A stretch of 64,000 bases of DNA from Naegleria gruberi. Taxonomy: Eukaryota. Of the stretch, positions 1 through 64,000 are shown piece after piece. The notes beneath the pieces are model-generated. The model searched no databases. It was not told where the DNA came from and saw only the letters and a program-made list of their open reading frames with translations. The translations under genes were made by a program, and so were the position numbers. The stretch lies in NCBI GenBank assembly GCA_000004985.1, contig GG738880.1; one strand, given 5' to 3'. Position 1 is the stretch's first letter; each line of letters begins with the position of its first letter.

Positions 1-169
1 CATTATTATTAATATTGGTATTATTATTGGTATTATTAGAAGATGAAGATGAGGAAGATGAAGATTGATTTGATGATGATGATGATAATTTAGAATGTTT
101 AGAGGATGGTTCATTGTGATGATGATTAGTACCATGATGCTCATCATCGGAATTAAATTTTCTCTTCAT
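1..169 (-). CDS. 5' end of an unknown Ser/Asn/His-rich protein gene (partial; continues beyond the window start)
   Basis: The minus-strand ATG at 169 sits in an A-rich context (aattaaaaaaaATGaag). It opens a frame encoding MKRKFNSDDEHHGTNHHHNEPSSKHSKLSSSSSNQSSSS... that runs off the window edge. The low-complexity Ser/Asn composition is typical of this genome. It is shorter than the ORF-track cutoff, so it is not listed there. Confidence 0.3.
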   Translation of the reverse strand, partial: MKRKFNSDDEHHGTNHHHNEPSSKHSKLSSSSSNQSSSSSSSSSNNTNNNTNINNN

Positions 170-267
170 TTTTTTTAATTTTAATTATTAAATTTGTTTA
201 TTATTGATGGGCGAATTGATCTTGTTAATGTAGGAAAATAATAAATTGAAGAGGTAGTGTGATACAT

Positions 268-1007
268 TTATTCTTCTTCTTCCTTCTTTTTACTTTCCAT
301 ACTATTATTAGAATTGGAAAGTGATTCAATCATGTTCATCATTTGTTGTAATGATTTTAAATTACCTTGTCTTGAATTAACAATTGTGCAATATTCTTTA
401 CAATGAGGAAAATTATTCAATAAATTGCAAAACTCTGCACCTCCCAAACAAAATCCAAGACAAATATCCAACACATCAAATTCATCACCAAAGAAATACT
501 TTTGATTTGGCATTCTCTTATTCAATAATTGTTCCAAATATGGAAGATTAGTTTCTCTCATAATGGTAGAAATTTGATTCAATTTCTCTTGTTCTTCATT
601 TGTTAGAGTTAAAAGATGTTTGTTCATCATATTGAGATTATACTTTTGTAAAAGTGATTTGAAATATTGCATTGATGGTGTAATATCTAATTCAAAAGTA
701 GAAGACCACATCATTAATTGAAATCTTTTACCAAATTGAGTTAAATCAGATGATGATTTGAAAGTAAATTTTTTCTCCTTTTCAAAATATTCAATCAAGA
801 AGAGGAGGATAGCATTGGATTCGAATAAAATTTGACTTTCTTTCTCATTCTTTAATTGATATTCTAAACATGGAACTTTTTGAAAAGGATGAGGATTTTT
901 CAATGGATTAACATGTTCACCCAATTCAAATCTGACAAATCTAATTTGAATTGCATTTTCATCACAATTAACAATTTCCTTATTAGTTACACATGANNNN
1001 NNNNNNN
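268..1007 (-). CDS. Glutathione S-transferase-like protein, C-terminal about 245 aa (N-terminus lost in the N-gap); the stop codon is at 268-270
   Basis: The translation contains a GST N-domain-like segment (HPFQKVPCLEYQL...ESNAILLFLIEYFE, compare GST 'ESRAILxYLA') and a GST C-domain-like segment (KYFFGDEFDVLDICLGF). The ORF runs into the N-run at 1008. Confidence 0.5.
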
Positions 1008-2338
1008 NNNNNNNNNNNNNNNNNNNNNNNNNNNNNNNNNNNNNNNNNNNNNNNNNNNNNNNNNNNNNNNNNNNNNNNNNNNNNNNNNNNNNNNNNNNNN
1101 NNNNNNNNNNNNNNNNNNNNNNNNNNNNNNNNNNNNNNNNNNNNNNNNNNNNNNNNNNNNNNNNNNNNNNNNNNNNNNNNNNNNNNNNNNNNNNNNNNNN
1201 NNNNNNNNNNNNNNNNNNNNNNNNNNNNNNNNNNNNNNNNNNNNNNNNNNNNNNNNNNNNNNNNNNNNNNNNNNNNNNNNNNNNNNNNNNNNNNNNNNNN
1301 NNNNNNNNNNNNNNNNNNNNNNNNNNNNNNNNNNNNNNNNNNNNNNNNNNNNNNNNNNNNNNNNNNNNNNNNNNNNNNNNNNNNNNNNNNNNNNNNNNNN
1401 NNNNNNNNNNNNNNNNNNNNNNNNNNNNNNNNNNNNNNNNNNNNNNNNNNNNNNNNNNNNNNNNNNNNNNNNNNNNNNNNNNNNNNNNNNNNNNNNNNNN
1501 NNNNNNNNNNNNNNNNNNNNNNNNNNNNNNNNNNNNNNNNNNNNNNNNNNNNNNNNNNNNNNNNNNNNNNNNNNNNNNNNNNNNNNNNNNNNNNNNNNNN
1601 NNNNNNNNNNNNNNNNNNNNNNNNNNNNNNNNNNNNNNNNNNNNNNNNNNNNNNNNNNNNNNNNNNNNNNNNNNNNNNNNNNNNNNNNNNNNNNNNNNNN
1701 NNNNNNNNNNNNNNNNNNNNNNNNNNNNNNNNNNNNNNNNNNNNNNNNNNNNNNNNNNNNNNNNNNNNNNNNNNNNNNNNNNNNNNNNNNNNNNNNNNNN
1801 NNNNNNNNNNNNNNNNNNNNNNNNNNNNNNNNNNNNNNNNNNNNNNNNNNNNNNNNNNNNNNNNNNNNNNNNNNNNNNNNNNNNNNNNNNNNNNNNNNNN
1901 NNNNNNNNNNNNNNNNNNNNNNNNNNNNNNNNNNNNNNNNNNNNNNNNNNNNNNNNNNNNNNNNNNNNNNNNNNNNNNNNNNNNNNNNNNNNNNNNNNNN
2001 NNNNNNNNNNNNNNNNNNNNNNNNNNNNNNNNNNNNNNNNNNNNNNNNNNNNNNNNNNNNNNNNNNNNNNNNNNNNNNNNNNNNNNNNNNNNNNNNNNNN
2101 NNNNNNNNNNNNNNNNNNNNNNNNNNNNNNNNNNNNNNNNNNNNNNNNNNNNNNNNNNNNNNNNNNNNNNNNNNNNNNNNNNNNNNNNNNNNNNNNNNNN
2201 NNNNNNNNNNNNNNNNNNNNNNNNNNNNNNNNNNNNNNNNNNNNNNNNNNNNNNNNNNNNNNNNNNNNNNNNNNNNNNNNNNNNNNNNNNNNNNNNNNNN
2301 NNNNNNNNNNNNNNNNNNNNNNNNNNNNNNNNNNNNNN
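1008..2338. other. Assembly gap (1331 N)
   Basis: A literal run of n. Confidence 1.
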
Positions 2339-2455
2339 ACAACACAATAACAACAATATAAAAAAAACATCTAAACATCCAAATCATCTCTTGTTGCATC
2401 TCTTGTATTTTAAAAAATAGTGTGTGATACCTATTGATTGTTGAATATACTAAAA

Positions 2456-4422
2456 ATGGCGTCTCAATATAACGATGATATTGATGATGAAAATTATGAA
2501 AAGAAATTAGAAAATGCATTTAATAGTGAAAAATCATTACTTTTATCTAATAGTAATAATAATATTTCCTATTATGATAATAATGTAAATTCTATTAATA
2601 ATAATTATAATGAAATTCCAATTTTAGTTGAAAAGAAAAGATTTTCAAATTTTACAAAAATATTTCAATCAGAATCAATGAAGAGAGTTAGAAGATGGAT
2701 AGCATTTATTGTTGGTTGTTTTATAATGACTGCAAGTGGTACTCCTTATTCATTTTCATCTATTAGTCCTTCTCTAAAAAAGTAAGTTTTTAATTTTATT
2801 TAAATATAATTTATTTTAATTATTATTATTTTTTTTAATTTAATTTTATAATATTATGAAAATAGAACATTTTTATTATCACAAAGTGAAGGTATGTTAC
2901 AATTATATTGTTTTATTAAAATAATAATATTTCTATAAATAGTAAATTTAATAGGAACATCAGCCAATTTAGGATCTAATTTTAGTTTTATATTTTCATT
3001 TGTAAATGATATATTTGGATCTAGAATTAGTAGTTTATTAGCAGGAGCATGTTTATTTTTTTCATATTTTTCCATGTCCTTAATTGTAACTGGTAATTTA
3101 CCATTTATAGATCCATATATAGCATTTTGTTTTTTAATGTTTTTAATGGGAAGTGCATGTGGAGGTGGTTTTATATCTTCAATTTCTACTTCAATGAAGA
3201 ATTTTCCAGAAAGAAATAGAGGTCTAGTTAGTATGTATTTAATTTTATTTAATGTTTATTTATTTTTATTTTTTATTTATTTTAATTTTATATTTAAATA
3301 TATATAGTTGGAGTATTATCATCTTGTTATGGTATTAGTAGTGCAATATATTCAGGTGCATATTTATATATATTTCAACAAGATTTAGAAATTTATTTAA
3401 TATTTTGTGCTGTATTAGGAGGTGTTGTAGTAATGATAATGGGTCCTATATTTTTAGATAGTAAGGCTAATTCACTTACTATAAATAGTAATAATAATAA
3501 GAATAATCAAAATGATAATAATAATCAAATTGAAAATGAAAATGAATCATCTAATGTAGATAACGTAGATAATTTACATGATGTTGATGATAATGTAAAT
3601 AATAATTTAAAAGAAAATAATTTAAAAGAAAATGAAACTTTAAAAGAAAGAATTACCAAAATAGAATTAAAATTAAAAGAAAATGAAGCACCAAATGTCA
3701 ATCCATTTAAAATGTTAATTTCATTAGATTTTTATTTATCATTTTTAATAACATTTTTATTTGCCGGATCAGGAATTGTAATAATTAACAATTTAGGATC
3801 AATAGTCCAATCTTATGGTGGTAAAAATGGAGAACAAAATAATATGGTAATTGTATTTAGTTGTTGTAATTGTATTGGTAGAATTTTATTTGGATTTGTG
3901 AGTGATAAATTATTTAATCCATTAAAAAATTTAACAAGAATTACATTTATAGGAATTACTATATTAATGATGATGATTGGTCAATTTATATTTTCATTTT
4001 TACCATTACCAGGTTTTTATCCATTAATTATTTTTGTAGGATTGAGTTATGGTGGATTTATGGCATTGAATCCAAGTTTTATAAGTGAAAGATTTGGCGC
4101 CAAATATTACGGTTTAAATTCTACAATTCATTCATTATCATCTTCATGTGGATCGTATGCATTTTCAACTGGTTTAGCTGGTCATTTGTATCAATTAAAT
4201 ATTAAGGAACCTAGAATGTTAACATGTCATGGTAGAGAATGTTATGAATTGACTTTTATTATTCTATCCGTATTGAATGGTTTAGCCTTTTTATTAACTT
4301 TGATTTTACATTGGAGAACATTGAATTTGTATCACTTGTTGAAATTTAGAAGACACTTGTTGGAAAAATTAAATTTATTACAACAAGAAGAAAAACAATT
4401 GGAATCAACAATAATAAATTAA
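2456..4422 (+). CDS. Nodulin-like / major-facilitator-superfamily membrane transporter with 4 exons (2456-2781, 2866-2891, 2955-3230, 3308-4422; about 580 aa)
   Basis: The ATG at 2456 is in the context ctaaaaATGgcg. Exon 1 ends at ...SLKK followed by the donor GTAAGT at 2782. A 26-nt exon (KTFLLSQSE) lies between the acceptor tag at 2865 and the donor GTATGT at 2892. The third exon starts after atag at 2954 and ends at the donor GTATGT at 3231. The last exon starts after tatatag at 3307. The splice phases are consistent (2/1/1) and join the track ORFs 2438-2785, 3074-3307 and 3433-4422 into one frame. The protein has multiple hydrophobic transmembrane segments (WIAFIVGCFIMTASG, LIVTGNLPFIDPYIAFCFLMFLMGSACGGG, FIGITILMMMIGQFIFSFLPLPGFYPLIIFVGLSYGGFMAL). 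These resemble the nodulin-like MFS family. Confidence 0.7.
2462..3702. repeat. Copy A of a near-identical segmental duplication of about 1.22 kb (copy B is 39501-40722)
   Basis: Read by eye, the two stretches align base for base over exons 1-3, introns 1-3 and the start of exon 4 of the transporter. The differences are few: a 1-nt indel, a few substitutions, a 9-nt in-frame indel, and small indels in the AT-rich intron 3. Confidence 0.85.
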
Positions 4423-4590
4423 ATTTAATTTATGTACGATACTCATTAAAACATTAGTTATTAATAGTAGTAGTATTTCAACTACGATAGAATTGTGAGA
4501 TTAAAGCCTTGTGTGTTCATAGTTGATAGTTGCACACAGTGCACTCTCCCATCAAAATAAAAAAGCCTTTGAAAAAAAAAATGTCTGAAC

Positions 4591-6131
4591 TTTATCAACA
4601 GGAAGGTTCTATTATTATTGATGATGGATCATCATCTTCGGAATTAAAAAGAAAGAGAACTGATAATGATAGTAATAATAACAATGATACAAACAATGAT
4701 GATAATACTAATGATGATGATAATAATAATTTATTAACAAGTAAATATAAAATAACAAATACTAAAACATTAAATATTATTAAAAATGTATTTAAATTAA
4801 ATAATGTTGAAAGAGATGTAAAAACATTTGATTGTATTGATCCATTTAATAAAAGTAATACAATTAAAGGATGTATTGTTACTAAACATGGTAAATATAA
4901 TGGATCAATGATTATTGATAATATAAATGATATAAATTTAAATGAACCAAATATAGTATATAATATTCCAAATTTAAATTATTTATATCCTAAAAAACAA
5001 AAAAAAGGAACTTGTTTTTTACCTGAAAATTATTTTAAAAATATTAAAAATTTAAATAATTATTGTTTTATGAATAAATGGAATGGTTCAAATATAGTAT
5101 TATATAAATATAGTAATAATGATGGTATTGAATTTATTAGTTGTAAAACTAAAGGTACTCCAATAGTTGAAAATAATCCAAGACATTCAATTTTATTTTA
5201 TGATTTAACTGTAAAAAGTTTACAAAAATTAAATTTATTTAATGAAAATATTTTAAAAAATTCAAATAATATTTATTTTTCACATTTTATTAATGATAAA
5301 AATATTAATTCTCTATCTTGTGAATTATGTGGATATGAAGAACCACATCTTGTTAAATATAATTTTGATATTGAATTAAAACCATTACTATTTTTATATA
5401 ATAATTCTAAAATTAAACCATGTATTTTAGAATCTATTAATTTAACAAATAATATTGAATTAACTAATAATGAATTAAATAAAAATGAATTAAATGAAAT
5501 AATTGAATTAAATAATATTAAAATTAATAAATTAATAGAATATAAAAATAGTTATAAAACATTAATTGAACAAGTTAAAACATTACAAGAATATAATTTT
5601 AAATTAAATGAAAATTTTAGAAATGAAAATAATTTAAAACATGCCTATGAATATAATCATTTTATTACAGAAGGATGTGTTTTATATTTACTTGATAAGG
5701 AAAATTATGTTTGTGATAGAAATTTTATATTTAAAATTAAACCAAATGATATTGAACAAGTTCATTGGGAAAATTTTAATGAAAAACATGAAAAATTAAT
5801 TGATGAAGTTTTATTGAAAATTGAATTGAGAAATTTAGATTTGAATGAATTTAATATTAGAAGAGAATTAGATACAATGGGTGAAAAGGAATGGTCTAAA
5901 TTTTCAACTGATATTTTGAAATATGTCCATAAAAAGAAGGGTATTAATTTATTATTAAATAGATGTAATAATACTAATAATACTAATAATAATACTGAAA
6001 CTGATACCAATACTGATACTACTACTAGTGCTAATAATAATAATAATCAAGAGAATGAAAGTGAAAATACAACAAGTGAAAGAGTGAGTGAGAATGAACA
6101 AGAACCTCAAAAGAAAAAGATTAAACAATAA
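4591..6131 (+). CDS. Hypothetical Asn-rich protein (513 aa) with a basic KRKR motif, an internal coiled-coil-like region and an acidic/Thr-rich tail
   Basis: A long single-exon ORF. The ATG at 4591 follows an A-run (gaaaaaaaaaATGtct). I did not recognise any conserved domain. Confidence 0.55.
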
Positions 6132-6184
6132 AATTTTGGCGCGCAATTTTTTACATTTTTCAAACAATAAAAAATACATCAACA

Positions 6185-6533
6185 ATGTCTGGTAGGTTTT
6201 TCAATATTTGATGAATGGATGAATAATTATCATGGATCATAATACAAAGATAATAAACAAGAAAGTATTTTAGGAGATTTCACCCCTAGTGCTGCTACTC
6301 TTGAACAAACAAAGGAAAGAGTGCACTCTAAAACGAATTATCATGCCCTTCCGGTTAGAGCCTATCTCGATCAAACTGTAGTTCCAATCTTGTTGCAAGG
6401 ATTAGCTTGTGTTGTTAGAGAAAGACCAGAAGATCCAATACAATATTTGGCTTCCTATCTTTTGAGACATAATCCTAACAAGAAGGAAGATGATGAAGAT
6501 GATGAAGAAAGAGAAATTGAAAAGTCTGATTAA
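6185..6533 (+). CDS. dpy30: DPY30-like protein (Dpy-30 motif; subunit of COMPASS/Set1-type H3K4 methyltransferase complexes) with 2 exons (6185-6191 and 6273-6533)
   Basis: The second exon encodes [38 protein letters not shown], a canonical Dpy-30 dimerisation/docking motif. The track ORF start is a GTG, not ATG. The in-frame ATG is the 7-nt first exon ATGTCTG, followed by the donor GTAGGT at 6192. After the acceptor ttttag at 6267-6272 the phase is 1 and the frame is continuous: [36 protein letters not shown]... Confidence 0.65.
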
Positions 6534-6925
6534 GCACCATTAACCTCAACTCCCAATAATTTTGTACCAATATATTACCTCCCATCGAAACCATTAAACT
6601 TCCTAACACTACTAATGTAAAAACAATTCCTGTAGTAATAATAATAACACTCAATATATTAATTTAATATCAATGAAAAATCTCATCATTTAAAACCTTA
6701 TTCTTTGATTCTGGGTGCATGATTAAGGAAAGTAATAGCACTACCTTCAAAGTGTTACTACCCAAGATGATGTGTCGGCAATAATACTGTTGATGGAGGA
6801 TTCCAGTAAAACGGTTAATAGTGATGATCCCTGCTCATTGCAAATGAATCTTTTAAACTACTACAATAAAGTCAGTTGATATGGACGGTTACAGCATGAT
6901 TTTGAAATAATAACGTTCAAAAAAA

Positions 6926-8146
6926 ATGTCTATGGGTCACTATAAGCCTTACTTTGATCAAAAGTTTGATGCTTATCAGGAGTATCGTAAAGAATTTGTA
7001 TTAAAATCCTATCGGAAAACCTCAAAGAAATTACAAACTAGTAGTTATTCAAAATTGTTTAATGATAACTCATTAAGAGGAGTTAGTGCATGGTTAAAAG
7101 AACAAGCCTCTGAGAATGATAGAAAACAATTTCATACTCTATTTAAAAAACTAGGAAGTACTTTTGAAAATTTATCAAATGTAAAGAATCCATATACAGC
7201 AGATAGTGAAGTTGATGCATATTTTCATGCAGCTAGTAATTTTGGACATGGAGTATTAACAGATAAAGCAATTAAATCAATTGCAACATATTTCAAAGAT
7301 AATAAGAATAAGGAAGATATGGATTCTTTTAAAAAGATGATGTCATCAATTACTTCCTATCAAAAACATATCCAACCTCAATCACATGATCATTACGAAT
7401 TTAAAGAAACAACTCCACATGTTGTTGATCAGAAAAAATCAAGACCAATCCAACAAGTTGCATCTGAAAAGTATGCAATGACACATAATAGACCTAAAAC
7501 TGCTCCAAATGTTAGACCTATTATATTTCCTAATGAATTTACTACCACAAATACTTTATCAATTGTTAATCATCATCCAAATACAAACACCAACAATAAT
7601 ACATCATGTTTAACTGCTAGGCCATCAACTTCTCATGTACAAAGAATGCATGATAGAGTTTTTAATTCTAAAGTACCATTCGCAATGGCACCTTCTAATA
7701 TTGTAACAATGCCAACTTCTAAGACTGACTTTACTAGATCTAATTCTAAAGTTCAAGAATATACTAAGGTTCAACCTGCATGGAAGGCAACCACTTGCCC
7801 AACTGCTTCTGGAGGTGTTGTTCAGCCTTCTTTCTCTGTCGATTCATTAGTTCAAAAAGAAAGAAGAGAAGCAAGGAGGAAACTTCCAACATTTTCACAA
7901 ACATCCAAACCATCTTCTCAGCAAGCTAAGAAACAAGACAAGATGCCAACTGTAGCTCTAGGGAAAACAACTTATTATTCCACTTTTCAACCTCAAGCAA
8001 ATATACCTTCAAAACCTTATCATCAACCTCAATTATCTAAACCATTTGGAGATTATGGTACAGTTGACTTTTTGACTGAATATTGTAAGAAATATTCGAG
8101 TAGTAAAAATAAGGAAAACATTTCAACAAATAATAAAGTGAAATGA
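6926..8146 (+). CDS. Hypothetical protein (406 aa)
   Basis: A single long ORF with an ATG in an A-rich context (caaaaaaaATGtct). Its codon usage is less AT-biased than its neighbours. I did not recognise any domain. Confidence 0.55.
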   Translation: MSMGHYKPYFDQKFDAYQEYRKEFVLKSYRKTSKKLQTSSYSKLFNDNSLRGVSAWLKEQASENDRKQFHTLFKKLGSTFENLSNVKNPYTADSEVDAYFHAASNFGHGVLTDKAIKSIATYFKDNKNKEDMDSFKKMMSSITSYQKHIQPQSHDHYEFKETTPHVVDQKKSRPIQQVASEKYAMTHNRPKTAPNVRPIIFPNEFTTTNTLSIVNHHPNTNTNNNTSCLTARPSTSHVQRMHDRVFNSKVPFAMAPSNIVTMPTSKTDFTRSNSKVQEYTKVQPAWKATTCPTASGGVVQPSFSVDSLVQKERREARRKLPTFSQTSKPSSQQAKKQDKMPTVALGKTTYYSTFQPQANIPSKPYHQPQLSKPFGDYGTVDFLTEYCKKYSSSKNKENISTNNKVK

Positions 8147-8150
8147 TAAT

Positions 8151-9934
8151 TTATTTTGATCCAAATTCTTCCATCCACTTTTTATATCTATCAAGCTCAG
8201 CTGTACCCACAGAAGAGCTCACGTTTTTTAATGTCTCCAAAAAGTTGTTCATTGAAATAGGTTGATTCTTCAACTCGTCTTGTTTTGAGATTAACCCAGT
8301 TTTACCAAAGCTTTCAATGGCTTTTCTGAGGACCATCATAGCTGCATCTCTGCAAATTAACTTAATATCAGCAGGACTGTAACCTTCTGTCAATCTAGAT
8401 AACTCATCAACATTAACATCTTCGCCTATAATTAATTTATCCAAATAAAGTTTGAAAATTAACTTTCTTCCTTCATGATCTGGAAGAGGAATGTGAATTC
8501 TCTTTTCTAAACGTCTTCTCAAAGCATCGTCAAGCTCCCAAGGGTGATTGGTAGCTCCCAATACTAGAACCATCTTCTTTTCTTCTGGATTCAGTGCATC
8601 ATTATTAGCACCATCCATTTGTACCAAAAGTTCTGTTTTCACTCTTCTGCTTGCTTCATGTTCACCTTCTGATCTCTTTCCACCTAAGGCATCAATTTCG
8701 TCAATAAATATAGTACTTGGAGCATAGAATCTTGCCATTTCGAATAATAATTTGATTAATTTTTCTGATTCACCTCTCCACTTGGATGTCAAAGCAGAAA
8801 CTGAAACACAAAAGAATGTAGTTTTACATTCAGTGGCTACTGCTTTTGCAAGCATTGTCTTACCTGTACCTGGAGGACCAAAAAGCAAGATACCCTTATA
8901 TGGAGATCTAATGCCATTGAAAAATTCTGGCATCATGATTGGTAAAACAGCTGCTTCCTCAAGCAGATTTTTTGCTGAATCCATTCCAGCAATATCTGTC
9001 CAGTGAGTATTACATTGTTTATCCAAAATTTCCTTCTCAATAATTTCAGCCAAATCCTTATCAGCTGAACACACTGGAACAAATTTTGGTTTTTCTTCTC
9101 CATTTACGATTACAACAGGTGATTCACCTCCTTCCTCTCCAACAGCCATGTTATCCTTATCATCCATCTTTGACTTTTTGTTTGCAACTCCAGGAGTTGG
9201 TCTTTGTTTGTTATCTTTAGAATATTGATTTCCTAGTAACTTTGCGTTTAGCTTCTTATCGACATAATTTGCGACCTAATATTCTTATGACAGAGATGAG
9301 CGTTGATACTTACTCGATTATTAACTTGTTTTGTTGGTGGTTGATTAAGAACCTTCTTATCATTTGATAATCTTTTTGGTTTTGAAACACCTTGAACTGG
9401 AGTAGGAGGAAGCCAAACATCAGGATCATAATTATCTTGAGGAGGTGCTCCACCACCAAGTTGATTTGGTGTTTTAGCTCTTGGAAGTGGTTGGTCATCA
9501 TATGATGTTGTTGGTGAATTATTTGCAACTGTATTCACAACAAATGCAACTCCTCCACCTGCCGATTTCTCTGATGGATCCTCAAAGAACTTTGGAAGTG
9601 GTTTCATTCTTGCTCCACCTCCTCCATTATTATTACTATTATTATTATTACTACTTGATGAAGAATTACCCCCAGAAGAAGAAAATCCATTACTGAATAT
9701 ATTCAATTCGTTTTGTATGTTTTGTATAATTTGATATTCTTGTCTGAGTCTTTGTTTTAATTGAGACCATTGTGTTTTCAAATCCATTGGTAATATTGCT
9801 TCACTAAGGTAAGAATCAATTTGATCCGAGATACCATCATATGTTGCTAATGATACACTATAATTACCGAGAAGAGCATGCTCCCTGGCTAATTTTACAC
9901 TATCTGTTATTCCTTGAAGATGGTGTTTTGGCAT
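8151..9934 (-). CDS. Katanin p60-like microtubule-severing AAA ATPase with 2 exons (9314-9934 and 8151-9255)
   Basis: The N-terminal exon encodes DSVKLAREHALLGNYSVSLATYDGI, which matches the katanin p60 N-terminal MIT-like domain. The C-terminal exon encodes the AAA core: Walker A GILLFGPPGTGKTMLAKAVATECKTTFF, Walker B IFIDEIDAL, and SKWRGESEKL. The exons are joined by a 58-nt intron (donor GTAAGT, acceptor gataag/). Removing it restores the frame: ...KQVNNR|KLNAKLLGNQYSKDNKQRPTPGVANKKSKMDDKDN... Confidence 0.8.
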
Positions 9935-10118
9935 TTTTTTGTAGATTGATTGGCGCCAATATTTCCTTCTTCCTCAAATAAATTCAAAGTTATAATACAA
10001 TCACATGTTGAAACATTTAAAAACAATGAGGAATCAATGATTATAAATACCTGACAACTCGAGATGTTTTATACAACAGTGAATTCATATACATTTATTT
10101 TAATACAGTATGAGACAA

Positions 10119-11322
10119 TTATTCCTTCTTATCATCTTCCATCTTATCTTCTGGTTTCTTTTCTTCTTCTTTTTTGGCTAAAGCATCCAAGAATTTTAAA
10201 AGACCTACGTTAGTATGTTTACGTTAAAAATTGAAATAAATAACTTATTGTGAAATAGTGTATAAACTAACCTCCTCCTCTCATTGGATCTACAACTGAT
10301 GGATCAAGACCAAATTCTCTCATCAATCCTCCTAATTGACCTGTTGCTAAAGCAGTTCCAAAAACATCCAAAGTTTGACGGAATTGTGGACTTCTGATAT
10401 GACTTAATAAGTTTTGAGTTGATTTTTCATTATCACCTTCAGGTAAATTTGAGAATAATTCATCTCTATTATTAATTGATGTATTTCTCTTTAAAATTTC
10501 GGAGAGAGATTCAGATGTGAGAATTTGATCCAATCCAATAGATTGTTTTTGACCTCTTTGTAAACTTTTCATAATTTCTTGTAAGGAGGCTAATAATGTG
10601 TATTGTGTTGTGGTGATTTGTGTTGTGTTTTAACCTACCTGATTCATTTTGAGAACTACCACCTTGGCTTGATGATTGACTTGAAGATTGTGGTTGAGCA
10701 CCTGTTGGATTAATACCTTGAATGATTCTAGTCAATTGATCAAGTTGGACAGCAGATTGAGATGATGTATTTGAAGTTGGAGCAGTAGCAGATTGTGAGC
10801 TAGAAGTTGGAAGCAAATCTTCATCAGCCATATCGTCACCAAGAGGTGGTTCATTAATATATTCATTAATCTTCTTTTCATATTCTGCATCCTTGTCAGC
10901 GCTTGGTTCTTGCATCCAATAGAATGCTTCTCTTCCATTAGTAAACTTTAACAAATACACTCTGCCATCCTTAACTTTATCAACTTTACTGAATGTAACA
11001 TCTCCTGGGAAGAGAATGAAATCCTAATTAATTAATTTCAATGAAACTTAATCCAAAATAAGATTACTATAATTGCATACCTCAATAACTTTATCACTTC
11101 TATCTCTCCATTGGAAATGTACAAGTGGATCTTCGTCACTTCCAGCAACTAGAACAATTTTACCTTTTCTATTATCGGCTTTAACAACAGAACCCTCCTT
11201 GGTCAACTTTCCGGCTCTAAATTCAACTAATGGACGCTAGAGTTTCATGTATTAATTAAATCAAGAAGAAACAATAACACATACAGGTCCTTGTGGTGTA
11301 TTAAATAAATTGATCGAAGACA
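10119..11322 (-). CDS. adrm1: Proteasomal ubiquitin receptor Rpn13/ADRM1 with 5 exons
   Basis: Spliced translation begins MSSINLFNTPQGP. After the first intron it continues RPLVEFRAGKLTKEGSVVKADNRKGKIVLVAGSDEDPLVHFQWRDRSDKVIE. After the second intron it continues DFILFPGDVTFSKVDKVKDGRVYLLKFTNGREAFYWMQEPSADKDAEYEKKINEYINEPP. This is the Pru domain, including the FYWMQEP signature. The C-terminus has the DEUBAD-like segment SPQFRQTLDVFGTALATGQLGGLMREFGL and ends ...KMEDDKKE*. The intron donors are GTATGT, GTATGC, GTAGGT and GTTAGT. Confidence 0.75.
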
Positions 11323-11632
11323 TTTTTTTAAAGAGTTATTTTTAAAATTGTATTTCCCTCCAAGATCAAAGCCTTTTTTTGTTTTTTATTATTTCTTCAT
11401 AGATGAATTATTCAGTTTGAAATCTTATTAAGAAAGACCAAACATTCACAATTTTTGTTTTCAACAAAACTTGGAATTCTTCACAATAAATTATTGAGAT
11501 GAAAGAAGTGTAGGAAATTCCGAAGACTCAATTTCGGAATGAGAGTTCCTTCATCTTCATCATCACCCTACCAATAATATATTTATTATTAATTATTTTA
11601 TTAAAAAAAATCATCCACACCACCATCAAAAG
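11323..11632. promoter_or_regulatory. Divergent (bidirectional) promoter region between the Rpn13/ADRM1 (-) and SGT1 (+) starts
   Basis: About 310 bp of AT-rich non-coding DNA separate the two head-to-head ATGs. It contains T- and A-runs (ctttttttgtttttt, ttaaaaaaaatc). I assigned no specific motif. Confidence 0.3.
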
Positions 11633-12781
11633 ATGCCATCATTTGAAAGTGCCTCTGATCTCTATCAAGAAGGAAATGATTTATTCGTCGATGAAGAATA
11701 TGAAAGTGCCTTGACTAAATATTCTCAGGCTATTGAAATGGAAAAGAAGGCTGAATATTTTGAAAAACGATCAGCCTGTTATAATCAACTCGGAAATCAC
11801 AAGGCTTCATTGGAGGATGCGGAACAAGCAATTTCACTCTCACCAAATTCTTTCAATGGTCACTTGAGAAAGGGTGTTGCTTTATTCGAATTGGAACAAT
11901 ATGAACAATCTAAACAAGCATTGGAAAAGGCATTGACAATCAAGCCTGAAGACTCAAAGGCTAAAACTTGGTTGAGAAAAGCTAACGCTGAGCTTAAATC
12001 ATCCACTCCATCTTCCTCTACACCTACACCAACCACTACTACTACTCATACTCCTGTAACAACTACCACTACTACTCCACCAACTCAATCATCATCTACT
12101 TTATCAGTCGTCCCACACAAAAAGAAGATTAAATGGAATTTCTTCCAAATGGACGAATATGCAGTATTGAGTGTTATAGGATTGCAAGCAACTAAGAAGG
12201 AAGATAGACATGTTACTATCAGTGAAAATGAAGTTACAATTTCTATTACAATTCCACCACAAGAAGGAGTTCCAGCTCAAATGGGAGATGAAGATTTTAC
12301 CAAATTTGAAAGAACATTTAAATTATTTGACAGTATTAATCCATCAGAATCAAAGATTGAACAATTACCTTCAAAATGTGAAATCAAGTTGAAGAAGGTT
12401 CATCCAACTATTGAATGGCCTTCTTTTGAAGAAGTTGGAAATGTTAACAAATTTGATCCTCAATTCCAATCCTCAAGCGTTTATACTACTCAATTCGATC
12501 CAAAGAAATATCCAACCTCAAAGAAGACCGACTTTGACTCCCTTGACAAGATTGCCAAGAAGGAAGAAGAAGAAGAAAAACCAGAAGGTGATGCTGCTTT
12601 ACAAAAACTTTTCCAACAAATTTACTCGCAAGGTAACGAAGAAACCAGAAGAGCCATGATGAAGAGTTTCCAAGAAAGTGGTGGTACTGTATTATCCACC
12701 AATTGGAATGAGGTTGGTTCTAAGAAAGTTAAGGGTGAAGCCCCTCAAGGAATGGAGATGAAGTATTGGAATAAGGAATAA
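11633..12781 (+). CDS. sgt1: SGT1 homolog (HSP90 co-chaperone / SCF assembly factor) with TPR, CS and SGS domains
   Basis: The N-terminus has TPR-like helices ([43 protein letters not shown]). The middle is a Thr-rich linker followed by a CS-like segment ([19 protein letters not shown]...). The C-terminal SGS domain reads [44 protein letters not shown]. The gene is a single exon. Confidence 0.8.
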
Positions 12782-12953
12782 ATGATGTACTTGATCAATC
12801 TCATGAATAAACCTTAACTAAGCAAGATGTAAAAACCTCCCATGTTCTCTATAAACAAACTGCCGAGCCAAGTTCAATAGACGTTGTAAATTGCAAGTGG
12901 TGATTGAAATTTTTAACTTTCCAAAAAAATGAGAACAGGTATTCCATTAACCG

Positions 12954-14204
12954 ATGCAACAATCACAGCCAAAATTAATTTGCCACCTACCAACACTCTT
13001 CAACGTTCATATCATTGGTTCAGATTTTACATATCGCCACCAAATAAGAGTTGAATATCATGGTAAATATACGCCAATTAAAACCAAAGTTTTAGGAAAA
13101 ATTAAGGAAATTAGAAACTCTAAGAAAGTCAGTAATAAGGTTAAGATAGTACCATTGAAAATTCAAAATTCAAAACCATCATATAAGAACGGTTTTTCCA
13201 TCCTAATAGATAAGAGTATAGAAGAAAACATTGATACCTGTGAATTGTATAGTATTTTATTAAGTTGGTTAAGGGAGCAATTTAACTCCTTTGCTAAAAT
13301 TGAAGAGGTCCACTCCGTTCCCAATACCAAATCTCTCTTTGATTCTCATCAAAAATTTACTTTAATCCAAATTGAAAACCAATTCAAGATGGATTTAAAA
13401 GTTGATCTTGATTGTAGTTTCACAATTTCAAACTCATTCTCTGAGGATCATTGGAAAGAGGTAGCAGATGAGTATGATTCTCTCACCTCAACCTCCAATT
13501 CAGATGTTGAAGAAGATTCTTCTCCTAAACATAGCTACAATATCAATCAAGGAAAACGTTTACCTGGATGGATTCCAACACATGAATCCTCAAGCAATAA
13601 GCTACAGGTGCAATATAAGTCTGATGAAAGCTCAGATCATTCAAGTAATTGTATCCAGTTGGAAGAAAGAAATAATAGTTGTATTAAAGTACATAAATCA
13701 GAGAAAGACCCTGGAATCAAACGCTCAGAAAAATCAAAGGAATCAAAAATTGAAGTCACAAGAAAGGGATATGAACATGATAAAACAATTGAGAATATAA
13801 GAGGTAGACTTGAGAAAGAAATAGACGAATATGTACTCGTACTTAAGAATATGAGAGATGAACATGAGAAAGAAAGAGATGAATATGAGAAAACAATTAA
13901 GAACATGAGTGATAAACATGAGAAAACAATTAAGAATATGAGAGATAGACAACTTAATGAAATAGATGAATATGAGAAAACAATTAAGAATATGAGTGAT
14001 AAATATGAGAAAACAATTAAGAATATGAGAGATAGACAACTTAATGAAATAGATGAATATGAGAAAACAATTAAGAATATGAGAGATGAATATCAGAAAA
14101 TAATTAAGAATATGAGAGAAAGACAATATAAAGAAATAGATGAATATGAGAAAAAACTTAAGAATATGAGAGAAAGACAAATGAAAGAAATAGATGAATA
14201 TTGA
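12954..14204 (+). CDS. Hypothetical protein with a C-terminal array of EYEKTIKNM(R/S)D repeats (coiled-coil-like)
   Basis: A continuous ORF. The start is uncertain. The ATG at 12954 is in frame. An alternative ATG at 12928 has a better A-rich context and could be used if an 89-nt intron (12938-13026) is removed. Confidence 0.5.
   Translation: MQQSQPKLICHLPTLFNVHIIGSDFTYRHQIRVEYHGKYTPIKTKVLGKIKEIRNSKKVSNKVKIVPLKIQNSKPSYKNGFSILIDKSIEENIDTCELYSILLSWLREQFNSFAKIEEVHSVPNTKSLFDSHQKFTLIQIENQFKMDLKVDLDCSFTISNSFSEDHWKEVADEYDSLTSTSNSDVEEDSSPKHSYNINQGKRLPGWIPTHESSSNKLQVQYKSDESSDHSSNCIQLEERNNSCIKVHKSEKDPGIKRSEKSKESKIEVTRKGYEHDKTIENIRGRLEKEIDEYVLVLKNMRDEHEKERDEYEKTIKNMSDKHEKTIKNMRDRQLNEIDEYEKTIKNMSDKYEKTIKNMRDRQLNEIDEYEKTIKNMRDEYQKIIKNMRERQYKEIDEYEKKLKNMRERQMKEIDEY
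13850..14200 (+). repeat. Coding tandem repeat with an 87-nt (29 aa) unit, about 2 perfect copies plus degenerate flanking copies and an 11-aa sub-period
   Basis: The string gatagacaacttaatgaaatagatgaatatgagaaaacaattaagaatatgag recurs at 13944 and at 14031, 87 nt apart. The protein reads ...EYEKTIKNMSDK(H/Y)EKTIKNMRDRQLNEID... repeated. Confidence 0.6.
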
Positions 14205-14561
14205 GAAAAGCTTTAAGAAAAAGATGAAAAAAAGAAAGAAAATGAAAAAAACATGTAAATACTTCAATTTTTGATATTTGATTGGCTTTATTTGGAATCT
14301 CGCCAATGCAAGTTAAAATAAAACAACTCTATCTGCTTATATTTATAATTTTATTAGTGCAAACGACAAGGTAATTAATTTATCAAAAATTTGAAATGCC
14401 ATATAATTGACCAGATAAAATAGATTTATGGAACTGCCTTATCTGAATATCACTAACATATCCCAAAGTAAATACTCGAAGACCGTCTTTAATTTCACTG
14501 CTTTCCCTGAATGCAACAATTAATATCTTTAAATTATTCTTTGAGATCCAAATCTTTGCAT

Positions 14562-16049
14562 TTATTTGAAATTTGGCTTTGGAATCTCACTTGGATGAGG
14601 AGAATTTGACCAAGAACCACCTGCAAACTTTTTATGTTTTTGTTCTAAATTCTCAGGCTCATCTGGGGTGAAATTGACAGATCCATCATTCATTAAAATT
14701 GACAATAACTCTTTTTCAGTCAAGGAGGTTGATGAACTAGATGAAACCATTTGTGAAATTGGTGGTAATTGTTCAATTACTGGTTCAGAAGTGGTAACAT
14801 TTGGAAGAGAACCATTATTCATTGAATAATTATAACTAGCAGGTTGTTCTTGATAATACTGTGGTAAAATATTATTTTCAAGGTATGAAACATCATAGGA
14901 TTGTTGAGGAAAATGAGTTGGAACTTTTTGTGGAGGAATAGTTGAAACTGTAGGAGGTTTTACAGGTGTTGAATTGATTAATTGGAGTGATTGACTGAGA
15001 AGAGCGCTTGGTTTTAAAAGTCCATTTGGTGATGGTGCAGAATTAGGACTAGAATTATTTGCTGAGGTTATAATAGAAGCTGATCTATTGATACCAAGTA
15101 ATGAAGGTGTTAATAATTTCTGATTGGTGTTTGGTTTTGGATAAACTGTTGGAGAGGAAGGAGAGTTGAAAGCTAAAGGACTATGCATAACTAATACTTG
15201 AGGATATCCAGCAGTATGATTAATAGTGGTTACTGGAACTGATTGTTGTTGATAATTTGGTTGTTGTGATGATGATGAAATAAATTCTTGATTAGAGGAT
15301 TGGTTATTGTTGATATTACTAGGAGGTTGATTCTCATGATTTCTAATGAGATGATTGGTATTTCTTGAAGATACATTTTGTTTTTGTACATTGATAGGAA
15401 CCATAACCTTCTTCTTTTGCTTCTTTTTCTTTGCCTTCTTATCTTCTTCTTCTCGTTTATCTTCATCACTTTGGAGTTTGTTTTCATCACTGCTACTACT
15501 GTTATCATTTGATTTTGTCATGTTATTCTTGTGTTGGTAAGGAATGACCATTCTTTCATAGTTTGCAAAGTGATCCCTGCTTGATGTTTTTGTTTTCCCA
15601 AAACCATTTCCATTGGCATTACTGTTACCATTTGAAGAATTATTCTTATTATTTTCAACGTGTTGAGAGAAGAATTGTGGTTGATTACTATTGTTATTAG
15701 CTTGTTGTTGTTGTTGTTGCTTGATTGGAGAATGAAAGGTTAACTTTTCTTGAATACCATCAAAAGAAAGATCCTTGTATTCAAAGTATCCATCTTTAAA
15801 TTCTCTTACTCTAATTGATTTCTCCCCTTTTGGTACAAAAACTCGTTCTTGTTGTTGTGCTTGTTCATCAGTTAAGAATAAATCTTCATTCACTGAATAG
15901 CCTCCGGTTGGTGTTTCTCCATTGGCATCTTCATTTAAAAAGAAGGGTATTAAAGGTCTACCAAATTCACCTGCCTTGTTTCTTGTTGTTGTACTACGTT
16001 GTTGTTGTTGTTGTTGTTGTTGATCATAGGTTGGTTCTGTTTCCATCAT
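14562..16049 (-). CDS. Hypothetical Gln/Asn/Ser-rich protein (495 aa), with polyQ tracts encoded by CAA runs
   Basis: A single ORF. The ATG at 16049 starts MMETEPTYDQQQQQQQQ. A conserved-looking block RVFVPKGEKSIRVREFKDGYFEYKDLSFDGIQEKLTF is followed by lysine-rich KKAKKKKQKKK and long low-complexity regions. Confidence 0.55.
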   Translation of the reverse strand: MMETEPTYDQQQQQQQQRSTTTRNKAGEFGRPLIPFFLNEDANGETPTGGYSVNEDLFLTDEQAQQQERVFVPKGEKSIRVREFKDGYFEYKDLSFDGIQEKLTFHSPIKQQQQQQANNNSNQPQFFSQHVENNKNNSSNGNSNANGNGFGKTKTSSRDHFANYERMVIPYQHKNNMTKSNDNSSSSDENKLQSDEDKREEEDKKAKKKKQKKKVMVPINVQKQNVSSRNTNHLIRNHENQPPSNINNNQSSNQEFISSSSQQPNYQQQSVPVTTINHTAGYPQVLVMHSPLAFNSPSSPTVYPKPNTNQKLLTPSLLGINRSASIITSANNSSPNSAPSPNGLLKPSALLSQSLQLINSTPVKPPTVSTIPPQKVPTHFPQQSYDVSYLENNILPQYYQEQPASYNYSMNNGSLPNVTTSEPVIEQLPPISQMVSSSSSTSLTEKELLSILMNDGSVNFTPDEPENLEQKHKKFAGGSWSNSPHPSEIPKPNFK

Positions 16050-16653
16050 GATGTGGTGTTATTATTGTTTTTAAAAATCGTAAAATGTATTTAATGATGT
16101 ATTATATGAAATGTTCAGATTGTGCGCACTTATTGATTGAAAAGTATTGAAGTGATACTGATGATGATGATGTTGTTGTTGTTGGATAGAATAATGCTAG
16201 AGTTAAATTTCTTGATGGTGAATTATCCATTCGACACGGTGGTGTAAAATTTTTGTATTTTTTTAAAGGATATTTTTAGTTTTTTAATTTGGGAATTGTA
16301 TTTTTAGAAATAAAAAAAACAATTGTAATCTTTACAATATTATTCAACCAAAATAATATAATATTATATAAACTTTACCATTTAACAATACTACTCAGTA
16401 TAGATACACTGTAGTACGCATTCTTCTTATTATTTTTATCTAATTTATAAAAACTGTAAATCTTTACAATTAGCTCTAAATGTGAACTTTTCAATTTTCA
16501 CATCCATTAATGAACATGGATAATAACTCATCCATGATTACATGGGCGACACGGTAAATAAATGGAACATTTTAACAACTCATCCAACAACTAGTTTTTC
16601 AAATCAAACAACAATATCAAACTCTAAAAAAAAACAATTAAAATCAAACAATA

Positions 16654-16884
16654 ATGGCAAAGTGTTCAGGTTGTGGCGATTCTTGTGTTAAACTCCATAA
16701 GATTTCATGTAAAGATGGATGTGTTGTGTCAGTGTGTCACATGTGTCATGCAACTCCTCAAGGTTAGTTGTAAAAAAAGTTTTTGAATGATATTCGAATA
16801 TTGTATAATATTACATTGTTATTAGCTCGTATTGGTACTAAATGTTGTTCTTGTGGAAAGATTGCTTCATGGAAGAAATTGTAA
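16654..16884 (+). CDS. Small spliced cysteine-rich protein (about 55 aa, 12 Cys) with 2 exons (16654-16764 and ~16830-16884; boundary coordinates counted by hand, ±1-2 nt)
   Basis: The ATG is in the context aaacaataATGgca. Exon 1 encodes MAKCSGCGDSCVKLHKISCKDGCVVSVCHMCHATPQ. It ends at the donor G|GTTAGT, and the unspliced read-through hits a stop immediately. A 65-nt AT-rich intron ends in ttattag. Exon 2, in phase 1, encodes ARIGTKCCSCGKIASWKKL*. The ORF is too small for the ORF track. This model rests on inference. Confidence 0.35.
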
Positions 16885-17338
16885 ATCAAATATTAGCATT
16901 TAAATATATTATAGAATGGGCTGTAATTATTTATCCAGCTCACAAATAGCTTCCTCTCTGTACATATATAGAGAGATTTGTATCATAATAAATTTTACAT
17001 TTGGTGTAGTTGATGAAATATTGATTTGTCAATGTTTAACATTTTTCAAAGGATTACAAAACATCTCTACAATAGATCTGTATCATTAATAAAAAGAGCA
17101 TTGGTGGTTATCAATTTTATCATTGTCATTGTGTTTTAATTATATTGAGCTGTAGATGTATAATATTTTTAATCAAGTTTTAAAGATAATATAAAATTGA
17201 TTGAATAAATCAAATAAATTAATTAAAAAAAATCCATCAACAACAATAACGAACAAGAACACTTTTTCTGTAGTGCTTTTTTCTTCCGAATTTTAATTTT
17301 TTTGAATATATCATCAATAACAATACATCATCATCAAT

Positions 17339-17737
17339 ATGACCCTTTCATTAGTAGTTGCAGGCGTTGCCCTTGGATCTGGAATTGTTGTTTTAAGAGC
17401 ATCAGTTAGAGCTATGGCTAGAGCCAAATCAGCATCAGCAATTAATAGTACAACAATGAAAAAAACAGGATTTACATTGAATGCTGATTTACTCTCGAAA
17501 CCAATTTACGGAAGAAACTTTATTGAAGGATCATTTAACCCAGAAATGTCGAAGAAAGAAGCTTTGGATGTTTTAGGCTTTGGAAAGACAGTTAAACATG
17601 TTACAGAGGAAGATGTAAAGAAACGTCACAGAAAATTAATGCTTTTAAATCACCCTGATAATGGAGGTTCTGCTTATATTTCATCTAAAATTAATGAATC
17701 TAAGGATTATCTGTTAGGTAGATACGGAAGAGATTAA
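17339..17737 (+). CDS. Mitochondrial import inner-membrane translocase subunit TIM14 / DNAJC19 (Pam18-type J-protein)
   Basis: The N-terminus has a transmembrane helix (LSLVVAGVALGSGIVVL). The C-terminal J-domain carries the HPD motif: KKEALDVLGFGKTVKHVTEEDVKKRHRKLMLLNHPDNGGSAYISSKINESKDYL. It aligns closely with human DNAJC19 (REAALILGVS...[33 protein letters not shown]). Confidence 0.8.
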   Translation: MTLSLVVAGVALGSGIVVLRASVRAMARAKSASAINSTTMKKTGFTLNADLLSKPIYGRNFIEGSFNPEMSKKEALDVLGFGKTVKHVTEEDVKKRHRKLMLLNHPDNGGSAYISSKINESKDYLLGRYGRD

Positions 17738-17870
17738 ACAATTTTAAATATATATATATATTAATTTTTCAATATCCTATTTATTAACATGTTACCAAGT
17801 ATTATTATTATTAGTTTATTAATCGATACAATATAACTAGTATCACTTTGATTACATATCAAAAGTTTAT

Positions 17871-20866
17871 TTAAATTAAGGCTTGTTGAACTTGTTCTAA
17901 GAGATCAGCCAATTCTTTAAATTCTTCAGTATTCTTGAAAACTTCTTGTGATCGTTTTGTAACAGATTTGAGTAAATCTTCAGCTTGAGATAAATGTGAA
18001 ACTTCCTTATCTTCCTTATCATGTTGTTTATACCAAGAAGCAACACGAATTTGTAATTTAACTAATTCAGAAACAGAGAATGCAACAAAACCAAATTTAG
18101 ATTGTTCACGTTCCCAACCTGACATTTGTAAACTTCTAACTAATTTTTGTCTCTTTTCGACTGCCAATTCTAAATACTTAATCTTTTCTTCTGAATGTTC
18201 ATCCAAAACAGAATCTGCCAAAATTTCATAATATCCTGAATAAGCTTTCCAAATATGTGGATCCAATGAAATAGTATTAGTAATATGTTCAAACATGTCA
18301 GATAATTCTTTTTTCAATCTTTCACCATGTGGAACTGGTGATTTTTCTAATAAAATCTTGAAAACTCTCAAGAATAAGAACAAGACATCAGTGTCAAGCT
18401 TCTTATCTTGCTTAATTTCAACCAATCTCTTGACAGCACTAATTGCACAATCAAATTCGTTAGCTTCAATACAAATATACAAGTAATTTTGCCAAATACG
18501 CCATCCATCAAAGGCAATTCTAGCTGCTTCTTGTTGAGCTAAGAATGCTGCTTTTCTATATTCATTTAAATTGTTATTATCATTCAATGCATTCATTAAT
18601 GAATATATTGTACAATTATAGTTAATTAAATATATAAAAAATTATCAATATTAAAACATACTTGTTACCTTGTTGTAAATGAACATTGGCCAAATTGCTC
18701 CATGCTTCAGCATCATCTGGAGTTTGTTGAACAACTTTAGAATAAGCAGTTTGTGCCTTCTTCCAATTTTGAGTTTTCATGCAACAATAACCATAAATAA
18801 ACCAAGCAGAAGTGTATAAACTTGAAAGAGCTAAAGAAGCTTCAAATTCTGGAATTGCAGATTCATGTTGATTAATTTCAGTATAATAAAAACCAAGAGC
18901 ACGTTTAGCTCTAGCAAAACGATGTTCAGAAACTTCCCAAGCTTTTTCATACATTGCAATACAAGTTGGATATTTGGAGAGAATTTCATCTTCACCTTCA
19001 ACATGATATTCTTGTCTCAATTTTTCAGAACGTTTCAAATCACCTAACATGCACCATAAAAGTGGATTTTCAGGATCTTCAATAACCTTTTCAATTACAA
19101 CTCTTTTAGCTCTATTTTCTTGATCAAGTGAAATGAAAGATTTCATCATTTCTTCAAACATTCCATATTTTCTATAAATGACAAGTGCTGATTCTAATAA
19201 TGCTGATTTAGTATAAATAAATGCTAATTCTCTTTGTAATTCAAATATTGGTGGATATCCAAGACAATAGAAATATTTAAGACGTGTGCTCATATTTGGT
19301 TCTGGATTTTGTAATTGTGAAACAAGTTTTTCCATTTGTTCAATACTACGAATAAGTGTACCAACAGTTTCTGCTTGAATCTTTGCTCTTAATAATAAGG
19401 CAGTTGATTGAATAAGCCAATTTTGTGGATTTTCAATAACTCTGTTAATATATGGCATCATTTGTCCTTGTGTAATACCGTGATCTGGATTTGTATTCTT
19501 AATATCAATACTATTTTAAAGAAATTCAAAGTAATAATATCAATGATATCAATAATATCATACATCAATGTTAAATCATATTAAAATTATATCATTCAAA
19601 CAATTTATAATAAAAACATACCACATGGCCAAAATAATTGCTTGATCAACAGGTCTTAAAGAAGATAAAGTCAATTCCTTTTCTTCTTCATCAGTTAAAT
19701 CAATATTTGGTGTTTCCAACAAGTGAGTATCTTCATAATGTTTAACAACTTCAGGTAAAAGATCACTTTCAGTTGTTTTTGGTTTGGAAGTTCTACTCTT
19801 AGCTTCTAAAACCAATTGAGCAGTCTTATATTGTTGATATTTAGTTTTAACACCAAATTTACCAGTTACATTCATATATAAACCAGTTGCTTGTTTAGCT
19901 TTTTCAAAACTTTGATAAGCAAAACGTTGTCTTCTAAAGTAATAATCAACAAGACCCTTTTCAATATAATATCTAGCAAATAATTCATCATTTTCTTCTG
20001 TAACTTTTTCAATTGGATATTTTGCATCAAGATATTCAAATGATTTTGAAACTGAATTTAAAATTGTTTCAGTAAAATAGCTCATTAATCTTTGATGAGT
20101 AATATTAACTCTAAATTTCCACCATTCATAAGTTTCCAAGTTTGAAATATCATCTCTATCAAGAAAACATTTAGCAATTAATAAATAATGTGGAATTATT
20201 GTAACTGCAAATGCTGATTCACCATTTATAGATAATTCTGAAATGGCATATTTTTGTAAAGTTGAAGTTCTACATGAATTTGATTCATTCTTAATTTCTA
20301 AAAATTCAGGATTCTTAATTTCACCTAAATTAATGAAAGGAATTGAATGGAGTGTTGTTGTTGTTGGACCAACAAAATTTTGTTGAATAAATAAATTTAA
20401 ATAATTAATACCACAGAGTAAAATAATAATTGAATTAAATTCTGGGTTTTCCGAAAGGTATTTAGTGATGGTTTGATTTAATTTCTTATAACATTCTATT
20501 AGATGGTTGTTAGTGATGAGGAGTTGTTTAATGTTGTTGTTATTGTTGAAATTTTAACAGATTTGGATGAATTAATAACAATGGTAGAAGATTAGTTATT
20601 TAAATCTTCATCACAAACTTACCTGTTAAGAGTGATTTAACGAGTTGATAATTTTTACATTCTTCTTCATCTAAATCAGCAAGTGGATTAAAAATTGATG
20701 AAAAGATGGAAGGATGATAATCAGATTTGTAATTTCCGTTCAAAATATCAATAGCAAATGACAAGATTTCACTCTTTTGTAAATCGGAAGTAAATTCGTT
20801 GGTATTTTTCAAAGCATTTAAACCAACTTCATCAGAGAGAACAAGACACCTTTCAAGGATGTTCAT
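17871..20866 (-). CDS. TTC27-like tetratricopeptide-repeat protein with 4 exons (20613-20866, 19622-20495, 18662-19510, 17871-18555; about 886 aa)
   Basis: The four track ORFs on the minus strand join in frame after removing three introns. The introns are 20496-20612 (donor GTAAGT, acceptor ctaatag), 19511-19621 (donor GTATGT, acceptor aaaatag) and 18556-18661 (donor GTATGT, acceptor aatatag). The result reads ...AWSNLANVHLQQGNKKAAFLAQQEAARIAFDGWRIWQNYLYICIEANEFDCAISAVKRL. This parallels TTC27's ...AWNNL...[33 protein letters not shown]. The first ATG at 20866 gives MNILERCL; the track ORF start at 20899 is TTG. Confidence 0.75.
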
Positions 20867-21048
20867 TTTTTTTATTGACTCGACAATTTGAAAATGCAAT
20901 GGGACTTGAATGCTGATTCAATTTCGGAAGTGAACCGATGAAGAGGAAGCACAAAATATCCTTCTTCCGAATATCAATGGTTGTTAACTTTGAAATTCTT
21001 GCGATTGAGGATGCTCTAATGTGTTGTTTTTGAAATAATAAATTAATT

Positions 21049-24000
21049 TTAATGTTTAGGATGTCTCGAATGCACCAACTGAGTCAAGCTAGCCAATTCT
21101 GATGATAGTTTAGAGGATTTGGATGTTTCTTCCAAGTTATCGGAACGAAGTTTAATCTTGTCAAGTTTTTGGTCTAACTTGCTGATTTGTTCGTCCTTCA
21201 CTTTGATTAATTTGACTATCTTTTCAGTATCGATTGATAAAGACCCTCCAGATGAAGATGATTGGTCACCATTATATTGGGCAATTTGTTTAAGGAGATA
21301 GTTAATCTTTTGCTCGCTTTCTTTTTGAAGTTTGATTTGCCTTCTTTCGTAAACAAGTTCTGTAAGACGAATATTATTTTGGAGGTTTTCAACCATTTTG
21401 TCTCTATCTTTGAGGTTAAGCTCCAGTTCCAAAATCTTTTGCTTTTTCACTTTTTCATCTTCTTTCAGTTCAATAACTTTTTCGAAATATTGTTTCAATA
21501 ACACTTTGGCTTCAGAAACAGATCCAATTTCATTGAACATAGACATGGAAAATGATTCATTATCTGCAAATCTCAACTTGTTCTGGAATTGTTCAATTGT
21601 TTCAGTCTTGTATTGGATTTCAGCATCAAGTACTTCTGTTCTTTCGTTAATCTCCTCAAGCTCTTCTTCTTCCTTTTTAATTTGATCCTTGGCTTTTTGC
21701 TCGAGCTTATCTCTGTGCTTAAGGAATTTTTCTCTTCTTTGGTGCAACACGTCGATTTGTTGTTGGAGATCGTTAATAATTTTTGCTTCAGTTTTCAAGC
21801 AATTATTACTGTTGGAAGTTCTCTTGCTCTTTAGAATCGTTTCCTTTTCAATAATTTCTCTTTCAACTTCTTCTAACTGTTTCTCAATATCAACCATTGA
21901 CTCTTGCATGAATTGATTCTTTCGTATTTTTCTCATTTCAATATCCTGCTTAGCAGTTATCATATGTTCCTTTTCTTGAATGATGGATTCTCTTCTTGCA
22001 AGCTCTTTTTCCAAAGTTTCAATAGCATCTTTCTTTGTCATATATTTTTCAATCTCCTTATCGAGCCATTCTTTTTGTTTGTCTATTTCTGTTGATGATG
22101 CTTTCATCTTGGAAGATCTTGAGAGTTGATACCTGTTCAACCGTAACTGCTGATTAACCTTTTCAACTTCTTCAGATTTCTTATCGAGAAGTGATCTTTG
22201 CTTTTGGTTTTCAATTTCCAACTCTCTAATTCTTTTTTGACTCAGCTCAGCTTGTTTTCTTAACCCAGCAATTTGTTTCAATTGAGATGAATACGATTGG
22301 TTTTGTTTTTCAGTTTCTTCCTTAATCTTATTCCTGAGAGAATCCTGTTGCGATTTCATCTTTGTAATTTCGGATTGAAGATCGTAAACTTTCTTATCAC
22401 TTTGATATTTTAACTTTGATATTCTATCTGATTCATTTGCCTTTTTTCTGAATTCTGAGAGTTGAAAATTTTGTTTCTTGAGCCTTTCTTCATAGTCAGC
22501 CTGGATTCTCTTCTTTTCCTCTTCCTTTTTTCCTTTCTCCATATCAGCTGTTTCAAGGGCAGTCATTAGTTTTTCAAGCTCCTGTTGAGTAGCAATCACT
22601 GACGATTCCATTTCAAGAATCTTCTTTTCATAATTTTCTTGGATAACCAATGATTCGTGTTCACTCTTAAGTAAGTCTCTTATCAACTCCTCTTTCAATT
22701 TAATCATTACAGTCAAGTCTTTCAAGCTTTGCTCATATTTCCTCTGTTTCTTCATGAAAATCATTTTATGTTCTTGCATTTGCTTCTCTACCATTGTCTT
22801 TTCCATTTCGATTTGGTTTTGTTGATTGTACATCATGTTCTTTTCTTTTTCTATATTCTTAATATCGTTCTCTATTTGATTAAGCTCTCCTTCAACAACA
22901 GGTGATTCCTCTCTTGGACTGTCCTCTTGTGGTGGAGGTACACTTATTGGTTGAGCCATGTTTTTACTGACAAGAACAGGCATTGGAGGAAGACTAGCAA
23001 TCCCCAGCTCTTCAGGAAGACTCTGAATATATTCACCTAATTGAGCAACCTTCTTCATTTCCAACTCCAAATCTTGTTTGAGTGCTTGAACATTTTTCTT
23101 CAACACCCAATTTGTTTTTGATAATCTCTTAATTTCTCTCATCTTTTCAGTAAATATTTTTTCATCACGTTTAAGGTCATCCCTTGCCTCTTTAACTTCC
23201 TGCTTTAATGTATCAATAACTTTGTTCTTGTCATCTTCACTTCTGTTGGAATCGGTATCAGATCCCAAACTTGAAGTGGAGTCAACTCTCTCCAATGTTA
23301 ATGAACCAGTTACATCGTTCGAAACAACAGCCTCTAAAGCAGAAATTATTTCAGAAATTTTCTCTTTTGGAATATCCAAAGAACTCCATGGGATTTTTTT
23401 AAGAATTCTAAGAACATCTTTCACTTTGTTTCTAAATGCCCTAAATCGTTGTACGTAAGAATCTCTTTCTGATTGTATCTTTGATAAATTTTCGTTAAGA
23501 TCTTCTATCTTGGTATTGGAATTTGTTAATTGTTCCTTCAACAATTTGGTTTCATCTCGTATACTATTTACATCAGAGAATCTTTGGTTGTCTTCAAATT
23601 TAAGCAAATTCTCTACAGATGGGTTAAATCCTTCTGGACTCATTCTTTGTTGCATTAAAGCAAGTTTTAGTGATTGAATTTCGTTTCTTAATTGGTCTAT
23701 TTGCATTGAATGAGGATCTATATTCACAACTGGTTTGTTCTTAATGTTTCTTGCTCTGTTGGCATATTTTAAGGTATTCACTGTTTCTTCAAAATTTGAA
23801 TCTGCTGGGGAAATACAAGCAATCATAACTGTTTTGCTGTTACCACCCAAGCTATCTTGCAATAACCTCGTAAGCTTGGAGTCTCTGTATGGAACGTGAG
23901 TTATGTGGGCCCTCTTCTTCTCGTCTCCCAAAGCACTAATCACATTACCAAGAGCCAATAATCCACAATTGATTTGAACAGCCTCTTTAAATCGAACTCC

Positions 24001-25003
24001 AACAGCTCCCGTTCTCTTTGTTCTTTCACTACCAGCCAAGTCCACTAAATGGAACTTGGCAGTCATGTATTGTTCTCCGTTTCCTGTTGAATCAGAATTT
24101 TCTCCTTTAACTCTCTGTTCAAGTAAAATAGTAAATATGGAATGTGACCTACTCGACACTTCATTCATTAATGTACTTCCTACAGTTCTATACAAGCTAC
24201 CAGTTTCCAAGCAGCCTATCATATCATCAAAACTTTGGACTAGCTCTTCTTTAATCCCCGAAAGGAATATCCCTTTTTTCTCATCTTCTCTTATTTGAAT
24301 CAATTTTGATGATGTTGTCGGAGAAAGTAGATCCTTAATAGTTTCATTATAAATTTCAAGAAAAGAAACTTTCACAACACACTCCATATCTGTTCTTTGT
24401 TTTACAGTTTCGAATATTTGTTGAATAACTCTCGGTATAACTCCTAGTTCTTCATCTAATAAATTTGATGAATTTGCTGTTCCCATTGTAAATGTTTTCC
24501 CCGAGCCCTAATAAAAGTTAGATCCAAAAAGTTCATAAAGATAACATACTGTTTGACCATAGGCAAGAACTGTTGCATTATATCCTTGAAAAAGTCCATC
24601 CACTAATGATTTTACTGAAGAGTCATAAATTGCTGACTAAATTTTGATGATGAAAATATTGTATTTTGTCGTTACATACCTGCATTGAATTTTGCCCGAA
24701 TACATAATCAAAGGCAAATGTTCTATCCTTTCCTATTATTATTTGTTTTTGATCTATTGTTACACATTCTCTACTCTTCTCCAATTTTTCCTTTGGAAGC
24801 ATGGGTCTTATCCTCACTGCAACTTTTACAGTTAACTCGGGAGATGATGTATTAATATTATTCATTGATGATTGTAAGATTGATCCTTCCCCTGAAGAAG
24901 GAAATCTATCACTTGTATTCACTGGAATAAATAAAGGAGTACCACTTCCACTATTATTCAATGATCCATTTAAACTTGCATTATTTCCACCACTGAAACT
25001 CAT
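21049..25003 (-). CDS. Kinesin-4 family (chromokinesin/KIF4-like) motor protein with 3 exons (24680-25003, 24550-24636, 21049-24507; about 1289 aa)
   Basis: The N-terminal motor spans three exons. The first exon encodes VKVAVRIRPMLPKE...FAFDYVFGQNSMQ. After a 43-nt intron the second exon encodes SAIYDSSVKSLVDGLFQGYNATVLAYGQT. After a 42-nt intron the third exon begins GSGKTFTMG (P-loop), followed by SSRSHSIFT and VDLAGSERTKRTG. The kinesin-4-diagnostic LLALGNVISALGD...HVPYRDSKLTRLLQDSLGGNS is present. About 900 aa of coiled-coil stalk follow. Both short introns have GTATGT donors and TAG acceptors. Confidence 0.85.
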
Positions 25004-25206
25004 TTTTTTTATTAATTTTTTGTATATGGAATTGGCGGGAAAAGTGTTTTAATCCTTCTGCTCAGCCACATGTTTGATAATTCTGTTAAATGTGCTGTCC
25101 ATGATTGGTTTGAGTGAGTCTATATCAATTGCTGTTGTAATATGTATTTTGATATCTTTCCTAGTAGTTTGCTCCATAAATTTAGAAACAATAAAATCAA
25201 TATTTC

Positions 25207-28200
25207 CTAATTTGGTGTTTGAGAATGTGTGAATAATATAGAATTAAACTTACTCTTAATAAATGATTGTCCAAATTCATACCAATATTTGTATACACCC
25301 TTAGCAAATATTCTTCTATTTGATTTTATAGAATGATCACTATTTTGTGAATCATCTATTGATGATCTTGTTGAAATAGTCTTCATTGAAATTGAAGGAA
25401 CAGAAATAAAAATCTTATTGTCAGCATCCTCTTGCATATAGAGTGCATACTTGGAAATGATAATATTTTCATCAACATCTTCTTGATATCTTAAACATAA
25501 ACTTCTCCACACAATATCACTGTAATTAAGATGTATTATCATTGTGTAAATATTTGGCATATAAAATATTGAAAAACTAACCTTGTAGCAATTCTATAAA
25601 AGTCATAATTAACCTCACTAAGAGAACACAAGTCTTTTGCATCAAGAAACATGCACACATAGATAAGAGCCTCTGGAGGAAGTTCTATCATGACACGTGA
25701 TGTATCTTCTTCACAATAGGTCCATTCAGCATCATCATCAAGAACATCATTCTCTGTATCGTCCTCCTCTTCTGCACCAACATTGGTACTGGTTAATTGT
25801 TGCAATCCTCTTACATTACAATTCGAATAATTCTGACTCATAATTTGTCTCAATAAATTGTCATCAGATAAGCGATTAGGGTTGAAATGCCTACTCATAG
25901 TACTCAGGGAACTACATGAGGCCTTACTCTCGGTTTCAATTGCTTTATCTAATACGGATGGTGCTCTTACAGGTTCTTCCTTCTTCTTCTTTCTTTTTTG
26001 GCTTAATTGATTGTTAAATCTTTGACCGAGAGGATATTGTTGTGCTAGTTGTTCCTCTTCTCTTTTAGCTCTTGGTGTTAAGAAACCAAAGATTGATGTT
26101 TTCTTTTTAGTTTGAGCAAGAGCTTTCTTCAATGATCTTTTTTCTTCCTTAGAAATTAGATCATCAAAAATATTCTTCTCCTCATTTTGTGAAAGTACAA
26201 ACTCTGAGAAGTCTTCAGAATCAGTACCATTCTTAAATTCATAGGATAGAGACTTTTCATTCATCTTTCGTTTCTTTTCTACTCCTTCCATGAATTGATC
26301 GAATGCAATATCATCAGAATCTTCTTCTAATTTCTTTTGATGTGAGTTTAATCTCTCTTGAATATAATTTGTTGCAAATTGATAAAATCGATTTTTGGCG
26401 TTCAATTTCAAATCGTCTGGAACCTCTTTACCAAAAGCAATTGAAAGATCATGTTTCTGAATCTTTTCTAAAAATACATCATATTTGTTAAATATTAAGA
26501 AAACTGGTACATCAGCAAAGAAGGTCGAATTAATAATCTCATTAAATACAAGCAAACTTTCCATCATTCTATTAGTTTTTCTATCTTCGTAGAGAACTTG
26601 ATTATATTCACTTAGAGCCACAACAAACAAAACAGCGCTCACTTCATCAAAGCCATTAATCCATTTCTTTCTTTCACTTCTTTGTGAACCCATATTTACA
26701 ACTCTAATTGGTTTATACATGACAAGTGTTTTGGAGCTTTGAGAATCTTTCATAATCTTATTCTCAAATATTGGTTCTAATAGACTTGTGTTTTGTGGTA
26801 AAATATCATCAAGTTCCATTGTAAATTTAGTATCTTGAAATCTGTCTTGTATAGTATAAGATACAACATAATCTTTCTTTGGTTTAGAAGTCTGTTGATC
26901 TAAGAATGATCCATCAATACTCATTGAACAATCAAAAGAATTAACCGCATTAAGATCATTTGGAGATTGATCTGATCTTTCTACACCCAGTCTAACTTTC
27001 TCATTTTCACAATTATAGTAATAGTAGGTTGTTGTCTTTCTAATTTTAATTGGAACATGAAAAAGAGACTCAACTAAACCAGTTGTTCTCATTCTAATTC
27101 TCAAAATATCATTAATTGTTGGGACATAATATGGATCAGCAATTCTATCTATACTTGTAAACCAATATCTTGCACTTTCCATATAATCAAAACACATTTC
27201 ATTTCCCATTTCATAAATTTCTTGAATTTGAGGAACTTCGTACCATAAATATTTAATCTTTTCCGCAACTGACTTGGTCATTACCCAATAATTATCCTTA
27301 TTCATATTACTAACAGCGTCCAAAACAGCATTAATACTATCAATTAAATAATAATCATGCATTGGATCTAATAATTGAAAATTGATAGCGTGATAAATGT
27401 TTGTGCAACCATCAACAAGTCCATACATTGCTAAAAGTGTATTTCTATGAATGGGATAAATAAAAAGTCGTCTATATTCTGGATTTCTATAACTGTTTGA
27501 AAAATCTTCTCTTAAATCAATTGAATCTCTTAATGATTCATCAAATATAATACATTGCAAGTCAGTAGGAGTACTCAAATCAAAACTATGTGTTCTTGGT
27601 GATTTGGGAATTGTGGAGGTATTTCTTGTTGATAAAAACTCTCCATTCGAATTTACACTATTTACACTTAAGTAATTGGAATTCACGCTCGAAGAAATAG
27701 GTGAATTTTGATGAATATTTGATAAACTTGAGTTCAAACTAGAAGAAATACTTCCTTGTTGTAGAAAGTTATTAGATGAAGTATTCGAATAACTATTATT
27801 ATATACAAGATGAGGTGTTGTACTCAAAGAGGAACCTGAAATTGAGTTGGATACCACTTGTTGATGTGAAGAATTTGTTGTTGTTGTTGTTGATGAAGTG
27901 CCTCCATTGTATTTCCGTTTTATGGGATACCAATAATTGAGCGATTTAACTATTGTTGATTTTCCTCCTAATTATTTTCATATTCGAAATTAATTGATTG
28001 TTAATAGATAATTTGATGTTTCGAATATATATTTGTTTAATAATAATTTCAAGTTTCGTCATGATATTGTTTAAAAGATCATTCATATAATATTGCGTAG
28101 ATGATGATGATGAATCCGTTAAATGTTATATTTTGTGGTAAATTTAATATATATGAAAAAACACAACACGGGTGTAAATACAACAATAAAAATTTCAACT

Positions 28201-28357
28201 TATACAAACCTTCGCCTGTGCCTAACAAGACGATTTTGGTTGGTTTCTTCACTTCATCAAGAGAGTTATTAGGTGATGTATTGTTATTGTTGACACGGGT
28301 TGACAGATTGGGGTAAAGAAGGGCTGCATTCTGTTGATTAGAGAACTTTACACCCAT
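25207..28357 (-). CDS. Divergent heterotrimeric-G-protein alpha-like protein with a C-terminal F-box-like motif, with 3 exons (28210-28357, 25582-27967, 25207-25519; about 948 aa)
   Basis: Exon 1 encodes MGVKFSNQQNAALLYPNL...KKPTKIVLLGTGE. It ends at the donor GTTTGT at 28209. A 242-nt AT-rich intron ends at aattag (27968). Splicing restores a P-loop, LLGTGEGGKSTIVK (GxGxxGKST). Later motifs follow the G-alpha pattern: YVPTINDILRIRMRTTGLVE (switch I RxxTxGI), NMGSQRSERKKWINGFDEVSAVLFVVALSEYNQVLYEDRKTNRMMESLLVF (G3 / switch II), and VPVFLIFNKYDVFLEKI (G4, N-K-x-D). The protein then continues to LPPEALIYVCMFLDAKDLCSLSEVNYDFYRIATS|DIVWRSLC. The bar marks a 62-nt intron (25520-25581) with donor GTTAGT. 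This last segment is F-box-like. Confidence 0.7.
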
Positions 28358-28865
28358 TTTTTAATTGTGTTTGATGGTAATTGTTTTGGGAAATTATTGT
28401 TTGGCTATGAAAAATCACAAAGAGAGCAATAATTGTATGGCACACTGTATTGCAATTCAATCAGTTGGTTGTTGTGCTGCAGCTTGCTTGTTTATTTCTC
28501 AATAGAGGTTTAGGTCTATTTTGGAAGCAAAAATTAAATTGGTGCATAGTGTGTGAAAAGCTTTTCAATTCAATAGGGCCCACACAAAAATACTATTTTG
28601 TAAATTAGCTCCTTTCATAGATTGGTCAGTCAACTCTCTGTAAATTCCATGAAAAGTGGATAAAGTAAATCTTTAAATGAGACACCAAATAAATAAACAT
28701 ATTAATTTCTACATTTTTATTCTTTTGATGATTTCATTAACAATTTAATCTGATGCATTCTCAGCAAAAGTCAATTCCATTATTTTGTTTGAAAATATGC
28801 CATGTGAAGATATATTTCCAAATTTAAAAATGTCAATAAGCCAAATGGTGAATCCATCCTCAAAC

Positions 28866-30416
28866 TTACAAACCTGGAATGGCTTTTGGACCCAAGCCAG
28901 GTAAGAAACTTGAAGATGATGTAAAAGTGTCCTTGGCTGAAGGTTGATGGGAATTTTGAGTAAGCATTTGGTAAGGAAGAGGTAATTCATGAACATTATA
29001 CTTGTCATCCATCTTATCACCAGGTCTATTTCTCACCCAAAACTTGGTTGAGTGGTCATTACTTCCAGAACATAAAATATGACCGAATGGATGCCATGCA
29101 ATATCCCAAACAGCACTTGAGTGAGCTTCCTTAATTTTAGCCTGTGGAGATTCATTACCAACCATCCAAAACATAATATTACCATCATAAGAACCACTGG
29201 CAAATAAGTTTTCATGGAATGGATGCCAGGCAAGACAAGTAACTTCTCTGTTATGCCCTTTGAATGTTTGGAATTCCTTAAGATATCTAATATCATATAA
29301 TTTGATAAGTTGATCCTTTGAACAACTCATAACCCAGTTACCGTTCATATTCCACTTGATATTGAAAATAGTATTTTTGTGACCGTGGAGAGTAGCAACA
29401 CATGAAGCAGATCTAGCATCCCATAATTTTACAAGGTAATCCTTAGCACCACTAGCAATTAAACTATTTCTTGGATGCCAATCACAACATCTGACGTCAC
29501 TACCGTGACCACTTAAAGTATTTTCAACTGTTGCTCTTTCAAAATCCCAAACCTTAATAGTACCATCATCGGAACAACTGCAAAACTTTGAATCAGATGG
29601 TGCAAATCCTAAATCTCTAATACATTCCTCGTGTCCTTTTTTAATTTCTAAAACGTTATTCATATTAGGTTGCCAATATTTAATAGCTCCTGCGTTATCA
29701 GCACTTGCCATGAAAGTATCGTTGTGATTCCAAACCATGGCTCTGATTGGATCGTTGTGTGCTAATTGAATAGTTTCAAAGTTGAAGGCCATACCATTCC
29801 ACAATGTGAATTGTCCACTTGATATTCCTGTCAACAATCTTCTACCATCAGGTGTCCAAGAAACAACGTGAACAGCATATCTTTCCTTGTTTGTACTTGA
29901 GTGTTCAAAATTACTTGTAATACATGTTGTTGGATTTTGTTTATAGGCTGATGGTGGTAATAAGTTAATTTCATAAGCAGGATGTGGAGGTATATACATT
30001 AAATCTCTCTTTGATCTTTCATAAATTCTGCTTCTAGTTAATTGGATGACTGTAGGACTGTAATCGATAAACTTTCTGTCAATAGCCTTTCTCATACGTT
30101 TACCATCATACACCATTTTACCTTGTTGTTGTTGAATAAAATTTGGTGCTACTGGACCATCGTCTTGTGCAACACCGTGTTGTTGCAAGGCTTGTTGTTG
30201 TTGTTGTGCAAAAGCAGCAATACCTCCTTGTGGAGCATTATTTTCTCCTCCATTTGGTTGTTGTTGTTGCTGTTGATTATTATTATTATTTCTAGGTATC
30301 CTATTATTATTGTTATTTCTATTATTTTGATTATTGTTATTGTAGGGATGGTGACGCTGCTGATTGTTGTGGCCCATCCTTCCACCGCCACCATGTTGTT
30401 GGTGTTGTTGATTCAT
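28866..30416 (-). CDS. WDR33 / Pfs2-type WD40 pre-mRNA 3'-end processing (polyadenylation) factor
   Basis: After a Q/N-rich N-terminus, the WD repeats align closely with WDR33: [90 protein letters not shown], and [28 protein letters not shown]. The ATG is at 30416. The 3' end may include a spliced exon: a GTTTGT sits at the stop. Confidence 0.8.
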
Positions 30417-30969
30417 TTTATTTTTAATTAAATTTAATATTATTTTTTTAAAAATTTAGTAGAAATATTATTAATCATCACTCCAGGTTGTTGTTATTCA
30501 ACTCAAAACCTTCTACCAGTTTGGTTTATCATTTGCTCGGGCAGGAAATTAAGATCTTAACATCCTCAATAATACAATTAAAAAATGAATCAAGTTTCTT
30601 AAGATAACATTTAAACCTCAATCCATCACCCGAATATTAATATTGATAAATCAAGGATGACTGAACCAACAGGAGGAAGCCTTGCAAATTATTCGTTCCC
30701 TCACTTTCTCTTAGGATGATCCTCTCACAGAGGGTAAGCGCACTTCTTTGGCTTTTCACTGATTTAAAAGATGATGGCCAAGAGAGGTGAATGAGCACAA
30801 GTCTAACATCACACAGAAAAAAAATTATAACAATTCTTCTGTTGGTTCTCTCTCTTTCTTTTTTGTAGTGTAAGAACAGACGAAACACAACAATTCACTA
30901 CATTATTTTCTAGTCAACCAACAACAAGTATAACAATAAGAAACTAGACAATATAACAACAATAAGAAA

Positions 30970-33900
30970 ATGAATTCTAGTGAAAATGTTGTTACTGATC
31001 AAAAAACAACATCATCAACATCACCCAATACTACTCAACCAACAACAACAACATCAATAACAAATTCATCAAGTCAGAGAGCAAACGAATCTTTTAGAAA
31101 AATGAAAGAAAGATTATCTTTGACATCAGATGAAATGGTTGGTGATTGTGTTGATGAAGAAGAGGAAGAATATTCACTACAATCGATGGAACAAAATATC
31201 AATAGTTTACATACAATAATTGATAAATTAACAACAATATTTAAACCACTTTTTAATGAAACAAGTAATCAAACTAATACTTCATTAACGATAACAAAAA
31301 TTGAACCACAATTCGGACCACTGCAAAAACAAACACAAGTTACAATTAACTTTTCAATACCTTTTGTTGTTCAACAAACAAATACAACAACAAATAACAA
31401 AACAAATGTTATTCCACTAGATAGATATAAAGTAATTTTTGGTAAATTCATAATAGAACCTCAAAATATTCAATCAAATACTTTACAATTTTTAACACCA
31501 AGTATTGATAATAATCAAAATAGTTATGAAATTAAAGTACTAGATTTAGAAAGTTATCAATTCATTTCATCAAATCCTGCAATTTCATTCACTTTTTTAA
31601 CAGATCCTAAAGAAGAAGCATTAACAGATTTAAATAGAGTAAAGGATTTATTTAATCAAAAAAAGAATGAACTTTTACACGAGAAGACATATTCTAATGG
31701 ACAAACAGCATTACATGTTGCTTTTAAATTGGCTCAATTTGAAATTGTAAAATATTTAGTATTACAATCAGATGAATTTGATTGTCTTGTACAACAAGAT
31801 GATAATGGACATACACCATTTGACGTTGCCATGAACAACAAACATTATTTATTCTTAACAAAAATTATTGATTGGTTGAAACAAGTTGTGAAAAACAAAT
31901 TACAATTCCAACAAAATCAATTTTTAAATATGCCATCAAATAATATCAATAGTGGAGCTTCTCCAATAAGTGTACCATCTCTCAATTTGAGTAACAATTC
32001 AACACCATTAACATCAAGTCAAAGTTTTATTAGTAGTAATAGTAATACATTGGCATCTCCAATTGGTGGAAGTTATTCTGCTAGAGATTTAAACTCTGTT
32101 ACATCAGCAACATCATCTGCTCGTAGTTCATTAGATAGACATCGTGGATCATTTGATAAGCGTCGTTCTAGAGATTTGACAATTACTACAAGTTTAACTC
32201 CAAAGAAAATCAACTCACCAACTTCAAATTTTGATTCAAGTGTTTCTGAAAATTTTGGCACTCCAAACAATCACCAAACTTCAGATGCAACTCCAAATTC
32301 TGCACCTCATATTTCATCTTCAGTTCCTACACAATCTCCTCTCACAAATTTCAGAACTACAACTGATATTTCTGATGATATTGTTACAAATGGAATTAAT
32401 TCAAGAAAATCAAATCATAAGCGTGTATTAACAAATTTGGGTAGTCAAAAGAATCAATCAACTCCTGTGATGCTCGATGATGAAAGTACAGAAGATGATT
32501 CTGACTCAGCAGCAATTTATTCTGCTGTTACCCCTGTAAAATTACAAGCAACTGTTGAAGAAAGGGAAGAAGAAGCCATTTCAAATTTAATTGTCAAGTA
32601 TAGACTGGATCAATACAGTGATATTTACAAGGAAATGTTGGATAGAAATGATCCTCTAGTTCATAAAATAACTAGAAAGATTGAAATGAGAGATGATTGG
32701 GATAATTCTTTCAAAAAGAGAAAGGAAACTATGCTTGTTCCGCTCACACGTGAAAAATCCTACTTGGAAGAAGTTCAATTGGAGAGAAGAGCCAATCCAT
32801 TCAAGCCAAGTATTTATTATGATGAAGAGGTTGATGATGGATATACTGAAGGAACCTTGTTGCTTTCTCAATTCCATGAAGACAGTTCAAAATTGTTACC
32901 TTACAATGTTTTGAGTACAATTCAAACCATGTCTTCTGATTTTATCATTGTTTCTTTCAAATCATTGGATACTAAAGTTAGAGATGTAGTTTTTAACGTT
33001 GATGATTTGAAACAAGTTAGTTATGAAATTGATATTCTTGATAGAAAGAAAATTGATGATAAAAGGAAGAAAGCACAAAAGAGTAATGAATCACCAACAG
33101 CTGCTGATGAATTGGACGTTTCTCTAGTTCTTCCAGGTAAGCAAAAATTACTTGCCATAGAAGGATTACAAGAACCAGAGTTCTTGTTGGCTACCTTTGA
33201 AGATGTTTTCCCATGTGAAGATCAACAAAAAGTAACTAATGACGATACCAAGTTATTATACTCTGATTTTGAATGGGAACCTTCACACATTGATCCAACA
33301 AGTCAATATCTTTTCGAATTGAAAGGTTTTGAATTGGATGTAAATAAGAAACTTGATATTCCTCTTGAGGAAGCATACTTTGTAACTGTTTCACTCTATA
33401 CTTATACTGATAAGGCATTTAAAAAGATATCAGAAGATGTAGAATTCAAGATTGAAACACATCCAAAAGAAGAAGATACTATCACCAAATTGAAAGCTAT
33501 GTTTTCTGTACAAAAGAATTTTGAATCCAAAGTTGTTGCCTTGTTTAAATTTTTTAGAAGATTCAAAGGTGAATTGACTGAAACTTTGAACGATTTGTAT
33601 ACTCAAAAAGCAGAAAAGGTAAAACAAGGTGATGTTAAAAAGTACTTTACAAAAAATGAAAAATTATGCACATTCCCTGGAGTTGCCAGTTCAATTTCAA
33701 TCTTTGGTTGGTCTGCAATTCATTTACAAGATTGTTTGAAGAGGTCAGAGGTTGTTTTAAGTGATAGTTTGTACATTCTCCCAAGAAAATGTAGAACAGG
33801 AGATGCTATTTTATTGGATAGTTATCTAGATGTTTATACTAATGCAGTTGAACGTGAATCAAAACCATTGATGAAAAAGACTATCTATGGTAAATTGTCA

Positions 33901-36900
33901 TTCATATTCAAAGAATTACCAAATATTCCTCCTATTCCTCGCCATTACCACCCAAATTCTCACGAGTTGGTTATTAAACTCGATTCCAAACATTTGAGAG
34001 TACAACAAATTCCAAACTTGGAAAATAGTTTATTGACTAAGATTTTACCATTATCTAGTGAACTTATTATTTATCCAAAGGAATTGAATTTAACAAAGAA
34101 AGATTTTAAGAATATCACAGTTAAAGTTTCATTCCTAAATGAGCAAAAGAAACCAATGAATGTATTTTATCCAAAGTTTTCCAGAAATCCTGAAAGAAAT
34201 TCTAGAGTTCCTTATAGATTTACATCTGTTTCTGTTGGTAATAGACAACCAGAATTTTGTGATGAGCTGAAGTGTATTTTACCATGCAGAATAACGAATT
34301 ATAGTTTACAATTTGAATTCTTAAACGTTCTCCATAAGGAAAATTTAATTTTGAAAAATCATCGTGAAGATGTCCAAAGAATTGGTTATGCCATTGTTCA
34401 TTTGGCTGAAGCTGCATTGAATGGAACCGAAATGAAGTTAGAAATTTACACAGAGAAAAAGGAAGCCAATGTTGTTAAAACTGAAAAAGTTGATGGTTAC
34501 TTTACATTCCAACTCTATTCAAGATCAATTGCATTCCCTACTGATAATAATTTAATGTCATTCTTTGATACTTTGGATTTATTCCAAAAGAGAAATTATT
34601 TCAAAAAGATGAGTAGAAAACGTGATTCTGATGATGACTTTTTCCTAATTTCTCCTGACCTTTCTCTTGTTTTACCAAATCTCAAATTGCTTGGAGTACA
34701 ACACATGGCCTTTGCTCCAGTTATTTTGAATCAACTTTTCCTATTGTATTTTGATATTGGTACAGATGATGAAGACACTCAACATGAAATATTTGTTGCA
34801 ATTATTGATATGATTGACAAGTATAGAACAGAACATCGTACAATAGTTCCTGGTTGGATTAAATTCCAATTTACAAGTGTTTTCCCTGATTATATGATGG
34901 AGAGATTGCCAACTATTGCCAAGTCTGTCAAGTACATTTTGGAAAGAGATGATTATGACAGTAAGATTATTAAGAATGCCAATTACTTATTCTCTATTTT
35001 ACTTAAAGCTATGGTTGTTCATATGGACTTTAGAAAGAACAAGATGCAAAACGCTGATCATGATTTTAGTGAAACTTTCTATGAAACTATTAACACAATT
35101 ACAACCAAGTCTTTTAGAAATTTATTGAAGAGAAATATTTCCAAGACTAGACCAGTTACTATTATCAATACTACAGTCATTTTTGCTCAGTTCTTAAAGG
35201 TTTTGCTTACAATTTTGGACAAACCTTATGTAATGAAACTAATTGCATCATTTGTAGAGTTAATTCCATTGATTACTCCAACCGAATCTGAAATGGGAAA
35301 GAATAAGAACACCATATTGGAATGTATTGCTAATTTGCAAGTAATCACTTACAAGGAAGTATTTTCCTACGATAATTATCTTCAATTATTTGTTCCAGAA
35401 TCTATTGAAAAAATTTTACAAAATGATAGTCTTCCACCATTGGATGATACCCACTTCTTATTCTCATCCTTTGTTGATACAGTAATCAAGAATTTGGTAA
35501 ATCCACTCAAGGAAACTAGAAATCATACTGCTCTAGTTTTTAGAGAATTCCTCTACAAGCTCATGTCTACCTCTAGGAATTCTACATTGGAAGAAATACC
35601 AGAAGCATCCGACAGAATCAACTTAATGACCTTTGAGTTTGTTGATAAATTCTTGGGCATTCTTCAAGATTGGAGATCTGAAGTTGAAAAGAGTGTAAAT
35701 TCCAATAAGAAAAAGATGAATGAATGTAAAAAGAGAAAGATTATGATTCAACAACAATTGGCTGCCAAGAAGGAATCTCAAAGAGCTGCTAGTGAAAGCT
35801 CCCTTGCTGGTATTCAATTGGAAATGTTGAACAAGGAAATTATTGTTTTGGAAACTAACTTTAAGCAATTCGAAGGAATGATCAACAAAACTAAAGAAGA
35901 ATTGAAGAAAGATATGAAGGAGTCATTCAAAGAAAAGAGACAATTGATAACTTGTGTTTTCCATATTTTGAAGAATACTGAACAAAGATATATCAAGAAA
36001 TGGTTGAAACAAATTAATATTACAAAGAGATTACAATTCTTGCAAATGATGCAATTAATTCTTCAATCATTTGAATATCAAAGTGAAGCATATTACAAGG
36101 TTTTCTATGAACATTATTACAATACTCAAGTGAAAGTCAAGAATAAGGTTAATGCTGATTTGTCTAGTAACAACTCAACTTCAACTGCCACTGTCTCTGC
36201 TAATGCCTCCTCTGCTTCTTCTCTTCTTAGCAATCCACAAGCACTTCAAGCATCTACCAATATTTCTTCCATCTCTCAAAGTAATGAAGCATTATCAACA
36301 GATACTCTTGCAGATATTGGTACCTATGTTGCAGGTGATATTGAAGAAATTACTTCTCCAAAAACAGCAACATCAGAACTTGTTAAAGCTGGTGCTTCAT
36401 TGATGAAGAAGAAGAATAAGCAAGGATTTTTCTCAAAGCTCATTCCTAACTTTGTTAGTTCAGATCAAAATCTCAAGACTGATATCAAAGAACTTAGAAC
36501 ATTATCAAAGGCAAGATTATTAGATTCTGCTGATAAGACAAAGTCTGTCAAATTGGAAACTAACTCATCTATCTATGTTAAGAAGTGTGTTAATATTGAA
36601 CAAAATTGGTCAAGAGAAGTCTCTAACTATGTTTTTGAATTATTAGTGTTCTGTATTGAGGAAATTATGACAGAAAAGACTGATCATCACTTGGATTCTG
36701 CAAGTATTTTGGAAAATGTTGTCAAGATTTTCCTTACCTTCTTACGTATTAATCAACCAGAAGATGTATTGATCAATGTTTTGATCTATTTGAAATGCTT
36801 CTTTGCTAATCATTACAAACAAGTATTTGACGAGGAAGCAAATGCTCAATATCCAACATTATTCTGTGAATGTTTAATGATGCACTGTAATTCATCTATT

Positions 36901-38934
36901 CCAGAGGTCAGAAGCCATGCTACTGCCTGTCTCTATCTTCTTATCAGATACATGTATATTATTAATTATAATACCATTTTGAAACCACAAGTTTTAACAA
37001 CACTTGCCCTTTCAAAGACCTTACAAAAATATGTTTCTCCAGTTGTTAACATTACTTATTTAAAGTCAGCAATTGATGCTATTGGAAGATATGCTTATTT
37101 GGACCCTGATCCACCAATTTCAGTTCAACAAACATTGAATAATCAAACAACTCAATCAACAGCTGCAACTGAAACAAAGACCTTGTCAACTCTTGATTCA
37201 TTCTTTAGAAAAATGGAACAAAGAGTTAAATTATTATCTGCTATCAAGGAAAGAAAGGAAGAATCAACATTTGCAGAAGAAGTCAATACTCAAGTTTGTA
37301 AAAAGTTGCAATCTTTATTACACGACACAACAAGTGTTAAATCAACTCTTGCCCTTGAAGATATTCACAAAACTGAAGATTTATTCTTGAGAATTTCACA
37401 AGTCTATACCAGAATTCCAGAGTTAAGATTTGTTTGGTTGAATCAATTGGCTGCTAATCATTACAAGAATGGTCAATATTTGGAAGCAAGTCAATGTTAT
37501 ATGACAATTTTATCACTTGTTTTTGATCATTTGAAATCTATTAATTCTCCAATTCTTGCTGGTATTTCAGTTCAATCATTCTTTGCCATTTCGCCACTCA
37601 AGAGAAAGACAAGCGCTGATAAGTTAACAAGTGCAAATCCTAACAATAGAAATGCAATGAATGATTGCTTTATTTCAAATCAAGCAGTTGAATTTACTGA
37701 ATATGGTATTATTCAATTATTATCCAAAGCTGTGGAATGCTTAGAATTAGCAGAATACTTTGAAAGTTGTATTGTTTTAGAAAGACTTTCACTTCCATTC
37801 TTAGAAAGATCTAATGATTGGATAAGACTTTCAAATGCCTATCATCATTTACAAGATTTATGTGATCGTTTGAAGAAACCAGATCGTTTAGAACCATACT
37901 ATTACAAGATTGAATTGGTGAACTTCCCACCAGAAAGATCTCAACCTAATCATATTTACAAAATGCCAAAACTTTTCAAATTATTCAAGATGAACAAGTG
38001 GGTTCAAGAAAAGTTTGGTTCTCCATTCGTAAATGAACAAATGGAAGTTGTAAGTGGTGCAAAGAAGGTTGATATCGATCCAAACAAACGTTACATCTTC
38101 TTGACTCCTGTTAAACCATTAACAAAGAGTGTCAAACCAATAATTATTGGAAATCAAAAGATTTCTAAATATGAAGGAAATATCAGAAAGTTCTATTATG
38201 AATCAGCTTATGGGAAAAAGACTGAAGTTGTAACTGAAGCTTACAAGAAGAAAGTTATTATTACATGTATGGATTATTTCCCTAACATGAAAACACGTCT
38301 CCAGATTGAATCTGAGGAGGAAGTCATCTTGACACCAATTGAAGCTGCCATTGAAAATATTGAATCTCAAATTTCCAAACTTAGAGAAGCTCTTCAAATC
38401 CCAGGAGACGATGAAATTGATATTTCACAAATCAAGACAGGTAATAATATTGACTTGGCAAATCTTCAACTTGTTTTACAAGGTTCTATCAAGGCAACAG
38501 TTCAAGGCGGTCCAGCAAGTATTGTTGAAGGTTTCCTCAAGATGGATCAACGTCCACTCTATGCAGTTGAGCACATTATTAACTTGAACAGAAAGTGTCA
38601 TGTATTTTTAAAGTTATGTGAAGAGGCTGTTAAGGTAGAAAATCAACTCATGGATAAGGCAACTGAAAGAGCTTTCCATCAAGAAATGGAAAAGGGTTTA
38701 ATCGAAACTCAGCAATTATTCGCAGAACATTTAACACCACTCGATGAAATGTTTTATTCACAATCTCAAAATTACAACAATTATTCGCCTGAAGATTCAG
38801 AAATGAATAGAGGAAGCGTTATTGGAGACATTCCAATGATTCGTAATTTTAGATTCTCAATGCCACAGCATGAACTAACACAATTAGGTATGAACTATGA
38901 AGAAGAATCAGATGATAGAGATTTCATTCAATAA
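30970..38934 (+). CDS. DOCK-family (DHR-1/DHR-2) Rho-GTPase guanine-nucleotide exchange factor, 2654 aa, single exon, with an N-terminal ankyrin-like segment
   Basis: The C-terminal DHR-2 region aligns with DOCK180-type proteins: ELRFVWLNQLAANHYKNGQYLEASQCYMT; VILTPIEAAIENIESQISKL (compare VLTPIEVAIEDMKKK); LQLVLQGSIKATVQGGP (compare LQMVLQGSVGATVNQGP). The N-terminus has an ankyrin-like GQTALHVAFKLAQFEIVKYLV...DDNGHTPFDVAMNNKH. The frame is an uninterrupted 7.96 kb ORF. Confidence 0.8.
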   Translation: MNSSENVVTDQKTTSSTSPNTTQPTTTTSITNSSSQRANESFRKMKERLSLTSDEMVGDCVDEEEEEYSLQSMEQNINSLHTIIDKLTTIFKPLFNETSNQTNTSLTITKIEPQFGPLQKQTQVTINFSIPFVVQQTNTTTNNKTNVIPLDRYKVIFGKFIIEPQNIQSNTLQFLTPSIDNNQNSYEIKVLDLESYQFISSNPAISFTFLTDPKEEALTDLNRVKDLFNQKKNELLHEKTYSNGQTALHVAFKLAQFEIVKYLVLQSDEFDCLVQQDDNGHTPFDVAMNNKHYLFLTKIIDWLKQVVKNKLQFQQNQFLNMPSNNINSGASPISVPSLNLSNNSTPLTSSQSFISSNSNTLASPIGGSYSARDLNSVTSATSSARSSLDRHRGSFDKRRSRDLTITTSLTPKKINSPTSNFDSSVSENFGTPNNHQTSDATPNSAPHISSSVPTQSPLTNFRTTTDISDDIVTNGINSRKSNHKRVLTNLGSQKNQSTPVMLDDESTEDDSDSAAIYSAVTPVKLQATVEEREEEAISNLIVKYRLDQYSDIYKEMLDRNDPLVHKITRKIEMRDDWDNSFKKRKETMLVPLTREKSYLEEVQLERRANPFKPSIYYDEEVDDGYTEGTLLLSQFHEDSSKLLPYNVLSTIQTMSSDFIIVSFKSLDTKVRDVVFNVDDLKQVSYEIDILDRKKIDDKRKKAQKSNESPTAADELDVSLVLPGKQKLLAIEGLQEPEFLLATFEDVFPCEDQQKVTNDDTKLLYSDFEWEPSHIDPTSQYLFELKGFELDVNKKLDIPLEEAYFVTVSLYTYTDKAFKKISEDVEFKIETHPKEEDTITKLKAMFSVQKNFESKVVALFKFFRRFKGELTETLNDLYTQKAEKVKQGDVKKYFTKNEKLCTFPGVASSISIFGWSAIHLQDCLKRSEVVLSDSLYILPRKCRTGDAILLDSYLDVYTNAVERESKPLMKKTIYGKLSFIFKELPNIPPIPRHYHPNSHELVIKLDSKHLRVQQIPNLENSLLTKILPLSSELIIYPKELNLTKKDFKNITVKVSFLNEQKKPMNVFYPKFSRNPERNSRVPYRFTSVSVGNRQPEFCDELKCILPCRITNYSLQFEFLNVLHKENLILKNHREDVQRIGYAIVHLAEAALNGTEMKLEIYTEKKEANVVKTEKVDGYFTFQLYSRSIAFPTDNNLMSFFDTLDLFQKRNYFKKMSRKRDSDDDFFLISPDLSLVLPNLKLLGVQHMAFAPVILNQLFLLYFDIGTDDEDTQHEIFVAIIDMIDKYRTEHRTIVPGWIKFQFTSVFPDYMMERLPTIAKSVKYILERDDYDSKIIKNANYLFSILLKAMVVHMDFRKNKMQNADHDFSETFYETINTITTKSFRNLLKRNISKTRPVTIINTTVIFAQFLKVLLTILDKPYVMKLIASFVELIPLITPTESEMGKNKNTILECIANLQVITYKEVFSYDNYLQLFVPESIEKILQNDSLPPLDDTHFLFSSFVDTVIKNLVNPLKETRNHTALVFREFLYKLMSTSRNSTLEEIPEASDRINLMTFEFVDKFLGILQDWRSEVEKSVNSNKKKMNECKKRKIMIQQQLAAKKESQRAASESSLAGIQLEMLNKEIIVLETNFKQFEGMINKTKEELKKDMKESFKEKRQLITCVFHILKNTEQRYIKKWLKQINITKRLQFLQMMQLILQSFEYQSEAYYKVFYEHYYNTQVKVKNKVNADLSSNNSTSTATVSANASSASSLLSNPQALQASTNISSISQSNEALSTDTLADIGTYVAGDIEEITSPKTATSELVKAGASLMKKKNKQGFFSKLIPNFVSSDQNLKTDIKELRTLSKARLLDSADKTKSVKLETNSSIYVKKCVNIEQNWSREVSNYVFELLVFCIEEIMTEKTDHHLDSASILENVVKIFLTFLRINQPEDVLINVLIYLKCFFANHYKQVFDEEANAQYPTLFCECLMMHCNSSIPEVRSHATACLYLLIRYMYIINYNTILKPQVLTTLALSKTLQKYVSPVVNITYLKSAIDAIGRYAYLDPDPPISVQQTLNNQTTQSTAATETKTLSTLDSFFRKMEQRVKLLSAIKERKEESTFAEEVNTQVCKKLQSLLHDTTSVKSTLALEDIHKTEDLFLRISQVYTRIPELRFVWLNQLAANHYKNGQYLEASQCYMTILSLVFDHLKSINSPILAGISVQSFFAISPLKRKTSADKLTSANPNNRNAMNDCFISNQAVEFTEYGIIQLLSKAVECLELAEYFESCIVLERLSLPFLERSNDWIRLSNAYHHLQDLCDRLKKPDRLEPYYYKIELVNFPPERSQPNHIYKMPKLFKLFKMNKWVQEKFGSPFVNEQMEVVSGAKKVDIDPNKRYIFLTPVKPLTKSVKPIIIGNQKISKYEGNIRKFYYESAYGKKTEVVTEAYKKKVIITCMDYFPNMKTRLQIESEEEVILTPIEAAIENIESQISKLREALQIPGDDEIDISQIKTGNNIDLANLQLVLQGSIKATVQGGPASIVEGFLKMDQRPLYAVEHIINLNRKCHVFLKLCEEAVKVENQLMDKATERAFHQEMEKGLIETQQLFAEHLTPLDEMFYSQSQNYNNYSPEDSEMNRGSVIGDIPMIRNFRFSMPQHELTQLGMNYEEESDDRDFIQ

Positions 38935-39138
38935 GTTAAATAAATTCATCATGATCGTTCCAGTAAACAATGTCAAACATCTATTGAGAAATGATATACA
39001 GAGTTGGTATTAGCTGAAAGTGGTTTTAACTGCAGAAATTAAGAAGATCCTCAACTTCAAAACAATTCACAGTCTATGCAATTTGGCATATCCTAATATT
39101 CAAAGATTTTGCAAAATTGGTAAATAATTTATTAATTA

Positions 39139-39450
39139 AAAGAGACCTTTAACTTCTTCTGTTTCTGGGTCAATATCGATCAAAAGGTAGGCAGGACGAG
39201 TTGGAAGACCTGGAAGTGCAGAAATATCACCACAGAAAGGAACCAACAAACCAGCACCACTGTATAATCTGATACTCTTAATTGGGAGAATGAAACCACT
39301 TGGAGCACCCTTCAATTTTTCGTCATGAGAGAAACTGTATTGAGTTTTAGCAAAACAAATAGAATACTTTTCTGGCAACTTGTCCAATTTTTGAATTTCC
39401 TTTTCAGCAGCTTCAGCATATTCAACACCAGCAGCTCCATAAATTTCCTT
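39139..39450 (-). CDS. Formate-tetrahydrofolate ligase (FTHFS / C1-THF synthase) C-terminal fragment; upstream part lost in the N-gap
   Basis: The translation IYGAAGVEYAEAAEKEIQKLDKLPEKYSICFAKTQYSFSHDEKLKGAPSGFILPIKSIRLYSGAGLLVPFCGDISALPGLPTRPAYLLIDIDPETEEVKGLF* matches the conserved FTHFS C-terminus (ICMAKTQYSFSDDP..GAP.GF.LPIR......GAGF.......M.TMPGLP..P....ID.D...G...GLF). Confidence 0.7.
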
Positions 39451-39500
39451 NNNNNNNNNNNNNNNNNNNNNNNNNNNNNNNNNNNNNNNNNNNNNNNNNN
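39451..39500. other. Assembly gap (50 N)
   Basis: A run of n. Confidence 1.
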
Positions 39501-40722
39501 TCTCAATATAACGATGATATTGATGATGAAAATTATGAAAAGAAATTAGAAAATGCATTTAATAGTGAAAAATCATTACTTTTATCTAATAGTAATAATA
39601 ATATTTCCTATTATGATAATAATGGTAAATTCTATTAATAATAATTATAATGAAATTCCAATTTTAGTTGAAAAGAAAAGATTTTCAAATTTTACAAAAA
39701 TATTTCAATCAGAATCAATGAAGAGAGTTAGAAGATGGATAGCATTTATTGTTGGTTGTTTTATAATGACTGCAAGTGGTACTCCTTATTCATTTTCATC
39801 TATTAGTCCTTCTCTAAAAAAGTAAGTTTTTAATTTTATTTAAATATAATTTATTTTAATTATTATTATTTTTTTTAATTTAATTTTATAATATTATGAA
39901 AATAGAACATTTTTATTATCACAAAGTGAAGGTATGTTACAATTATATTGTTTTATTAAAATAATAATATTTCTATAAATAGTAAATTTAATAGGAACAT
40001 CAGCCAATTTAGGATCTAATTTTAGTTTTATATTTTCATTTGTAAATGATATATTTGGATCTAGAATTAGTAGTTTATTAGCAGGAGCATGTTTATTTTT
40101 TTCATATTTTTCCATGTCCTTAATTGTAACTGGTAATTTACCATTTATAGATCCATATATAGCATTTTGTTTTTTAATGTTTTTAATGGGAAGTGCATGT
40201 GGAGGTGGTTTTATATCTTCAATTTCTACTTCAATGAAGAATTTTCCAGAAAGAAATAGAGGTCTAGTTAGTATGTATTTAATTTTATTTAATGTTTATT
40301 TAATATTTTTATTTTTTTATTTATTTAATTTTATATTTAAATATATAAGTTGGAGTATTATCATCTTGTTATGGTATTAGTAGTGCAATATATTCAGGTG
40401 CATATTTATATATATTTCAACAAGATTTAGAAATTTATTTAATATTTTGTGCTGTATTAGGAGGTGTTGTAGTAATGATAATGGGTCCTATATTTTTAGA
40501 TAGTAAGGCTAATTCACTTACTATAAATAGTAATAATAATAAGAATAATCAAATTGATAATAATAATCAAATTGAAAATGAAAATGAATCATCCAATGTA
40601 GATAACGTAGATAATTTACAAGATGATAATGTAAATAATAATTTAAAAGAAAATAATTTAAAAGAAAATGAAACTTTAAAAGAAAGAATTACCAAAATAG
40701 AATTAAAATTAAAAGAAAATGA
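39501..40722 (+). pseudogene. Second, partial and frameshifted copy of the nodulin-like MFS transporter 5' region (exons 1-3 plus the start of exon 4), bounded by gaps on both sides
   Basis: It matches 2462-3702 almost base for base. A 1-nt insertion (aataatgGtaaattc at ~39624, against aataatgtaaattc at 2581) shifts exon 1 into a stop (YDNNGKFY*). Other differences are a tcc/tct and an aaa/att substitution, a 9-nt in-frame deletion in the Asn/Asp-rich loop, and intron indels. The copy could be a real paralogous pseudogene, an allelic haplotig, or a low-quality contig end. Confidence 0.45.
39501..40722. repeat. Copy B of the about 1.22 kb segmental duplication (copy A is 2462-3702)
   Basis: See copy A. 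Confidence 0.85.
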
Positions 40723-43700
40723 NNNNNNNNNNNNNNNNNNNNNNNNNNNNNNNNNNNNNNNNNNNNNNNNNNNNNNNNNNNNNNNNNNNNNNNNNNNNNN
40801 NNNNNNNNNNNNNNNNNNNNNNNNNNNNNNNNNNNNNNNNNNNNNNNNNNNNNNNNNNNNNNNNNNNNNNNNNNNNNNNNNNNNNNNNNNNNNNNNNNNN
40901 NNNNNNNNNNNNNNNNNNNNNNNNNNNNNNNNNNNNNNNNNNNNNNNNNNNNNNNNNNNNNNNNNNNNNNNNNNNNNNNNNNNNNNNNNNNNNNNNNNNN
41001 NNNNNNNNNNNNNNNNNNNNNNNNNNNNNNNNNNNNNNNNNNNNNNNNNNNNNNNNNNNNNNNNNNNNNNNNNNNNNNNNNNNNNNNNNNNNNNNNNNNN
41101 NNNNNNNNNNNNNNNNNNNNNNNNNNNNNNNNNNNNNNNNNNNNNNNNNNNNNNNNNNNNNNNNNNNNNNNNNNNNNNNNNNNNNNNNNNNNNNNNNNNN
41201 NNNNNNNNNNNNNNNNNNNNNNNNNNNNNNNNNNNNNNNNNNNNNNNNNNNNNNNNNNNNNNNNNNNNNNNNNNNNNNNNNNNNNNNNNNNNNNNNNNNN
41301 NNNNNNNNNNNNNNNNNNNNNNNNNNNNNNNNNNNNNNNNNNNNNNNNNNNNNNNNNNNNNNNNNNNNNNNNNNNNNNNNNNNNNNNNNNNNNNNNNNNN
41401 NNNNNNNNNNNNNNNNNNNNNNNNNNNNNNNNNNNNNNNNNNNNNNNNNNNNNNNNNNNNNNNNNNNNNNNNNNNNNNNNNNNNNNNNNNNNNNNNNNNN
41501 NNNNNNNNNNNNNNNNNNNNNNNNNNNNNNNNNNNNNNNNNNNNNNNNNNNNNNNNNNNNNNNNNNNNNNNNNNNNNNNNNNNNNNNNNNNNNNNNNNNN
41601 NNNNNNNNNNNNNNNNNNNNNNNNNNNNNNNNNNNNNNNNNNNNNNNNNNNNNNNNNNNNNNNNNNNNNNNNNNNNNNNNNNNNNNNNNNNNNNNNNNNN
41701 NNNNNNNNNNNNNNNNNNNNNNNNNNNNNNNNNNNNNNNNNNNNNNNNNNNNNNNNNNNNNNNNNNNNNNNNNNNNNNNNNNNNNNNNNNNNNNNNNNNN
41801 NNNNNNNNNNNNNNNNNNNNNNNNNNNNNNNNNNNNNNNNNNNNNNNNNNNNNNNNNNNNNNNNNNNNNNNNNNNNNNNNNNNNNNNNNNNNNNNNNNNN
41901 NNNNNNNNNNNNNNNNNNNNNNNNNNNNNNNNNNNNNNNNNNNNNNNNNNNNNNNNNNNNNNNNNNNNNNNNNNNNNNNNNNNNNNNNNNNNNNNNNNNN
42001 NNNNNNNNNNNNNNNNNNNNNNNNNNNNNNNNNNNNNNNNNNNNNNNNNNNNNNNNNNNNNNNNNNNNNNNNNNNNNNNNNNNNNNNNNNNNNNNNNNNN
42101 NNNNNNNNNNNNNNNNNNNNNNNNNNNNNNNNNNNNNNNNNNNNNNNNNNNNNNNNNNNNNNNNNNNNNNNNNNNNNNNNNNNNNNNNNNNNNNNNNNNN
42201 NNNNNNNNNNNNNNNNNNNNNNNNNNNNNNNNNNNNNNNNNNNNNNNNNNNNNNNNNNNNNNNNNNNNNNNNNNNNNNNNNNNNNNNNNNNNNNNNNNNN
42301 NNNNNNNNNNNNNNNNNNNNNNNNNNNNNNNNNNNNNNNNNNNNNNNNNNNNNNNNNNNNNNNNNNNNNNNNNNNNNNNNNNNNNNNNNNNNNNNNNNNN
42401 NNNNNNNNNNNNNNNNNNNNNNNNNNNNNNNNNNNNNNNNNNNNNNNNNNNNNNNNNNNNNNNNNNNNNNNNNNNNNNNNNNNNNNNNNNNNNNNNNNNN
42501 NNNNNNNNNNNNNNNNNNNNNNNNNNNNNNNNNNNNNNNNNNNNNNNNNNNNNNNNNNNNNNNNNNNNNNNNNNNNNNNNNNNNNNNNNNNNNNNNNNNN
42601 NNNNNNNNNNNNNNNNNNNNNNNNNNNNNNNNNNNNNNNNNNNNNNNNNNNNNNNNNNNNNNNNNNNNNNNNNNNNNNNNNNNNNNNNNNNNNNNNNNNN
42701 NNNNNNNNNNNNNNNNNNNNNNNNNNNNNNNNNNNNNNNNNNNNNNNNNNNNNNNNNNNNNNNNNNNNNNNNNNNNNNNNNNNNNNNNNNNNNNNNNNNN
42801 NNNNNNNNNNNNNNNNNNNNNNNNNNNNNNNNNNNNNNNNNNNNNNNNNNNNNNNNNNNNNNNNNNNNNNNNNNNNNNNNNNNNNNNNNNNNNNNNNNNN
42901 NNNNNNNNNNNNNNNNNNNNNNNNNNNNNNNNNNNNNNNNNNNNNNNNNNNNNNNNNNNNNNNNNNNNNNNNNNNNNNNNNNNNNNNNNNNNNNNNNNNN
43001 NNNNNNNNNNNNNNNNNNNNNNNNNNNNNNNNNNNNNNNNNNNNNNNNNNNNNNNNNNNNNNNNNNNNNNNNNNNNNNNNNNNNNNNNNNNNNNNNNNNN
43101 NNNNNNNNNNNNNNNNNNNNNNNNNNNNNNNNNNNNNNNNNNNNNNNNNNNNNNNNNNNNNNNNNNNNNNNNNNNNNNNNNNNNNNNNNNNNNNNNNNNN
43201 NNNNNNNNNNNNNNNNNNNNNNNNNNNNNNNNNNNNNNNNNNNNNNNNNNNNNNNNNNNNNNNNNNNNNNNNNNNNNNNNNNNNNNNNNNNNNNNNNNNN
43301 NNNNNNNNNNNNNNNNNNNNNNNNNNNNNNNNNNNNNNNNNNNNNNNNNNNNNNNNNNNNNNNNNNNNNNNNNNNNNNNNNNNNNNNNNNNNNNNNNNNN
43401 NNNNNNNNNNNNNNNNNNNNNNNNNNNNNNNNNNNNNNNNNNNNNNNNNNNNNNNNNNNNNNNNNNNNNNNNNNNNNNNNNNNNNNNNNNNNNNNNNNNN
43501 NNNNNNNNNNNNNNNNNNNNNNNNNNNNNNNNNNNNNNNNNNNNNNNNNNNNNNNNNNNNNNNNNNNNNNNNNNNNNNNNNNNNNNNNNNNNNNNNNNNN
43601 NNNNNNNNNNNNNNNNNNNNNNNNNNNNNNNNNNNNNNNNNNNNNNNNNNNNNNNNNNNNNNNNNNNNNNNNNNNNNNNNNNNNNNNNNNNNNNNNNNNN

Positions 43701-46700
43701 NNNNNNNNNNNNNNNNNNNNNNNNNNNNNNNNNNNNNNNNNNNNNNNNNNNNNNNNNNNNNNNNNNNNNNNNNNNNNNNNNNNNNNNNNNNNNNNNNNNN
43801 NNNNNNNNNNNNNNNNNNNNNNNNNNNNNNNNNNNNNNNNNNNNNNNNNNNNNNNNNNNNNNNNNNNNNNNNNNNNNNNNNNNNNNNNNNNNNNNNNNNN
43901 NNNNNNNNNNNNNNNNNNNNNNNNNNNNNNNNNNNNNNNNNNNNNNNNNNNNNNNNNNNNNNNNNNNNNNNNNNNNNNNNNNNNNNNNNNNNNNNNNNNN
44001 NNNNNNNNNNNNNNNNNNNNNNNNNNNNNNNNNNNNNNNNNNNNNNNNNNNNNNNNNNNNNNNNNNNNNNNNNNNNNNNNNNNNNNNNNNNNNNNNNNNN
44101 NNNNNNNNNNNNNNNNNNNNNNNNNNNNNNNNNNNNNNNNNNNNNNNNNNNNNNNNNNNNNNNNNNNNNNNNNNNNNNNNNNNNNNNNNNNNNNNNNNNN
44201 NNNNNNNNNNNNNNNNNNNNNNNNNNNNNNNNNNNNNNNNNNNNNNNNNNNNNNNNNNNNNNNNNNNNNNNNNNNNNNNNNNNNNNNNNNNNNNNNNNNN
44301 NNNNNNNNNNNNNNNNNNNNNNNNNNNNNNNNNNNNNNNNNNNNNNNNNNNNNNNNNNNNNNNNNNNNNNNNNNNNNNNNNNNNNNNNNNNNNNNNNNNN
44401 NNNNNNNNNNNNNNNNNNNNNNNNNNNNNNNNNNNNNNNNNNNNNNNNNNNNNNNNNNNNNNNNNNNNNNNNNNNNNNNNNNNNNNNNNNNNNNNNNNNN
44501 NNNNNNNNNNNNNNNNNNNNNNNNNNNNNNNNNNNNNNNNNNNNNNNNNNNNNNNNNNNNNNNNNNNNNNNNNNNNNNNNNNNNNNNNNNNNNNNNNNNN
44601 NNNNNNNNNNNNNNNNNNNNNNNNNNNNNNNNNNNNNNNNNNNNNNNNNNNNNNNNNNNNNNNNNNNNNNNNNNNNNNNNNNNNNNNNNNNNNNNNNNNN
44701 NNNNNNNNNNNNNNNNNNNNNNNNNNNNNNNNNNNNNNNNNNNNNNNNNNNNNNNNNNNNNNNNNNNNNNNNNNNNNNNNNNNNNNNNNNNNNNNNNNNN
44801 NNNNNNNNNNNNNNNNNNNNNNNNNNNNNNNNNNNNNNNNNNNNNNNNNNNNNNNNNNNNNNNNNNNNNNNNNNNNNNNNNNNNNNNNNNNNNNNNNNNN
44901 NNNNNNNNNNNNNNNNNNNNNNNNNNNNNNNNNNNNNNNNNNNNNNNNNNNNNNNNNNNNNNNNNNNNNNNNNNNNNNNNNNNNNNNNNNNNNNNNNNNN
45001 NNNNNNNNNNNNNNNNNNNNNNNNNNNNNNNNNNNNNNNNNNNNNNNNNNNNNNNNNNNNNNNNNNNNNNNNNNNNNNNNNNNNNNNNNNNNNNNNNNNN
45101 NNNNNNNNNNNNNNNNNNNNNNNNNNNNNNNNNNNNNNNNNNNNNNNNNNNNNNNNNNNNNNNNNNNNNNNNNNNNNNNNNNNNNNNNNNNNNNNNNNNN
45201 NNNNNNNNNNNNNNNNNNNNNNNNNNNNNNNNNNNNNNNNNNNNNNNNNNNNNNNNNNNNNNNNNNNNNNNNNNNNNNNNNNNNNNNNNNNNNNNNNNNN
45301 NNNNNNNNNNNNNNNNNNNNNNNNNNNNNNNNNNNNNNNNNNNNNNNNNNNNNNNNNNNNNNNNNNNNNNNNNNNNNNNNNNNNNNNNNNNNNNNNNNNN
45401 NNNNNNNNNNNNNNNNNNNNNNNNNNNNNNNNNNNNNNNNNNNNNNNNNNNNNNNNNNNNNNNNNNNNNNNNNNNNNNNNNNNNNNNNNNNNNNNNNNNN
45501 NNNNNNNNNNNNNNNNNNNNNNNNNNNNNNNNNNNNNNNNNNNNNNNNNNNNNNNNNNNNNNNNNNNNNNNNNNNNNNNNNNNNNNNNNNNNNNNNNNNN
45601 NNNNNNNNNNNNNNNNNNNNNNNNNNNNNNNNNNNNNNNNNNNNNNNNNNNNNNNNNNNNNNNNNNNNNNNNNNNNNNNNNNNNNNNNNNNNNNNNNNNN
45701 NNNNNNNNNNNNNNNNNNNNNNNNNNNNNNNNNNNNNNNNNNNNNNNNNNNNNNNNNNNNNNNNNNNNNNNNNNNNNNNNNNNNNNNNNNNNNNNNNNNN
45801 NNNNNNNNNNNNNNNNNNNNNNNNNNNNNNNNNNNNNNNNNNNNNNNNNNNNNNNNNNNNNNNNNNNNNNNNNNNNNNNNNNNNNNNNNNNNNNNNNNNN
45901 NNNNNNNNNNNNNNNNNNNNNNNNNNNNNNNNNNNNNNNNNNNNNNNNNNNNNNNNNNNNNNNNNNNNNNNNNNNNNNNNNNNNNNNNNNNNNNNNNNNN
46001 NNNNNNNNNNNNNNNNNNNNNNNNNNNNNNNNNNNNNNNNNNNNNNNNNNNNNNNNNNNNNNNNNNNNNNNNNNNNNNNNNNNNNNNNNNNNNNNNNNNN
46101 NNNNNNNNNNNNNNNNNNNNNNNNNNNNNNNNNNNNNNNNNNNNNNNNNNNNNNNNNNNNNNNNNNNNNNNNNNNNNNNNNNNNNNNNNNNNNNNNNNNN
46201 NNNNNNNNNNNNNNNNNNNNNNNNNNNNNNNNNNNNNNNNNNNNNNNNNNNNNNNNNNNNNNNNNNNNNNNNNNNNNNNNNNNNNNNNNNNNNNNNNNNN
46301 NNNNNNNNNNNNNNNNNNNNNNNNNNNNNNNNNNNNNNNNNNNNNNNNNNNNNNNNNNNNNNNNNNNNNNNNNNNNNNNNNNNNNNNNNNNNNNNNNNNN
46401 NNNNNNNNNNNNNNNNNNNNNNNNNNNNNNNNNNNNNNNNNNNNNNNNNNNNNNNNNNNNNNNNNNNNNNNNNNNNNNNNNNNNNNNNNNNNNNNNNNNN
46501 NNNNNNNNNNNNNNNNNNNNNNNNNNNNNNNNNNNNNNNNNNNNNNNNNNNNNNNNNNNNNNNNNNNNNNNNNNNNNNNNNNNNNNNNNNNNNNNNNNNN
46601 NNNNNNNNNNNNNNNNNNNNNNNNNNNNNNNNNNNNNNNNNNNNNNNNNNNNNNNNNNNNNNNNNNNNNNNNNNNNNNNNNNNNNNNNNNNNNNNNNNNN

Positions 46701-49700
46701 NNNNNNNNNNNNNNNNNNNNNNNNNNNNNNNNNNNNNNNNNNNNNNNNNNNNNNNNNNNNNNNNNNNNNNNNNNNNNNNNNNNNNNNNNNNNNNNNNNNN
46801 NNNNNNNNNNNNNNNNNNNNNNNNNNNNNNNNNNNNNNNNNNNNNNNNNNNNNNNNNNNNNNNNNNNNNNNNNNNNNNNNNNNNNNNNNNNNNNNNNNNN
46901 NNNNNNNNNNNNNNNNNNNNNNNNNNNNNNNNNNNNNNNNNNNNNNNNNNNNNNNNNNNNNNNNNNNNNNNNNNNNNNNNNNNNNNNNNNNNNNNNNNNN
47001 NNNNNNNNNNNNNNNNNNNNNNNNNNNNNNNNNNNNNNNNNNNNNNNNNNNNNNNNNNNNNNNNNNNNNNNNNNNNNNNNNNNNNNNNNNNNNNNNNNNN
47101 NNNNNNNNNNNNNNNNNNNNNNNNNNNNNNNNNNNNNNNNNNNNNNNNNNNNNNNNNNNNNNNNNNNNNNNNNNNNNNNNNNNNNNNNNNNNNNNNNNNN
47201 NNNNNNNNNNNNNNNNNNNNNNNNNNNNNNNNNNNNNNNNNNNNNNNNNNNNNNNNNNNNNNNNNNNNNNNNNNNNNNNNNNNNNNNNNNNNNNNNNNNN
47301 NNNNNNNNNNNNNNNNNNNNNNNNNNNNNNNNNNNNNNNNNNNNNNNNNNNNNNNNNNNNNNNNNNNNNNNNNNNNNNNNNNNNNNNNNNNNNNNNNNNN
47401 NNNNNNNNNNNNNNNNNNNNNNNNNNNNNNNNNNNNNNNNNNNNNNNNNNNNNNNNNNNNNNNNNNNNNNNNNNNNNNNNNNNNNNNNNNNNNNNNNNNN
47501 NNNNNNNNNNNNNNNNNNNNNNNNNNNNNNNNNNNNNNNNNNNNNNNNNNNNNNNNNNNNNNNNNNNNNNNNNNNNNNNNNNNNNNNNNNNNNNNNNNNN
47601 NNNNNNNNNNNNNNNNNNNNNNNNNNNNNNNNNNNNNNNNNNNNNNNNNNNNNNNNNNNNNNNNNNNNNNNNNNNNNNNNNNNNNNNNNNNNNNNNNNNN
47701 NNNNNNNNNNNNNNNNNNNNNNNNNNNNNNNNNNNNNNNNNNNNNNNNNNNNNNNNNNNNNNNNNNNNNNNNNNNNNNNNNNNNNNNNNNNNNNNNNNNN
47801 NNNNNNNNNNNNNNNNNNNNNNNNNNNNNNNNNNNNNNNNNNNNNNNNNNNNNNNNNNNNNNNNNNNNNNNNNNNNNNNNNNNNNNNNNNNNNNNNNNNN
47901 NNNNNNNNNNNNNNNNNNNNNNNNNNNNNNNNNNNNNNNNNNNNNNNNNNNNNNNNNNNNNNNNNNNNNNNNNNNNNNNNNNNNNNNNNNNNNNNNNNNN
48001 NNNNNNNNNNNNNNNNNNNNNNNNNNNNNNNNNNNNNNNNNNNNNNNNNNNNNNNNNNNNNNNNNNNNNNNNNNNNNNNNNNNNNNNNNNNNNNNNNNNN
48101 NNNNNNNNNNNNNNNNNNNNNNNNNNNNNNNNNNNNNNNNNNNNNNNNNNNNNNNNNNNNNNNNNNNNNNNNNNNNNNNNNNNNNNNNNNNNNNNNNNNN
48201 NNNNNNNNNNNNNNNNNNNNNNNNNNNNNNNNNNNNNNNNNNNNNNNNNNNNNNNNNNNNNNNNNNNNNNNNNNNNNNNNNNNNNNNNNNNNNNNNNNNN
48301 NNNNNNNNNNNNNNNNNNNNNNNNNNNNNNNNNNNNNNNNNNNNNNNNNNNNNNNNNNNNNNNNNNNNNNNNNNNNNNNNNNNNNNNNNNNNNNNNNNNN
48401 NNNNNNNNNNNNNNNNNNNNNNNNNNNNNNNNNNNNNNNNNNNNNNNNNNNNNNNNNNNNNNNNNNNNNNNNNNNNNNNNNNNNNNNNNNNNNNNNNNNN
48501 NNNNNNNNNNNNNNNNNNNNNNNNNNNNNNNNNNNNNNNNNNNNNNNNNNNNNNNNNNNNNNNNNNNNNNNNNNNNNNNNNNNNNNNNNNNNNNNNNNNN
48601 NNNNNNNNNNNNNNNNNNNNNNNNNNNNNNNNNNNNNNNNNNNNNNNNNNNNNNNNNNNNNNNNNNNNNNNNNNNNNNNNNNNNNNNNNNNNNNNNNNNN
48701 NNNNNNNNNNNNNNNNNNNNNNNNNNNNNNNNNNNNNNNNNNNNNNNNNNNNNNNNNNNNNNNNNNNNNNNNNNNNNNNNNNNNNNNNNNNNNNNNNNNN
48801 NNNNNNNNNNNNNNNNNNNNNNNNNNNNNNNNNNNNNNNNNNNNNNNNNNNNNNNNNNNNNNNNNNNNNNNNNNNNNNNNNNNNNNNNNNNNNNNNNNNN
48901 NNNNNNNNNNNNNNNNNNNNNNNNNNNNNNNNNNNNNNNNNNNNNNNNNNNNNNNNNNNNNNNNNNNNNNNNNNNNNNNNNNNNNNNNNNNNNNNNNNNN
49001 NNNNNNNNNNNNNNNNNNNNNNNNNNNNNNNNNNNNNNNNNNNNNNNNNNNNNNNNNNNNNNNNNNNNNNNNNNNNNNNNNNNNNNNNNNNNNNNNNNNN
49101 NNNNNNNNNNNNNNNNNNNNNNNNNNNNNNNNNNNNNNNNNNNNNNNNNNNNNNNNNNNNNNNNNNNNNNNNNNNNNNNNNNNNNNNNNNNNNNNNNNNN
49201 NNNNNNNNNNNNNNNNNNNNNNNNNNNNNNNNNNNNNNNNNNNNNNNNNNNNNNNNNNNNNNNNNNNNNNNNNNNNNNNNNNNNNNNNNNNNNNNNNNNN
49301 NNNNNNNNNNNNNNNNNNNNNNNNNNNNNNNNNNNNNNNNNNNNNNNNNNNNNNNNNNNNNNNNNNNNNNNNNNNNNNNNNNNNNNNNNNNNNNNNNNNN
49401 NNNNNNNNNNNNNNNNNNNNNNNNNNNNNNNNNNNNNNNNNNNNNNNNNNNNNNNNNNNNNNNNNNNNNNNNNNNNNNNNNNNNNNNNNNNNNNNNNNNN
49501 NNNNNNNNNNNNNNNNNNNNNNNNNNNNNNNNNNNNNNNNNNNNNNNNNNNNNNNNNNNNNNNNNNNNNNNNNNNNNNNNNNNNNNNNNNNNNNNNNNNN
49601 NNNNNNNNNNNNNNNNNNNNNNNNNNNNNNNNNNNNNNNNNNNNNNNNNNNNNNNNNNNNNNNNNNNNNNNNNNNNNNNNNNNNNNNNNNNNNNNNNNNN

Positions 49701-52700
49701 NNNNNNNNNNNNNNNNNNNNNNNNNNNNNNNNNNNNNNNNNNNNNNNNNNNNNNNNNNNNNNNNNNNNNNNNNNNNNNNNNNNNNNNNNNNNNNNNNNNN
49801 NNNNNNNNNNNNNNNNNNNNNNNNNNNNNNNNNNNNNNNNNNNNNNNNNNNNNNNNNNNNNNNNNNNNNNNNNNNNNNNNNNNNNNNNNNNNNNNNNNNN
49901 NNNNNNNNNNNNNNNNNNNNNNNNNNNNNNNNNNNNNNNNNNNNNNNNNNNNNNNNNNNNNNNNNNNNNNNNNNNNNNNNNNNNNNNNNNNNNNNNNNNN
50001 NNNNNNNNNNNNNNNNNNNNNNNNNNNNNNNNNNNNNNNNNNNNNNNNNNNNNNNNNNNNNNNNNNNNNNNNNNNNNNNNNNNNNNNNNNNNNNNNNNNN
50101 NNNNNNNNNNNNNNNNNNNNNNNNNNNNNNNNNNNNNNNNNNNNNNNNNNNNNNNNNNNNNNNNNNNNNNNNNNNNNNNNNNNNNNNNNNNNNNNNNNNN
50201 NNNNNNNNNNNNNNNNNNNNNNNNNNNNNNNNNNNNNNNNNNNNNNNNNNNNNNNNNNNNNNNNNNNNNNNNNNNNNNNNNNNNNNNNNNNNNNNNNNNN
50301 NNNNNNNNNNNNNNNNNNNNNNNNNNNNNNNNNNNNNNNNNNNNNNNNNNNNNNNNNNNNNNNNNNNNNNNNNNNNNNNNNNNNNNNNNNNNNNNNNNNN
50401 NNNNNNNNNNNNNNNNNNNNNNNNNNNNNNNNNNNNNNNNNNNNNNNNNNNNNNNNNNNNNNNNNNNNNNNNNNNNNNNNNNNNNNNNNNNNNNNNNNNN
50501 NNNNNNNNNNNNNNNNNNNNNNNNNNNNNNNNNNNNNNNNNNNNNNNNNNNNNNNNNNNNNNNNNNNNNNNNNNNNNNNNNNNNNNNNNNNNNNNNNNNN
50601 NNNNNNNNNNNNNNNNNNNNNNNNNNNNNNNNNNNNNNNNNNNNNNNNNNNNNNNNNNNNNNNNNNNNNNNNNNNNNNNNNNNNNNNNNNNNNNNNNNNN
50701 NNNNNNNNNNNNNNNNNNNNNNNNNNNNNNNNNNNNNNNNNNNNNNNNNNNNNNNNNNNNNNNNNNNNNNNNNNNNNNNNNNNNNNNNNNNNNNNNNNNN
50801 NNNNNNNNNNNNNNNNNNNNNNNNNNNNNNNNNNNNNNNNNNNNNNNNNNNNNNNNNNNNNNNNNNNNNNNNNNNNNNNNNNNNNNNNNNNNNNNNNNNN
50901 NNNNNNNNNNNNNNNNNNNNNNNNNNNNNNNNNNNNNNNNNNNNNNNNNNNNNNNNNNNNNNNNNNNNNNNNNNNNNNNNNNNNNNNNNNNNNNNNNNNN
51001 NNNNNNNNNNNNNNNNNNNNNNNNNNNNNNNNNNNNNNNNNNNNNNNNNNNNNNNNNNNNNNNNNNNNNNNNNNNNNNNNNNNNNNNNNNNNNNNNNNNN
51101 NNNNNNNNNNNNNNNNNNNNNNNNNNNNNNNNNNNNNNNNNNNNNNNNNNNNNNNNNNNNNNNNNNNNNNNNNNNNNNNNNNNNNNNNNNNNNNNNNNNN
51201 NNNNNNNNNNNNNNNNNNNNNNNNNNNNNNNNNNNNNNNNNNNNNNNNNNNNNNNNNNNNNNNNNNNNNNNNNNNNNNNNNNNNNNNNNNNNNNNNNNNN
51301 NNNNNNNNNNNNNNNNNNNNNNNNNNNNNNNNNNNNNNNNNNNNNNNNNNNNNNNNNNNNNNNNNNNNNNNNNNNNNNNNNNNNNNNNNNNNNNNNNNNN
51401 NNNNNNNNNNNNNNNNNNNNNNNNNNNNNNNNNNNNNNNNNNNNNNNNNNNNNNNNNNNNNNNNNNNNNNNNNNNNNNNNNNNNNNNNNNNNNNNNNNNN
51501 NNNNNNNNNNNNNNNNNNNNNNNNNNNNNNNNNNNNNNNNNNNNNNNNNNNNNNNNNNNNNNNNNNNNNNNNNNNNNNNNNNNNNNNNNNNNNNNNNNNN
51601 NNNNNNNNNNNNNNNNNNNNNNNNNNNNNNNNNNNNNNNNNNNNNNNNNNNNNNNNNNNNNNNNNNNNNNNNNNNNNNNNNNNNNNNNNNNNNNNNNNNN
51701 NNNNNNNNNNNNNNNNNNNNNNNNNNNNNNNNNNNNNNNNNNNNNNNNNNNNNNNNNNNNNNNNNNNNNNNNNNNNNNNNNNNNNNNNNNNNNNNNNNNN
51801 NNNNNNNNNNNNNNNNNNNNNNNNNNNNNNNNNNNNNNNNNNNNNNNNNNNNNNNNNNNNNNNNNNNNNNNNNNNNNNNNNNNNNNNNNNNNNNNNNNNN
51901 NNNNNNNNNNNNNNNNNNNNNNNNNNNNNNNNNNNNNNNNNNNNNNNNNNNNNNNNNNNNNNNNNNNNNNNNNNNNNNNNNNNNNNNNNNNNNNNNNNNN
52001 NNNNNNNNNNNNNNNNNNNNNNNNNNNNNNNNNNNNNNNNNNNNNNNNNNNNNNNNNNNNNNNNNNNNNNNNNNNNNNNNNNNNNNNNNNNNNNNNNNNN
52101 NNNNNNNNNNNNNNNNNNNNNNNNNNNNNNNNNNNNNNNNNNNNNNNNNNNNNNNNNNNNNNNNNNNNNNNNNNNNNNNNNNNNNNNNNNNNNNNNNNNN
52201 NNNNNNNNNNNNNNNNNNNNNNNNNNNNNNNNNNNNNNNNNNNNNNNNNNNNNNNNNNNNNNNNNNNNNNNNNNNNNNNNNNNNNNNNNNNNNNNNNNNN
52301 NNNNNNNNNNNNNNNNNNNNNNNNNNNNNNNNNNNNNNNNNNNNNNNNNNNNNNNNNNNNNNNNNNNNNNNNNNNNNNNNNNNNNNNNNNNNNNNNNNNN
52401 NNNNNNNNNNNNNNNNNNNNNNNNNNNNNNNNNNNNNNNNNNNNNNNNNNNNNNNNNNNNNNNNNNNNNNNNNNNNNNNNNNNNNNNNNNNNNNNNNNNN
52501 NNNNNNNNNNNNNNNNNNNNNNNNNNNNNNNNNNNNNNNNNNNNNNNNNNNNNNNNNNNNNNNNNNNNNNNNNNNNNNNNNNNNNNNNNNNNNNNNNNNN
52601 NNNNNNNNNNNNNNNNNNNNNNNNNNNNNNNNNNNNNNNNNNNNNNNNNNNNNNNNNNNNNNNNNNNNNNNNNNNNNNNNNNNNNNNNNNNNNNNNNNNN

Positions 52701-55700
52701 NNNNNNNNNNNNNNNNNNNNNNNNNNNNNNNNNNNNNNNNNNNNNNNNNNNNNNNNNNNNNNNNNNNNNNNNNNNNNNNNNNNNNNNNNNNNNNNNNNNN
52801 NNNNNNNNNNNNNNNNNNNNNNNNNNNNNNNNNNNNNNNNNNNNNNNNNNNNNNNNNNNNNNNNNNNNNNNNNNNNNNNNNNNNNNNNNNNNNNNNNNNN
52901 NNNNNNNNNNNNNNNNNNNNNNNNNNNNNNNNNNNNNNNNNNNNNNNNNNNNNNNNNNNNNNNNNNNNNNNNNNNNNNNNNNNNNNNNNNNNNNNNNNNN
53001 NNNNNNNNNNNNNNNNNNNNNNNNNNNNNNNNNNNNNNNNNNNNNNNNNNNNNNNNNNNNNNNNNNNNNNNNNNNNNNNNNNNNNNNNNNNNNNNNNNNN
53101 NNNNNNNNNNNNNNNNNNNNNNNNNNNNNNNNNNNNNNNNNNNNNNNNNNNNNNNNNNNNNNNNNNNNNNNNNNNNNNNNNNNNNNNNNNNNNNNNNNNN
53201 NNNNNNNNNNNNNNNNNNNNNNNNNNNNNNNNNNNNNNNNNNNNNNNNNNNNNNNNNNNNNNNNNNNNNNNNNNNNNNNNNNNNNNNNNNNNNNNNNNNN
53301 NNNNNNNNNNNNNNNNNNNNNNNNNNNNNNNNNNNNNNNNNNNNNNNNNNNNNNNNNNNNNNNNNNNNNNNNNNNNNNNNNNNNNNNNNNNNNNNNNNNN
53401 NNNNNNNNNNNNNNNNNNNNNNNNNNNNNNNNNNNNNNNNNNNNNNNNNNNNNNNNNNNNNNNNNNNNNNNNNNNNNNNNNNNNNNNNNNNNNNNNNNNN
53501 NNNNNNNNNNNNNNNNNNNNNNNNNNNNNNNNNNNNNNNNNNNNNNNNNNNNNNNNNNNNNNNNNNNNNNNNNNNNNNNNNNNNNNNNNNNNNNNNNNNN
53601 NNNNNNNNNNNNNNNNNNNNNNNNNNNNNNNNNNNNNNNNNNNNNNNNNNNNNNNNNNNNNNNNNNNNNNNNNNNNNNNNNNNNNNNNNNNNNNNNNNNN
53701 NNNNNNNNNNNNNNNNNNNNNNNNNNNNNNNNNNNNNNNNNNNNNNNNNNNNNNNNNNNNNNNNNNNNNNNNNNNNNNNNNNNNNNNNNNNNNNNNNNNN
53801 NNNNNNNNNNNNNNNNNNNNNNNNNNNNNNNNNNNNNNNNNNNNNNNNNNNNNNNNNNNNNNNNNNNNNNNNNNNNNNNNNNNNNNNNNNNNNNNNNNNN
53901 NNNNNNNNNNNNNNNNNNNNNNNNNNNNNNNNNNNNNNNNNNNNNNNNNNNNNNNNNNNNNNNNNNNNNNNNNNNNNNNNNNNNNNNNNNNNNNNNNNNN
54001 NNNNNNNNNNNNNNNNNNNNNNNNNNNNNNNNNNNNNNNNNNNNNNNNNNNNNNNNNNNNNNNNNNNNNNNNNNNNNNNNNNNNNNNNNNNNNNNNNNNN
54101 NNNNNNNNNNNNNNNNNNNNNNNNNNNNNNNNNNNNNNNNNNNNNNNNNNNNNNNNNNNNNNNNNNNNNNNNNNNNNNNNNNNNNNNNNNNNNNNNNNNN
54201 NNNNNNNNNNNNNNNNNNNNNNNNNNNNNNNNNNNNNNNNNNNNNNNNNNNNNNNNNNNNNNNNNNNNNNNNNNNNNNNNNNNNNNNNNNNNNNNNNNNN
54301 NNNNNNNNNNNNNNNNNNNNNNNNNNNNNNNNNNNNNNNNNNNNNNNNNNNNNNNNNNNNNNNNNNNNNNNNNNNNNNNNNNNNNNNNNNNNNNNNNNNN
54401 NNNNNNNNNNNNNNNNNNNNNNNNNNNNNNNNNNNNNNNNNNNNNNNNNNNNNNNNNNNNNNNNNNNNNNNNNNNNNNNNNNNNNNNNNNNNNNNNNNNN
54501 NNNNNNNNNNNNNNNNNNNNNNNNNNNNNNNNNNNNNNNNNNNNNNNNNNNNNNNNNNNNNNNNNNNNNNNNNNNNNNNNNNNNNNNNNNNNNNNNNNNN
54601 NNNNNNNNNNNNNNNNNNNNNNNNNNNNNNNNNNNNNNNNNNNNNNNNNNNNNNNNNNNNNNNNNNNNNNNNNNNNNNNNNNNNNNNNNNNNNNNNNNNN
54701 NNNNNNNNNNNNNNNNNNNNNNNNNNNNNNNNNNNNNNNNNNNNNNNNNNNNNNNNNNNNNNNNNNNNNNNNNNNNNNNNNNNNNNNNNNNNNNNNNNNN
54801 NNNNNNNNNNNNNNNNNNNNNNNNNNNNNNNNNNNNNNNNNNNNNNNNNNNNNNNNNNNNNNNNNNNNNNNNNNNNNNNNNNNNNNNNNNNNNNNNNNNN
54901 NNNNNNNNNNNNNNNNNNNNNNNNNNNNNNNNNNNNNNNNNNNNNNNNNNNNNNNNNNNNNNNNNNNNNNNNNNNNNNNNNNNNNNNNNNNNNNNNNNNN
55001 NNNNNNNNNNNNNNNNNNNNNNNNNNNNNNNNNNNNNNNNNNNNNNNNNNNNNNNNNNNNNNNNNNNNNNNNNNNNNNNNNNNNNNNNNNNNNNNNNNNN
55101 NNNNNNNNNNNNNNNNNNNNNNNNNNNNNNNNNNNNNNNNNNNNNNNNNNNNNNNNNNNNNNNNNNNNNNNNNNNNNNNNNNNNNNNNNNNNNNNNNNNN
55201 NNNNNNNNNNNNNNNNNNNNNNNNNNNNNNNNNNNNNNNNNNNNNNNNNNNNNNNNNNNNNNNNNNNNNNNNNNNNNNNNNNNNNNNNNNNNNNNNNNNN
55301 NNNNNNNNNNNNNNNNNNNNNNNNNNNNNNNNNNNNNNNNNNNNNNNNNNNNNNNNNNNNNNNNNNNNNNNNNNNNNNNNNNNNNNNNNNNNNNNNNNNN
55401 NNNNNNNNNNNNNNNNNNNNNNNNNNNNNNNNNNNNNNNNNNNNNNNNNNNNNNNNNNNNNNNNNNNNNNNNNNNNNNNNNNNNNNNNNNNNNNNNNNNN
55501 NNNNNNNNNNNNNNNNNNNNNNNNNNNNNNNNNNNNNNNNNNNNNNNNNNNNNNNNNNNNNNNNNNNNNNNNNNNNNNNNNNNNNNNNNNNNNNNNNNNN
55601 NNNNNNNNNNNNNNNNNNNNNNNNNNNNNNNNNNNNNNNNNNNNNNNNNNNNNNNNNNNNNNNNNNNNNNNNNNNNNNNNNNNNNNNNNNNNNNNNNNNN

Positions 55701-58700
55701 NNNNNNNNNNNNNNNNNNNNNNNNNNNNNNNNNNNNNNNNNNNNNNNNNNNNNNNNNNNNNNNNNNNNNNNNNNNNNNNNNNNNNNNNNNNNNNNNNNNN
55801 NNNNNNNNNNNNNNNNNNNNNNNNNNNNNNNNNNNNNNNNNNNNNNNNNNNNNNNNNNNNNNNNNNNNNNNNNNNNNNNNNNNNNNNNNNNNNNNNNNNN
55901 NNNNNNNNNNNNNNNNNNNNNNNNNNNNNNNNNNNNNNNNNNNNNNNNNNNNNNNNNNNNNNNNNNNNNNNNNNNNNNNNNNNNNNNNNNNNNNNNNNNN
56001 NNNNNNNNNNNNNNNNNNNNNNNNNNNNNNNNNNNNNNNNNNNNNNNNNNNNNNNNNNNNNNNNNNNNNNNNNNNNNNNNNNNNNNNNNNNNNNNNNNNN
56101 NNNNNNNNNNNNNNNNNNNNNNNNNNNNNNNNNNNNNNNNNNNNNNNNNNNNNNNNNNNNNNNNNNNNNNNNNNNNNNNNNNNNNNNNNNNNNNNNNNNN
56201 NNNNNNNNNNNNNNNNNNNNNNNNNNNNNNNNNNNNNNNNNNNNNNNNNNNNNNNNNNNNNNNNNNNNNNNNNNNNNNNNNNNNNNNNNNNNNNNNNNNN
56301 NNNNNNNNNNNNNNNNNNNNNNNNNNNNNNNNNNNNNNNNNNNNNNNNNNNNNNNNNNNNNNNNNNNNNNNNNNNNNNNNNNNNNNNNNNNNNNNNNNNN
56401 NNNNNNNNNNNNNNNNNNNNNNNNNNNNNNNNNNNNNNNNNNNNNNNNNNNNNNNNNNNNNNNNNNNNNNNNNNNNNNNNNNNNNNNNNNNNNNNNNNNN
56501 NNNNNNNNNNNNNNNNNNNNNNNNNNNNNNNNNNNNNNNNNNNNNNNNNNNNNNNNNNNNNNNNNNNNNNNNNNNNNNNNNNNNNNNNNNNNNNNNNNNN
56601 NNNNNNNNNNNNNNNNNNNNNNNNNNNNNNNNNNNNNNNNNNNNNNNNNNNNNNNNNNNNNNNNNNNNNNNNNNNNNNNNNNNNNNNNNNNNNNNNNNNN
56701 NNNNNNNNNNNNNNNNNNNNNNNNNNNNNNNNNNNNNNNNNNNNNNNNNNNNNNNNNNNNNNNNNNNNNNNNNNNNNNNNNNNNNNNNNNNNNNNNNNNN
56801 NNNNNNNNNNNNNNNNNNNNNNNNNNNNNNNNNNNNNNNNNNNNNNNNNNNNNNNNNNNNNNNNNNNNNNNNNNNNNNNNNNNNNNNNNNNNNNNNNNNN
56901 NNNNNNNNNNNNNNNNNNNNNNNNNNNNNNNNNNNNNNNNNNNNNNNNNNNNNNNNNNNNNNNNNNNNNNNNNNNNNNNNNNNNNNNNNNNNNNNNNNNN
57001 NNNNNNNNNNNNNNNNNNNNNNNNNNNNNNNNNNNNNNNNNNNNNNNNNNNNNNNNNNNNNNNNNNNNNNNNNNNNNNNNNNNNNNNNNNNNNNNNNNNN
57101 NNNNNNNNNNNNNNNNNNNNNNNNNNNNNNNNNNNNNNNNNNNNNNNNNNNNNNNNNNNNNNNNNNNNNNNNNNNNNNNNNNNNNNNNNNNNNNNNNNNN
57201 NNNNNNNNNNNNNNNNNNNNNNNNNNNNNNNNNNNNNNNNNNNNNNNNNNNNNNNNNNNNNNNNNNNNNNNNNNNNNNNNNNNNNNNNNNNNNNNNNNNN
57301 NNNNNNNNNNNNNNNNNNNNNNNNNNNNNNNNNNNNNNNNNNNNNNNNNNNNNNNNNNNNNNNNNNNNNNNNNNNNNNNNNNNNNNNNNNNNNNNNNNNN
57401 NNNNNNNNNNNNNNNNNNNNNNNNNNNNNNNNNNNNNNNNNNNNNNNNNNNNNNNNNNNNNNNNNNNNNNNNNNNNNNNNNNNNNNNNNNNNNNNNNNNN
57501 NNNNNNNNNNNNNNNNNNNNNNNNNNNNNNNNNNNNNNNNNNNNNNNNNNNNNNNNNNNNNNNNNNNNNNNNNNNNNNNNNNNNNNNNNNNNNNNNNNNN
57601 NNNNNNNNNNNNNNNNNNNNNNNNNNNNNNNNNNNNNNNNNNNNNNNNNNNNNNNNNNNNNNNNNNNNNNNNNNNNNNNNNNNNNNNNNNNNNNNNNNNN
57701 NNNNNNNNNNNNNNNNNNNNNNNNNNNNNNNNNNNNNNNNNNNNNNNNNNNNNNNNNNNNNNNNNNNNNNNNNNNNNNNNNNNNNNNNNNNNNNNNNNNN
57801 NNNNNNNNNNNNNNNNNNNNNNNNNNNNNNNNNNNNNNNNNNNNNNNNNNNNNNNNNNNNNNNNNNNNNNNNNNNNNNNNNNNNNNNNNNNNNNNNNNNN
57901 NNNNNNNNNNNNNNNNNNNNNNNNNNNNNNNNNNNNNNNNNNNNNNNNNNNNNNNNNNNNNNNNNNNNNNNNNNNNNNNNNNNNNNNNNNNNNNNNNNNN
58001 NNNNNNNNNNNNNNNNNNNNNNNNNNNNNNNNNNNNNNNNNNNNNNNNNNNNNNNNNNNNNNNNNNNNNNNNNNNNNNNNNNNNNNNNNNNNNNNNNNNN
58101 NNNNNNNNNNNNNNNNNNNNNNNNNNNNNNNNNNNNNNNNNNNNNNNNNNNNNNNNNNNNNNNNNNNNNNNNNNNNNNNNNNNNNNNNNNNNNNNNNNNN
58201 NNNNNNNNNNNNNNNNNNNNNNNNNNNNNNNNNNNNNNNNNNNNNNNNNNNNNNNNNNNNNNNNNNNNNNNNNNNNNNNNNNNNNNNNNNNNNNNNNNNN
58301 NNNNNNNNNNNNNNNNNNNNNNNNNNNNNNNNNNNNNNNNNNNNNNNNNNNNNNNNNNNNNNNNNNNNNNNNNNNNNNNNNNNNNNNNNNNNNNNNNNNN
58401 NNNNNNNNNNNNNNNNNNNNNNNNNNNNNNNNNNNNNNNNNNNNNNNNNNNNNNNNNNNNNNNNNNNNNNNNNNNNNNNNNNNNNNNNNNNNNNNNNNNN
58501 NNNNNNNNNNNNNNNNNNNNNNNNNNNNNNNNNNNNNNNNNNNNNNNNNNNNNNNNNNNNNNNNNNNNNNNNNNNNNNNNNNNNNNNNNNNNNNNNNNNN
58601 NNNNNNNNNNNNNNNNNNNNNNNNNNNNNNNNNNNNNNNNNNNNNNNNNNNNNNNNNNNNNNNNNNNNNNNNNNNNNNNNNNNNNNNNNNNNNNNNNNNN

Positions 58701-61700
58701 NNNNNNNNNNNNNNNNNNNNNNNNNNNNNNNNNNNNNNNNNNNNNNNNNNNNNNNNNNNNNNNNNNNNNNNNNNNNNNNNNNNNNNNNNNNNNNNNNNNN
58801 NNNNNNNNNNNNNNNNNNNNNNNNNNNNNNNNNNNNNNNNNNNNNNNNNNNNNNNNNNNNNNNNNNNNNNNNNNNNNNNNNNNNNNNNNNNNNNNNNNNN
58901 NNNNNNNNNNNNNNNNNNNNNNNNNNNNNNNNNNNNNNNNNNNNNNNNNNNNNNNNNNNNNNNNNNNNNNNNNNNNNNNNNNNNNNNNNNNNNNNNNNNN
59001 NNNNNNNNNNNNNNNNNNNNNNNNNNNNNNNNNNNNNNNNNNNNNNNNNNNNNNNNNNNNNNNNNNNNNNNNNNNNNNNNNNNNNNNNNNNNNNNNNNNN
59101 NNNNNNNNNNNNNNNNNNNNNNNNNNNNNNNNNNNNNNNNNNNNNNNNNNNNNNNNNNNNNNNNNNNNNNNNNNNNNNNNNNNNNNNNNNNNNNNNNNNN
59201 NNNNNNNNNNNNNNNNNNNNNNNNNNNNNNNNNNNNNNNNNNNNNNNNNNNNNNNNNNNNNNNNNNNNNNNNNNNNNNNNNNNNNNNNNNNNNNNNNNNN
59301 NNNNNNNNNNNNNNNNNNNNNNNNNNNNNNNNNNNNNNNNNNNNNNNNNNNNNNNNNNNNNNNNNNNNNNNNNNNNNNNNNNNNNNNNNNNNNNNNNNNN
59401 NNNNNNNNNNNNNNNNNNNNNNNNNNNNNNNNNNNNNNNNNNNNNNNNNNNNNNNNNNNNNNNNNNNNNNNNNNNNNNNNNNNNNNNNNNNNNNNNNNNN
59501 NNNNNNNNNNNNNNNNNNNNNNNNNNNNNNNNNNNNNNNNNNNNNNNNNNNNNNNNNNNNNNNNNNNNNNNNNNNNNNNNNNNNNNNNNNNNNNNNNNNN
59601 NNNNNNNNNNNNNNNNNNNNNNNNNNNNNNNNNNNNNNNNNNNNNNNNNNNNNNNNNNNNNNNNNNNNNNNNNNNNNNNNNNNNNNNNNNNNNNNNNNNN
59701 NNNNNNNNNNNNNNNNNNNNNNNNNNNNNNNNNNNNNNNNNNNNNNNNNNNNNNNNNNNNNNNNNNNNNNNNNNNNNNNNNNNNNNNNNNNNNNNNNNNN
59801 NNNNNNNNNNNNNNNNNNNNNNNNNNNNNNNNNNNNNNNNNNNNNNNNNNNNNNNNNNNNNNNNNNNNNNNNNNNNNNNNNNNNNNNNNNNNNNNNNNNN
59901 NNNNNNNNNNNNNNNNNNNNNNNNNNNNNNNNNNNNNNNNNNNNNNNNNNNNNNNNNNNNNNNNNNNNNNNNNNNNNNNNNNNNNNNNNNNNNNNNNNNN
60001 NNNNNNNNNNNNNNNNNNNNNNNNNNNNNNNNNNNNNNNNNNNNNNNNNNNNNNNNNNNNNNNNNNNNNNNNNNNNNNNNNNNNNNNNNNNNNNNNNNNN
60101 NNNNNNNNNNNNNNNNNNNNNNNNNNNNNNNNNNNNNNNNNNNNNNNNNNNNNNNNNNNNNNNNNNNNNNNNNNNNNNNNNNNNNNNNNNNNNNNNNNNN
60201 NNNNNNNNNNNNNNNNNNNNNNNNNNNNNNNNNNNNNNNNNNNNNNNNNNNNNNNNNNNNNNNNNNNNNNNNNNNNNNNNNNNNNNNNNNNNNNNNNNNN
60301 NNNNNNNNNNNNNNNNNNNNNNNNNNNNNNNNNNNNNNNNNNNNNNNNNNNNNNNNNNNNNNNNNNNNNNNNNNNNNNNNNNNNNNNNNNNNNNNNNNNN
60401 NNNNNNNNNNNNNNNNNNNNNNNNNNNNNNNNNNNNNNNNNNNNNNNNNNNNNNNNNNNNNNNNNNNNNNNNNNNNNNNNNNNNNNNNNNNNNNNNNNNN
60501 NNNNNNNNNNNNNNNNNNNNNNNNNNNNNNNNNNNNNNNNNNNNNNNNNNNNNNNNNNNNNNNNNNNNNNNNNNNNNNNNNNNNNNNNNNNNNNNNNNNN
60601 NNNNNNNNNNNNNNNNNNNNNNNNNNNNNNNNNNNNNNNNNNNNNNNNNNNNNNNNNNNNNNNNNNNNNNNNNNNNNNNNNNNNNNNNNNNNNNNNNNNN
60701 NNNNNNNNNNNNNNNNNNNNNNNNNNNNNNNNNNNNNNNNNNNNNNNNNNNNNNNNNNNNNNNNNNNNNNNNNNNNNNNNNNNNNNNNNNNNNNNNNNNN
60801 NNNNNNNNNNNNNNNNNNNNNNNNNNNNNNNNNNNNNNNNNNNNNNNNNNNNNNNNNNNNNNNNNNNNNNNNNNNNNNNNNNNNNNNNNNNNNNNNNNNN
60901 NNNNNNNNNNNNNNNNNNNNNNNNNNNNNNNNNNNNNNNNNNNNNNNNNNNNNNNNNNNNNNNNNNNNNNNNNNNNNNNNNNNNNNNNNNNNNNNNNNNN
61001 NNNNNNNNNNNNNNNNNNNNNNNNNNNNNNNNNNNNNNNNNNNNNNNNNNNNNNNNNNNNNNNNNNNNNNNNNNNNNNNNNNNNNNNNNNNNNNNNNNNN
61101 NNNNNNNNNNNNNNNNNNNNNNNNNNNNNNNNNNNNNNNNNNNNNNNNNNNNNNNNNNNNNNNNNNNNNNNNNNNNNNNNNNNNNNNNNNNNNNNNNNNN
61201 NNNNNNNNNNNNNNNNNNNNNNNNNNNNNNNNNNNNNNNNNNNNNNNNNNNNNNNNNNNNNNNNNNNNNNNNNNNNNNNNNNNNNNNNNNNNNNNNNNNN
61301 NNNNNNNNNNNNNNNNNNNNNNNNNNNNNNNNNNNNNNNNNNNNNNNNNNNNNNNNNNNNNNNNNNNNNNNNNNNNNNNNNNNNNNNNNNNNNNNNNNNN
61401 NNNNNNNNNNNNNNNNNNNNNNNNNNNNNNNNNNNNNNNNNNNNNNNNNNNNNNNNNNNNNNNNNNNNNNNNNNNNNNNNNNNNNNNNNNNNNNNNNNNN
61501 NNNNNNNNNNNNNNNNNNNNNNNNNNNNNNNNNNNNNNNNNNNNNNNNNNNNNNNNNNNNNNNNNNNNNNNNNNNNNNNNNNNNNNNNNNNNNNNNNNNN
61601 NNNNNNNNNNNNNNNNNNNNNNNNNNNNNNNNNNNNNNNNNNNNNNNNNNNNNNNNNNNNNNNNNNNNNNNNNNNNNNNNNNNNNNNNNNNNNNNNNNNN

Positions 61701-64000
61701 NNNNNNNNNNNNNNNNNNNNNNNNNNNNNNNNNNNNNNNNNNNNNNNNNNNNNNNNNNNNNNNNNNNNNNNNNNNNNNNNNNNNNNNNNNNNNNNNNNNN
61801 NNNNNNNNNNNNNNNNNNNNNNNNNNNNNNNNNNNNNNNNNNNNNNNNNNNNNNNNNNNNNNNNNNNNNNNNNNNNNNNNNNNNNNNNNNNNNNNNNNNN
61901 NNNNNNNNNNNNNNNNNNNNNNNNNNNNNNNNNNNNNNNNNNNNNNNNNNNNNNNNNNNNNNNNNNNNNNNNNNNNNNNNNNNNNNNNNNNNNNNNNNNN
62001 NNNNNNNNNNNNNNNNNNNNNNNNNNNNNNNNNNNNNNNNNNNNNNNNNNNNNNNNNNNNNNNNNNNNNNNNNNNNNNNNNNNNNNNNNNNNNNNNNNNN
62101 NNNNNNNNNNNNNNNNNNNNNNNNNNNNNNNNNNNNNNNNNNNNNNNNNNNNNNNNNNNNNNNNNNNNNNNNNNNNNNNNNNNNNNNNNNNNNNNNNNNN
62201 NNNNNNNNNNNNNNNNNNNNNNNNNNNNNNNNNNNNNNNNNNNNNNNNNNNNNNNNNNNNNNNNNNNNNNNNNNNNNNNNNNNNNNNNNNNNNNNNNNNN
62301 NNNNNNNNNNNNNNNNNNNNNNNNNNNNNNNNNNNNNNNNNNNNNNNNNNNNNNNNNNNNNNNNNNNNNNNNNNNNNNNNNNNNNNNNNNNNNNNNNNNN
62401 NNNNNNNNNNNNNNNNNNNNNNNNNNNNNNNNNNNNNNNNNNNNNNNNNNNNNNNNNNNNNNNNNNNNNNNNNNNNNNNNNNNNNNNNNNNNNNNNNNNN
62501 NNNNNNNNNNNNNNNNNNNNNNNNNNNNNNNNNNNNNNNNNNNNNNNNNNNNNNNNNNNNNNNNNNNNNNNNNNNNNNNNNNNNNNNNNNNNNNNNNNNN
62601 NNNNNNNNNNNNNNNNNNNNNNNNNNNNNNNNNNNNNNNNNNNNNNNNNNNNNNNNNNNNNNNNNNNNNNNNNNNNNNNNNNNNNNNNNNNNNNNNNNNN
62701 NNNNNNNNNNNNNNNNNNNNNNNNNNNNNNNNNNNNNNNNNNNNNNNNNNNNNNNNNNNNNNNNNNNNNNNNNNNNNNNNNNNNNNNNNNNNNNNNNNNN
62801 NNNNNNNNNNNNNNNNNNNNNNNNNNNNNNNNNNNNNNNNNNNNNNNNNNNNNNNNNNNNNNNNNNNNNNNNNNNNNNNNNNNNNNNNNNNNNNNNNNNN
62901 NNNNNNNNNNNNNNNNNNNNNNNNNNNNNNNNNNNNNNNNNNNNNNNNNNNNNNNNNNNNNNNNNNNNNNNNNNNNNNNNNNNNNNNNNNNNNNNNNNNN
63001 NNNNNNNNNNNNNNNNNNNNNNNNNNNNNNNNNNNNNNNNNNNNNNNNNNNNNNNNNNNNNNNNNNNNNNNNNNNNNNNNNNNNNNNNNNNNNNNNNNNN
63101 NNNNNNNNNNNNNNNNNNNNNNNNNNNNNNNNNNNNNNNNNNNNNNNNNNNNNNNNNNNNNNNNNNNNNNNNNNNNNNNNNNNNNNNNNNNNNNNNNNNN
63201 NNNNNNNNNNNNNNNNNNNNNNNNNNNNNNNNNNNNNNNNNNNNNNNNNNNNNNNNNNNNNNNNNNNNNNNNNNNNNNNNNNNNNNNNNNNNNNNNNNNN
63301 NNNNNNNNNNNNNNNNNNNNNNNNNNNNNNNNNNNNNNNNNNNNNNNNNNNNNNNNNNNNNNNNNNNNNNNNNNNNNNNNNNNNNNNNNNNNNNNNNNNN
63401 NNNNNNNNNNNNNNNNNNNNNNNNNNNNNNNNNNNNNNNNNNNNNNNNNNNNNNNNNNNNNNNNNNNNNNNNNNNNNNNNNNNNNNNNNNNNNNNNNNNN
63501 NNNNNNNNNNNNNNNNNNNNNNNNNNNNNNNNNNNNNNNNNNNNNNNNNNNNNNNNNNNNNNNNNNNNNNNNNNNNNNNNNNNNNNNNNNNNNNNNNNNN
63601 NNNNNNNNNNNNNNNNNNNNNNNNNNNNNNNNNNNNNNNNNNNNNNNNNNNNNNNNNNNNNNNNNNNNNNNNNNNNNNNNNNNNNNNNNNNNNNNNNNNN
63701 NNNNNNNNNNNNNNNNNNNNNNNNNNNNNNNNNNNNNNNNNNNNNNNNNNNNNNNNNNNNNNNNNNNNNNNNNNNNNNNNNNNNNNNNNNNNNNNNNNNN
63801 NNNNNNNNNNNNNNNNNNNNNNNNNNNNNNNNNNNNNNNNNNNNNNNNNNNNNNNNNNNNNNNNNNNNNNNNNNNNNNNNNNNNNNNNNNNNNNNNNNNN
63901 NNNNNNNNNNNNNNNNNNNNNNNNNNNNNNNNNNNNNNNNNNNNNNNNNNNNNNNNNNNNNNNNNNNNNNNNNNNNNNNNNNNNNNNNNNNNNNNNNNNN
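40723..64000. other. Assembly gap (23,278 N)
   Basis: A run of n extending to the end of the window. Confidence 1.

What the first reader, a model, noticed from the sequence alone, without database searches (positions are those of the whole stretch)
2462..3702. Near-identical 1.2-kb duplicated transporter segment, both copies abutting assembly gaps; copy B carries a frameshift
Bases 39501-40722 repeat 2462-3702, covering exons 1-3 and introns of the MFS transporter. Nucleotide identity is very high, with only a handful of differences. One is a 1-nt insertion in exon 1 of copy B that creates a premature stop. Another is a 9-nt in-frame indel in the Asn/Asp-rich loop. Small indels also sit in the AT-rich intron 3. 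The flanks differ. Copy A is preceded by a gap and a GST-like gene. Copy B is preceded by a 50-N gap and the FTHFS 3' end, and followed by the 23-kb gap. There are three explanations. It may be a very recent segmental or tandem duplication, with copy B decaying to a pseudogene. It may be two haplotypes of one locus placed in tandem by the assembler (a haplotig artefact). Or it may be a mis-scaffolded contig end.
Basis: seen in the sequence. Interest (0 to 1): 0.6.

Follow-up and report, generated by a model that had tools for sequence, protein, structure and literature searches.

The report
Redundant contig mimicking a gene duplication
A 1.2-kb near-copy of the start of a Naegleria gruberi transporter gene sits alone between two assembly gaps in the middle of an unrelated housekeeping gene, and is most likely a leftover allelic or unmerged contig of the draft assembly, not a real duplicated pseudogene.

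Summary
The repeat is real in the sequence. Bases 39501-40722 match 2462-3686 (not 3702), with 1215 identical bases, a 678-nt exact block and only 8 differences. The window is the Naegleria gruberi NEG-M Sanger draft. Copy A is the 5' part of an intact 580-aa nodulin-like MFS transporter (XP_002675011).

- The exon indel is 6 nt plus one substitution, not 9 nt.
- The repeat covers exons 1-3 and the first third of exon 4.
- Copy B lacks the start codon.

New finding: copy B is a 1,222-bp island between a 50-N gap and an N run of at least 23,278. It lies inside the annotated formate-tetrahydrofolate ligase gene (XP_002675089). Only residues 431-533 of that gene lie left of B, and residues 1-430 lie beyond the N run. 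The model lacks about 103 residues at exactly this break. No FTHFS-to-transporter junction is assembled.

Copy B is wholly contained in the 37.1-kb contig that precedes it. It fits the "duplicated contained contig" class of false duplications in heterozygous diploid assemblies. My best reading (about 0.65) is a redundant allelic or unmerged-read contig emitted after the contig it belongs on. A real collapsed ~37-kb tandem duplication (about 0.22) is not excluded. The pseudogene call rests on one base in a tiny contig. Interest is low.

The parts
268..996 (-). 3' part of a weakly GST-like gene, cut at its 5' end by the gap
   Evidence: ORF translation. Pfam GST_N has E 7e-4, below the curated cut-off. 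PDB GST chains have E ~8e-3.
997..2338 (.). Assembly gap, 1342 N
   Evidence: N-run listing.
2339..39450 (.). Contig C1, 37,112 bp without internal N. It holds copy A at its left end and the FTHFS last exon at its right end.
   Evidence: N-run listing. Pfam scan shows ordinary nuclear genes along it: AAA ATPase, SGT1-like, kinesin, G-alpha, WD40, DOCK-type DHR-2.
2456..4422 (+). Intact nodulin-like MFS transporter gene, 4 exons (2456-2781, 2866-2891, 2955-3230, 3308-4422), 580 aa. It is N. gruberi XP_002675011 / NAEGRDRAFT_69687.
   Evidence: The spliced translation is 100% identical over 580 aa to P0001. Pfam hits: MFS_1 1.7e-28, Nodulin-like 1.4e-21, NFD4_C 1.1e-10.
2462..3686 (+). Copy A of the repeat (1225 nt)
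   Evidence: Global alignment. The repeat finder families D2, D3, D4, D5.
39139..39450 (-). Last coding exon of formate-tetrahydrofolate ligase, residues 431-533 of XP_002675089 plus one further Lys codon at the contig end
   Evidence: tblastn gives 100% identity for residues 431-533 at 39447-39139. Pfam FTHFS E 6e-33, profile positions 453-556 of 556.
39451..39500 (.). Gap of exactly 50 N between the FTHFS exon and copy B
   Evidence: N-run listing and sequence.
39501..40722 (+). Copy B: an isolated 1,222-bp contig. It corresponds to transporter codon 3 through the first ~373 nt of exon 4, has no start codon, and shows 8 differences from copy A.
   Evidence: No gene model on it appears among N. 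gruberi proteins (one search lists only P0001 and a 52%-identical paralogue).
39624..39638 (+). Extra G (39624 or 39625) and the resulting premature TAA at 39636-39638
40271..40349 (+). Intron 3 of copy B, with four A/T-run indels relative to copy A. The GT and AG ends are kept.
40554..40621 (+). Exon-4 differences in the Asn/Asp-rich loop: A>T (Asn>Ile), T>C (silent), and a net 6-nt in-frame deletion with one base change (HDVDD>QDD)
40723..64000 (.). N run of at least 23,278 that reaches the window end. It is inside the scaffold, not padding, because FTHFS residues 1-430 must lie to its right on the same 416,450-bp scaffold.

Best explanation
Copy B is most likely not a second genomic locus. 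It is a small redundant contig of the same transporter locus as copy A. It would be built from a few Sanger reads that failed to merge with the main contig, either because they come from the other allele of the heterozygous diploid strain NEG-M, or because they are lower-quality reads, or both.

Its true position overlaps the left end of the 37.1-kb contig C1. A scaffold has to be written as a line, so the contained contig was emitted after C1 with a minimal 50-N spacer. The next contig, which holds the 5' part of FTHFS, was then pushed away by a large spurious gap. That gap is predicted to total about 36 kb, the distance from the end of copy A to the end of C1.

The result looks like a direct duplication 37 kb apart and splits the FTHFS gene model.

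Shown:
- the near-identity and containment of copy B in C1;
- its position inside FTHFS;
- the ~103 residues missing from the FTHFS model;
- the absence of any junction sequence.

Inferred:
- the read composition of copy B;
- the way the scaffold was written as a line;
- the allelic origin of the differences.

The frameshifting G is either an error in a low-coverage contig or a heterozygous variant. It is not evidence for a decaying paralogue.
For: 1. Copy B is 1,222 bp, 98.8% identical, and wholly contained in a nearby larger contig of the same scaffold. These are the properties of the 'duplicated contained contigs' that Kelley & Salzberg 2010 showed to be haplotype-caused false duplications. 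Those are mostly under 2 kb with median identity 98.1%, and one example was displaced by ~61 kb (PMC2864568).

2. The source is the N. gruberi NEG-M Sanger draft (PMC9928731 Table 1). Naegleria is described as mainly a heterozygous diploid, with heterozygosity reported for N. gruberi (PMC9928731).

3. Copy B lies inside the only annotated N. gruberi FTHFS gene.
   - Residues 431-533 are at 39447-39139.
   - Residues 1-430 are absent from the readable window, so they lie to the right on the same scaffold.
   - The model lacks 102-103 residues relative to the N. fowleri and Willaertia orthologues, exactly at this break.
   - A close relative has a contiguous ~2.1-kb FTHFS gene (L001).
   - About 310-410 bp is therefore truly missing here, not 24.5 kb or more containing a transporter fragment.

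4. No FTHFS-to-transporter junction is assembled. C1 reads as FTHFS to its last base, and copy B matches copy A from its first base.

5. The differences look like alleles: A/T-run length changes in an intron, an in-frame 2-codon change in a low-complexity loop, and two point changes.

6. Nothing else of a supposed second 37-kb unit is assembled in the following 23 kb or more.

7. No near-identical second transporter protein exists in the N. gruberi protein set.
Against: - Copy B begins only 123 nt from the start of C1 and is placed exactly at the end of C1, and C1 is bounded by gaps on both sides. A collapsed tandem duplication with C1 as its unit predicts this directly. The artefact reading needs extra assumptions to explain it: locally high heterozygosity causing both the left gap and the split contig, or linkage through ~37-kb fosmid mates.
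- A gap inside an ordinary coding exon of FTHFS has no obvious cause under the artefact reading. A repeat fork would explain it.
- If many short-insert mate pairs link C1 to the FTHFS 5' contig, a careful scaffolder should not have written a gap of 23 kb or more there.
- I could not inspect reads, mate pairs, depth, or the scaffold beyond the window.
- How the assembler writes contigs into a line, and the meaning of a 50-N gap, are inferred and not documented here.
Confidence: 0.65

Rival explanations
1. There is a real, very recent tandem duplication of about 37 kb, possibly present on only one homologue. The unit runs from just upstream of, or inside, the transporter 5' end to a breakpoint inside FTHFS. 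The assembler collapsed both units into contig C1. Only the first 1.2 kb of unit 2 (copy B) stayed separate because it carries a cluster of differences, and the rest of unit 2 became the large gap. Copy B would then be a promoter-less, frameshifted 5' copy next to a truncated FTHFS 3' fragment, and the intact FTHFS would lie at the end of unit 2.
For: - The offset between the copies (37,039-37,042 bp) equals the length of C1.
- Copy B starts 123 nt from the start of C1 and follows the end of C1 after a minimal gap.
- Both ends of C1 are contig breaks, one of them inside an ordinary coding exon. Repeat forks would produce this.
- The following gap is at least 23 kb, compatible with the ~36 kb this model predicts.
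- The in-frame 6-nt change is unlikely to be a base-calling error, so copy B is a genuinely distinct sequence.
Against: - No junction sequence is present at either contig end, although junction reads are expected at ~8x Sanger coverage.
- About 103 codons of unique FTHFS sequence are missing anyway, so an extra coverage hole is still needed.
- Copy B has 8 differences in 1.2 kb. If the whole unit diverged at that rate, many more unit-2 contigs should populate the gap, and there are none in 23 kb or more.
- No second copy of the transporter is found in the N. gruberi protein set.
- Recent large tandem duplications are rarer a priori than redundant small contigs in draft assemblies of heterozygous diploids (PMC2864568).
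Confidence: 0.22
2. Copy B is a redundant contig made only of error-rich reads of the same allele, for example low-quality fosmid-end reads. It was attached to this position by a few long-insert or mis-paired mate links. All differences, including the frameshift, would be sequencing errors.
For: - Six of the 8 differences are indels, four of them in A/T runs within 47 nt. That is typical of poor read tails.
- The contig is only 1.2 kb.
- The 37-kb displacement is about a fosmid insert length (inference from general knowledge of Sanger-era libraries).
Against: - The net 6-nt in-frame deletion with a neighbouring base change is not a typical base-calling error.
- Perfect blocks of 678, 205 and 101 nt lie between the clusters of differences, so the reads are not generally poor.
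Confidence: 0.08
3. Copy B is a dispersed partial paralogue, a true pseudogene fragment, inserted into or next to FTHFS by some other rearrangement that is not a tandem duplication.
For: The frameshift and the missing start codon.
Against: - It retains all introns and is 98.8% identical.
- The missing start codon is simply hidden by the gap.
- FTHFS is the only annotated copy in N. gruberi and is conserved in relatives, so a disrupting insertion is unlikely.
- The exact match of the offset to the contig length would be a coincidence.
Confidence: 0.05

Closest known systems
Duplicated contained contigs: false segmental duplications caused by haplotype differences in whole-genome shotgun assemblies (Kelley & Salzberg 2010, Genome Biol 11:R28, PMC2864568)
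   Same: - A small contig (under 2 kb) aligns over its whole length at ~98-99% to a nearby larger contig of the same scaffold.
- It is flanked by gaps.
- The source genome is a heterozygous diploid.
- The differences are SNPs and small indels.
- It creates the illusion of a recent duplication and disturbs gene annotation.
   Different: - The assembler here is a different one, and a protist genome rather than a vertebrate one.
- The displacement (37 kb) equals the length of the parent contig rather than being 'adjacent'.
- The defining mate-pair test could not be run.
Collapsed recent tandem segmental duplication in a draft assembly
   Same: - The repeat is direct, with its period equal to the length of the contig between the copies.
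- There are contig breaks at both ends of the presumed unit.
- A large gap follows the start of the second unit.
   Different: - No junction sequence is assembled.
- No other unit-2 sequence is assembled.
- Depth is unknown.
Haplotigs or allelic contigs as handled by tools such as Purge Haplotigs (PMC6267036)
   Same: There is a redundant representation of one locus from the second haplotype.
   Different: Those tools deal with long-read primary contigs identified by half read depth. Here the object is a 1.2-kb Sanger-era contig inside a scaffold, and depth is unavailable.

Membership tests
Duplicated contained contig (haplotype or unmerged-read false duplication) | The contig aligns over its entire length, at high but imperfect identity, to a nearby larger contig in the same scaffold | tested here: met
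   All 1222 nt align to 2462-3686 inside contig 2339-39450, with 1215 identical positions (98.8% of columns).
Duplicated contained contig (haplotype or unmerged-read false duplication) | The source genome is diploid and heterozygous, or the assembly is a draft with unmerged reads | not tested
   Literature only. The N. gruberi NEG-M assembly is a Sanger draft, and Naegleria is described as mainly a heterozygous diploid, with heterozygosity reported in N. gruberi (PMC9928731). The primary genome paper could not be read.
Duplicated contained contig (haplotype or unmerged-read false duplication) | [quoted passage not shown] | not testable with these tools
   No reads or mate-pair data are available. 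N. gruberi records are absent from the contig look-up.
Duplicated contained contig (haplotype or unmerged-read false duplication) | The present placement is biologically implausible | tested here: met
   The contig sits inside the single annotated FTHFS gene, on the opposite strand, where ~103 conserved residues are missing from the model. A close relative has a contiguous gene.
Real tandem segmental duplication | A novel junction sequence joins the end of unit 1 to the start of unit 2 | tested here: inconclusive
   No junction is present in either contig end. It could be hidden in the 50-N gap.
Real tandem segmental duplication | Doubled read depth over the unit, and second copies of the other genes of the unit | not testable with these tools
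   There are no reads. The 23,278 or more positions after copy B are all N.
Pseudogene | A disabling mutation in a sequence that occupies its own locus | tested here: inconclusive
   A 1-nt insertion gives a stop at 39636-39638. A separate locus is not established, and the base is unverified in a 1.2-kb contig.
Nodulin-like / MFS transporter (the gene that is repeated) | Nodulin-like N-terminal domain plus MFS fold | tested here: met
   Pfam MFS_1 1.7e-28, Nodulin-like 1.4e-21 and NFD4_C 1.1e-10, all above the curated cut-offs.
Formate-tetrahydrofolate ligase (the flanking gene) | FTHFS domain | tested here: met
   Pfam PF01268 E 6e-33 over profile positions 453-556 of 556, and 100% identity to residues 431-533 of the N. 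gruberi FTHFS.

The most novel reading that the evidence does not exclude
The N. gruberi NEG-M genome, or one of its homologues, carries a very young ~37-kb tandem duplication spanning about a dozen genes, from the nodulin-like transporter to a breakpoint inside FTHFS. The draft assembly collapsed it. Copy B is the start of the second unit and is already frameshifted. It would be a structural variant that arose in a long-cultured, clonally propagated laboratory strain.
Probability: 0.22. Interest if true: 0.25.

Novelty: not a real feature. Interest (0 to 1): 0.08.

Why it matters
The value is mainly practical, for annotation.
- If copy B is an artefact, the scaffold is too long by roughly 37 kb.
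- The FTHFS model XP_002675089 is wrongly spliced across copy B and lacks ~103 residues.
- Any count of 'recent duplicates' or 'pseudogenes' in the N. gruberi draft would be inflated by such contigs.
- If the copy A/B differences are allelic, they give a small sample of heterozygosity in NEG-M, including an in-frame indel in a low-complexity loop.

Nothing here bears on an open biological question. Even the real-duplication reading would be an ordinary structural variant.

Tried and rejected
1. Exact-protein contig look-ups, tried in the hope of scaffold coordinates or independent assemblies of the locus. I tried the transporter, its exon-1 and exon-4 ORFs, the DOCK-like ORF and the FTHFS model.

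2. A search with the 104-aa FTHFS C-terminal fragment did not return the N. gruberi protein, although that protein contains the identical 103 residues. I reached it by a detour: a metagenomic relative (P0007, locus L001) gave an N-terminal query, and the third search found P0023.

3. A metagenome scan for relatives of the transporter found nothing.

4. The primary N. gruberi genome paper and a review were not in the held library. Heterozygosity is therefore cited only second-hand, and no heterozygosity rate is given.

5. I considered that the trailing N run was padding at a scaffold end. I rejected this because FTHFS residues 1-430 must lie to the right on the same scaffold.

6. I considered that copy B belongs in the 1342-N gap upstream of copy A. 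I rejected this because it matches sequence to the right of that gap, not the gap's missing content.

7. I considered cDNA contamination. I rejected this because copy B retains all three introns.

8. I tried to infer gene order or gap content from accession numbers. The UniProt accessions are 10 apart and the GenBank ones 78 apart, so the result is inconsistent and I did not use it.

Full report
**What the window is.** The readable part is bases 1-40722. There are three N runs: 997-2338 (1342 N), 39451-39500 (exactly 50 N) and 40723-64000 (23,278 N, reaching the window end).

The spliced product of the gene at 2456-4422 has four exons, 2456-2781, 2866-2891, 2955-3230 and 3308-4422. It is 100% identical over 580 aa to a Naegleria gruberi predicted protein: XP_002675011 / EFC42267 / NAEGRDRAFT_69687, on a scaffold of 416,450 bp. 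It carries Nodulin-like, MFS_1 and NFD4_C domains above Pfam's cut-offs. The rest of the contig carries ordinary nuclear genes: an AAA ATPase, an SGT1-like protein, a kinesin, a G-alpha protein, a WD40 protein and a DOCK-type protein.

**The observation.** A global alignment shows that 39501-40722 (1222 nt, copy B) matches 2462-3686 (1225 nt, copy A). There are 1215 identical positions, and the repeat finder reports the same blocks. The longest exact shared block is 678 nt, against 15-19 nt in 20 Markov-1 simulations. Chance is excluded.

There are eight differences:
- an extra G at 39624 in exon 1;
- four A/T-run indels in intron 3 (+TAA, +T, -T, -T);
- two substitutions in exon 4, A>T (Asn>Ile) and a silent T>C;
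- a net 6-nt in-frame change, CAT GAT GTT GAT GAT to CAA GAT GAT (HDVDD to QDD).

The extra G shifts the frame and gives a TAA at 39636-39638. With that G removed, copy B translates cleanly through all four exon pieces.

- the match stops at 3686, not 3702;
- the coding indel is 6 nt, not 9;
- the repeat includes about a third of exon 4;
- copy B starts at codon 3, so its start codon is hidden in the gap;
- copy A does not abut a gap, because its contig begins at 2339 and runs unbroken to 39450.

**The key new fact is where copy B sits.** The 312 nt left of the 50-N gap, on the minus strand, encode the C-terminus of formate-tetrahydrofolate ligase (Pfam FTHFS E 6e-33). The annotated N. gruberi FTHFS is XP_002675089, 533 aa, on the same 416,450-bp scaffold. 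It matches the window only with residues 431-533, at 39447-39139 and 100% identity.

Residues 1-430 are nowhere in the readable window. The gene is on the minus strand, so they must lie to the right, beyond copy B and the long N run. This has two consequences.
- The trailing N run is inside the scaffold and is not padding.
- The annotated FTHFS 'intron' contains the 50-N gap, copy B and at least 23,278 N.

Aligned with the N. fowleri and Willaertia magna orthologues, the N. gruberi model lacks 102-103 residues exactly at the 430/431 joint. A close metagenomic relative (L001; 81% DNA identity in the last exon) has a compact ~2.1-kb FTHFS gene, with a short intron just before the 'EIYGAAG' exon.

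The sequence truly missing between the two FTHFS contigs should therefore be about 310-410 bp. The scaffold instead shows 24.5 kb or more, with a transporter fragment on the other strand in the middle. Only one FTHFS protein from N. gruberi appears among the best hits.

**Interpretation.** Copy B is a 1.2-kb island that is wholly contained, at 98.8% identity, in the 37,112-bp contig C1 (2339-39450) that precedes it. No FTHFS-to-transporter junction is assembled. C1 reads as FTHFS to its last base, and copy B matches copy A from its first base.

This is the profile of the 'duplicated contained contigs' described by Kelley & Salzberg (PMC2864568). In those cases two slightly divergent haplotypes of one locus are assembled twice and both are placed in the scaffold. 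Most such contigs are under 2 kb, their median identity is 98.1%, and one documented example was displaced by about 61 kb.

The source genome is the Sanger draft of N. gruberi NEG-M (PMC9928731 Table 1). That paper describes Naegleria as mainly a heterozygous diploid and cites heterozygosity in N. gruberi.

The kinds of difference suit alleles: intron A/T-run length changes, an in-frame 2-codon change in an Asn/Asp-rich low-complexity loop, and two point changes. The single frameshifting base could be a base-calling error in a contig built from very few reads (inference from its 1.2-kb size), or it could be a heterozygous variant.

My proposed mechanism is inferred, not shown. Copy B's true layout position overlaps the left end of C1. 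When the scaffold was written as a line, the contained contig was emitted after C1 with a minimal spacer. The distance to the next contig was then written as a gap of about 36 kb.

**The serious rival** is a real ~37-kb tandem duplication, possibly heterozygous, collapsed into C1.

In its favour:
- the copy offset (37,039-37,042 bp) equals the length of C1;
- copy B starts 123 nt from the start of C1 and follows the end of C1;
- both ends of C1 are contig breaks, one of them in plain coding sequence, as repeat forks would produce.

Against it:
- no junction is assembled, despite the expected coverage;
- ~103 codons of unique FTHFS are missing in any case;
- nothing else of a second unit is assembled in 23 kb or more, although copy B differs from copy A at 8 sites per 1.2 kb;
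- no near-identical second transporter protein exists in the protein set.

Both models predict a gap of about 36 kb after copy B, so the visible 23,278 or more N does not discriminate. Redundant small contigs are more common than young 37-kb tandem duplications in drafts of heterozygous diploids. Weighing that prior against the positional coincidence, I put about 0.65 on the allelic-artefact reading and about 0.22 on a real duplication. The remainder goes to minor variants: pure sequencing error (about 0.08) and another kind of rearrangement (about 0.05).

**What could not be done.** No reads, mate pairs, depth or long reads are available. N. gruberi is absent from the contig look-up, and a metagenome scan found nothing. 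The primary genome paper is not held, so I quote no heterozygosity rate. The decisive tests are listed under next steps.

**Verdict.** The duplicate is really in the sequence, but it is most likely not a feature of the genome. It is an assembly redundancy that also damages the FTHFS gene model. The 'decaying pseudogene' reading rests on one unverified base. Interest is low. Even the most novel surviving reading, a young tandem duplication in a laboratory strain, would be an ordinary structural variant.

Noticed in passing
window 39139-39450 (-) and beyond 40722: The annotated N. gruberi formate-tetrahydrofolate ligase (XP_002675089, 533 aa) is spliced across assembly gaps and copy B. It lacks 102-103 conserved residues relative to the N. 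fowleri and Willaertia orthologues. This is an annotation defect caused by the assembly.
   Followed up: yes
window 13702-14244 (+), inside ORF 12954-14204: A coding tandem repeat with 33/54/87-nt spacing encodes reiterated 'EYEKTIKNMRD...' units in a protein with no Pfam match.
   Followed up: no
window 25539-27857 (-): A 772-aa ORF combines a G-protein alpha domain (E 2e-56) with a C-terminal F-box-like motif (E 2e-6), an unusual pairing. The listed ORF starts at GTG, so the true start and exon structure were not worked out.
   Followed up: no
L001 (ENA ERZ27315067, k141_638816, 7231 bp), FTHFS at 1110-3203: An environmental metagenome contig carries an intron-containing FTHFS that is 86% identical in protein and 81% identical in DNA to the N. 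gruberi last exon. It is presumably from a related heterolobosean. Its neighbours (SelR upstream, palmitoyl thioesterase downstream) differ from the N. gruberi context, where a DOCK-like gene lies downstream.
   Followed up: partly
tool behaviour: The word-indexed protein search with the 104-aa FTHFS C-terminal fragment did not return the N. gruberi protein, although that protein contains the identical 103 residues. It was found only with an N-terminal query from a relative. Absence from that search is therefore not evidence of absence.
   Followed up: partly
window 268-996 (-): The 'GST-like' gene left of the first gap is only weakly GST-like: Pfam GST_N is below its cut-off and PDB GST chains have E ~8e-3. 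Its 5' end is lost in the 1342-N gap.
   Followed up: partly

What the first reader, a model, noticed from the sequence alone, without database searches (positions are those of the whole stretch)
16654..16884. Unannotated small intron-containing cysteine-rich ORF (about 55 aa, 12 Cys) in a 1.3-kb gap between two genes
The ATG sits in a classic A-rich context (aaacaataATGgca). The first exon encodes MAKCSGCGDSCVKLHKISCKDGCVVSVCHMCHATPQ. It then stops immediately unless a 65-nt AT-rich intron is removed, with donor G|GTTAGT, acceptor ttattag and phase 1. Removing the intron adds ARIGTKCCSCGKIASWKKL*. The sharp contrast is telling: the exons are GC-balanced and Cys-codon-dense, while the intron is about 80% AT. 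This is typical of real exons in this genome. Paired CxxC / CxC / CC motifs suggest a small metal-binding (zinc-ribbon- or metallothionein-like) protein. The ORF is too short for the supplied ORF track and would be missed by most gene finders.
Basis: seen in the sequence. Interest (0 to 1): 0.55.

Follow-up and report, generated by a model that had tools for sequence, protein, structure and literature searches.

The report
Possible unannotated small cysteine-rich Naegleria gene
A two-exon reading frame for a 55-residue, cysteine-rich peptide really sits in a gene-free gap of the Naegleria gruberi genome and looks like a genuine small gene by every internal test, but it has no detectable relative anywhere and no expression evidence could be checked, so it stays a plausible, not a proven, orphan gene.

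Summary
The ORF, its start context, the donor, the acceptor, phase 1 and both exon peptides are as described. Three details are wrong: the intron is 63 nt (16763-16825), the peptide has 10 Cys (plus 3 His), and the genome is Naegleria gruberi, not a dictyostelid.

Internal evidence favours a real gene:
- The donor (caag|GTTAGTT) matches, over 11 bases, the donor of a 62-nt intron in this window that I verified by F-box domain continuity.
- The acceptor is the first usable AG.
- Synonymous codon usage is typical of this window's genes (56th percentile) and in the top 5% of non-coding DNA.
- The proposed frame is the best of six.
- The 100-nt leader is A/C-rich and G-poor, like the leaders of confident genes.
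- Cys codons are confined to the two exons.
- No comparable construct arose in 8 Mb of simulated spacer.

Against it:
- No homologue in Pfam, PDB, 5.8 billion protein clusters or JGI metagenomes; exon 1 found none among 1.84 billion representatives.
- No counterpart at the matching loci of N. fowleri, N. lovaniensis, Willaertia or an uncultured relative, where gene order is rearranged.
- Part of the Cys richness comes from a TG-rich stretch.

Verdict: probably (about 50%) an unannotated, lineage-restricted small gene. The metal-binding role is inferred from composition only. Modest interest.

The parts
16554..16653 (+). Putative 5' leader / promoter-proximal region, A/C-rich and G-poor on the sense strand
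   Evidence: Composition is A 0.54, C 0.18, G 0.04, T 0.24. G content is at or below the 5th percentile of intergenic 100-nt windows and resembles the leaders of confident genes: 16049(-) G 0.05, TIM14 G 0.07, 11633(+) G 0.06. There are no TGY triplets in these 100 nt. A weak 13-nt tandem repeat (AAATCAAACAATTA) covers 16601-16652. An in-frame TAA lies 12 nt before the ATG.
16654..16762 (+). Exon 1: start codon plus 36 codons and 1 base; MAKCSGCGDSCVKLHKISCKDGCVVSVCHMCHATPQ; 7 Cys, 3 His
   Evidence: GC is 41%. TGY density is 0.13 per nt against 0.029 window-wide. A at -3 and G at +4 around the ATG.
16763..16825 (+). Putative spliceosomal intron, 63 nt, phase 1, GTTAGT...TTATTAG, 19% GC, with in-frame stops
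   Evidence: The donor context ctcaag|GTTAGTT shares an 11-mer with the donor of the verified 62-nt intron 25581-25520. The acceptor TTATTAG equals that of the verified kinesin mini-intron 24549-24508. It is the first AG more than 20 nt after the donor.
16826..16884 (+). Exon 2: ARIGTKCCSCGKIASWKKL plus stop TAA; 3 Cys
   Evidence: Cys codons appear only after the acceptor in this frame (ORF 16783-16884). TGY density is 0.088 per nt against 0.03 in the 3' flank.
16987..16992 (+). First AATAAA after the stop, 103 nt downstream; possible polyadenylation signal (inference only)
   Evidence: Such hexamers are common in AT-rich DNA, so this carries little weight.

Best explanation
This is an unannotated, lineage-restricted (orphan) two-exon gene of Naegleria gruberi. 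It lies between the divergently transcribed PNRC-like gene (14562-16049, -) and the TIM14/Pam18-like gene (17339-17737, +).

Proposed working: transcription starts in the A/C-rich leader. A 63-nt GT-AG phase-1 intron is removed. The mRNA encodes a 55-residue, about 6-kDa, Lys-rich peptide with 10 Cys and 3 His and no signal peptide or hydrophobic segment. The peptide would stay in the cytosol and fold around, or buffer, metal ions (Zn2+ or Cu+) through its paired ligands: C4xxC7, C11xxxH15, C19xxxC23, C28(H29)xC31(H32), C43C44xC46.

Shown directly: the ORF, the splice signals, the composition and the codon statistics. Inferred: transcription, splicing, translation and metal binding.
For: 1. 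Splice signals are those this genome uses.
- The donor caag|GTTAGTT is identical over 11 nt to the donor of the 62-nt intron 25581-25520. I verified that intron because the Pfam F-box-like domain (E = 2e-11, profile positions 3-47 of 47) runs across its junction without a gap.
- The acceptor TTATTAG equals that of a kinesin mini-intron whose removal restores the P-loop GQTGSGKT.
- The acceptor is the first usable AG.
- Verified introns in the window are 42, 43 and 62 nt, and those introns and other plausible ones here are 14-29% GC. The candidate is 63 nt and 19% GC.

2. Synonymous codon log-odds is +5.5 bits. That is the 56th percentile of real 55-codon chunks and is exceeded by only 4.8% of non-coding chunks.

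3. Codon log-odds picks the proposed frame: +5.7 bits against -5 to -51 bits for the other five. Without the 10 Cys codons the score per codon equals that of real genes.

4. TGY density follows the exon map: 0 in the leader, 0.13 in exon 1, 0.05 in the intron, 0.088 in exon 2, 0.03 in the 3' flank. This is the only TGY-dense patch in the window that is not antisense to a poly-Gln coding repeat.

5. The leader is G-poor and A/C-rich, like those of confident genes. There is an A at -3 and a G at +4.

6. Chance controls. In the real window the only other short product of similar Cys density is an antisense poly-Gln artefact. 8 Mb of Markov-simulated spacer gave 0 comparable constructs.
Against: - No homologue anywhere: Pfam at E <= 10, PDB, the word-indexed 5.8-billion-cluster search and a JGI metagenome scan. 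phmmer with exon 1 against 1.84 billion representatives gave only a spurious repeat protein.
- No counterpart in 13-21 kb around the matching genes in N. fowleri, N. lovaniensis, Willaertia and an uncultured relative.
- Overall codon log-odds (+5.7 bits) is only at the 5th percentile of real coding.
- TGY triplets are not significantly frame-biased (10/4/5, p = 0.065). A TG-rich low-complexity stretch supplies about 3 Cys codons.
- No transcript evidence could be consulted.
- The AlphaFold model of exon 1 alone has pLDDT 56, which is uninformative.
Confidence: 0.5

Rival explanations
1. It is a chance ORF. The 1.3-kb spacer is non-coding DNA left at a lineage-specific rearrangement junction. 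A T/G-rich patch happens to be open for 36 codons after an ATG, and a fortuitous GT..AG pair extends it.
For: - No homologue in any collection and none at the matching loci of four relatives.
- The PNRC-TIM14 interval is rearranged: N. fowleri and N. lovaniensis hold 5-6 genes there.
- TGY triplets are frequent in all three frames (10/4/5) and a weak TGTGTCAA repeat is present.
- Total codon score is low for a gene.
- Other Cys-dense frames in the window are known artefacts, being antisense to poly-Gln.
Against: - Several independent signals coincide: the exact donor 11-mer of a verified intron sits at the ORF's end, the acceptor is the first usable AG, exon 2 is again Cys-rich in the spliced frame, synonymous codon usage is gene-like (top 5% of non-coding), and the leader is gene-like.
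- 0 comparable constructs in 8 Mb of simulated spacer.
- The patch is not antisense to any ORF, and its reverse frames score -12 to -43 bits.
Confidence: 0.33
2. It is transcribed and perhaps spliced, but it is a young 'proto-gene' or non-coding transcript from the bidirectional promoter region. Any peptide has no selected function, so the Cys richness is incidental.
For: It lies between two divergent genes, where promoter-associated transcription is common (general knowledge). It is restricted to one lineage. It sits at a recent rearrangement junction.
Against: Synonymous codon usage already matches that of established genes. Both exons share the same unusual composition, which is more expected of a selected product.
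Confidence: 0.12
3. It is a decayed fragment (pseudogene or relic exon pair) of a larger cysteine-rich gene lost during the deletion or rearrangement that brought the PNRC-like gene and TIM14 together in N. gruberi.
For: Relatives carry 5-6 genes in this interval.
Against: None of those genes' DNA or translations resembles the ORF or the spacer by tblastn, tblastx or blastn. The ORF has its own ATG just after an in-frame stop, and a proper stop codon.
Confidence: 0.05

Closest known systems
Metallothioneins and metallothionein-like peptides (e.g. yeast Cup1, fungal and plant MTs)
   Same: Small size (55 aa), 18% Cys, CxxC / CC / CxC motifs, rich in Lys, Ser and Gly, no signal peptide. The C-terminal ...KCCSCGK resembles, from my memory, the ...KKSCCSGK end of Cup1; that is a lead, not a test.
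   Different: No sequence match to any Pfam metallothionein family, or to any other family, at E <= 10. It has more hydrophobic residues (5 Val, 3 Ile, 2 Leu, 1 Trp) and 3 His. Cys content is at the low end for the class. No metal-binding or induction data exist. A Naegleria copper study (PMC7578549) attributes copper detoxification in N. fowleri to a Cu-ATPase and the antioxidant system and reports no Naegleria metallothionein.
Small zinc-ribbon / treble-clef zinc-finger mini-proteins
   Same: It has paired CxxC knuckles (C4xxC7 and C28xxC31, plus C43xxC46) spaced about 20 residues apart. That is enough ligands (13) for two or three tetrahedral sites. The size is typical of stand-alone zinc-ribbon proteins.
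   Different: No profile match and no PDB relative (best E = 1.5, a seryl-tRNA ligase, judged spurious). The AlphaFold model of exon 1 has low confidence and shows no beta-hairpins. The full peptide could not be modelled.
Short GT-AG spliceosomal introns of Naegleria gruberi verified in this window
   Same: The same donor 11-mer as the F-box gene intron (62 nt), the same TTATTAG acceptor as a kinesin mini-intron, similar length and AT content.
   Different: Those introns are confirmed by protein-domain continuity. The candidate's junction has no homology or RNA support.

Membership tests
Metallothionein (operational class) | Low molecular mass (under about 10 kDa) | tested here: met
   55 residues.
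Metallothionein (operational class) | High Cys content (about 15-30%) arranged in CxC, CxxC and CC motifs | tested here: met
   10 of 55 residues are Cys (18%). Motifs present: C4xxC7, C28xxC31, C43C44xC46. This is at the low end of the range.
Metallothionein (operational class) | Few or no aromatic residues, low hydrophobic content | tested here: inconclusive
   1 Trp, no Phe or Tyr, 3 His, but 10 Val/Ile/Leu residues.
Metallothionein (operational class) | Sequence similarity to a recognised metallothionein family | tested here: not met
   No Pfam family at E <= 10. No relative in the 5.8-billion-cluster collection, and none for exon 1 among 1.84 billion representatives.
Metallothionein (operational class) | Binds several metal ions in thiolate clusters; expression induced by metal | not testable with these tools
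   This needs biochemistry or metal-exposure RNA-seq.
Zinc-ribbon / treble-clef zinc finger | Two CxxC (or CxxH) knuckles contributed by separate beta-hairpins | tested here: inconclusive
   The CxxC pairs are present.
Zinc-ribbon / treble-clef zinc finger | Match to a zinc-ribbon profile or a solved structure | tested here: not met
Protein-coding gene with a spliceosomal intron (N. gruberi) | Canonical donor, acceptor, length and composition as in verified introns of the genome | tested here: met
Protein-coding gene with a spliceosomal intron (N. gruberi) | Gene-like codon usage in the proposed frame | tested here: met
   Synonymous log-odds is at the 56th percentile of real coding and in the top 4.8% of non-coding. 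It is the best of six frames. Total log-odds is low because of the Cys codons.
Protein-coding gene with a spliceosomal intron (N. gruberi) | Conservation of the ORF in related species | tested here: not met
   Absent from the matching loci of N. fowleri, N. lovaniensis, W. magna and an uncultured relative. Whole genomes were not searchable.
Protein-coding gene with a spliceosomal intron (N. gruberi) | Transcription and junction reads | not testable with these tools
   N. gruberi RNA-seq exists (PRJEB23822, PMC6142364) but cannot be queried here. N. gruberi transcript assemblies do not appear to be in the collection: the neighbouring TIM14 protein is held from one NCBI contig only.

The most novel reading that the evidence does not exclude
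The ORF is a functional, recently arisen (N. gruberi-lineage-specific) metallothionein-like gene born in the spacer created when the PNRC-like and TIM14 genes were brought together. It would be the first metallothionein-type metal buffer described in Heterolobosea, and a clean example of a young intron-containing small gene.
Probability: 0.12. Interest if true: 0.5.

Novelty: new variant of a known kind. Interest (0 to 1): 0.25.

Why it matters
If real, it adds a missed small gene to the N. gruberi annotation and offers a candidate cytosolic metal-binding peptide. In this genus, copper and iron handling is studied because of the pathogen N. fowleri, and the literature search here found no report of a Naegleria metallothionein. 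Its absence from N. fowleri and N. lovaniensis at a rearranged locus would also make it a tractable case of lineage-specific gene birth. If it is not real, it shows how TG-rich spacer DNA plus abundant GT/AG dinucleotides in an AT-rich genome can imitate a Cys-rich mini-gene.

Tried and rejected
- Dictyostelid origin: rejected. The neighbouring protein is 100% identical to an N. gruberi protein.
- Pfam, PDB and the word-indexed protein search with the 55-aa peptide: nothing.
- phmmer of exon 1 against 1.84 billion representatives: one hit, P0008. It is a 577-aa protein with repeated WHYIDCxDGSVVSYTHGAT motifs and no shared Cys pattern, so I rejected it as spurious.
- Exact look-ups of the exon-1 ORF, the 57-aa downstream ORF and TIM14: not on record.
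- Both JGI metagenome scans (peptide, then TIM14): no confirmed relative.
- Synteny route: loci fetched around TIM14 orthologues (L001-L008) and PNRC-like orthologues (L009-L014). No peptide match by tblastn, and no spacer similarity to the N. fowleri TIM14 locus (L001) by tblastx or blastn.
- L009, a 99.4%-identical N. gruberi-like metagenome contig, ends about 150 nt short of the ORF.
- A non-coding RNA, tRNA or repeat as an alternative identity of the spacer: Rfam at E <= 1 and ARAGORN found nothing, and only weak repeats were seen.
- A minus-strand gene: rejected by stop codons and by codon scores of -12 to -43 bits.
- AlphaFold on exon 1 alone: pLDDT 56, unusable, so no fold search was run.

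Full report
**What is there.** The window is Naegleria gruberi, not a dictyostelid. The ORF at 17339-17737 (a Pam18/TIM14-type J protein) is 100% identical to an NCBI 'predicted protein [Naegleria gruberi]', and its next relatives are N. fowleri (80%) and Willaertia magna (63%). Only 39.3 kb of the window is real sequence; 24,670 positions are N.

- ATG at 16654 in aaacaataATGgca.
- Exon 1 at 16654-16762.
- An immediate in-frame TAG unless an intron is removed.
- Donor G|GTTAGT at 16763 and acceptor ttattag ending at 16825, phase 1.
- Exon 2 at 16826-16884.
- Product MAKCSGCGDSCVKLHKISCKDGCVVSVCHMCHATPQARIGTKCCSCGKIASWKKL (55 aa).

Corrections: the intron is 63 nt, and there are 10 Cys plus 3 His, not 12 Cys. 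An in-frame TAA lies 12 nt upstream, so 16654 is the first possible start. The ORF sits in a 1,289-nt spacer between a PNRC-like gene (14562-16049, minus strand; Pfam PNRC on its orthologues) and the TIM14 gene (plus strand). These two genes are divergently oriented.

**Is the intron credible in this genome?** I looked for introns in the same window that can be verified independently.
- In the F-box/G-alpha gene on the minus strand, removing 25581-25520 (62 nt; caag|GTTAGTT...TTACAG) yields ...NYDFYRIAT|SDIVWRSLCLRY. Pfam F-box-like matches across that junction with no gap (E = 2e-11, profile positions 3-47 of 47).
- In the kinesin gene, two mini-introns (43 nt and 42 nt, both GTATGT...TAG, the second ending TTTTATTAG) flank an 87-nt exon. 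Removing them restores ...LAYGQT|GSGKTFTMG, the kinesin P-loop.

The candidate's donor context ctcaag|GTTAGTT shares 11 consecutive bases with the verified F-box donor. Its acceptor TTATTAG equals the kinesin acceptor. Its length (63 nt) and GC content (19%) are typical. The acceptor is the first AG more than 20 nt downstream of the donor. The splice signals are therefore not merely 'GT...AG' but are of the kind this organism uses.

**Coding signals.** I built a codon table from 16 long ORFs of the window (27 kb) and compared it with the remaining DNA.
- The proposed frame scores +5.7 bits. The other five frames score -5 to -51 bits.
- That total is only at the 5th percentile of real 55-codon chunks (mean 18.6, s.d. 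7.4). The deficit is entirely due to the ten TGT codons (-12 bits), because Cys is rare (1%) in the training genes. The other 45 codons score +17.6 bits, which equals the per-codon score of real genes.
- A measure that removes amino-acid composition, the log-odds of synonymous codon choice, gives +5.5 bits. That is the 56th percentile of real coding chunks and is reached by only 4.8% of non-coding chunks. Assuming normal distributions, I estimate a likelihood ratio of about 6 in favour of coding.
- By my own hand count, GC at codon positions 1 and 3 is about 0.40 and 0.24. The window's genes have 0.41 and 0.22.

**Composition follows the exon map.** TGY triplets per nucleotide:

| Segment | TGY per nt |
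|---|---|
| 100-nt leader | 0.00 |
| Exon 1 | 0.13 |
| Intron | 0.05 |
| Exon 2 | 0.088 |
| 3' flank | 0.03 |
| Whole window | 0.029 |

The leader (-100 to -1) is A 0.54, C 0.18, G 0.04, T 0.24. Its G content is at or below the 5th percentile of intergenic windows. It matches the G-poor, A/C-rich leaders of the confident neighbours: 0.05 for the PNRC-like gene, 0.07 for TIM14.

**Chance controls.**
- I enumerated every ATG ORF joined through any GT..AG pair of 40-300 nt on both strands of the window, keeping products of 40-100 aa with at least 8 Cys. That gave 8 start sites. Apart from two alternative starts within this same spacer (16719 and 16916), the rest are four 90-99-aa products with 8 Cys and one short product made of antisense poly-Gln codons (…CCCCCCC).
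- TGY-dense patches occur five times in the window. The other four are antisense to long ORFs; I checked two of them as (CAA)n-type repeats, which read TGT in another frame.
- A third-order Markov simulation of 8 Mb of spacer-like DNA gave no construct with a consensus donor, a 40-200-nt intron, 45-90 aa and at least 8 Cys. Only 6 first exons had at least 5 Cys and ended at a consensus donor.
- Weaknesses: the Markov null ignores local compositional patches. TGY is also frequent out of frame (10/4/5; p = 0.065), largely because of Cys-Val and Val-Cys neighbours. TRF reports a weak TGTGTCAA x2.9 repeat at 16725-16748, which supplies about three Cys codons.

**Comparative evidence is negative but weak.**
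- The peptide has no Pfam family at E <= 10.
- It has no PDB relative. The best hit is at E = 1.5, which I judge spurious.
- No protein in 5.8 billion clusters shares words with it.
- Two JGI metagenome scans found nothing.

Through the neighbours I fetched the matching loci:
- N. fowleri: L001-L003, L011, L012.
- N. lovaniensis: L013.
- Willaertia magna: L004.
- An uncultured relative: L005-L007, L014.

Gene order is conserved on the far side of TIM14 (TPR protein, kinesin) in N. fowleri and on the far side of the PNRC-like gene (SGT1-like protein) in N. fowleri and N. lovaniensis. Between the two, however, N. fowleri and N. lovaniensis carry 5-6 extra genes (ADH, CDP-alcohol phosphatidyltransferase and others), and the uncultured relative has different neighbours again. 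None of these loci contains anything resembling the peptide.

The ORF therefore lies in an interval that is specific to the N. gruberi lineage. That fits either a young orphan gene or junk DNA. Whole genomes of the relatives could not be searched. Small intron-containing genes would probably be unannotated there too, so the protein-database negatives carry little weight.

The absence of the peptide from the protein collection also says nothing about expression. The N. gruberi TIM14 protein itself is represented by a single NCBI contig, so N. gruberi transcript assemblies do not appear to be in the collection. A metagenome contig 99.4% identical to window 13169-16505 (L009) stops about 150 nt short of the ORF.

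**Other identities for the spacer.** Rfam (E <= 1) and ARAGORN find nothing in 15900-17500 and 15000-18000 respectively, and only weak repeats are present. Minus-strand frames are closed and score poorly.

**What it would do.** The peptide has no signal peptide or hydrophobic segment. It is 18% Cys and 15% Lys (8 of 55), and is also rich in Ser and Gly. Its ligands come in pairs: C4xxC7, C11xxxH15, C19xxxC23, C28/H29-x-C31/H32 and C43C44xC46. That makes 13 potential ligands, enough for two or three tetrahedral Zn sites or a small thiolate cluster.

This fits the operational definition of a metallothionein-like peptide at the low end of Cys content, or a stand-alone zinc-ribbon-type mini-protein. 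Neither class membership is supported by sequence profiles. A copper-detoxification study of N. fowleri attributes detoxification to a Cu-ATPase and the antioxidant system and reports no Naegleria metallothionein (PMC7578549). Metal binding is therefore inference from composition only.

**Verdict.** Intrinsic evidence from several partly independent signals makes a real, unannotated, lineage-restricted small gene the single most likely reading, at about 0.5. A chance ORF in TG-rich spacer remains a serious rival, at about 0.33. The remainder covers a non-functional young transcript or a relic fragment.

The decisive test is simple and external: junction reads 16762|16826 in existing N. gruberi RNA-seq (PRJEB23822; PMC6142364). 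Interest is modest. An orphan 55-aa ORF without expression or conservation support is not surprising. Even if real, it would be a new sequence variant of a familiar kind of protein, a small Cys-rich metal-binding peptide.

Noticed in passing
window 39501-40722 and 2462-3686: The last 1.2 kb of real sequence, after the 50-N gap at 39451-39500, repeats window 2462-3686 at 98.8% identity over 1,230 nt. Both copies adjoin N gaps, and everything after 40722 is N padding. This looks like an assembly duplicate or an allelic contig at a scaffold end.
   Followed up: partly
window 24508-24679 (minus strand): The kinesin gene has two mini-introns of 43 nt (24679-24637) and 42 nt (24549-24508), both GTATGT...TAG. 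They flank an 87-nt exon that encodes SAIYDSSVKSLVDGLFQGYNATVLAYGQT. Joining the exons restores the P-loop GQTGSGKT.
   Followed up: yes
window 25520-25581 (minus strand): A 62-nt intron with the non-consensus donor GTTAGT splits the F-box of a large F-box/G-alpha-type gene. It is verified because the Pfam F-box-like domain runs across the junction.
   Followed up: yes
window 14562-17737; loci L011 and L013: The PNRC-like gene and TIM14 are direct divergent neighbours in N. gruberi. In N. fowleri and N. lovaniensis they are separated by 5-6 genes (ADH, CDP-alcohol phosphatidyltransferase, others). Gene order outside this interval is conserved, so there has been a lineage-specific deletion or insertion.
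   Followed up: partly
L009 (ENA ERZ929261, run ERR1078381, PRJEB11402) against window 13169-16505: A 3.3-kb metagenome contig is 99.4% identical to the window (16 mismatches, 2 gaps). An N. gruberi-like strain is therefore present in that sample and could supply polymorphism data for the ORF.
   Followed up: partly
window 12954-14204 (+): A 416-aa ORF ends in a long run of near-identical EIDEYEKTIKNMRD-type repeats. Its antisense strand carries a 187-aa ORF that is probably an artefact of the repeat.
   Followed up: no
window 16960-16981: A short palindrome-like element, CTCTCTGTACATATATAGAGAG, lies about 80 nt downstream of the candidate's stop codon and just before the first AATAAA. Its significance is unknown.
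   Followed up: no

What the first reader, a model, noticed from the sequence alone, without database searches (positions are those of the whole stretch)
30970..38934. Intronless 8-kb DOCK-family GEF with an N-terminal ankyrin-like segment
A 2654-codon uninterrupted ORF is notable in a genome where most neighbouring genes carry introns. The C-terminal 600 aa are unmistakably DHR-2: YIFLTPVKPL..., ILTPIEAAIENI, LQLVLQGSIKATVQGGP. The N-terminus has no SH3 domain (as in DOCK-A/B) and no PH domain (as in zizimin/DOCK-D). Instead it has a Thr-rich tract and an ankyrin-repeat-like pair (GQTALHVAFKLAQFEIVKYLV...DDNGHTPFDVAMNNKH). This may represent a lineage-specific DOCK subclass.
Basis: partly seen in the sequence, partly recalled or inferred. 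Interest (0 to 1): 0.5.

Follow-up and report, generated by a model that had tools for sequence, protein, structure and literature searches.

The report
Naegleria DOCK exchange factor with TIG-ankyrin head
This is a real, single-exon 2654-residue Naegleria gruberi gene for a DOCK-type activator of Rho-family GTPases. Its core is conventional, but it carries an extra N-terminal TIG (immunoglobulin-like) domain plus ankyrin repeats, found here only in its Naegleria/Willaertia orthologues. That makes it a modest lineage-specific variant, not a new kind of protein.

Summary
ORF 30970..38934 (+) is 2654 codons and every quoted motif is present. The window is a Naegleria gruberi scaffold end, and the protein is already deposited as "dedicator of cytokinesis protein-like protein".

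The core is a complete zizimin-type (DOCK-C/D-like) exchange factor:
- C2-like region, about aa 777-1000.
- DHR-1, aa 1030-1179.
- ARM/TPR region.
- DHR-2 with lobes A, B and C, aa 2137-2580, with the catalytic valine conserved (V2511).
- It is collinear with human DOCK6. No SH3 or PH domain was detected.

This helix-TIG-ANK head is as conserved as DHR-1 among four orthologues (N. gruberi, N. fowleri, a metagenome sequence and Willaertia). It is absent from all 149 other DOCK relatives examined, including paralogues in the same species.

In a DHR-2 tree the protein sits in a clade with 98% support whose only named members are Heterolobosea, outside the metazoan DOCK-C and DOCK-D clades.

The head most likely acts as a dimerisation or partner-docking regulatory module; that is inference. 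This is a new variant of a known kind, of moderate-low interest.

The parts
30970..38934 (+). Complete single-exon coding sequence, 2654 aa plus stop. Identical to the NCBI N. gruberi 'dedicator of cytokinesis protein-like protein'.
30970..31164 (+). Poorly conserved Thr/Ser-rich N-terminal tail (aa 1-65; 16-21% identity to orthologues).
31165..31254 (+). Conserved N-terminal helix (aa 66-95; SLHTIIDKL invariant in four taxa). Role unknown.
31282..31599 (+). IPT/TIG-like beta-sandwich (aa 105-210).
31606..31929 (+). Ankyrin-repeat domain: two canonical repeats plus a capping helix pair, ending in a long conserved basic helix (aa 213-320).
31930..32529 (+). Low-complexity Ser/Thr/Asn-rich linker (aa 321-520). 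Poorly conserved (23-31%) but stays in frame in all four taxa.
32530..33297 (+). Conserved region of unassigned fold (aa 521-776; 54-76% identity; motif RANPFKPSIYYDEEVDD). No Pfam or PDB sequence hit.
33298..33969 (+). Beta-rich, C2-like region upstream of DHR-1 (aa 777-1000). It sits where the DHR3-C2 of other DOCKs lies. Low-confidence assignment.
   Evidence: AF2 strands at pLDDT 70-81 within a poor overall model. Foldseek hits DOCK8 and DOCK180 DHR-1 and other C2 domains, E from 5.6e-4. Weak collinear match to DOCK6 aa 275-412. Aligns with paralogue P0017 aa 389-593, E 4e-5.
34057..34506 (+). DHR-1 (DOCK-C2) domain, aa 1030-1179.
   Evidence: PF14429 1.9e-14, 54.4 bits (GA 33.6) on the subsequence. 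DOCK8 DHR-1 7clx 1.6e-9 with the profile. Hit in all three orthologues.
34507..37239 (+). ARM/TPR solenoid between DHR-1 and DHR-2 (aa 1180-2090), with a low-complexity insert at about aa 1721-1800.
   Evidence: Collinear profile matches to DOCK6 aa 932-1024, 1255-1326 and 1385-1526. Precomputed PF28208, named TPR_DOCK9.
37378..38709 (+). DHR-2 catalytic domain, aa 2137-2580: lobe A 2137-2302, lobe B 2367-2434, lobe C 2492-2579.
   Evidence: Pfam lobe A 2.2e-29 and lobe C 4.3e-16; lobe B 4.7e-07. PDB DOCK6 1.6e-48, DOCK9 5.8e-30, DOCK10 7e-28. 79-80% identity to orthologues.
38500..38502 (+). Codon of Val2511, the predicted nucleotide-sensor valine of the alpha10 insert (LQGSIKATVQGGP).
   Evidence: Aligned with DOCK8 LQGSVGATVNQGP and DOCK7/6 LQGSVGxTVNQGP. 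Position. The valine is described as invariant and essential in PMC10152721.

Best explanation
The gene encodes a catalytically competent zizimin-type (DOCK-C/D-like) guanine-nucleotide exchange factor for Rac/Cdc42-like Rho GTPases of Naegleria gruberi.

Shown:
- From about aa 600 to the C-terminus the protein has the standard DOCK layout: C2-like region, DHR-1, ARM/TPR solenoid, and a three-lobed DHR-2 with the sensor valine.
- On this core sits an N-terminal addition of about 520 residues: a conserved helix, an IPT/TIG beta-sandwich, an ankyrin-repeat domain ending in a conserved basic helix, and a roughly 200-residue disordered linker.
- This addition is specific to one orthologue group of vahlkampfiid Heterolobosea (Naegleria and Willaertia).

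Inferred mechanism:
- DHR-2 lobes B and C bind the GTPase, and Val2511 expels Mg2+/GDP, as in DOCK9.
- Lobe A dimerises the protein.
- DHR-1 and the upstream C2 place it on phosphoinositide-containing membrane.
- The tethered TIG-ANK head takes the role that SH3/ELMO plays in DOCK-A/B and PH plays in DOCK-D. It would act as a protein-protein module that reinforces dimerisation (as TIG domains often do) and/or docks an upstream partner, so controlling where and when the GEF is active.
For: - Domain content: (DHR-2 lobes A/B/C, DHR-1, Ank_2 above the cut-off, TIG just below it).
- Collinearity with full-length DOCK6.
- Sensor valine conserved: with its role given in PMC10152721.
- Single polypeptide: the frame stays open from the TIG-ANK head through the poorly conserved linker into the DHR-1 region in four taxa.
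- Domain-like conservation: ANK 65-75% and TIG 40-55% identity, against flanking tail and linker at 16-31% and DHR-1 at 57-71%.
- Lineage restriction: a TIG-ANK profile and an ankyrin consensus hit only P0001-P0004 among 153 DOCK relatives. Nine nearest long relatives, including the N. gruberi paralogue XP_002672113 and a Willaertia paralogue, show no Ank, TIG, PH or SH3.
- Size of the addition: the paralogue aligns significantly from its aa 389 to aa 753 here, and only suggestively (E 5.5) from its aa 95 to aa 604 here. That leaves an extension of about 500 aa.
- Precedents for the inferred role: TIG domains are described as a promiscuous dimerisation module, and BCAP/BANK1 carry DBB(TIG)-ANK (PMC7128310). 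The N-terminal regions of DOCK6 and DOCK9 suppress GEF activity (PMC10152721).
Against: - No biochemical data exist. GEF activity, substrate and any role of the TIG-ANK head are inferred.
- TIG is below Pfam's gathering score (18.3 vs 20.9 bits) and rests on a model built from only four sequences.
- The model of aa 521-1010 is poor (pLDDT 41.6). A cryptic domain there, even a divergent PH, is not strictly excluded.
- Only the best 150 of 662 DOCK representatives could be inspected, and many are fragments lacking N-termini. Absence of TIG-ANK elsewhere is therefore not proven.
- The tree is neighbour-joining with 50 bootstraps, on DHR-2 only, without DOCK-A/B sequences or named Dictyostelium discoideum Doc/Ziz sequences.
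Confidence: 0.75

Rival explanations
1. It is an ordinary DOCK-C (DOCK6/7/8-type) orthologue. The 'ankyrin-like' segment is a chance match in a low-complexity N-terminus and has no functional meaning.
For: The best PDB matches are DOCK6/7/8. The whole-protein Ank_2 score is barely above threshold (28.0 vs 27.3), and two orthologues score just below it. No accessory SH3 or PH is present, as in DOCK-C.
Confidence: 0.04
2. The long ORF is a fusion artefact, from assembly or read-through, of two genes: a small TIG-ANK protein and a separate DOCK gene starting near aa 520.
For: The two parts are joined by a roughly 200-residue low-complexity linker that is poorly conserved. The Willaertia annotation shows that gene models in this group are unreliable, because it splits the orthologue. 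The scaffold contains gaps and a duplicated end.
Against: No gap lies inside the ORF. The linker stays open and in frame in N. gruberi, N. fowleri, an independent metagenome contig and Willaertia. The Willaertia split falls after the ARM region, not between ANK and the core: its P0004 model carries TIG, ANK and DHR-1 together. In AT-rich DNA, 200 codons free of stops in four diverged lineages is not expected without coding constraint.
Confidence: 0.05
3. The protein acts mainly as a scaffold. Either the DHR-2 has lost exchange activity, or the TIG-ANK head has a function unrelated to GEF control. One possibility is a CAMTA-like Ca2+/calmodulin-responsive module using the basic helix after the ankyrins.
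For: Some organisms keep DOCK proteins without having Rho-family GTPases, which suggests non-GEF roles (PMC5499878). The TIG-ANK order followed by a conserved basic amphipathic helix (aa 293-319; W302/V306/L311 with K304/K308/K310, read) recalls the TIG-ANK-calmodulin-binding order of CAMTA (PMC8591267).
Against: The sensor valine and surrounding alpha10 motif are intact. DHR-2 is the best-conserved part of the protein, at 79-80% identity. N. gruberi has many Rho GTPases (PMC5499878). No CG-1 or IQ family was detected. The calmodulin idea rests on a pattern read by eye, with no test.
Confidence: 0.12

Closest known systems
Metazoan DOCK-C (DOCK6/7/8, 'zizimin-related')
   Same: It is collinear with full-length human DOCK6 from the C2 region upstream of DHR-1 through to the end of DHR-2. 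DOCK8, DOCK7 and DOCK6 are the best lobe-C matches, with the same alpha10 motif LQGSxxxTVxxGP. There is no SH3 and no PH.
   Different: It carries an extra N-terminal helix-TIG-ANK-linker of about 520 aa. In total it is about 600 aa longer than DOCK6 (2654 vs 2053 aa), also through low-complexity inserts. Its DHR-2 branches outside the metazoan DOCK-C clade.
Metazoan DOCK-D (DOCK9/10/11, zizimins)
   Same: The DHR-2 similarity is about as strong as to DOCK6 (DOCK9 120 bits vs 125 bits for the DOCK6 DHR-2 stretch). The ARM region carries the precomputed family PF28208, named TPR_DOCK9.
   Different: No PH domain is detected. It lies outside the DOCK-D clade in the tree. The accessory module is TIG-ANK instead.
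Heterolobosean DOCK paralogues (N. gruberi XP_002672113 = P0017; Willaertia KAL9653663 = P0012)
   Same: They share the 98%-supported DHR-2 clade. The C2, DHR-1 and DHR-2 core is collinear.
   Different: The paralogues show no Ank or TIG signal. P0017 aligns with this protein only from about aa 600-750 onward.
TIG-ANK modules of BCAP/BANK1/Dof (DBB-ANK) and CAMTA (CG-1-TIG-ANK-IQ)
   Same: The order is the same: an IPT/TIG beta-sandwich directly followed by ankyrin repeats. The CAMTA1 TIG (2cxk) and BCAP DBB (6sws) are among the fold matches. In BCAP the module drives dimerisation (PMC7128310).
   Different: There is no TIR, CG-1 or IQ domain. Sequence identity to these TIG domains is only 9-15%, so common descent of the pair is not shown. 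Here the module is attached to a Rho-GEF.

Membership tests
DOCK (CZH) family of Rho GEFs | C-terminal DHR-2 catalytic domain with lobes A, B and C | tested here: met
   PF06920 2.2e-29 and PF20421 4.3e-16; PF20422 4.7e-07 on the subsequence; PDB DOCK6/9/10/7/8 hits
DOCK (CZH) family of Rho GEFs | DHR-1 (C2-like) domain upstream of DHR-2 | tested here: met
   PF14429 1.9e-14, 54.4 bits vs GA 33.6, aa 1030-1179; DOCK8 DHR-1 1.6e-9 with the profile. A whole-protein scan missed it.
DOCK (CZH) family of Rho GEFs | Invariant nucleotide-sensor valine in the alpha10 insert of lobe C | tested here: met
   Val2511 in LQGSIKATVQGGP aligns with the TV of DOCK8/7/6 LQGSVGxTVNQGP; definition from PMC10152721
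DOCK (CZH) family of Rho GEFs | Second C2 (DHR3-C2) preceding DHR-1 | tested here: inconclusive
   The beta-rich aa 777-1000 gives C2 and DOCK DHR-1 fold hits, E from 5.6e-4. The model has mean pLDDT 41.6, and the sequence match to DOCK6 aa 275-412 is not significant.
DOCK (CZH) family of Rho GEFs | Nucleotide-exchange activity on Rac/Cdc42-type GTPases | not testable with these tools
   Needs a biochemical assay
DOCK-A/B subfamilies | N-terminal SH3 domain and ELMO-binding helices, and close DHR-2 similarity to DOCK1-5 | tested here: not met
   No SH3 family at E<=1. No DOCK-A/B chain among the PDB sequence hits at E<=0.01 with the protein, or at E<=0.001 with the orthologue profile.
DOCK-D subfamily (zizimins) | PH domain N-terminal of the C2 domains, and membership of the DOCK9-11 clade | tested here: not met
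   No PH family at E<=10 in aa 511-997 or at E<=1 in the whole protein. It lies outside the 82%-supported DOCK-D clade. Caveat: aa 521-776 could not be modelled.
DOCK-C subfamily | Membership of the DOCK6-8 clade, with no accessory domain | tested here: not met
   It lies outside the 70%-supported metazoan DOCK-C clade and carries TIG-ANK. Pakes et al. also report that non-metazoan sequences do not fall into the A-D subfamilies (PMC3620097).
Ankyrin-repeat domain | Helix-turn-helix repeats of about 33 residues matching the ANK consensus | tested here: met
IPT/TIG domain | Sequence match above Pfam PF01833's gathering score | tested here: not met
   18.3 bits vs 20.9; 16.0; Willaertia orthologue 17.2
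IPT/TIG domain | E-set immunoglobulin-like beta-sandwich fold of the IPT/TIG type | tested here: met
CAMTA transcription factors | CG-1 DNA-binding domain and IQ motifs flanking TIG-ANK | tested here: not met
   No CG-1 or IQ family was reported. Architecture definition from PMC8591267.

The most novel reading that the evidence does not exclude
The helix-TIG-ANK head would be a fourth, independently acquired class of DOCK regulatory N-terminus, alongside SH3/ELMO and PH. It would control this GEF through dimerisation or through a heterolobosean-specific partner. One speculative possibility is a Ca2+/calmodulin input through the conserved basic helix after the ankyrins, echoing the TIG-ANK-CaM-binding order of CAMTA. 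That would contradict the published generalisation that DOCKs combine C2 and DHR-2 only with SH3 or PH (PMC5499878). It would also give a handle on how an amoeboflagellate wires Rho signalling.
Probability: 0.4. Interest if true: 0.45.

Novelty: new variant of a known kind. Interest (0 to 1): 0.33.

Why it matters
DOCK exchange factors are described as architecturally conservative: C2 plus DHR-2, alone or with a single SH3 or PH domain (PMC5499878). This protein shows that a free-living amoeboflagellate lineage, which includes the pathogen N. fowleri, has attached a different protein-interaction module (TIG plus ankyrin) to an otherwise standard zizimin-type core. If the module regulates the GEF, it is an independent solution to the problem that ELMO/SH3 and PH solve in animals. 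It would also be a lineage-restricted feature of Naegleria cytoskeletal signalling. The stakes are modest, because domain accretion on signalling proteins is common in protists and the gene is already annotated as DOCK-like.

Tried and rejected
- Word-indexed homologue search with the TIG-ANK segment alone: no hit, not even to itself.
- The same search with DHR-2: only three hits. The tree therefore had to be built from unnamed representatives, labelled by two cluster look-ups.
- Two metagenome scans, with the TIG-ANK alignment and with the aa 521-1010 alignment, found no relatives. The taxonomic range could not be widened.
- AF2 on aa 521-1010 gave a poor model (pLDDT 41.6). Only the C2-like part was usable. 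The profile of that region hits nothing in the PDB by sequence. aa 521-776 remains unassigned.
- The afdb50 fold library was unavailable. I could not ask which other proteins combine TIG and ANK in this geometry.
- Literature searches found no paper describing a DOCK with ankyrin or TIG domains, and none that I could cite for Naegleria intron density.
- Rejected: DOCK-A/B affinity, because there are no hits.
- Rejected: CAMTA or BCAP membership, because there is no CG-1, IQ or TIR.
- Rejected: a chance ankyrin match.
- Rejected: gene-fusion artefact, because the frame is conserved in four taxa.
Full report
**What the window is.** Real sequence runs from 1 to 40722. N gaps lie at 997-2338 and 39451-39500, and everything from 40723 onward is N padding. 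The translated ORF is 100% identical over its full 2654 residues to an NCBI protein named [quoted passage not shown]. The window is therefore the end of a N. gruberi scaffold, and the gene is already annotated.

**Observation.** The ORF listing gives one ORF, 30970..38934 (+), of 2654 aa; the translation is. In DNA of about 32% GC, an 8-kb open frame cannot be chance. No gap falls inside the ORF. A WD40 gene is transcribed divergently, 553 bp upstream.

**Core domains.**
- A whole-protein Pfam scan finds DHR-2 lobe A (aa 2137-2302, 2.2e-29), lobe C (aa 2492-2579, 4.3e-16) and Ank_2.
- DHR-1 and lobe B were missed in that scan but are clear on subsequences. PF14429 scores 1.9e-14 and 54.4 bits at aa 1030-1179. 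PF20422 scores 4.7e-07 at aa 2367-2434. All three orthologues also score DHR-1.
- Against PDB sequences the best matches are DOCK6 (1.6e-48), DOCK9, DOCK10, DOCK8 and DOCK7. No DOCK-A/B chain reaches E 0.01.
- A profile of the four orthologues matches full-length DOCK6 collinearly. The DOCK6 segments are 557-646 (DHR-1), 1255-1326 and 1385-1526 (ARM) and 1549-2015 (DHR-2). Collinear sub-threshold stretches fall at 275-412 and 932-1024.
- The precomputed family PF28208 on this protein is named TPR_DOCK9.
- The alpha10 insert reads LQGSIKATVQGGP, against DOCK8 LQGSVGATVNQGP. The catalytic nucleotide-sensor valine is therefore conserved as Val2511. It is described as invariant and essential across the family (PMC10152721).
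- DHR-2 is the most conserved region among orthologues, at 79-80% identity.

**The N-terminus.**
- Orthologues were found in N. fowleri (P0002, 2863 aa), on an ENA metagenome contig (P0003, 2841 aa, also a single ORF) and in Willaertia magna. The Willaertia annotation splits the gene into P0004 and P0006.
- An alignment of aa 66-320 with these orthologues (A2) was used as a profile against the PDB. It hits ankyrin proteins, for example the designed 4-ANK protein at 3.8e-12.
- Scanned alone, the segment passes Pfam's curated cut-offs: Ank_2 32.0 bits against 27.3, and Ank 23.0 against 21.1.
- The AlphaFold2 model of aa 66-320 has mean pLDDT 77. It shows three elements. There is an N-terminal helix at aa 70-90. 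There is a beta-sandwich at aa 108-210. There is a helical repeat domain at aa 213-319, ending in a long helix.
- Foldseek against the PDB returns almost only IPT/TIG domains for the sandwich: EBF1/3, NF-kB p65/RelB/p50, the CAMTA1 TIG domain (TM 0.77 on the target), plexin and Met IPT, and the BCAP DBB domain.
- Pfam TIG is just below threshold: 18.3 bits against 20.9, and 17.2 bits in Willaertia.
- The accessory module is therefore helix-TIG-ANK.

Per-region identity to the three orthologues:

| Region | Identity |
|---|---|
| N-terminal tail | 16-21% |
| Helix | 54-71% |
| TIG | 40-55% |
| ANK | 65-75% |
| Linker (aa 321-520) | 23-31% |
| Next region (aa 521-776) | 54-76% |

This is the pattern expected of folded, constrained domains joined by a disordered tether. 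The linker stays in frame in all four taxa, which argues against a fusion artefact.

**Between the linker and DHR-1.**
- aa 521-776 is highly conserved but matches nothing in Pfam or in the PDB by sequence.
- The AF2 model of aa 521-1010 is poor, with pLDDT 41.6.
- Its beta-rich part, aa 777-985, has strand pLDDT of 70-81. It gives C2 and DOCK DHR-1 fold hits. This fits the DHR3-C2 that precedes DHR-1 in all DOCKs (PMC10152721).
- No PH domain was detected, but the unmodelled stretch leaves a small residual doubt.

**Phylogenetic placement and distribution of the head.**
- An exhaustive HMMER search with the C-terminal 1200 aa found 662 representatives at E<=1e-3.
- I built a neighbour-joining tree from 133 full DHR-2 regions (453 columns, 50 bootstraps).
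- The four TIG-ANK orthologues group at 100% support.
- They sit inside a 15-member clade with 98% support. Its only named members are N. gruberi, N. fowleri and Willaertia. They include the paralogues XP_002672113 (P0017) and KAL9653663 (P0012).
- Metazoan DOCK-C (21 sequences, including DOCK7-like from Antedon and DOCK7 from Trichuris) and DOCK-D (11 sequences, including DOCK9-like and DOCK11) form separate clades.
- This agrees with Pakes et al., who report that Naegleria has both Dock and Zizimin types and that the A-D subfamilies arose at the onset of Metazoa (PMC3620097).
- An HMM of the TIG-ANK segment and a consensus-ankyrin phmmer search each hit only P0001-P0004 among the 153 sequences.
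- Pfam scans of nine nearest long relatives show no Ank, TIG, PH or SH3.
- The N. gruberi paralogue aligns significantly from its aa 389 to aa 753 here (E 4e-5). It aligns suggestively from its aa 95 to aa 604 here (E 5.5). The extension in this protein is therefore about 500 residues.

**Mechanism.**
- Shown: a complete DOCK core with intact catalytic signature, plus a conserved TIG-ANK head confined to this orthologue group.
- Inferred for the core: exchange on Rac/Cdc42-like GTPases through the valine-sensor mechanism; dimerisation through lobe A; membrane targeting through the C2 domains. All are by analogy with DOCK9, DOCK2 and DOCK8 (PMC10152721).
- Inferred for the head: TIG domains are a recurrent dimerisation module, and BCAP/BANK1 combine DBB(TIG) with ankyrin repeats (PMC7128310). 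CAMTA proteins also place TIG before ankyrin repeats (PMC8591267).
- Ankyrin repeats are generic partner-binding surfaces (general knowledge).
- The N-terminal parts of DOCK6 and DOCK9 suppress GEF activity.
- The most likely role is therefore a tethered regulatory or targeting module, through dimerisation and/or partner docking.
- A calmodulin-type input through the conserved basic helix at aa 293-319 is a speculation read from the sequence only.

**Novelty and verdict.**
- The literature states that DOCKs pair C2 and DHR-2 only with SH3 or PH (PMC5499878).
- I found no paper describing a DOCK with ankyrin or TIG domains.
- On the other hand, the gene is annotated as DOCK-like and already carries a precomputed Ank_2 hit. 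Domain accretion in protist signalling proteins is also common.
- The intronless state is unremarkable.
It is a lineage-specific variant of a well-known family, of moderate-low interest.

Noticed in passing
window 39501-40722 and 2462-3686: The last 1222 bases of real sequence are a 98.7%-identical direct copy of 2462-3686. Both copies adjoin N gaps. Both lie in stretches of 16-26% GC, against 27-36% elsewhere. The ORF just beyond the upstream copy (3433-4419) has MFS / nodulin-like (NFD4_C) Pfam hits. The terminal copy has AT-rich introns and reads as a membrane protein, judged by eye only. This is either a mis-scaffolded allelic contig at the scaffold end or a recent segmental duplication.
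   Followed up: partly
window 25542-27857 (-): A 772-aa ORF gives both a G-protein alpha-subunit match (2.3e-56) and an F-box match at aa 725-758. This is either an unusual G-alpha/F-box combination or two genes or exons read through in one frame.
   Followed up: no
P0004 / P0006 (Willaertia magna ABK040_002936 and ABK040_002935): The Willaertia orthologue is annotated as two adjacent gene models. One is a 1770-aa N-terminal part (TIG, ANK, DHR-1, ARM). The other is an 863-aa C-terminal part with DHR-2. This is probably one gene split by the annotation.
   Followed up: partly
window 34057-34506 and 38068-38271: Method note. A Pfam scan of the whole 2654-aa protein reported neither DHR-1 nor DHR-2 lobe B, even at E<=1. 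Both score well above their cut-offs when the subsequence is scanned. Domain absence in very long, low-complexity-rich proteins should be checked on fragments.
   Followed up: yes
window 31846-31929 (aa 293-320) and 31204-31230 (aa 79-87): Two short elements are nearly invariant across the four orthologues and have no assigned role. One is the basic amphipathic helix after the ankyrins (YLFLTKIIDWLKQVVKNKLQFQQ), which has a 1-5-10 spacing of hydrophobic residues reminiscent of calmodulin-binding helices. The other is the N-terminal SLHTIIDKL helix.
   Followed up: no
window 21052-25003 (-) and 8154-9934 (-): The kinesin ORF (KIF21A-like domain) begins at position 97 of the motor-domain profile. 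A 126-aa ORF lies just upstream on the same strand. The Vps4/katanin-like AAA ATPase ORF likewise has a 228-aa same-strand ORF 80 bases away. Both look like intron-split genes, while SGT1 (11633-12778) and the WD40 gene (28869-30416) look intronless.
   Followed up: no
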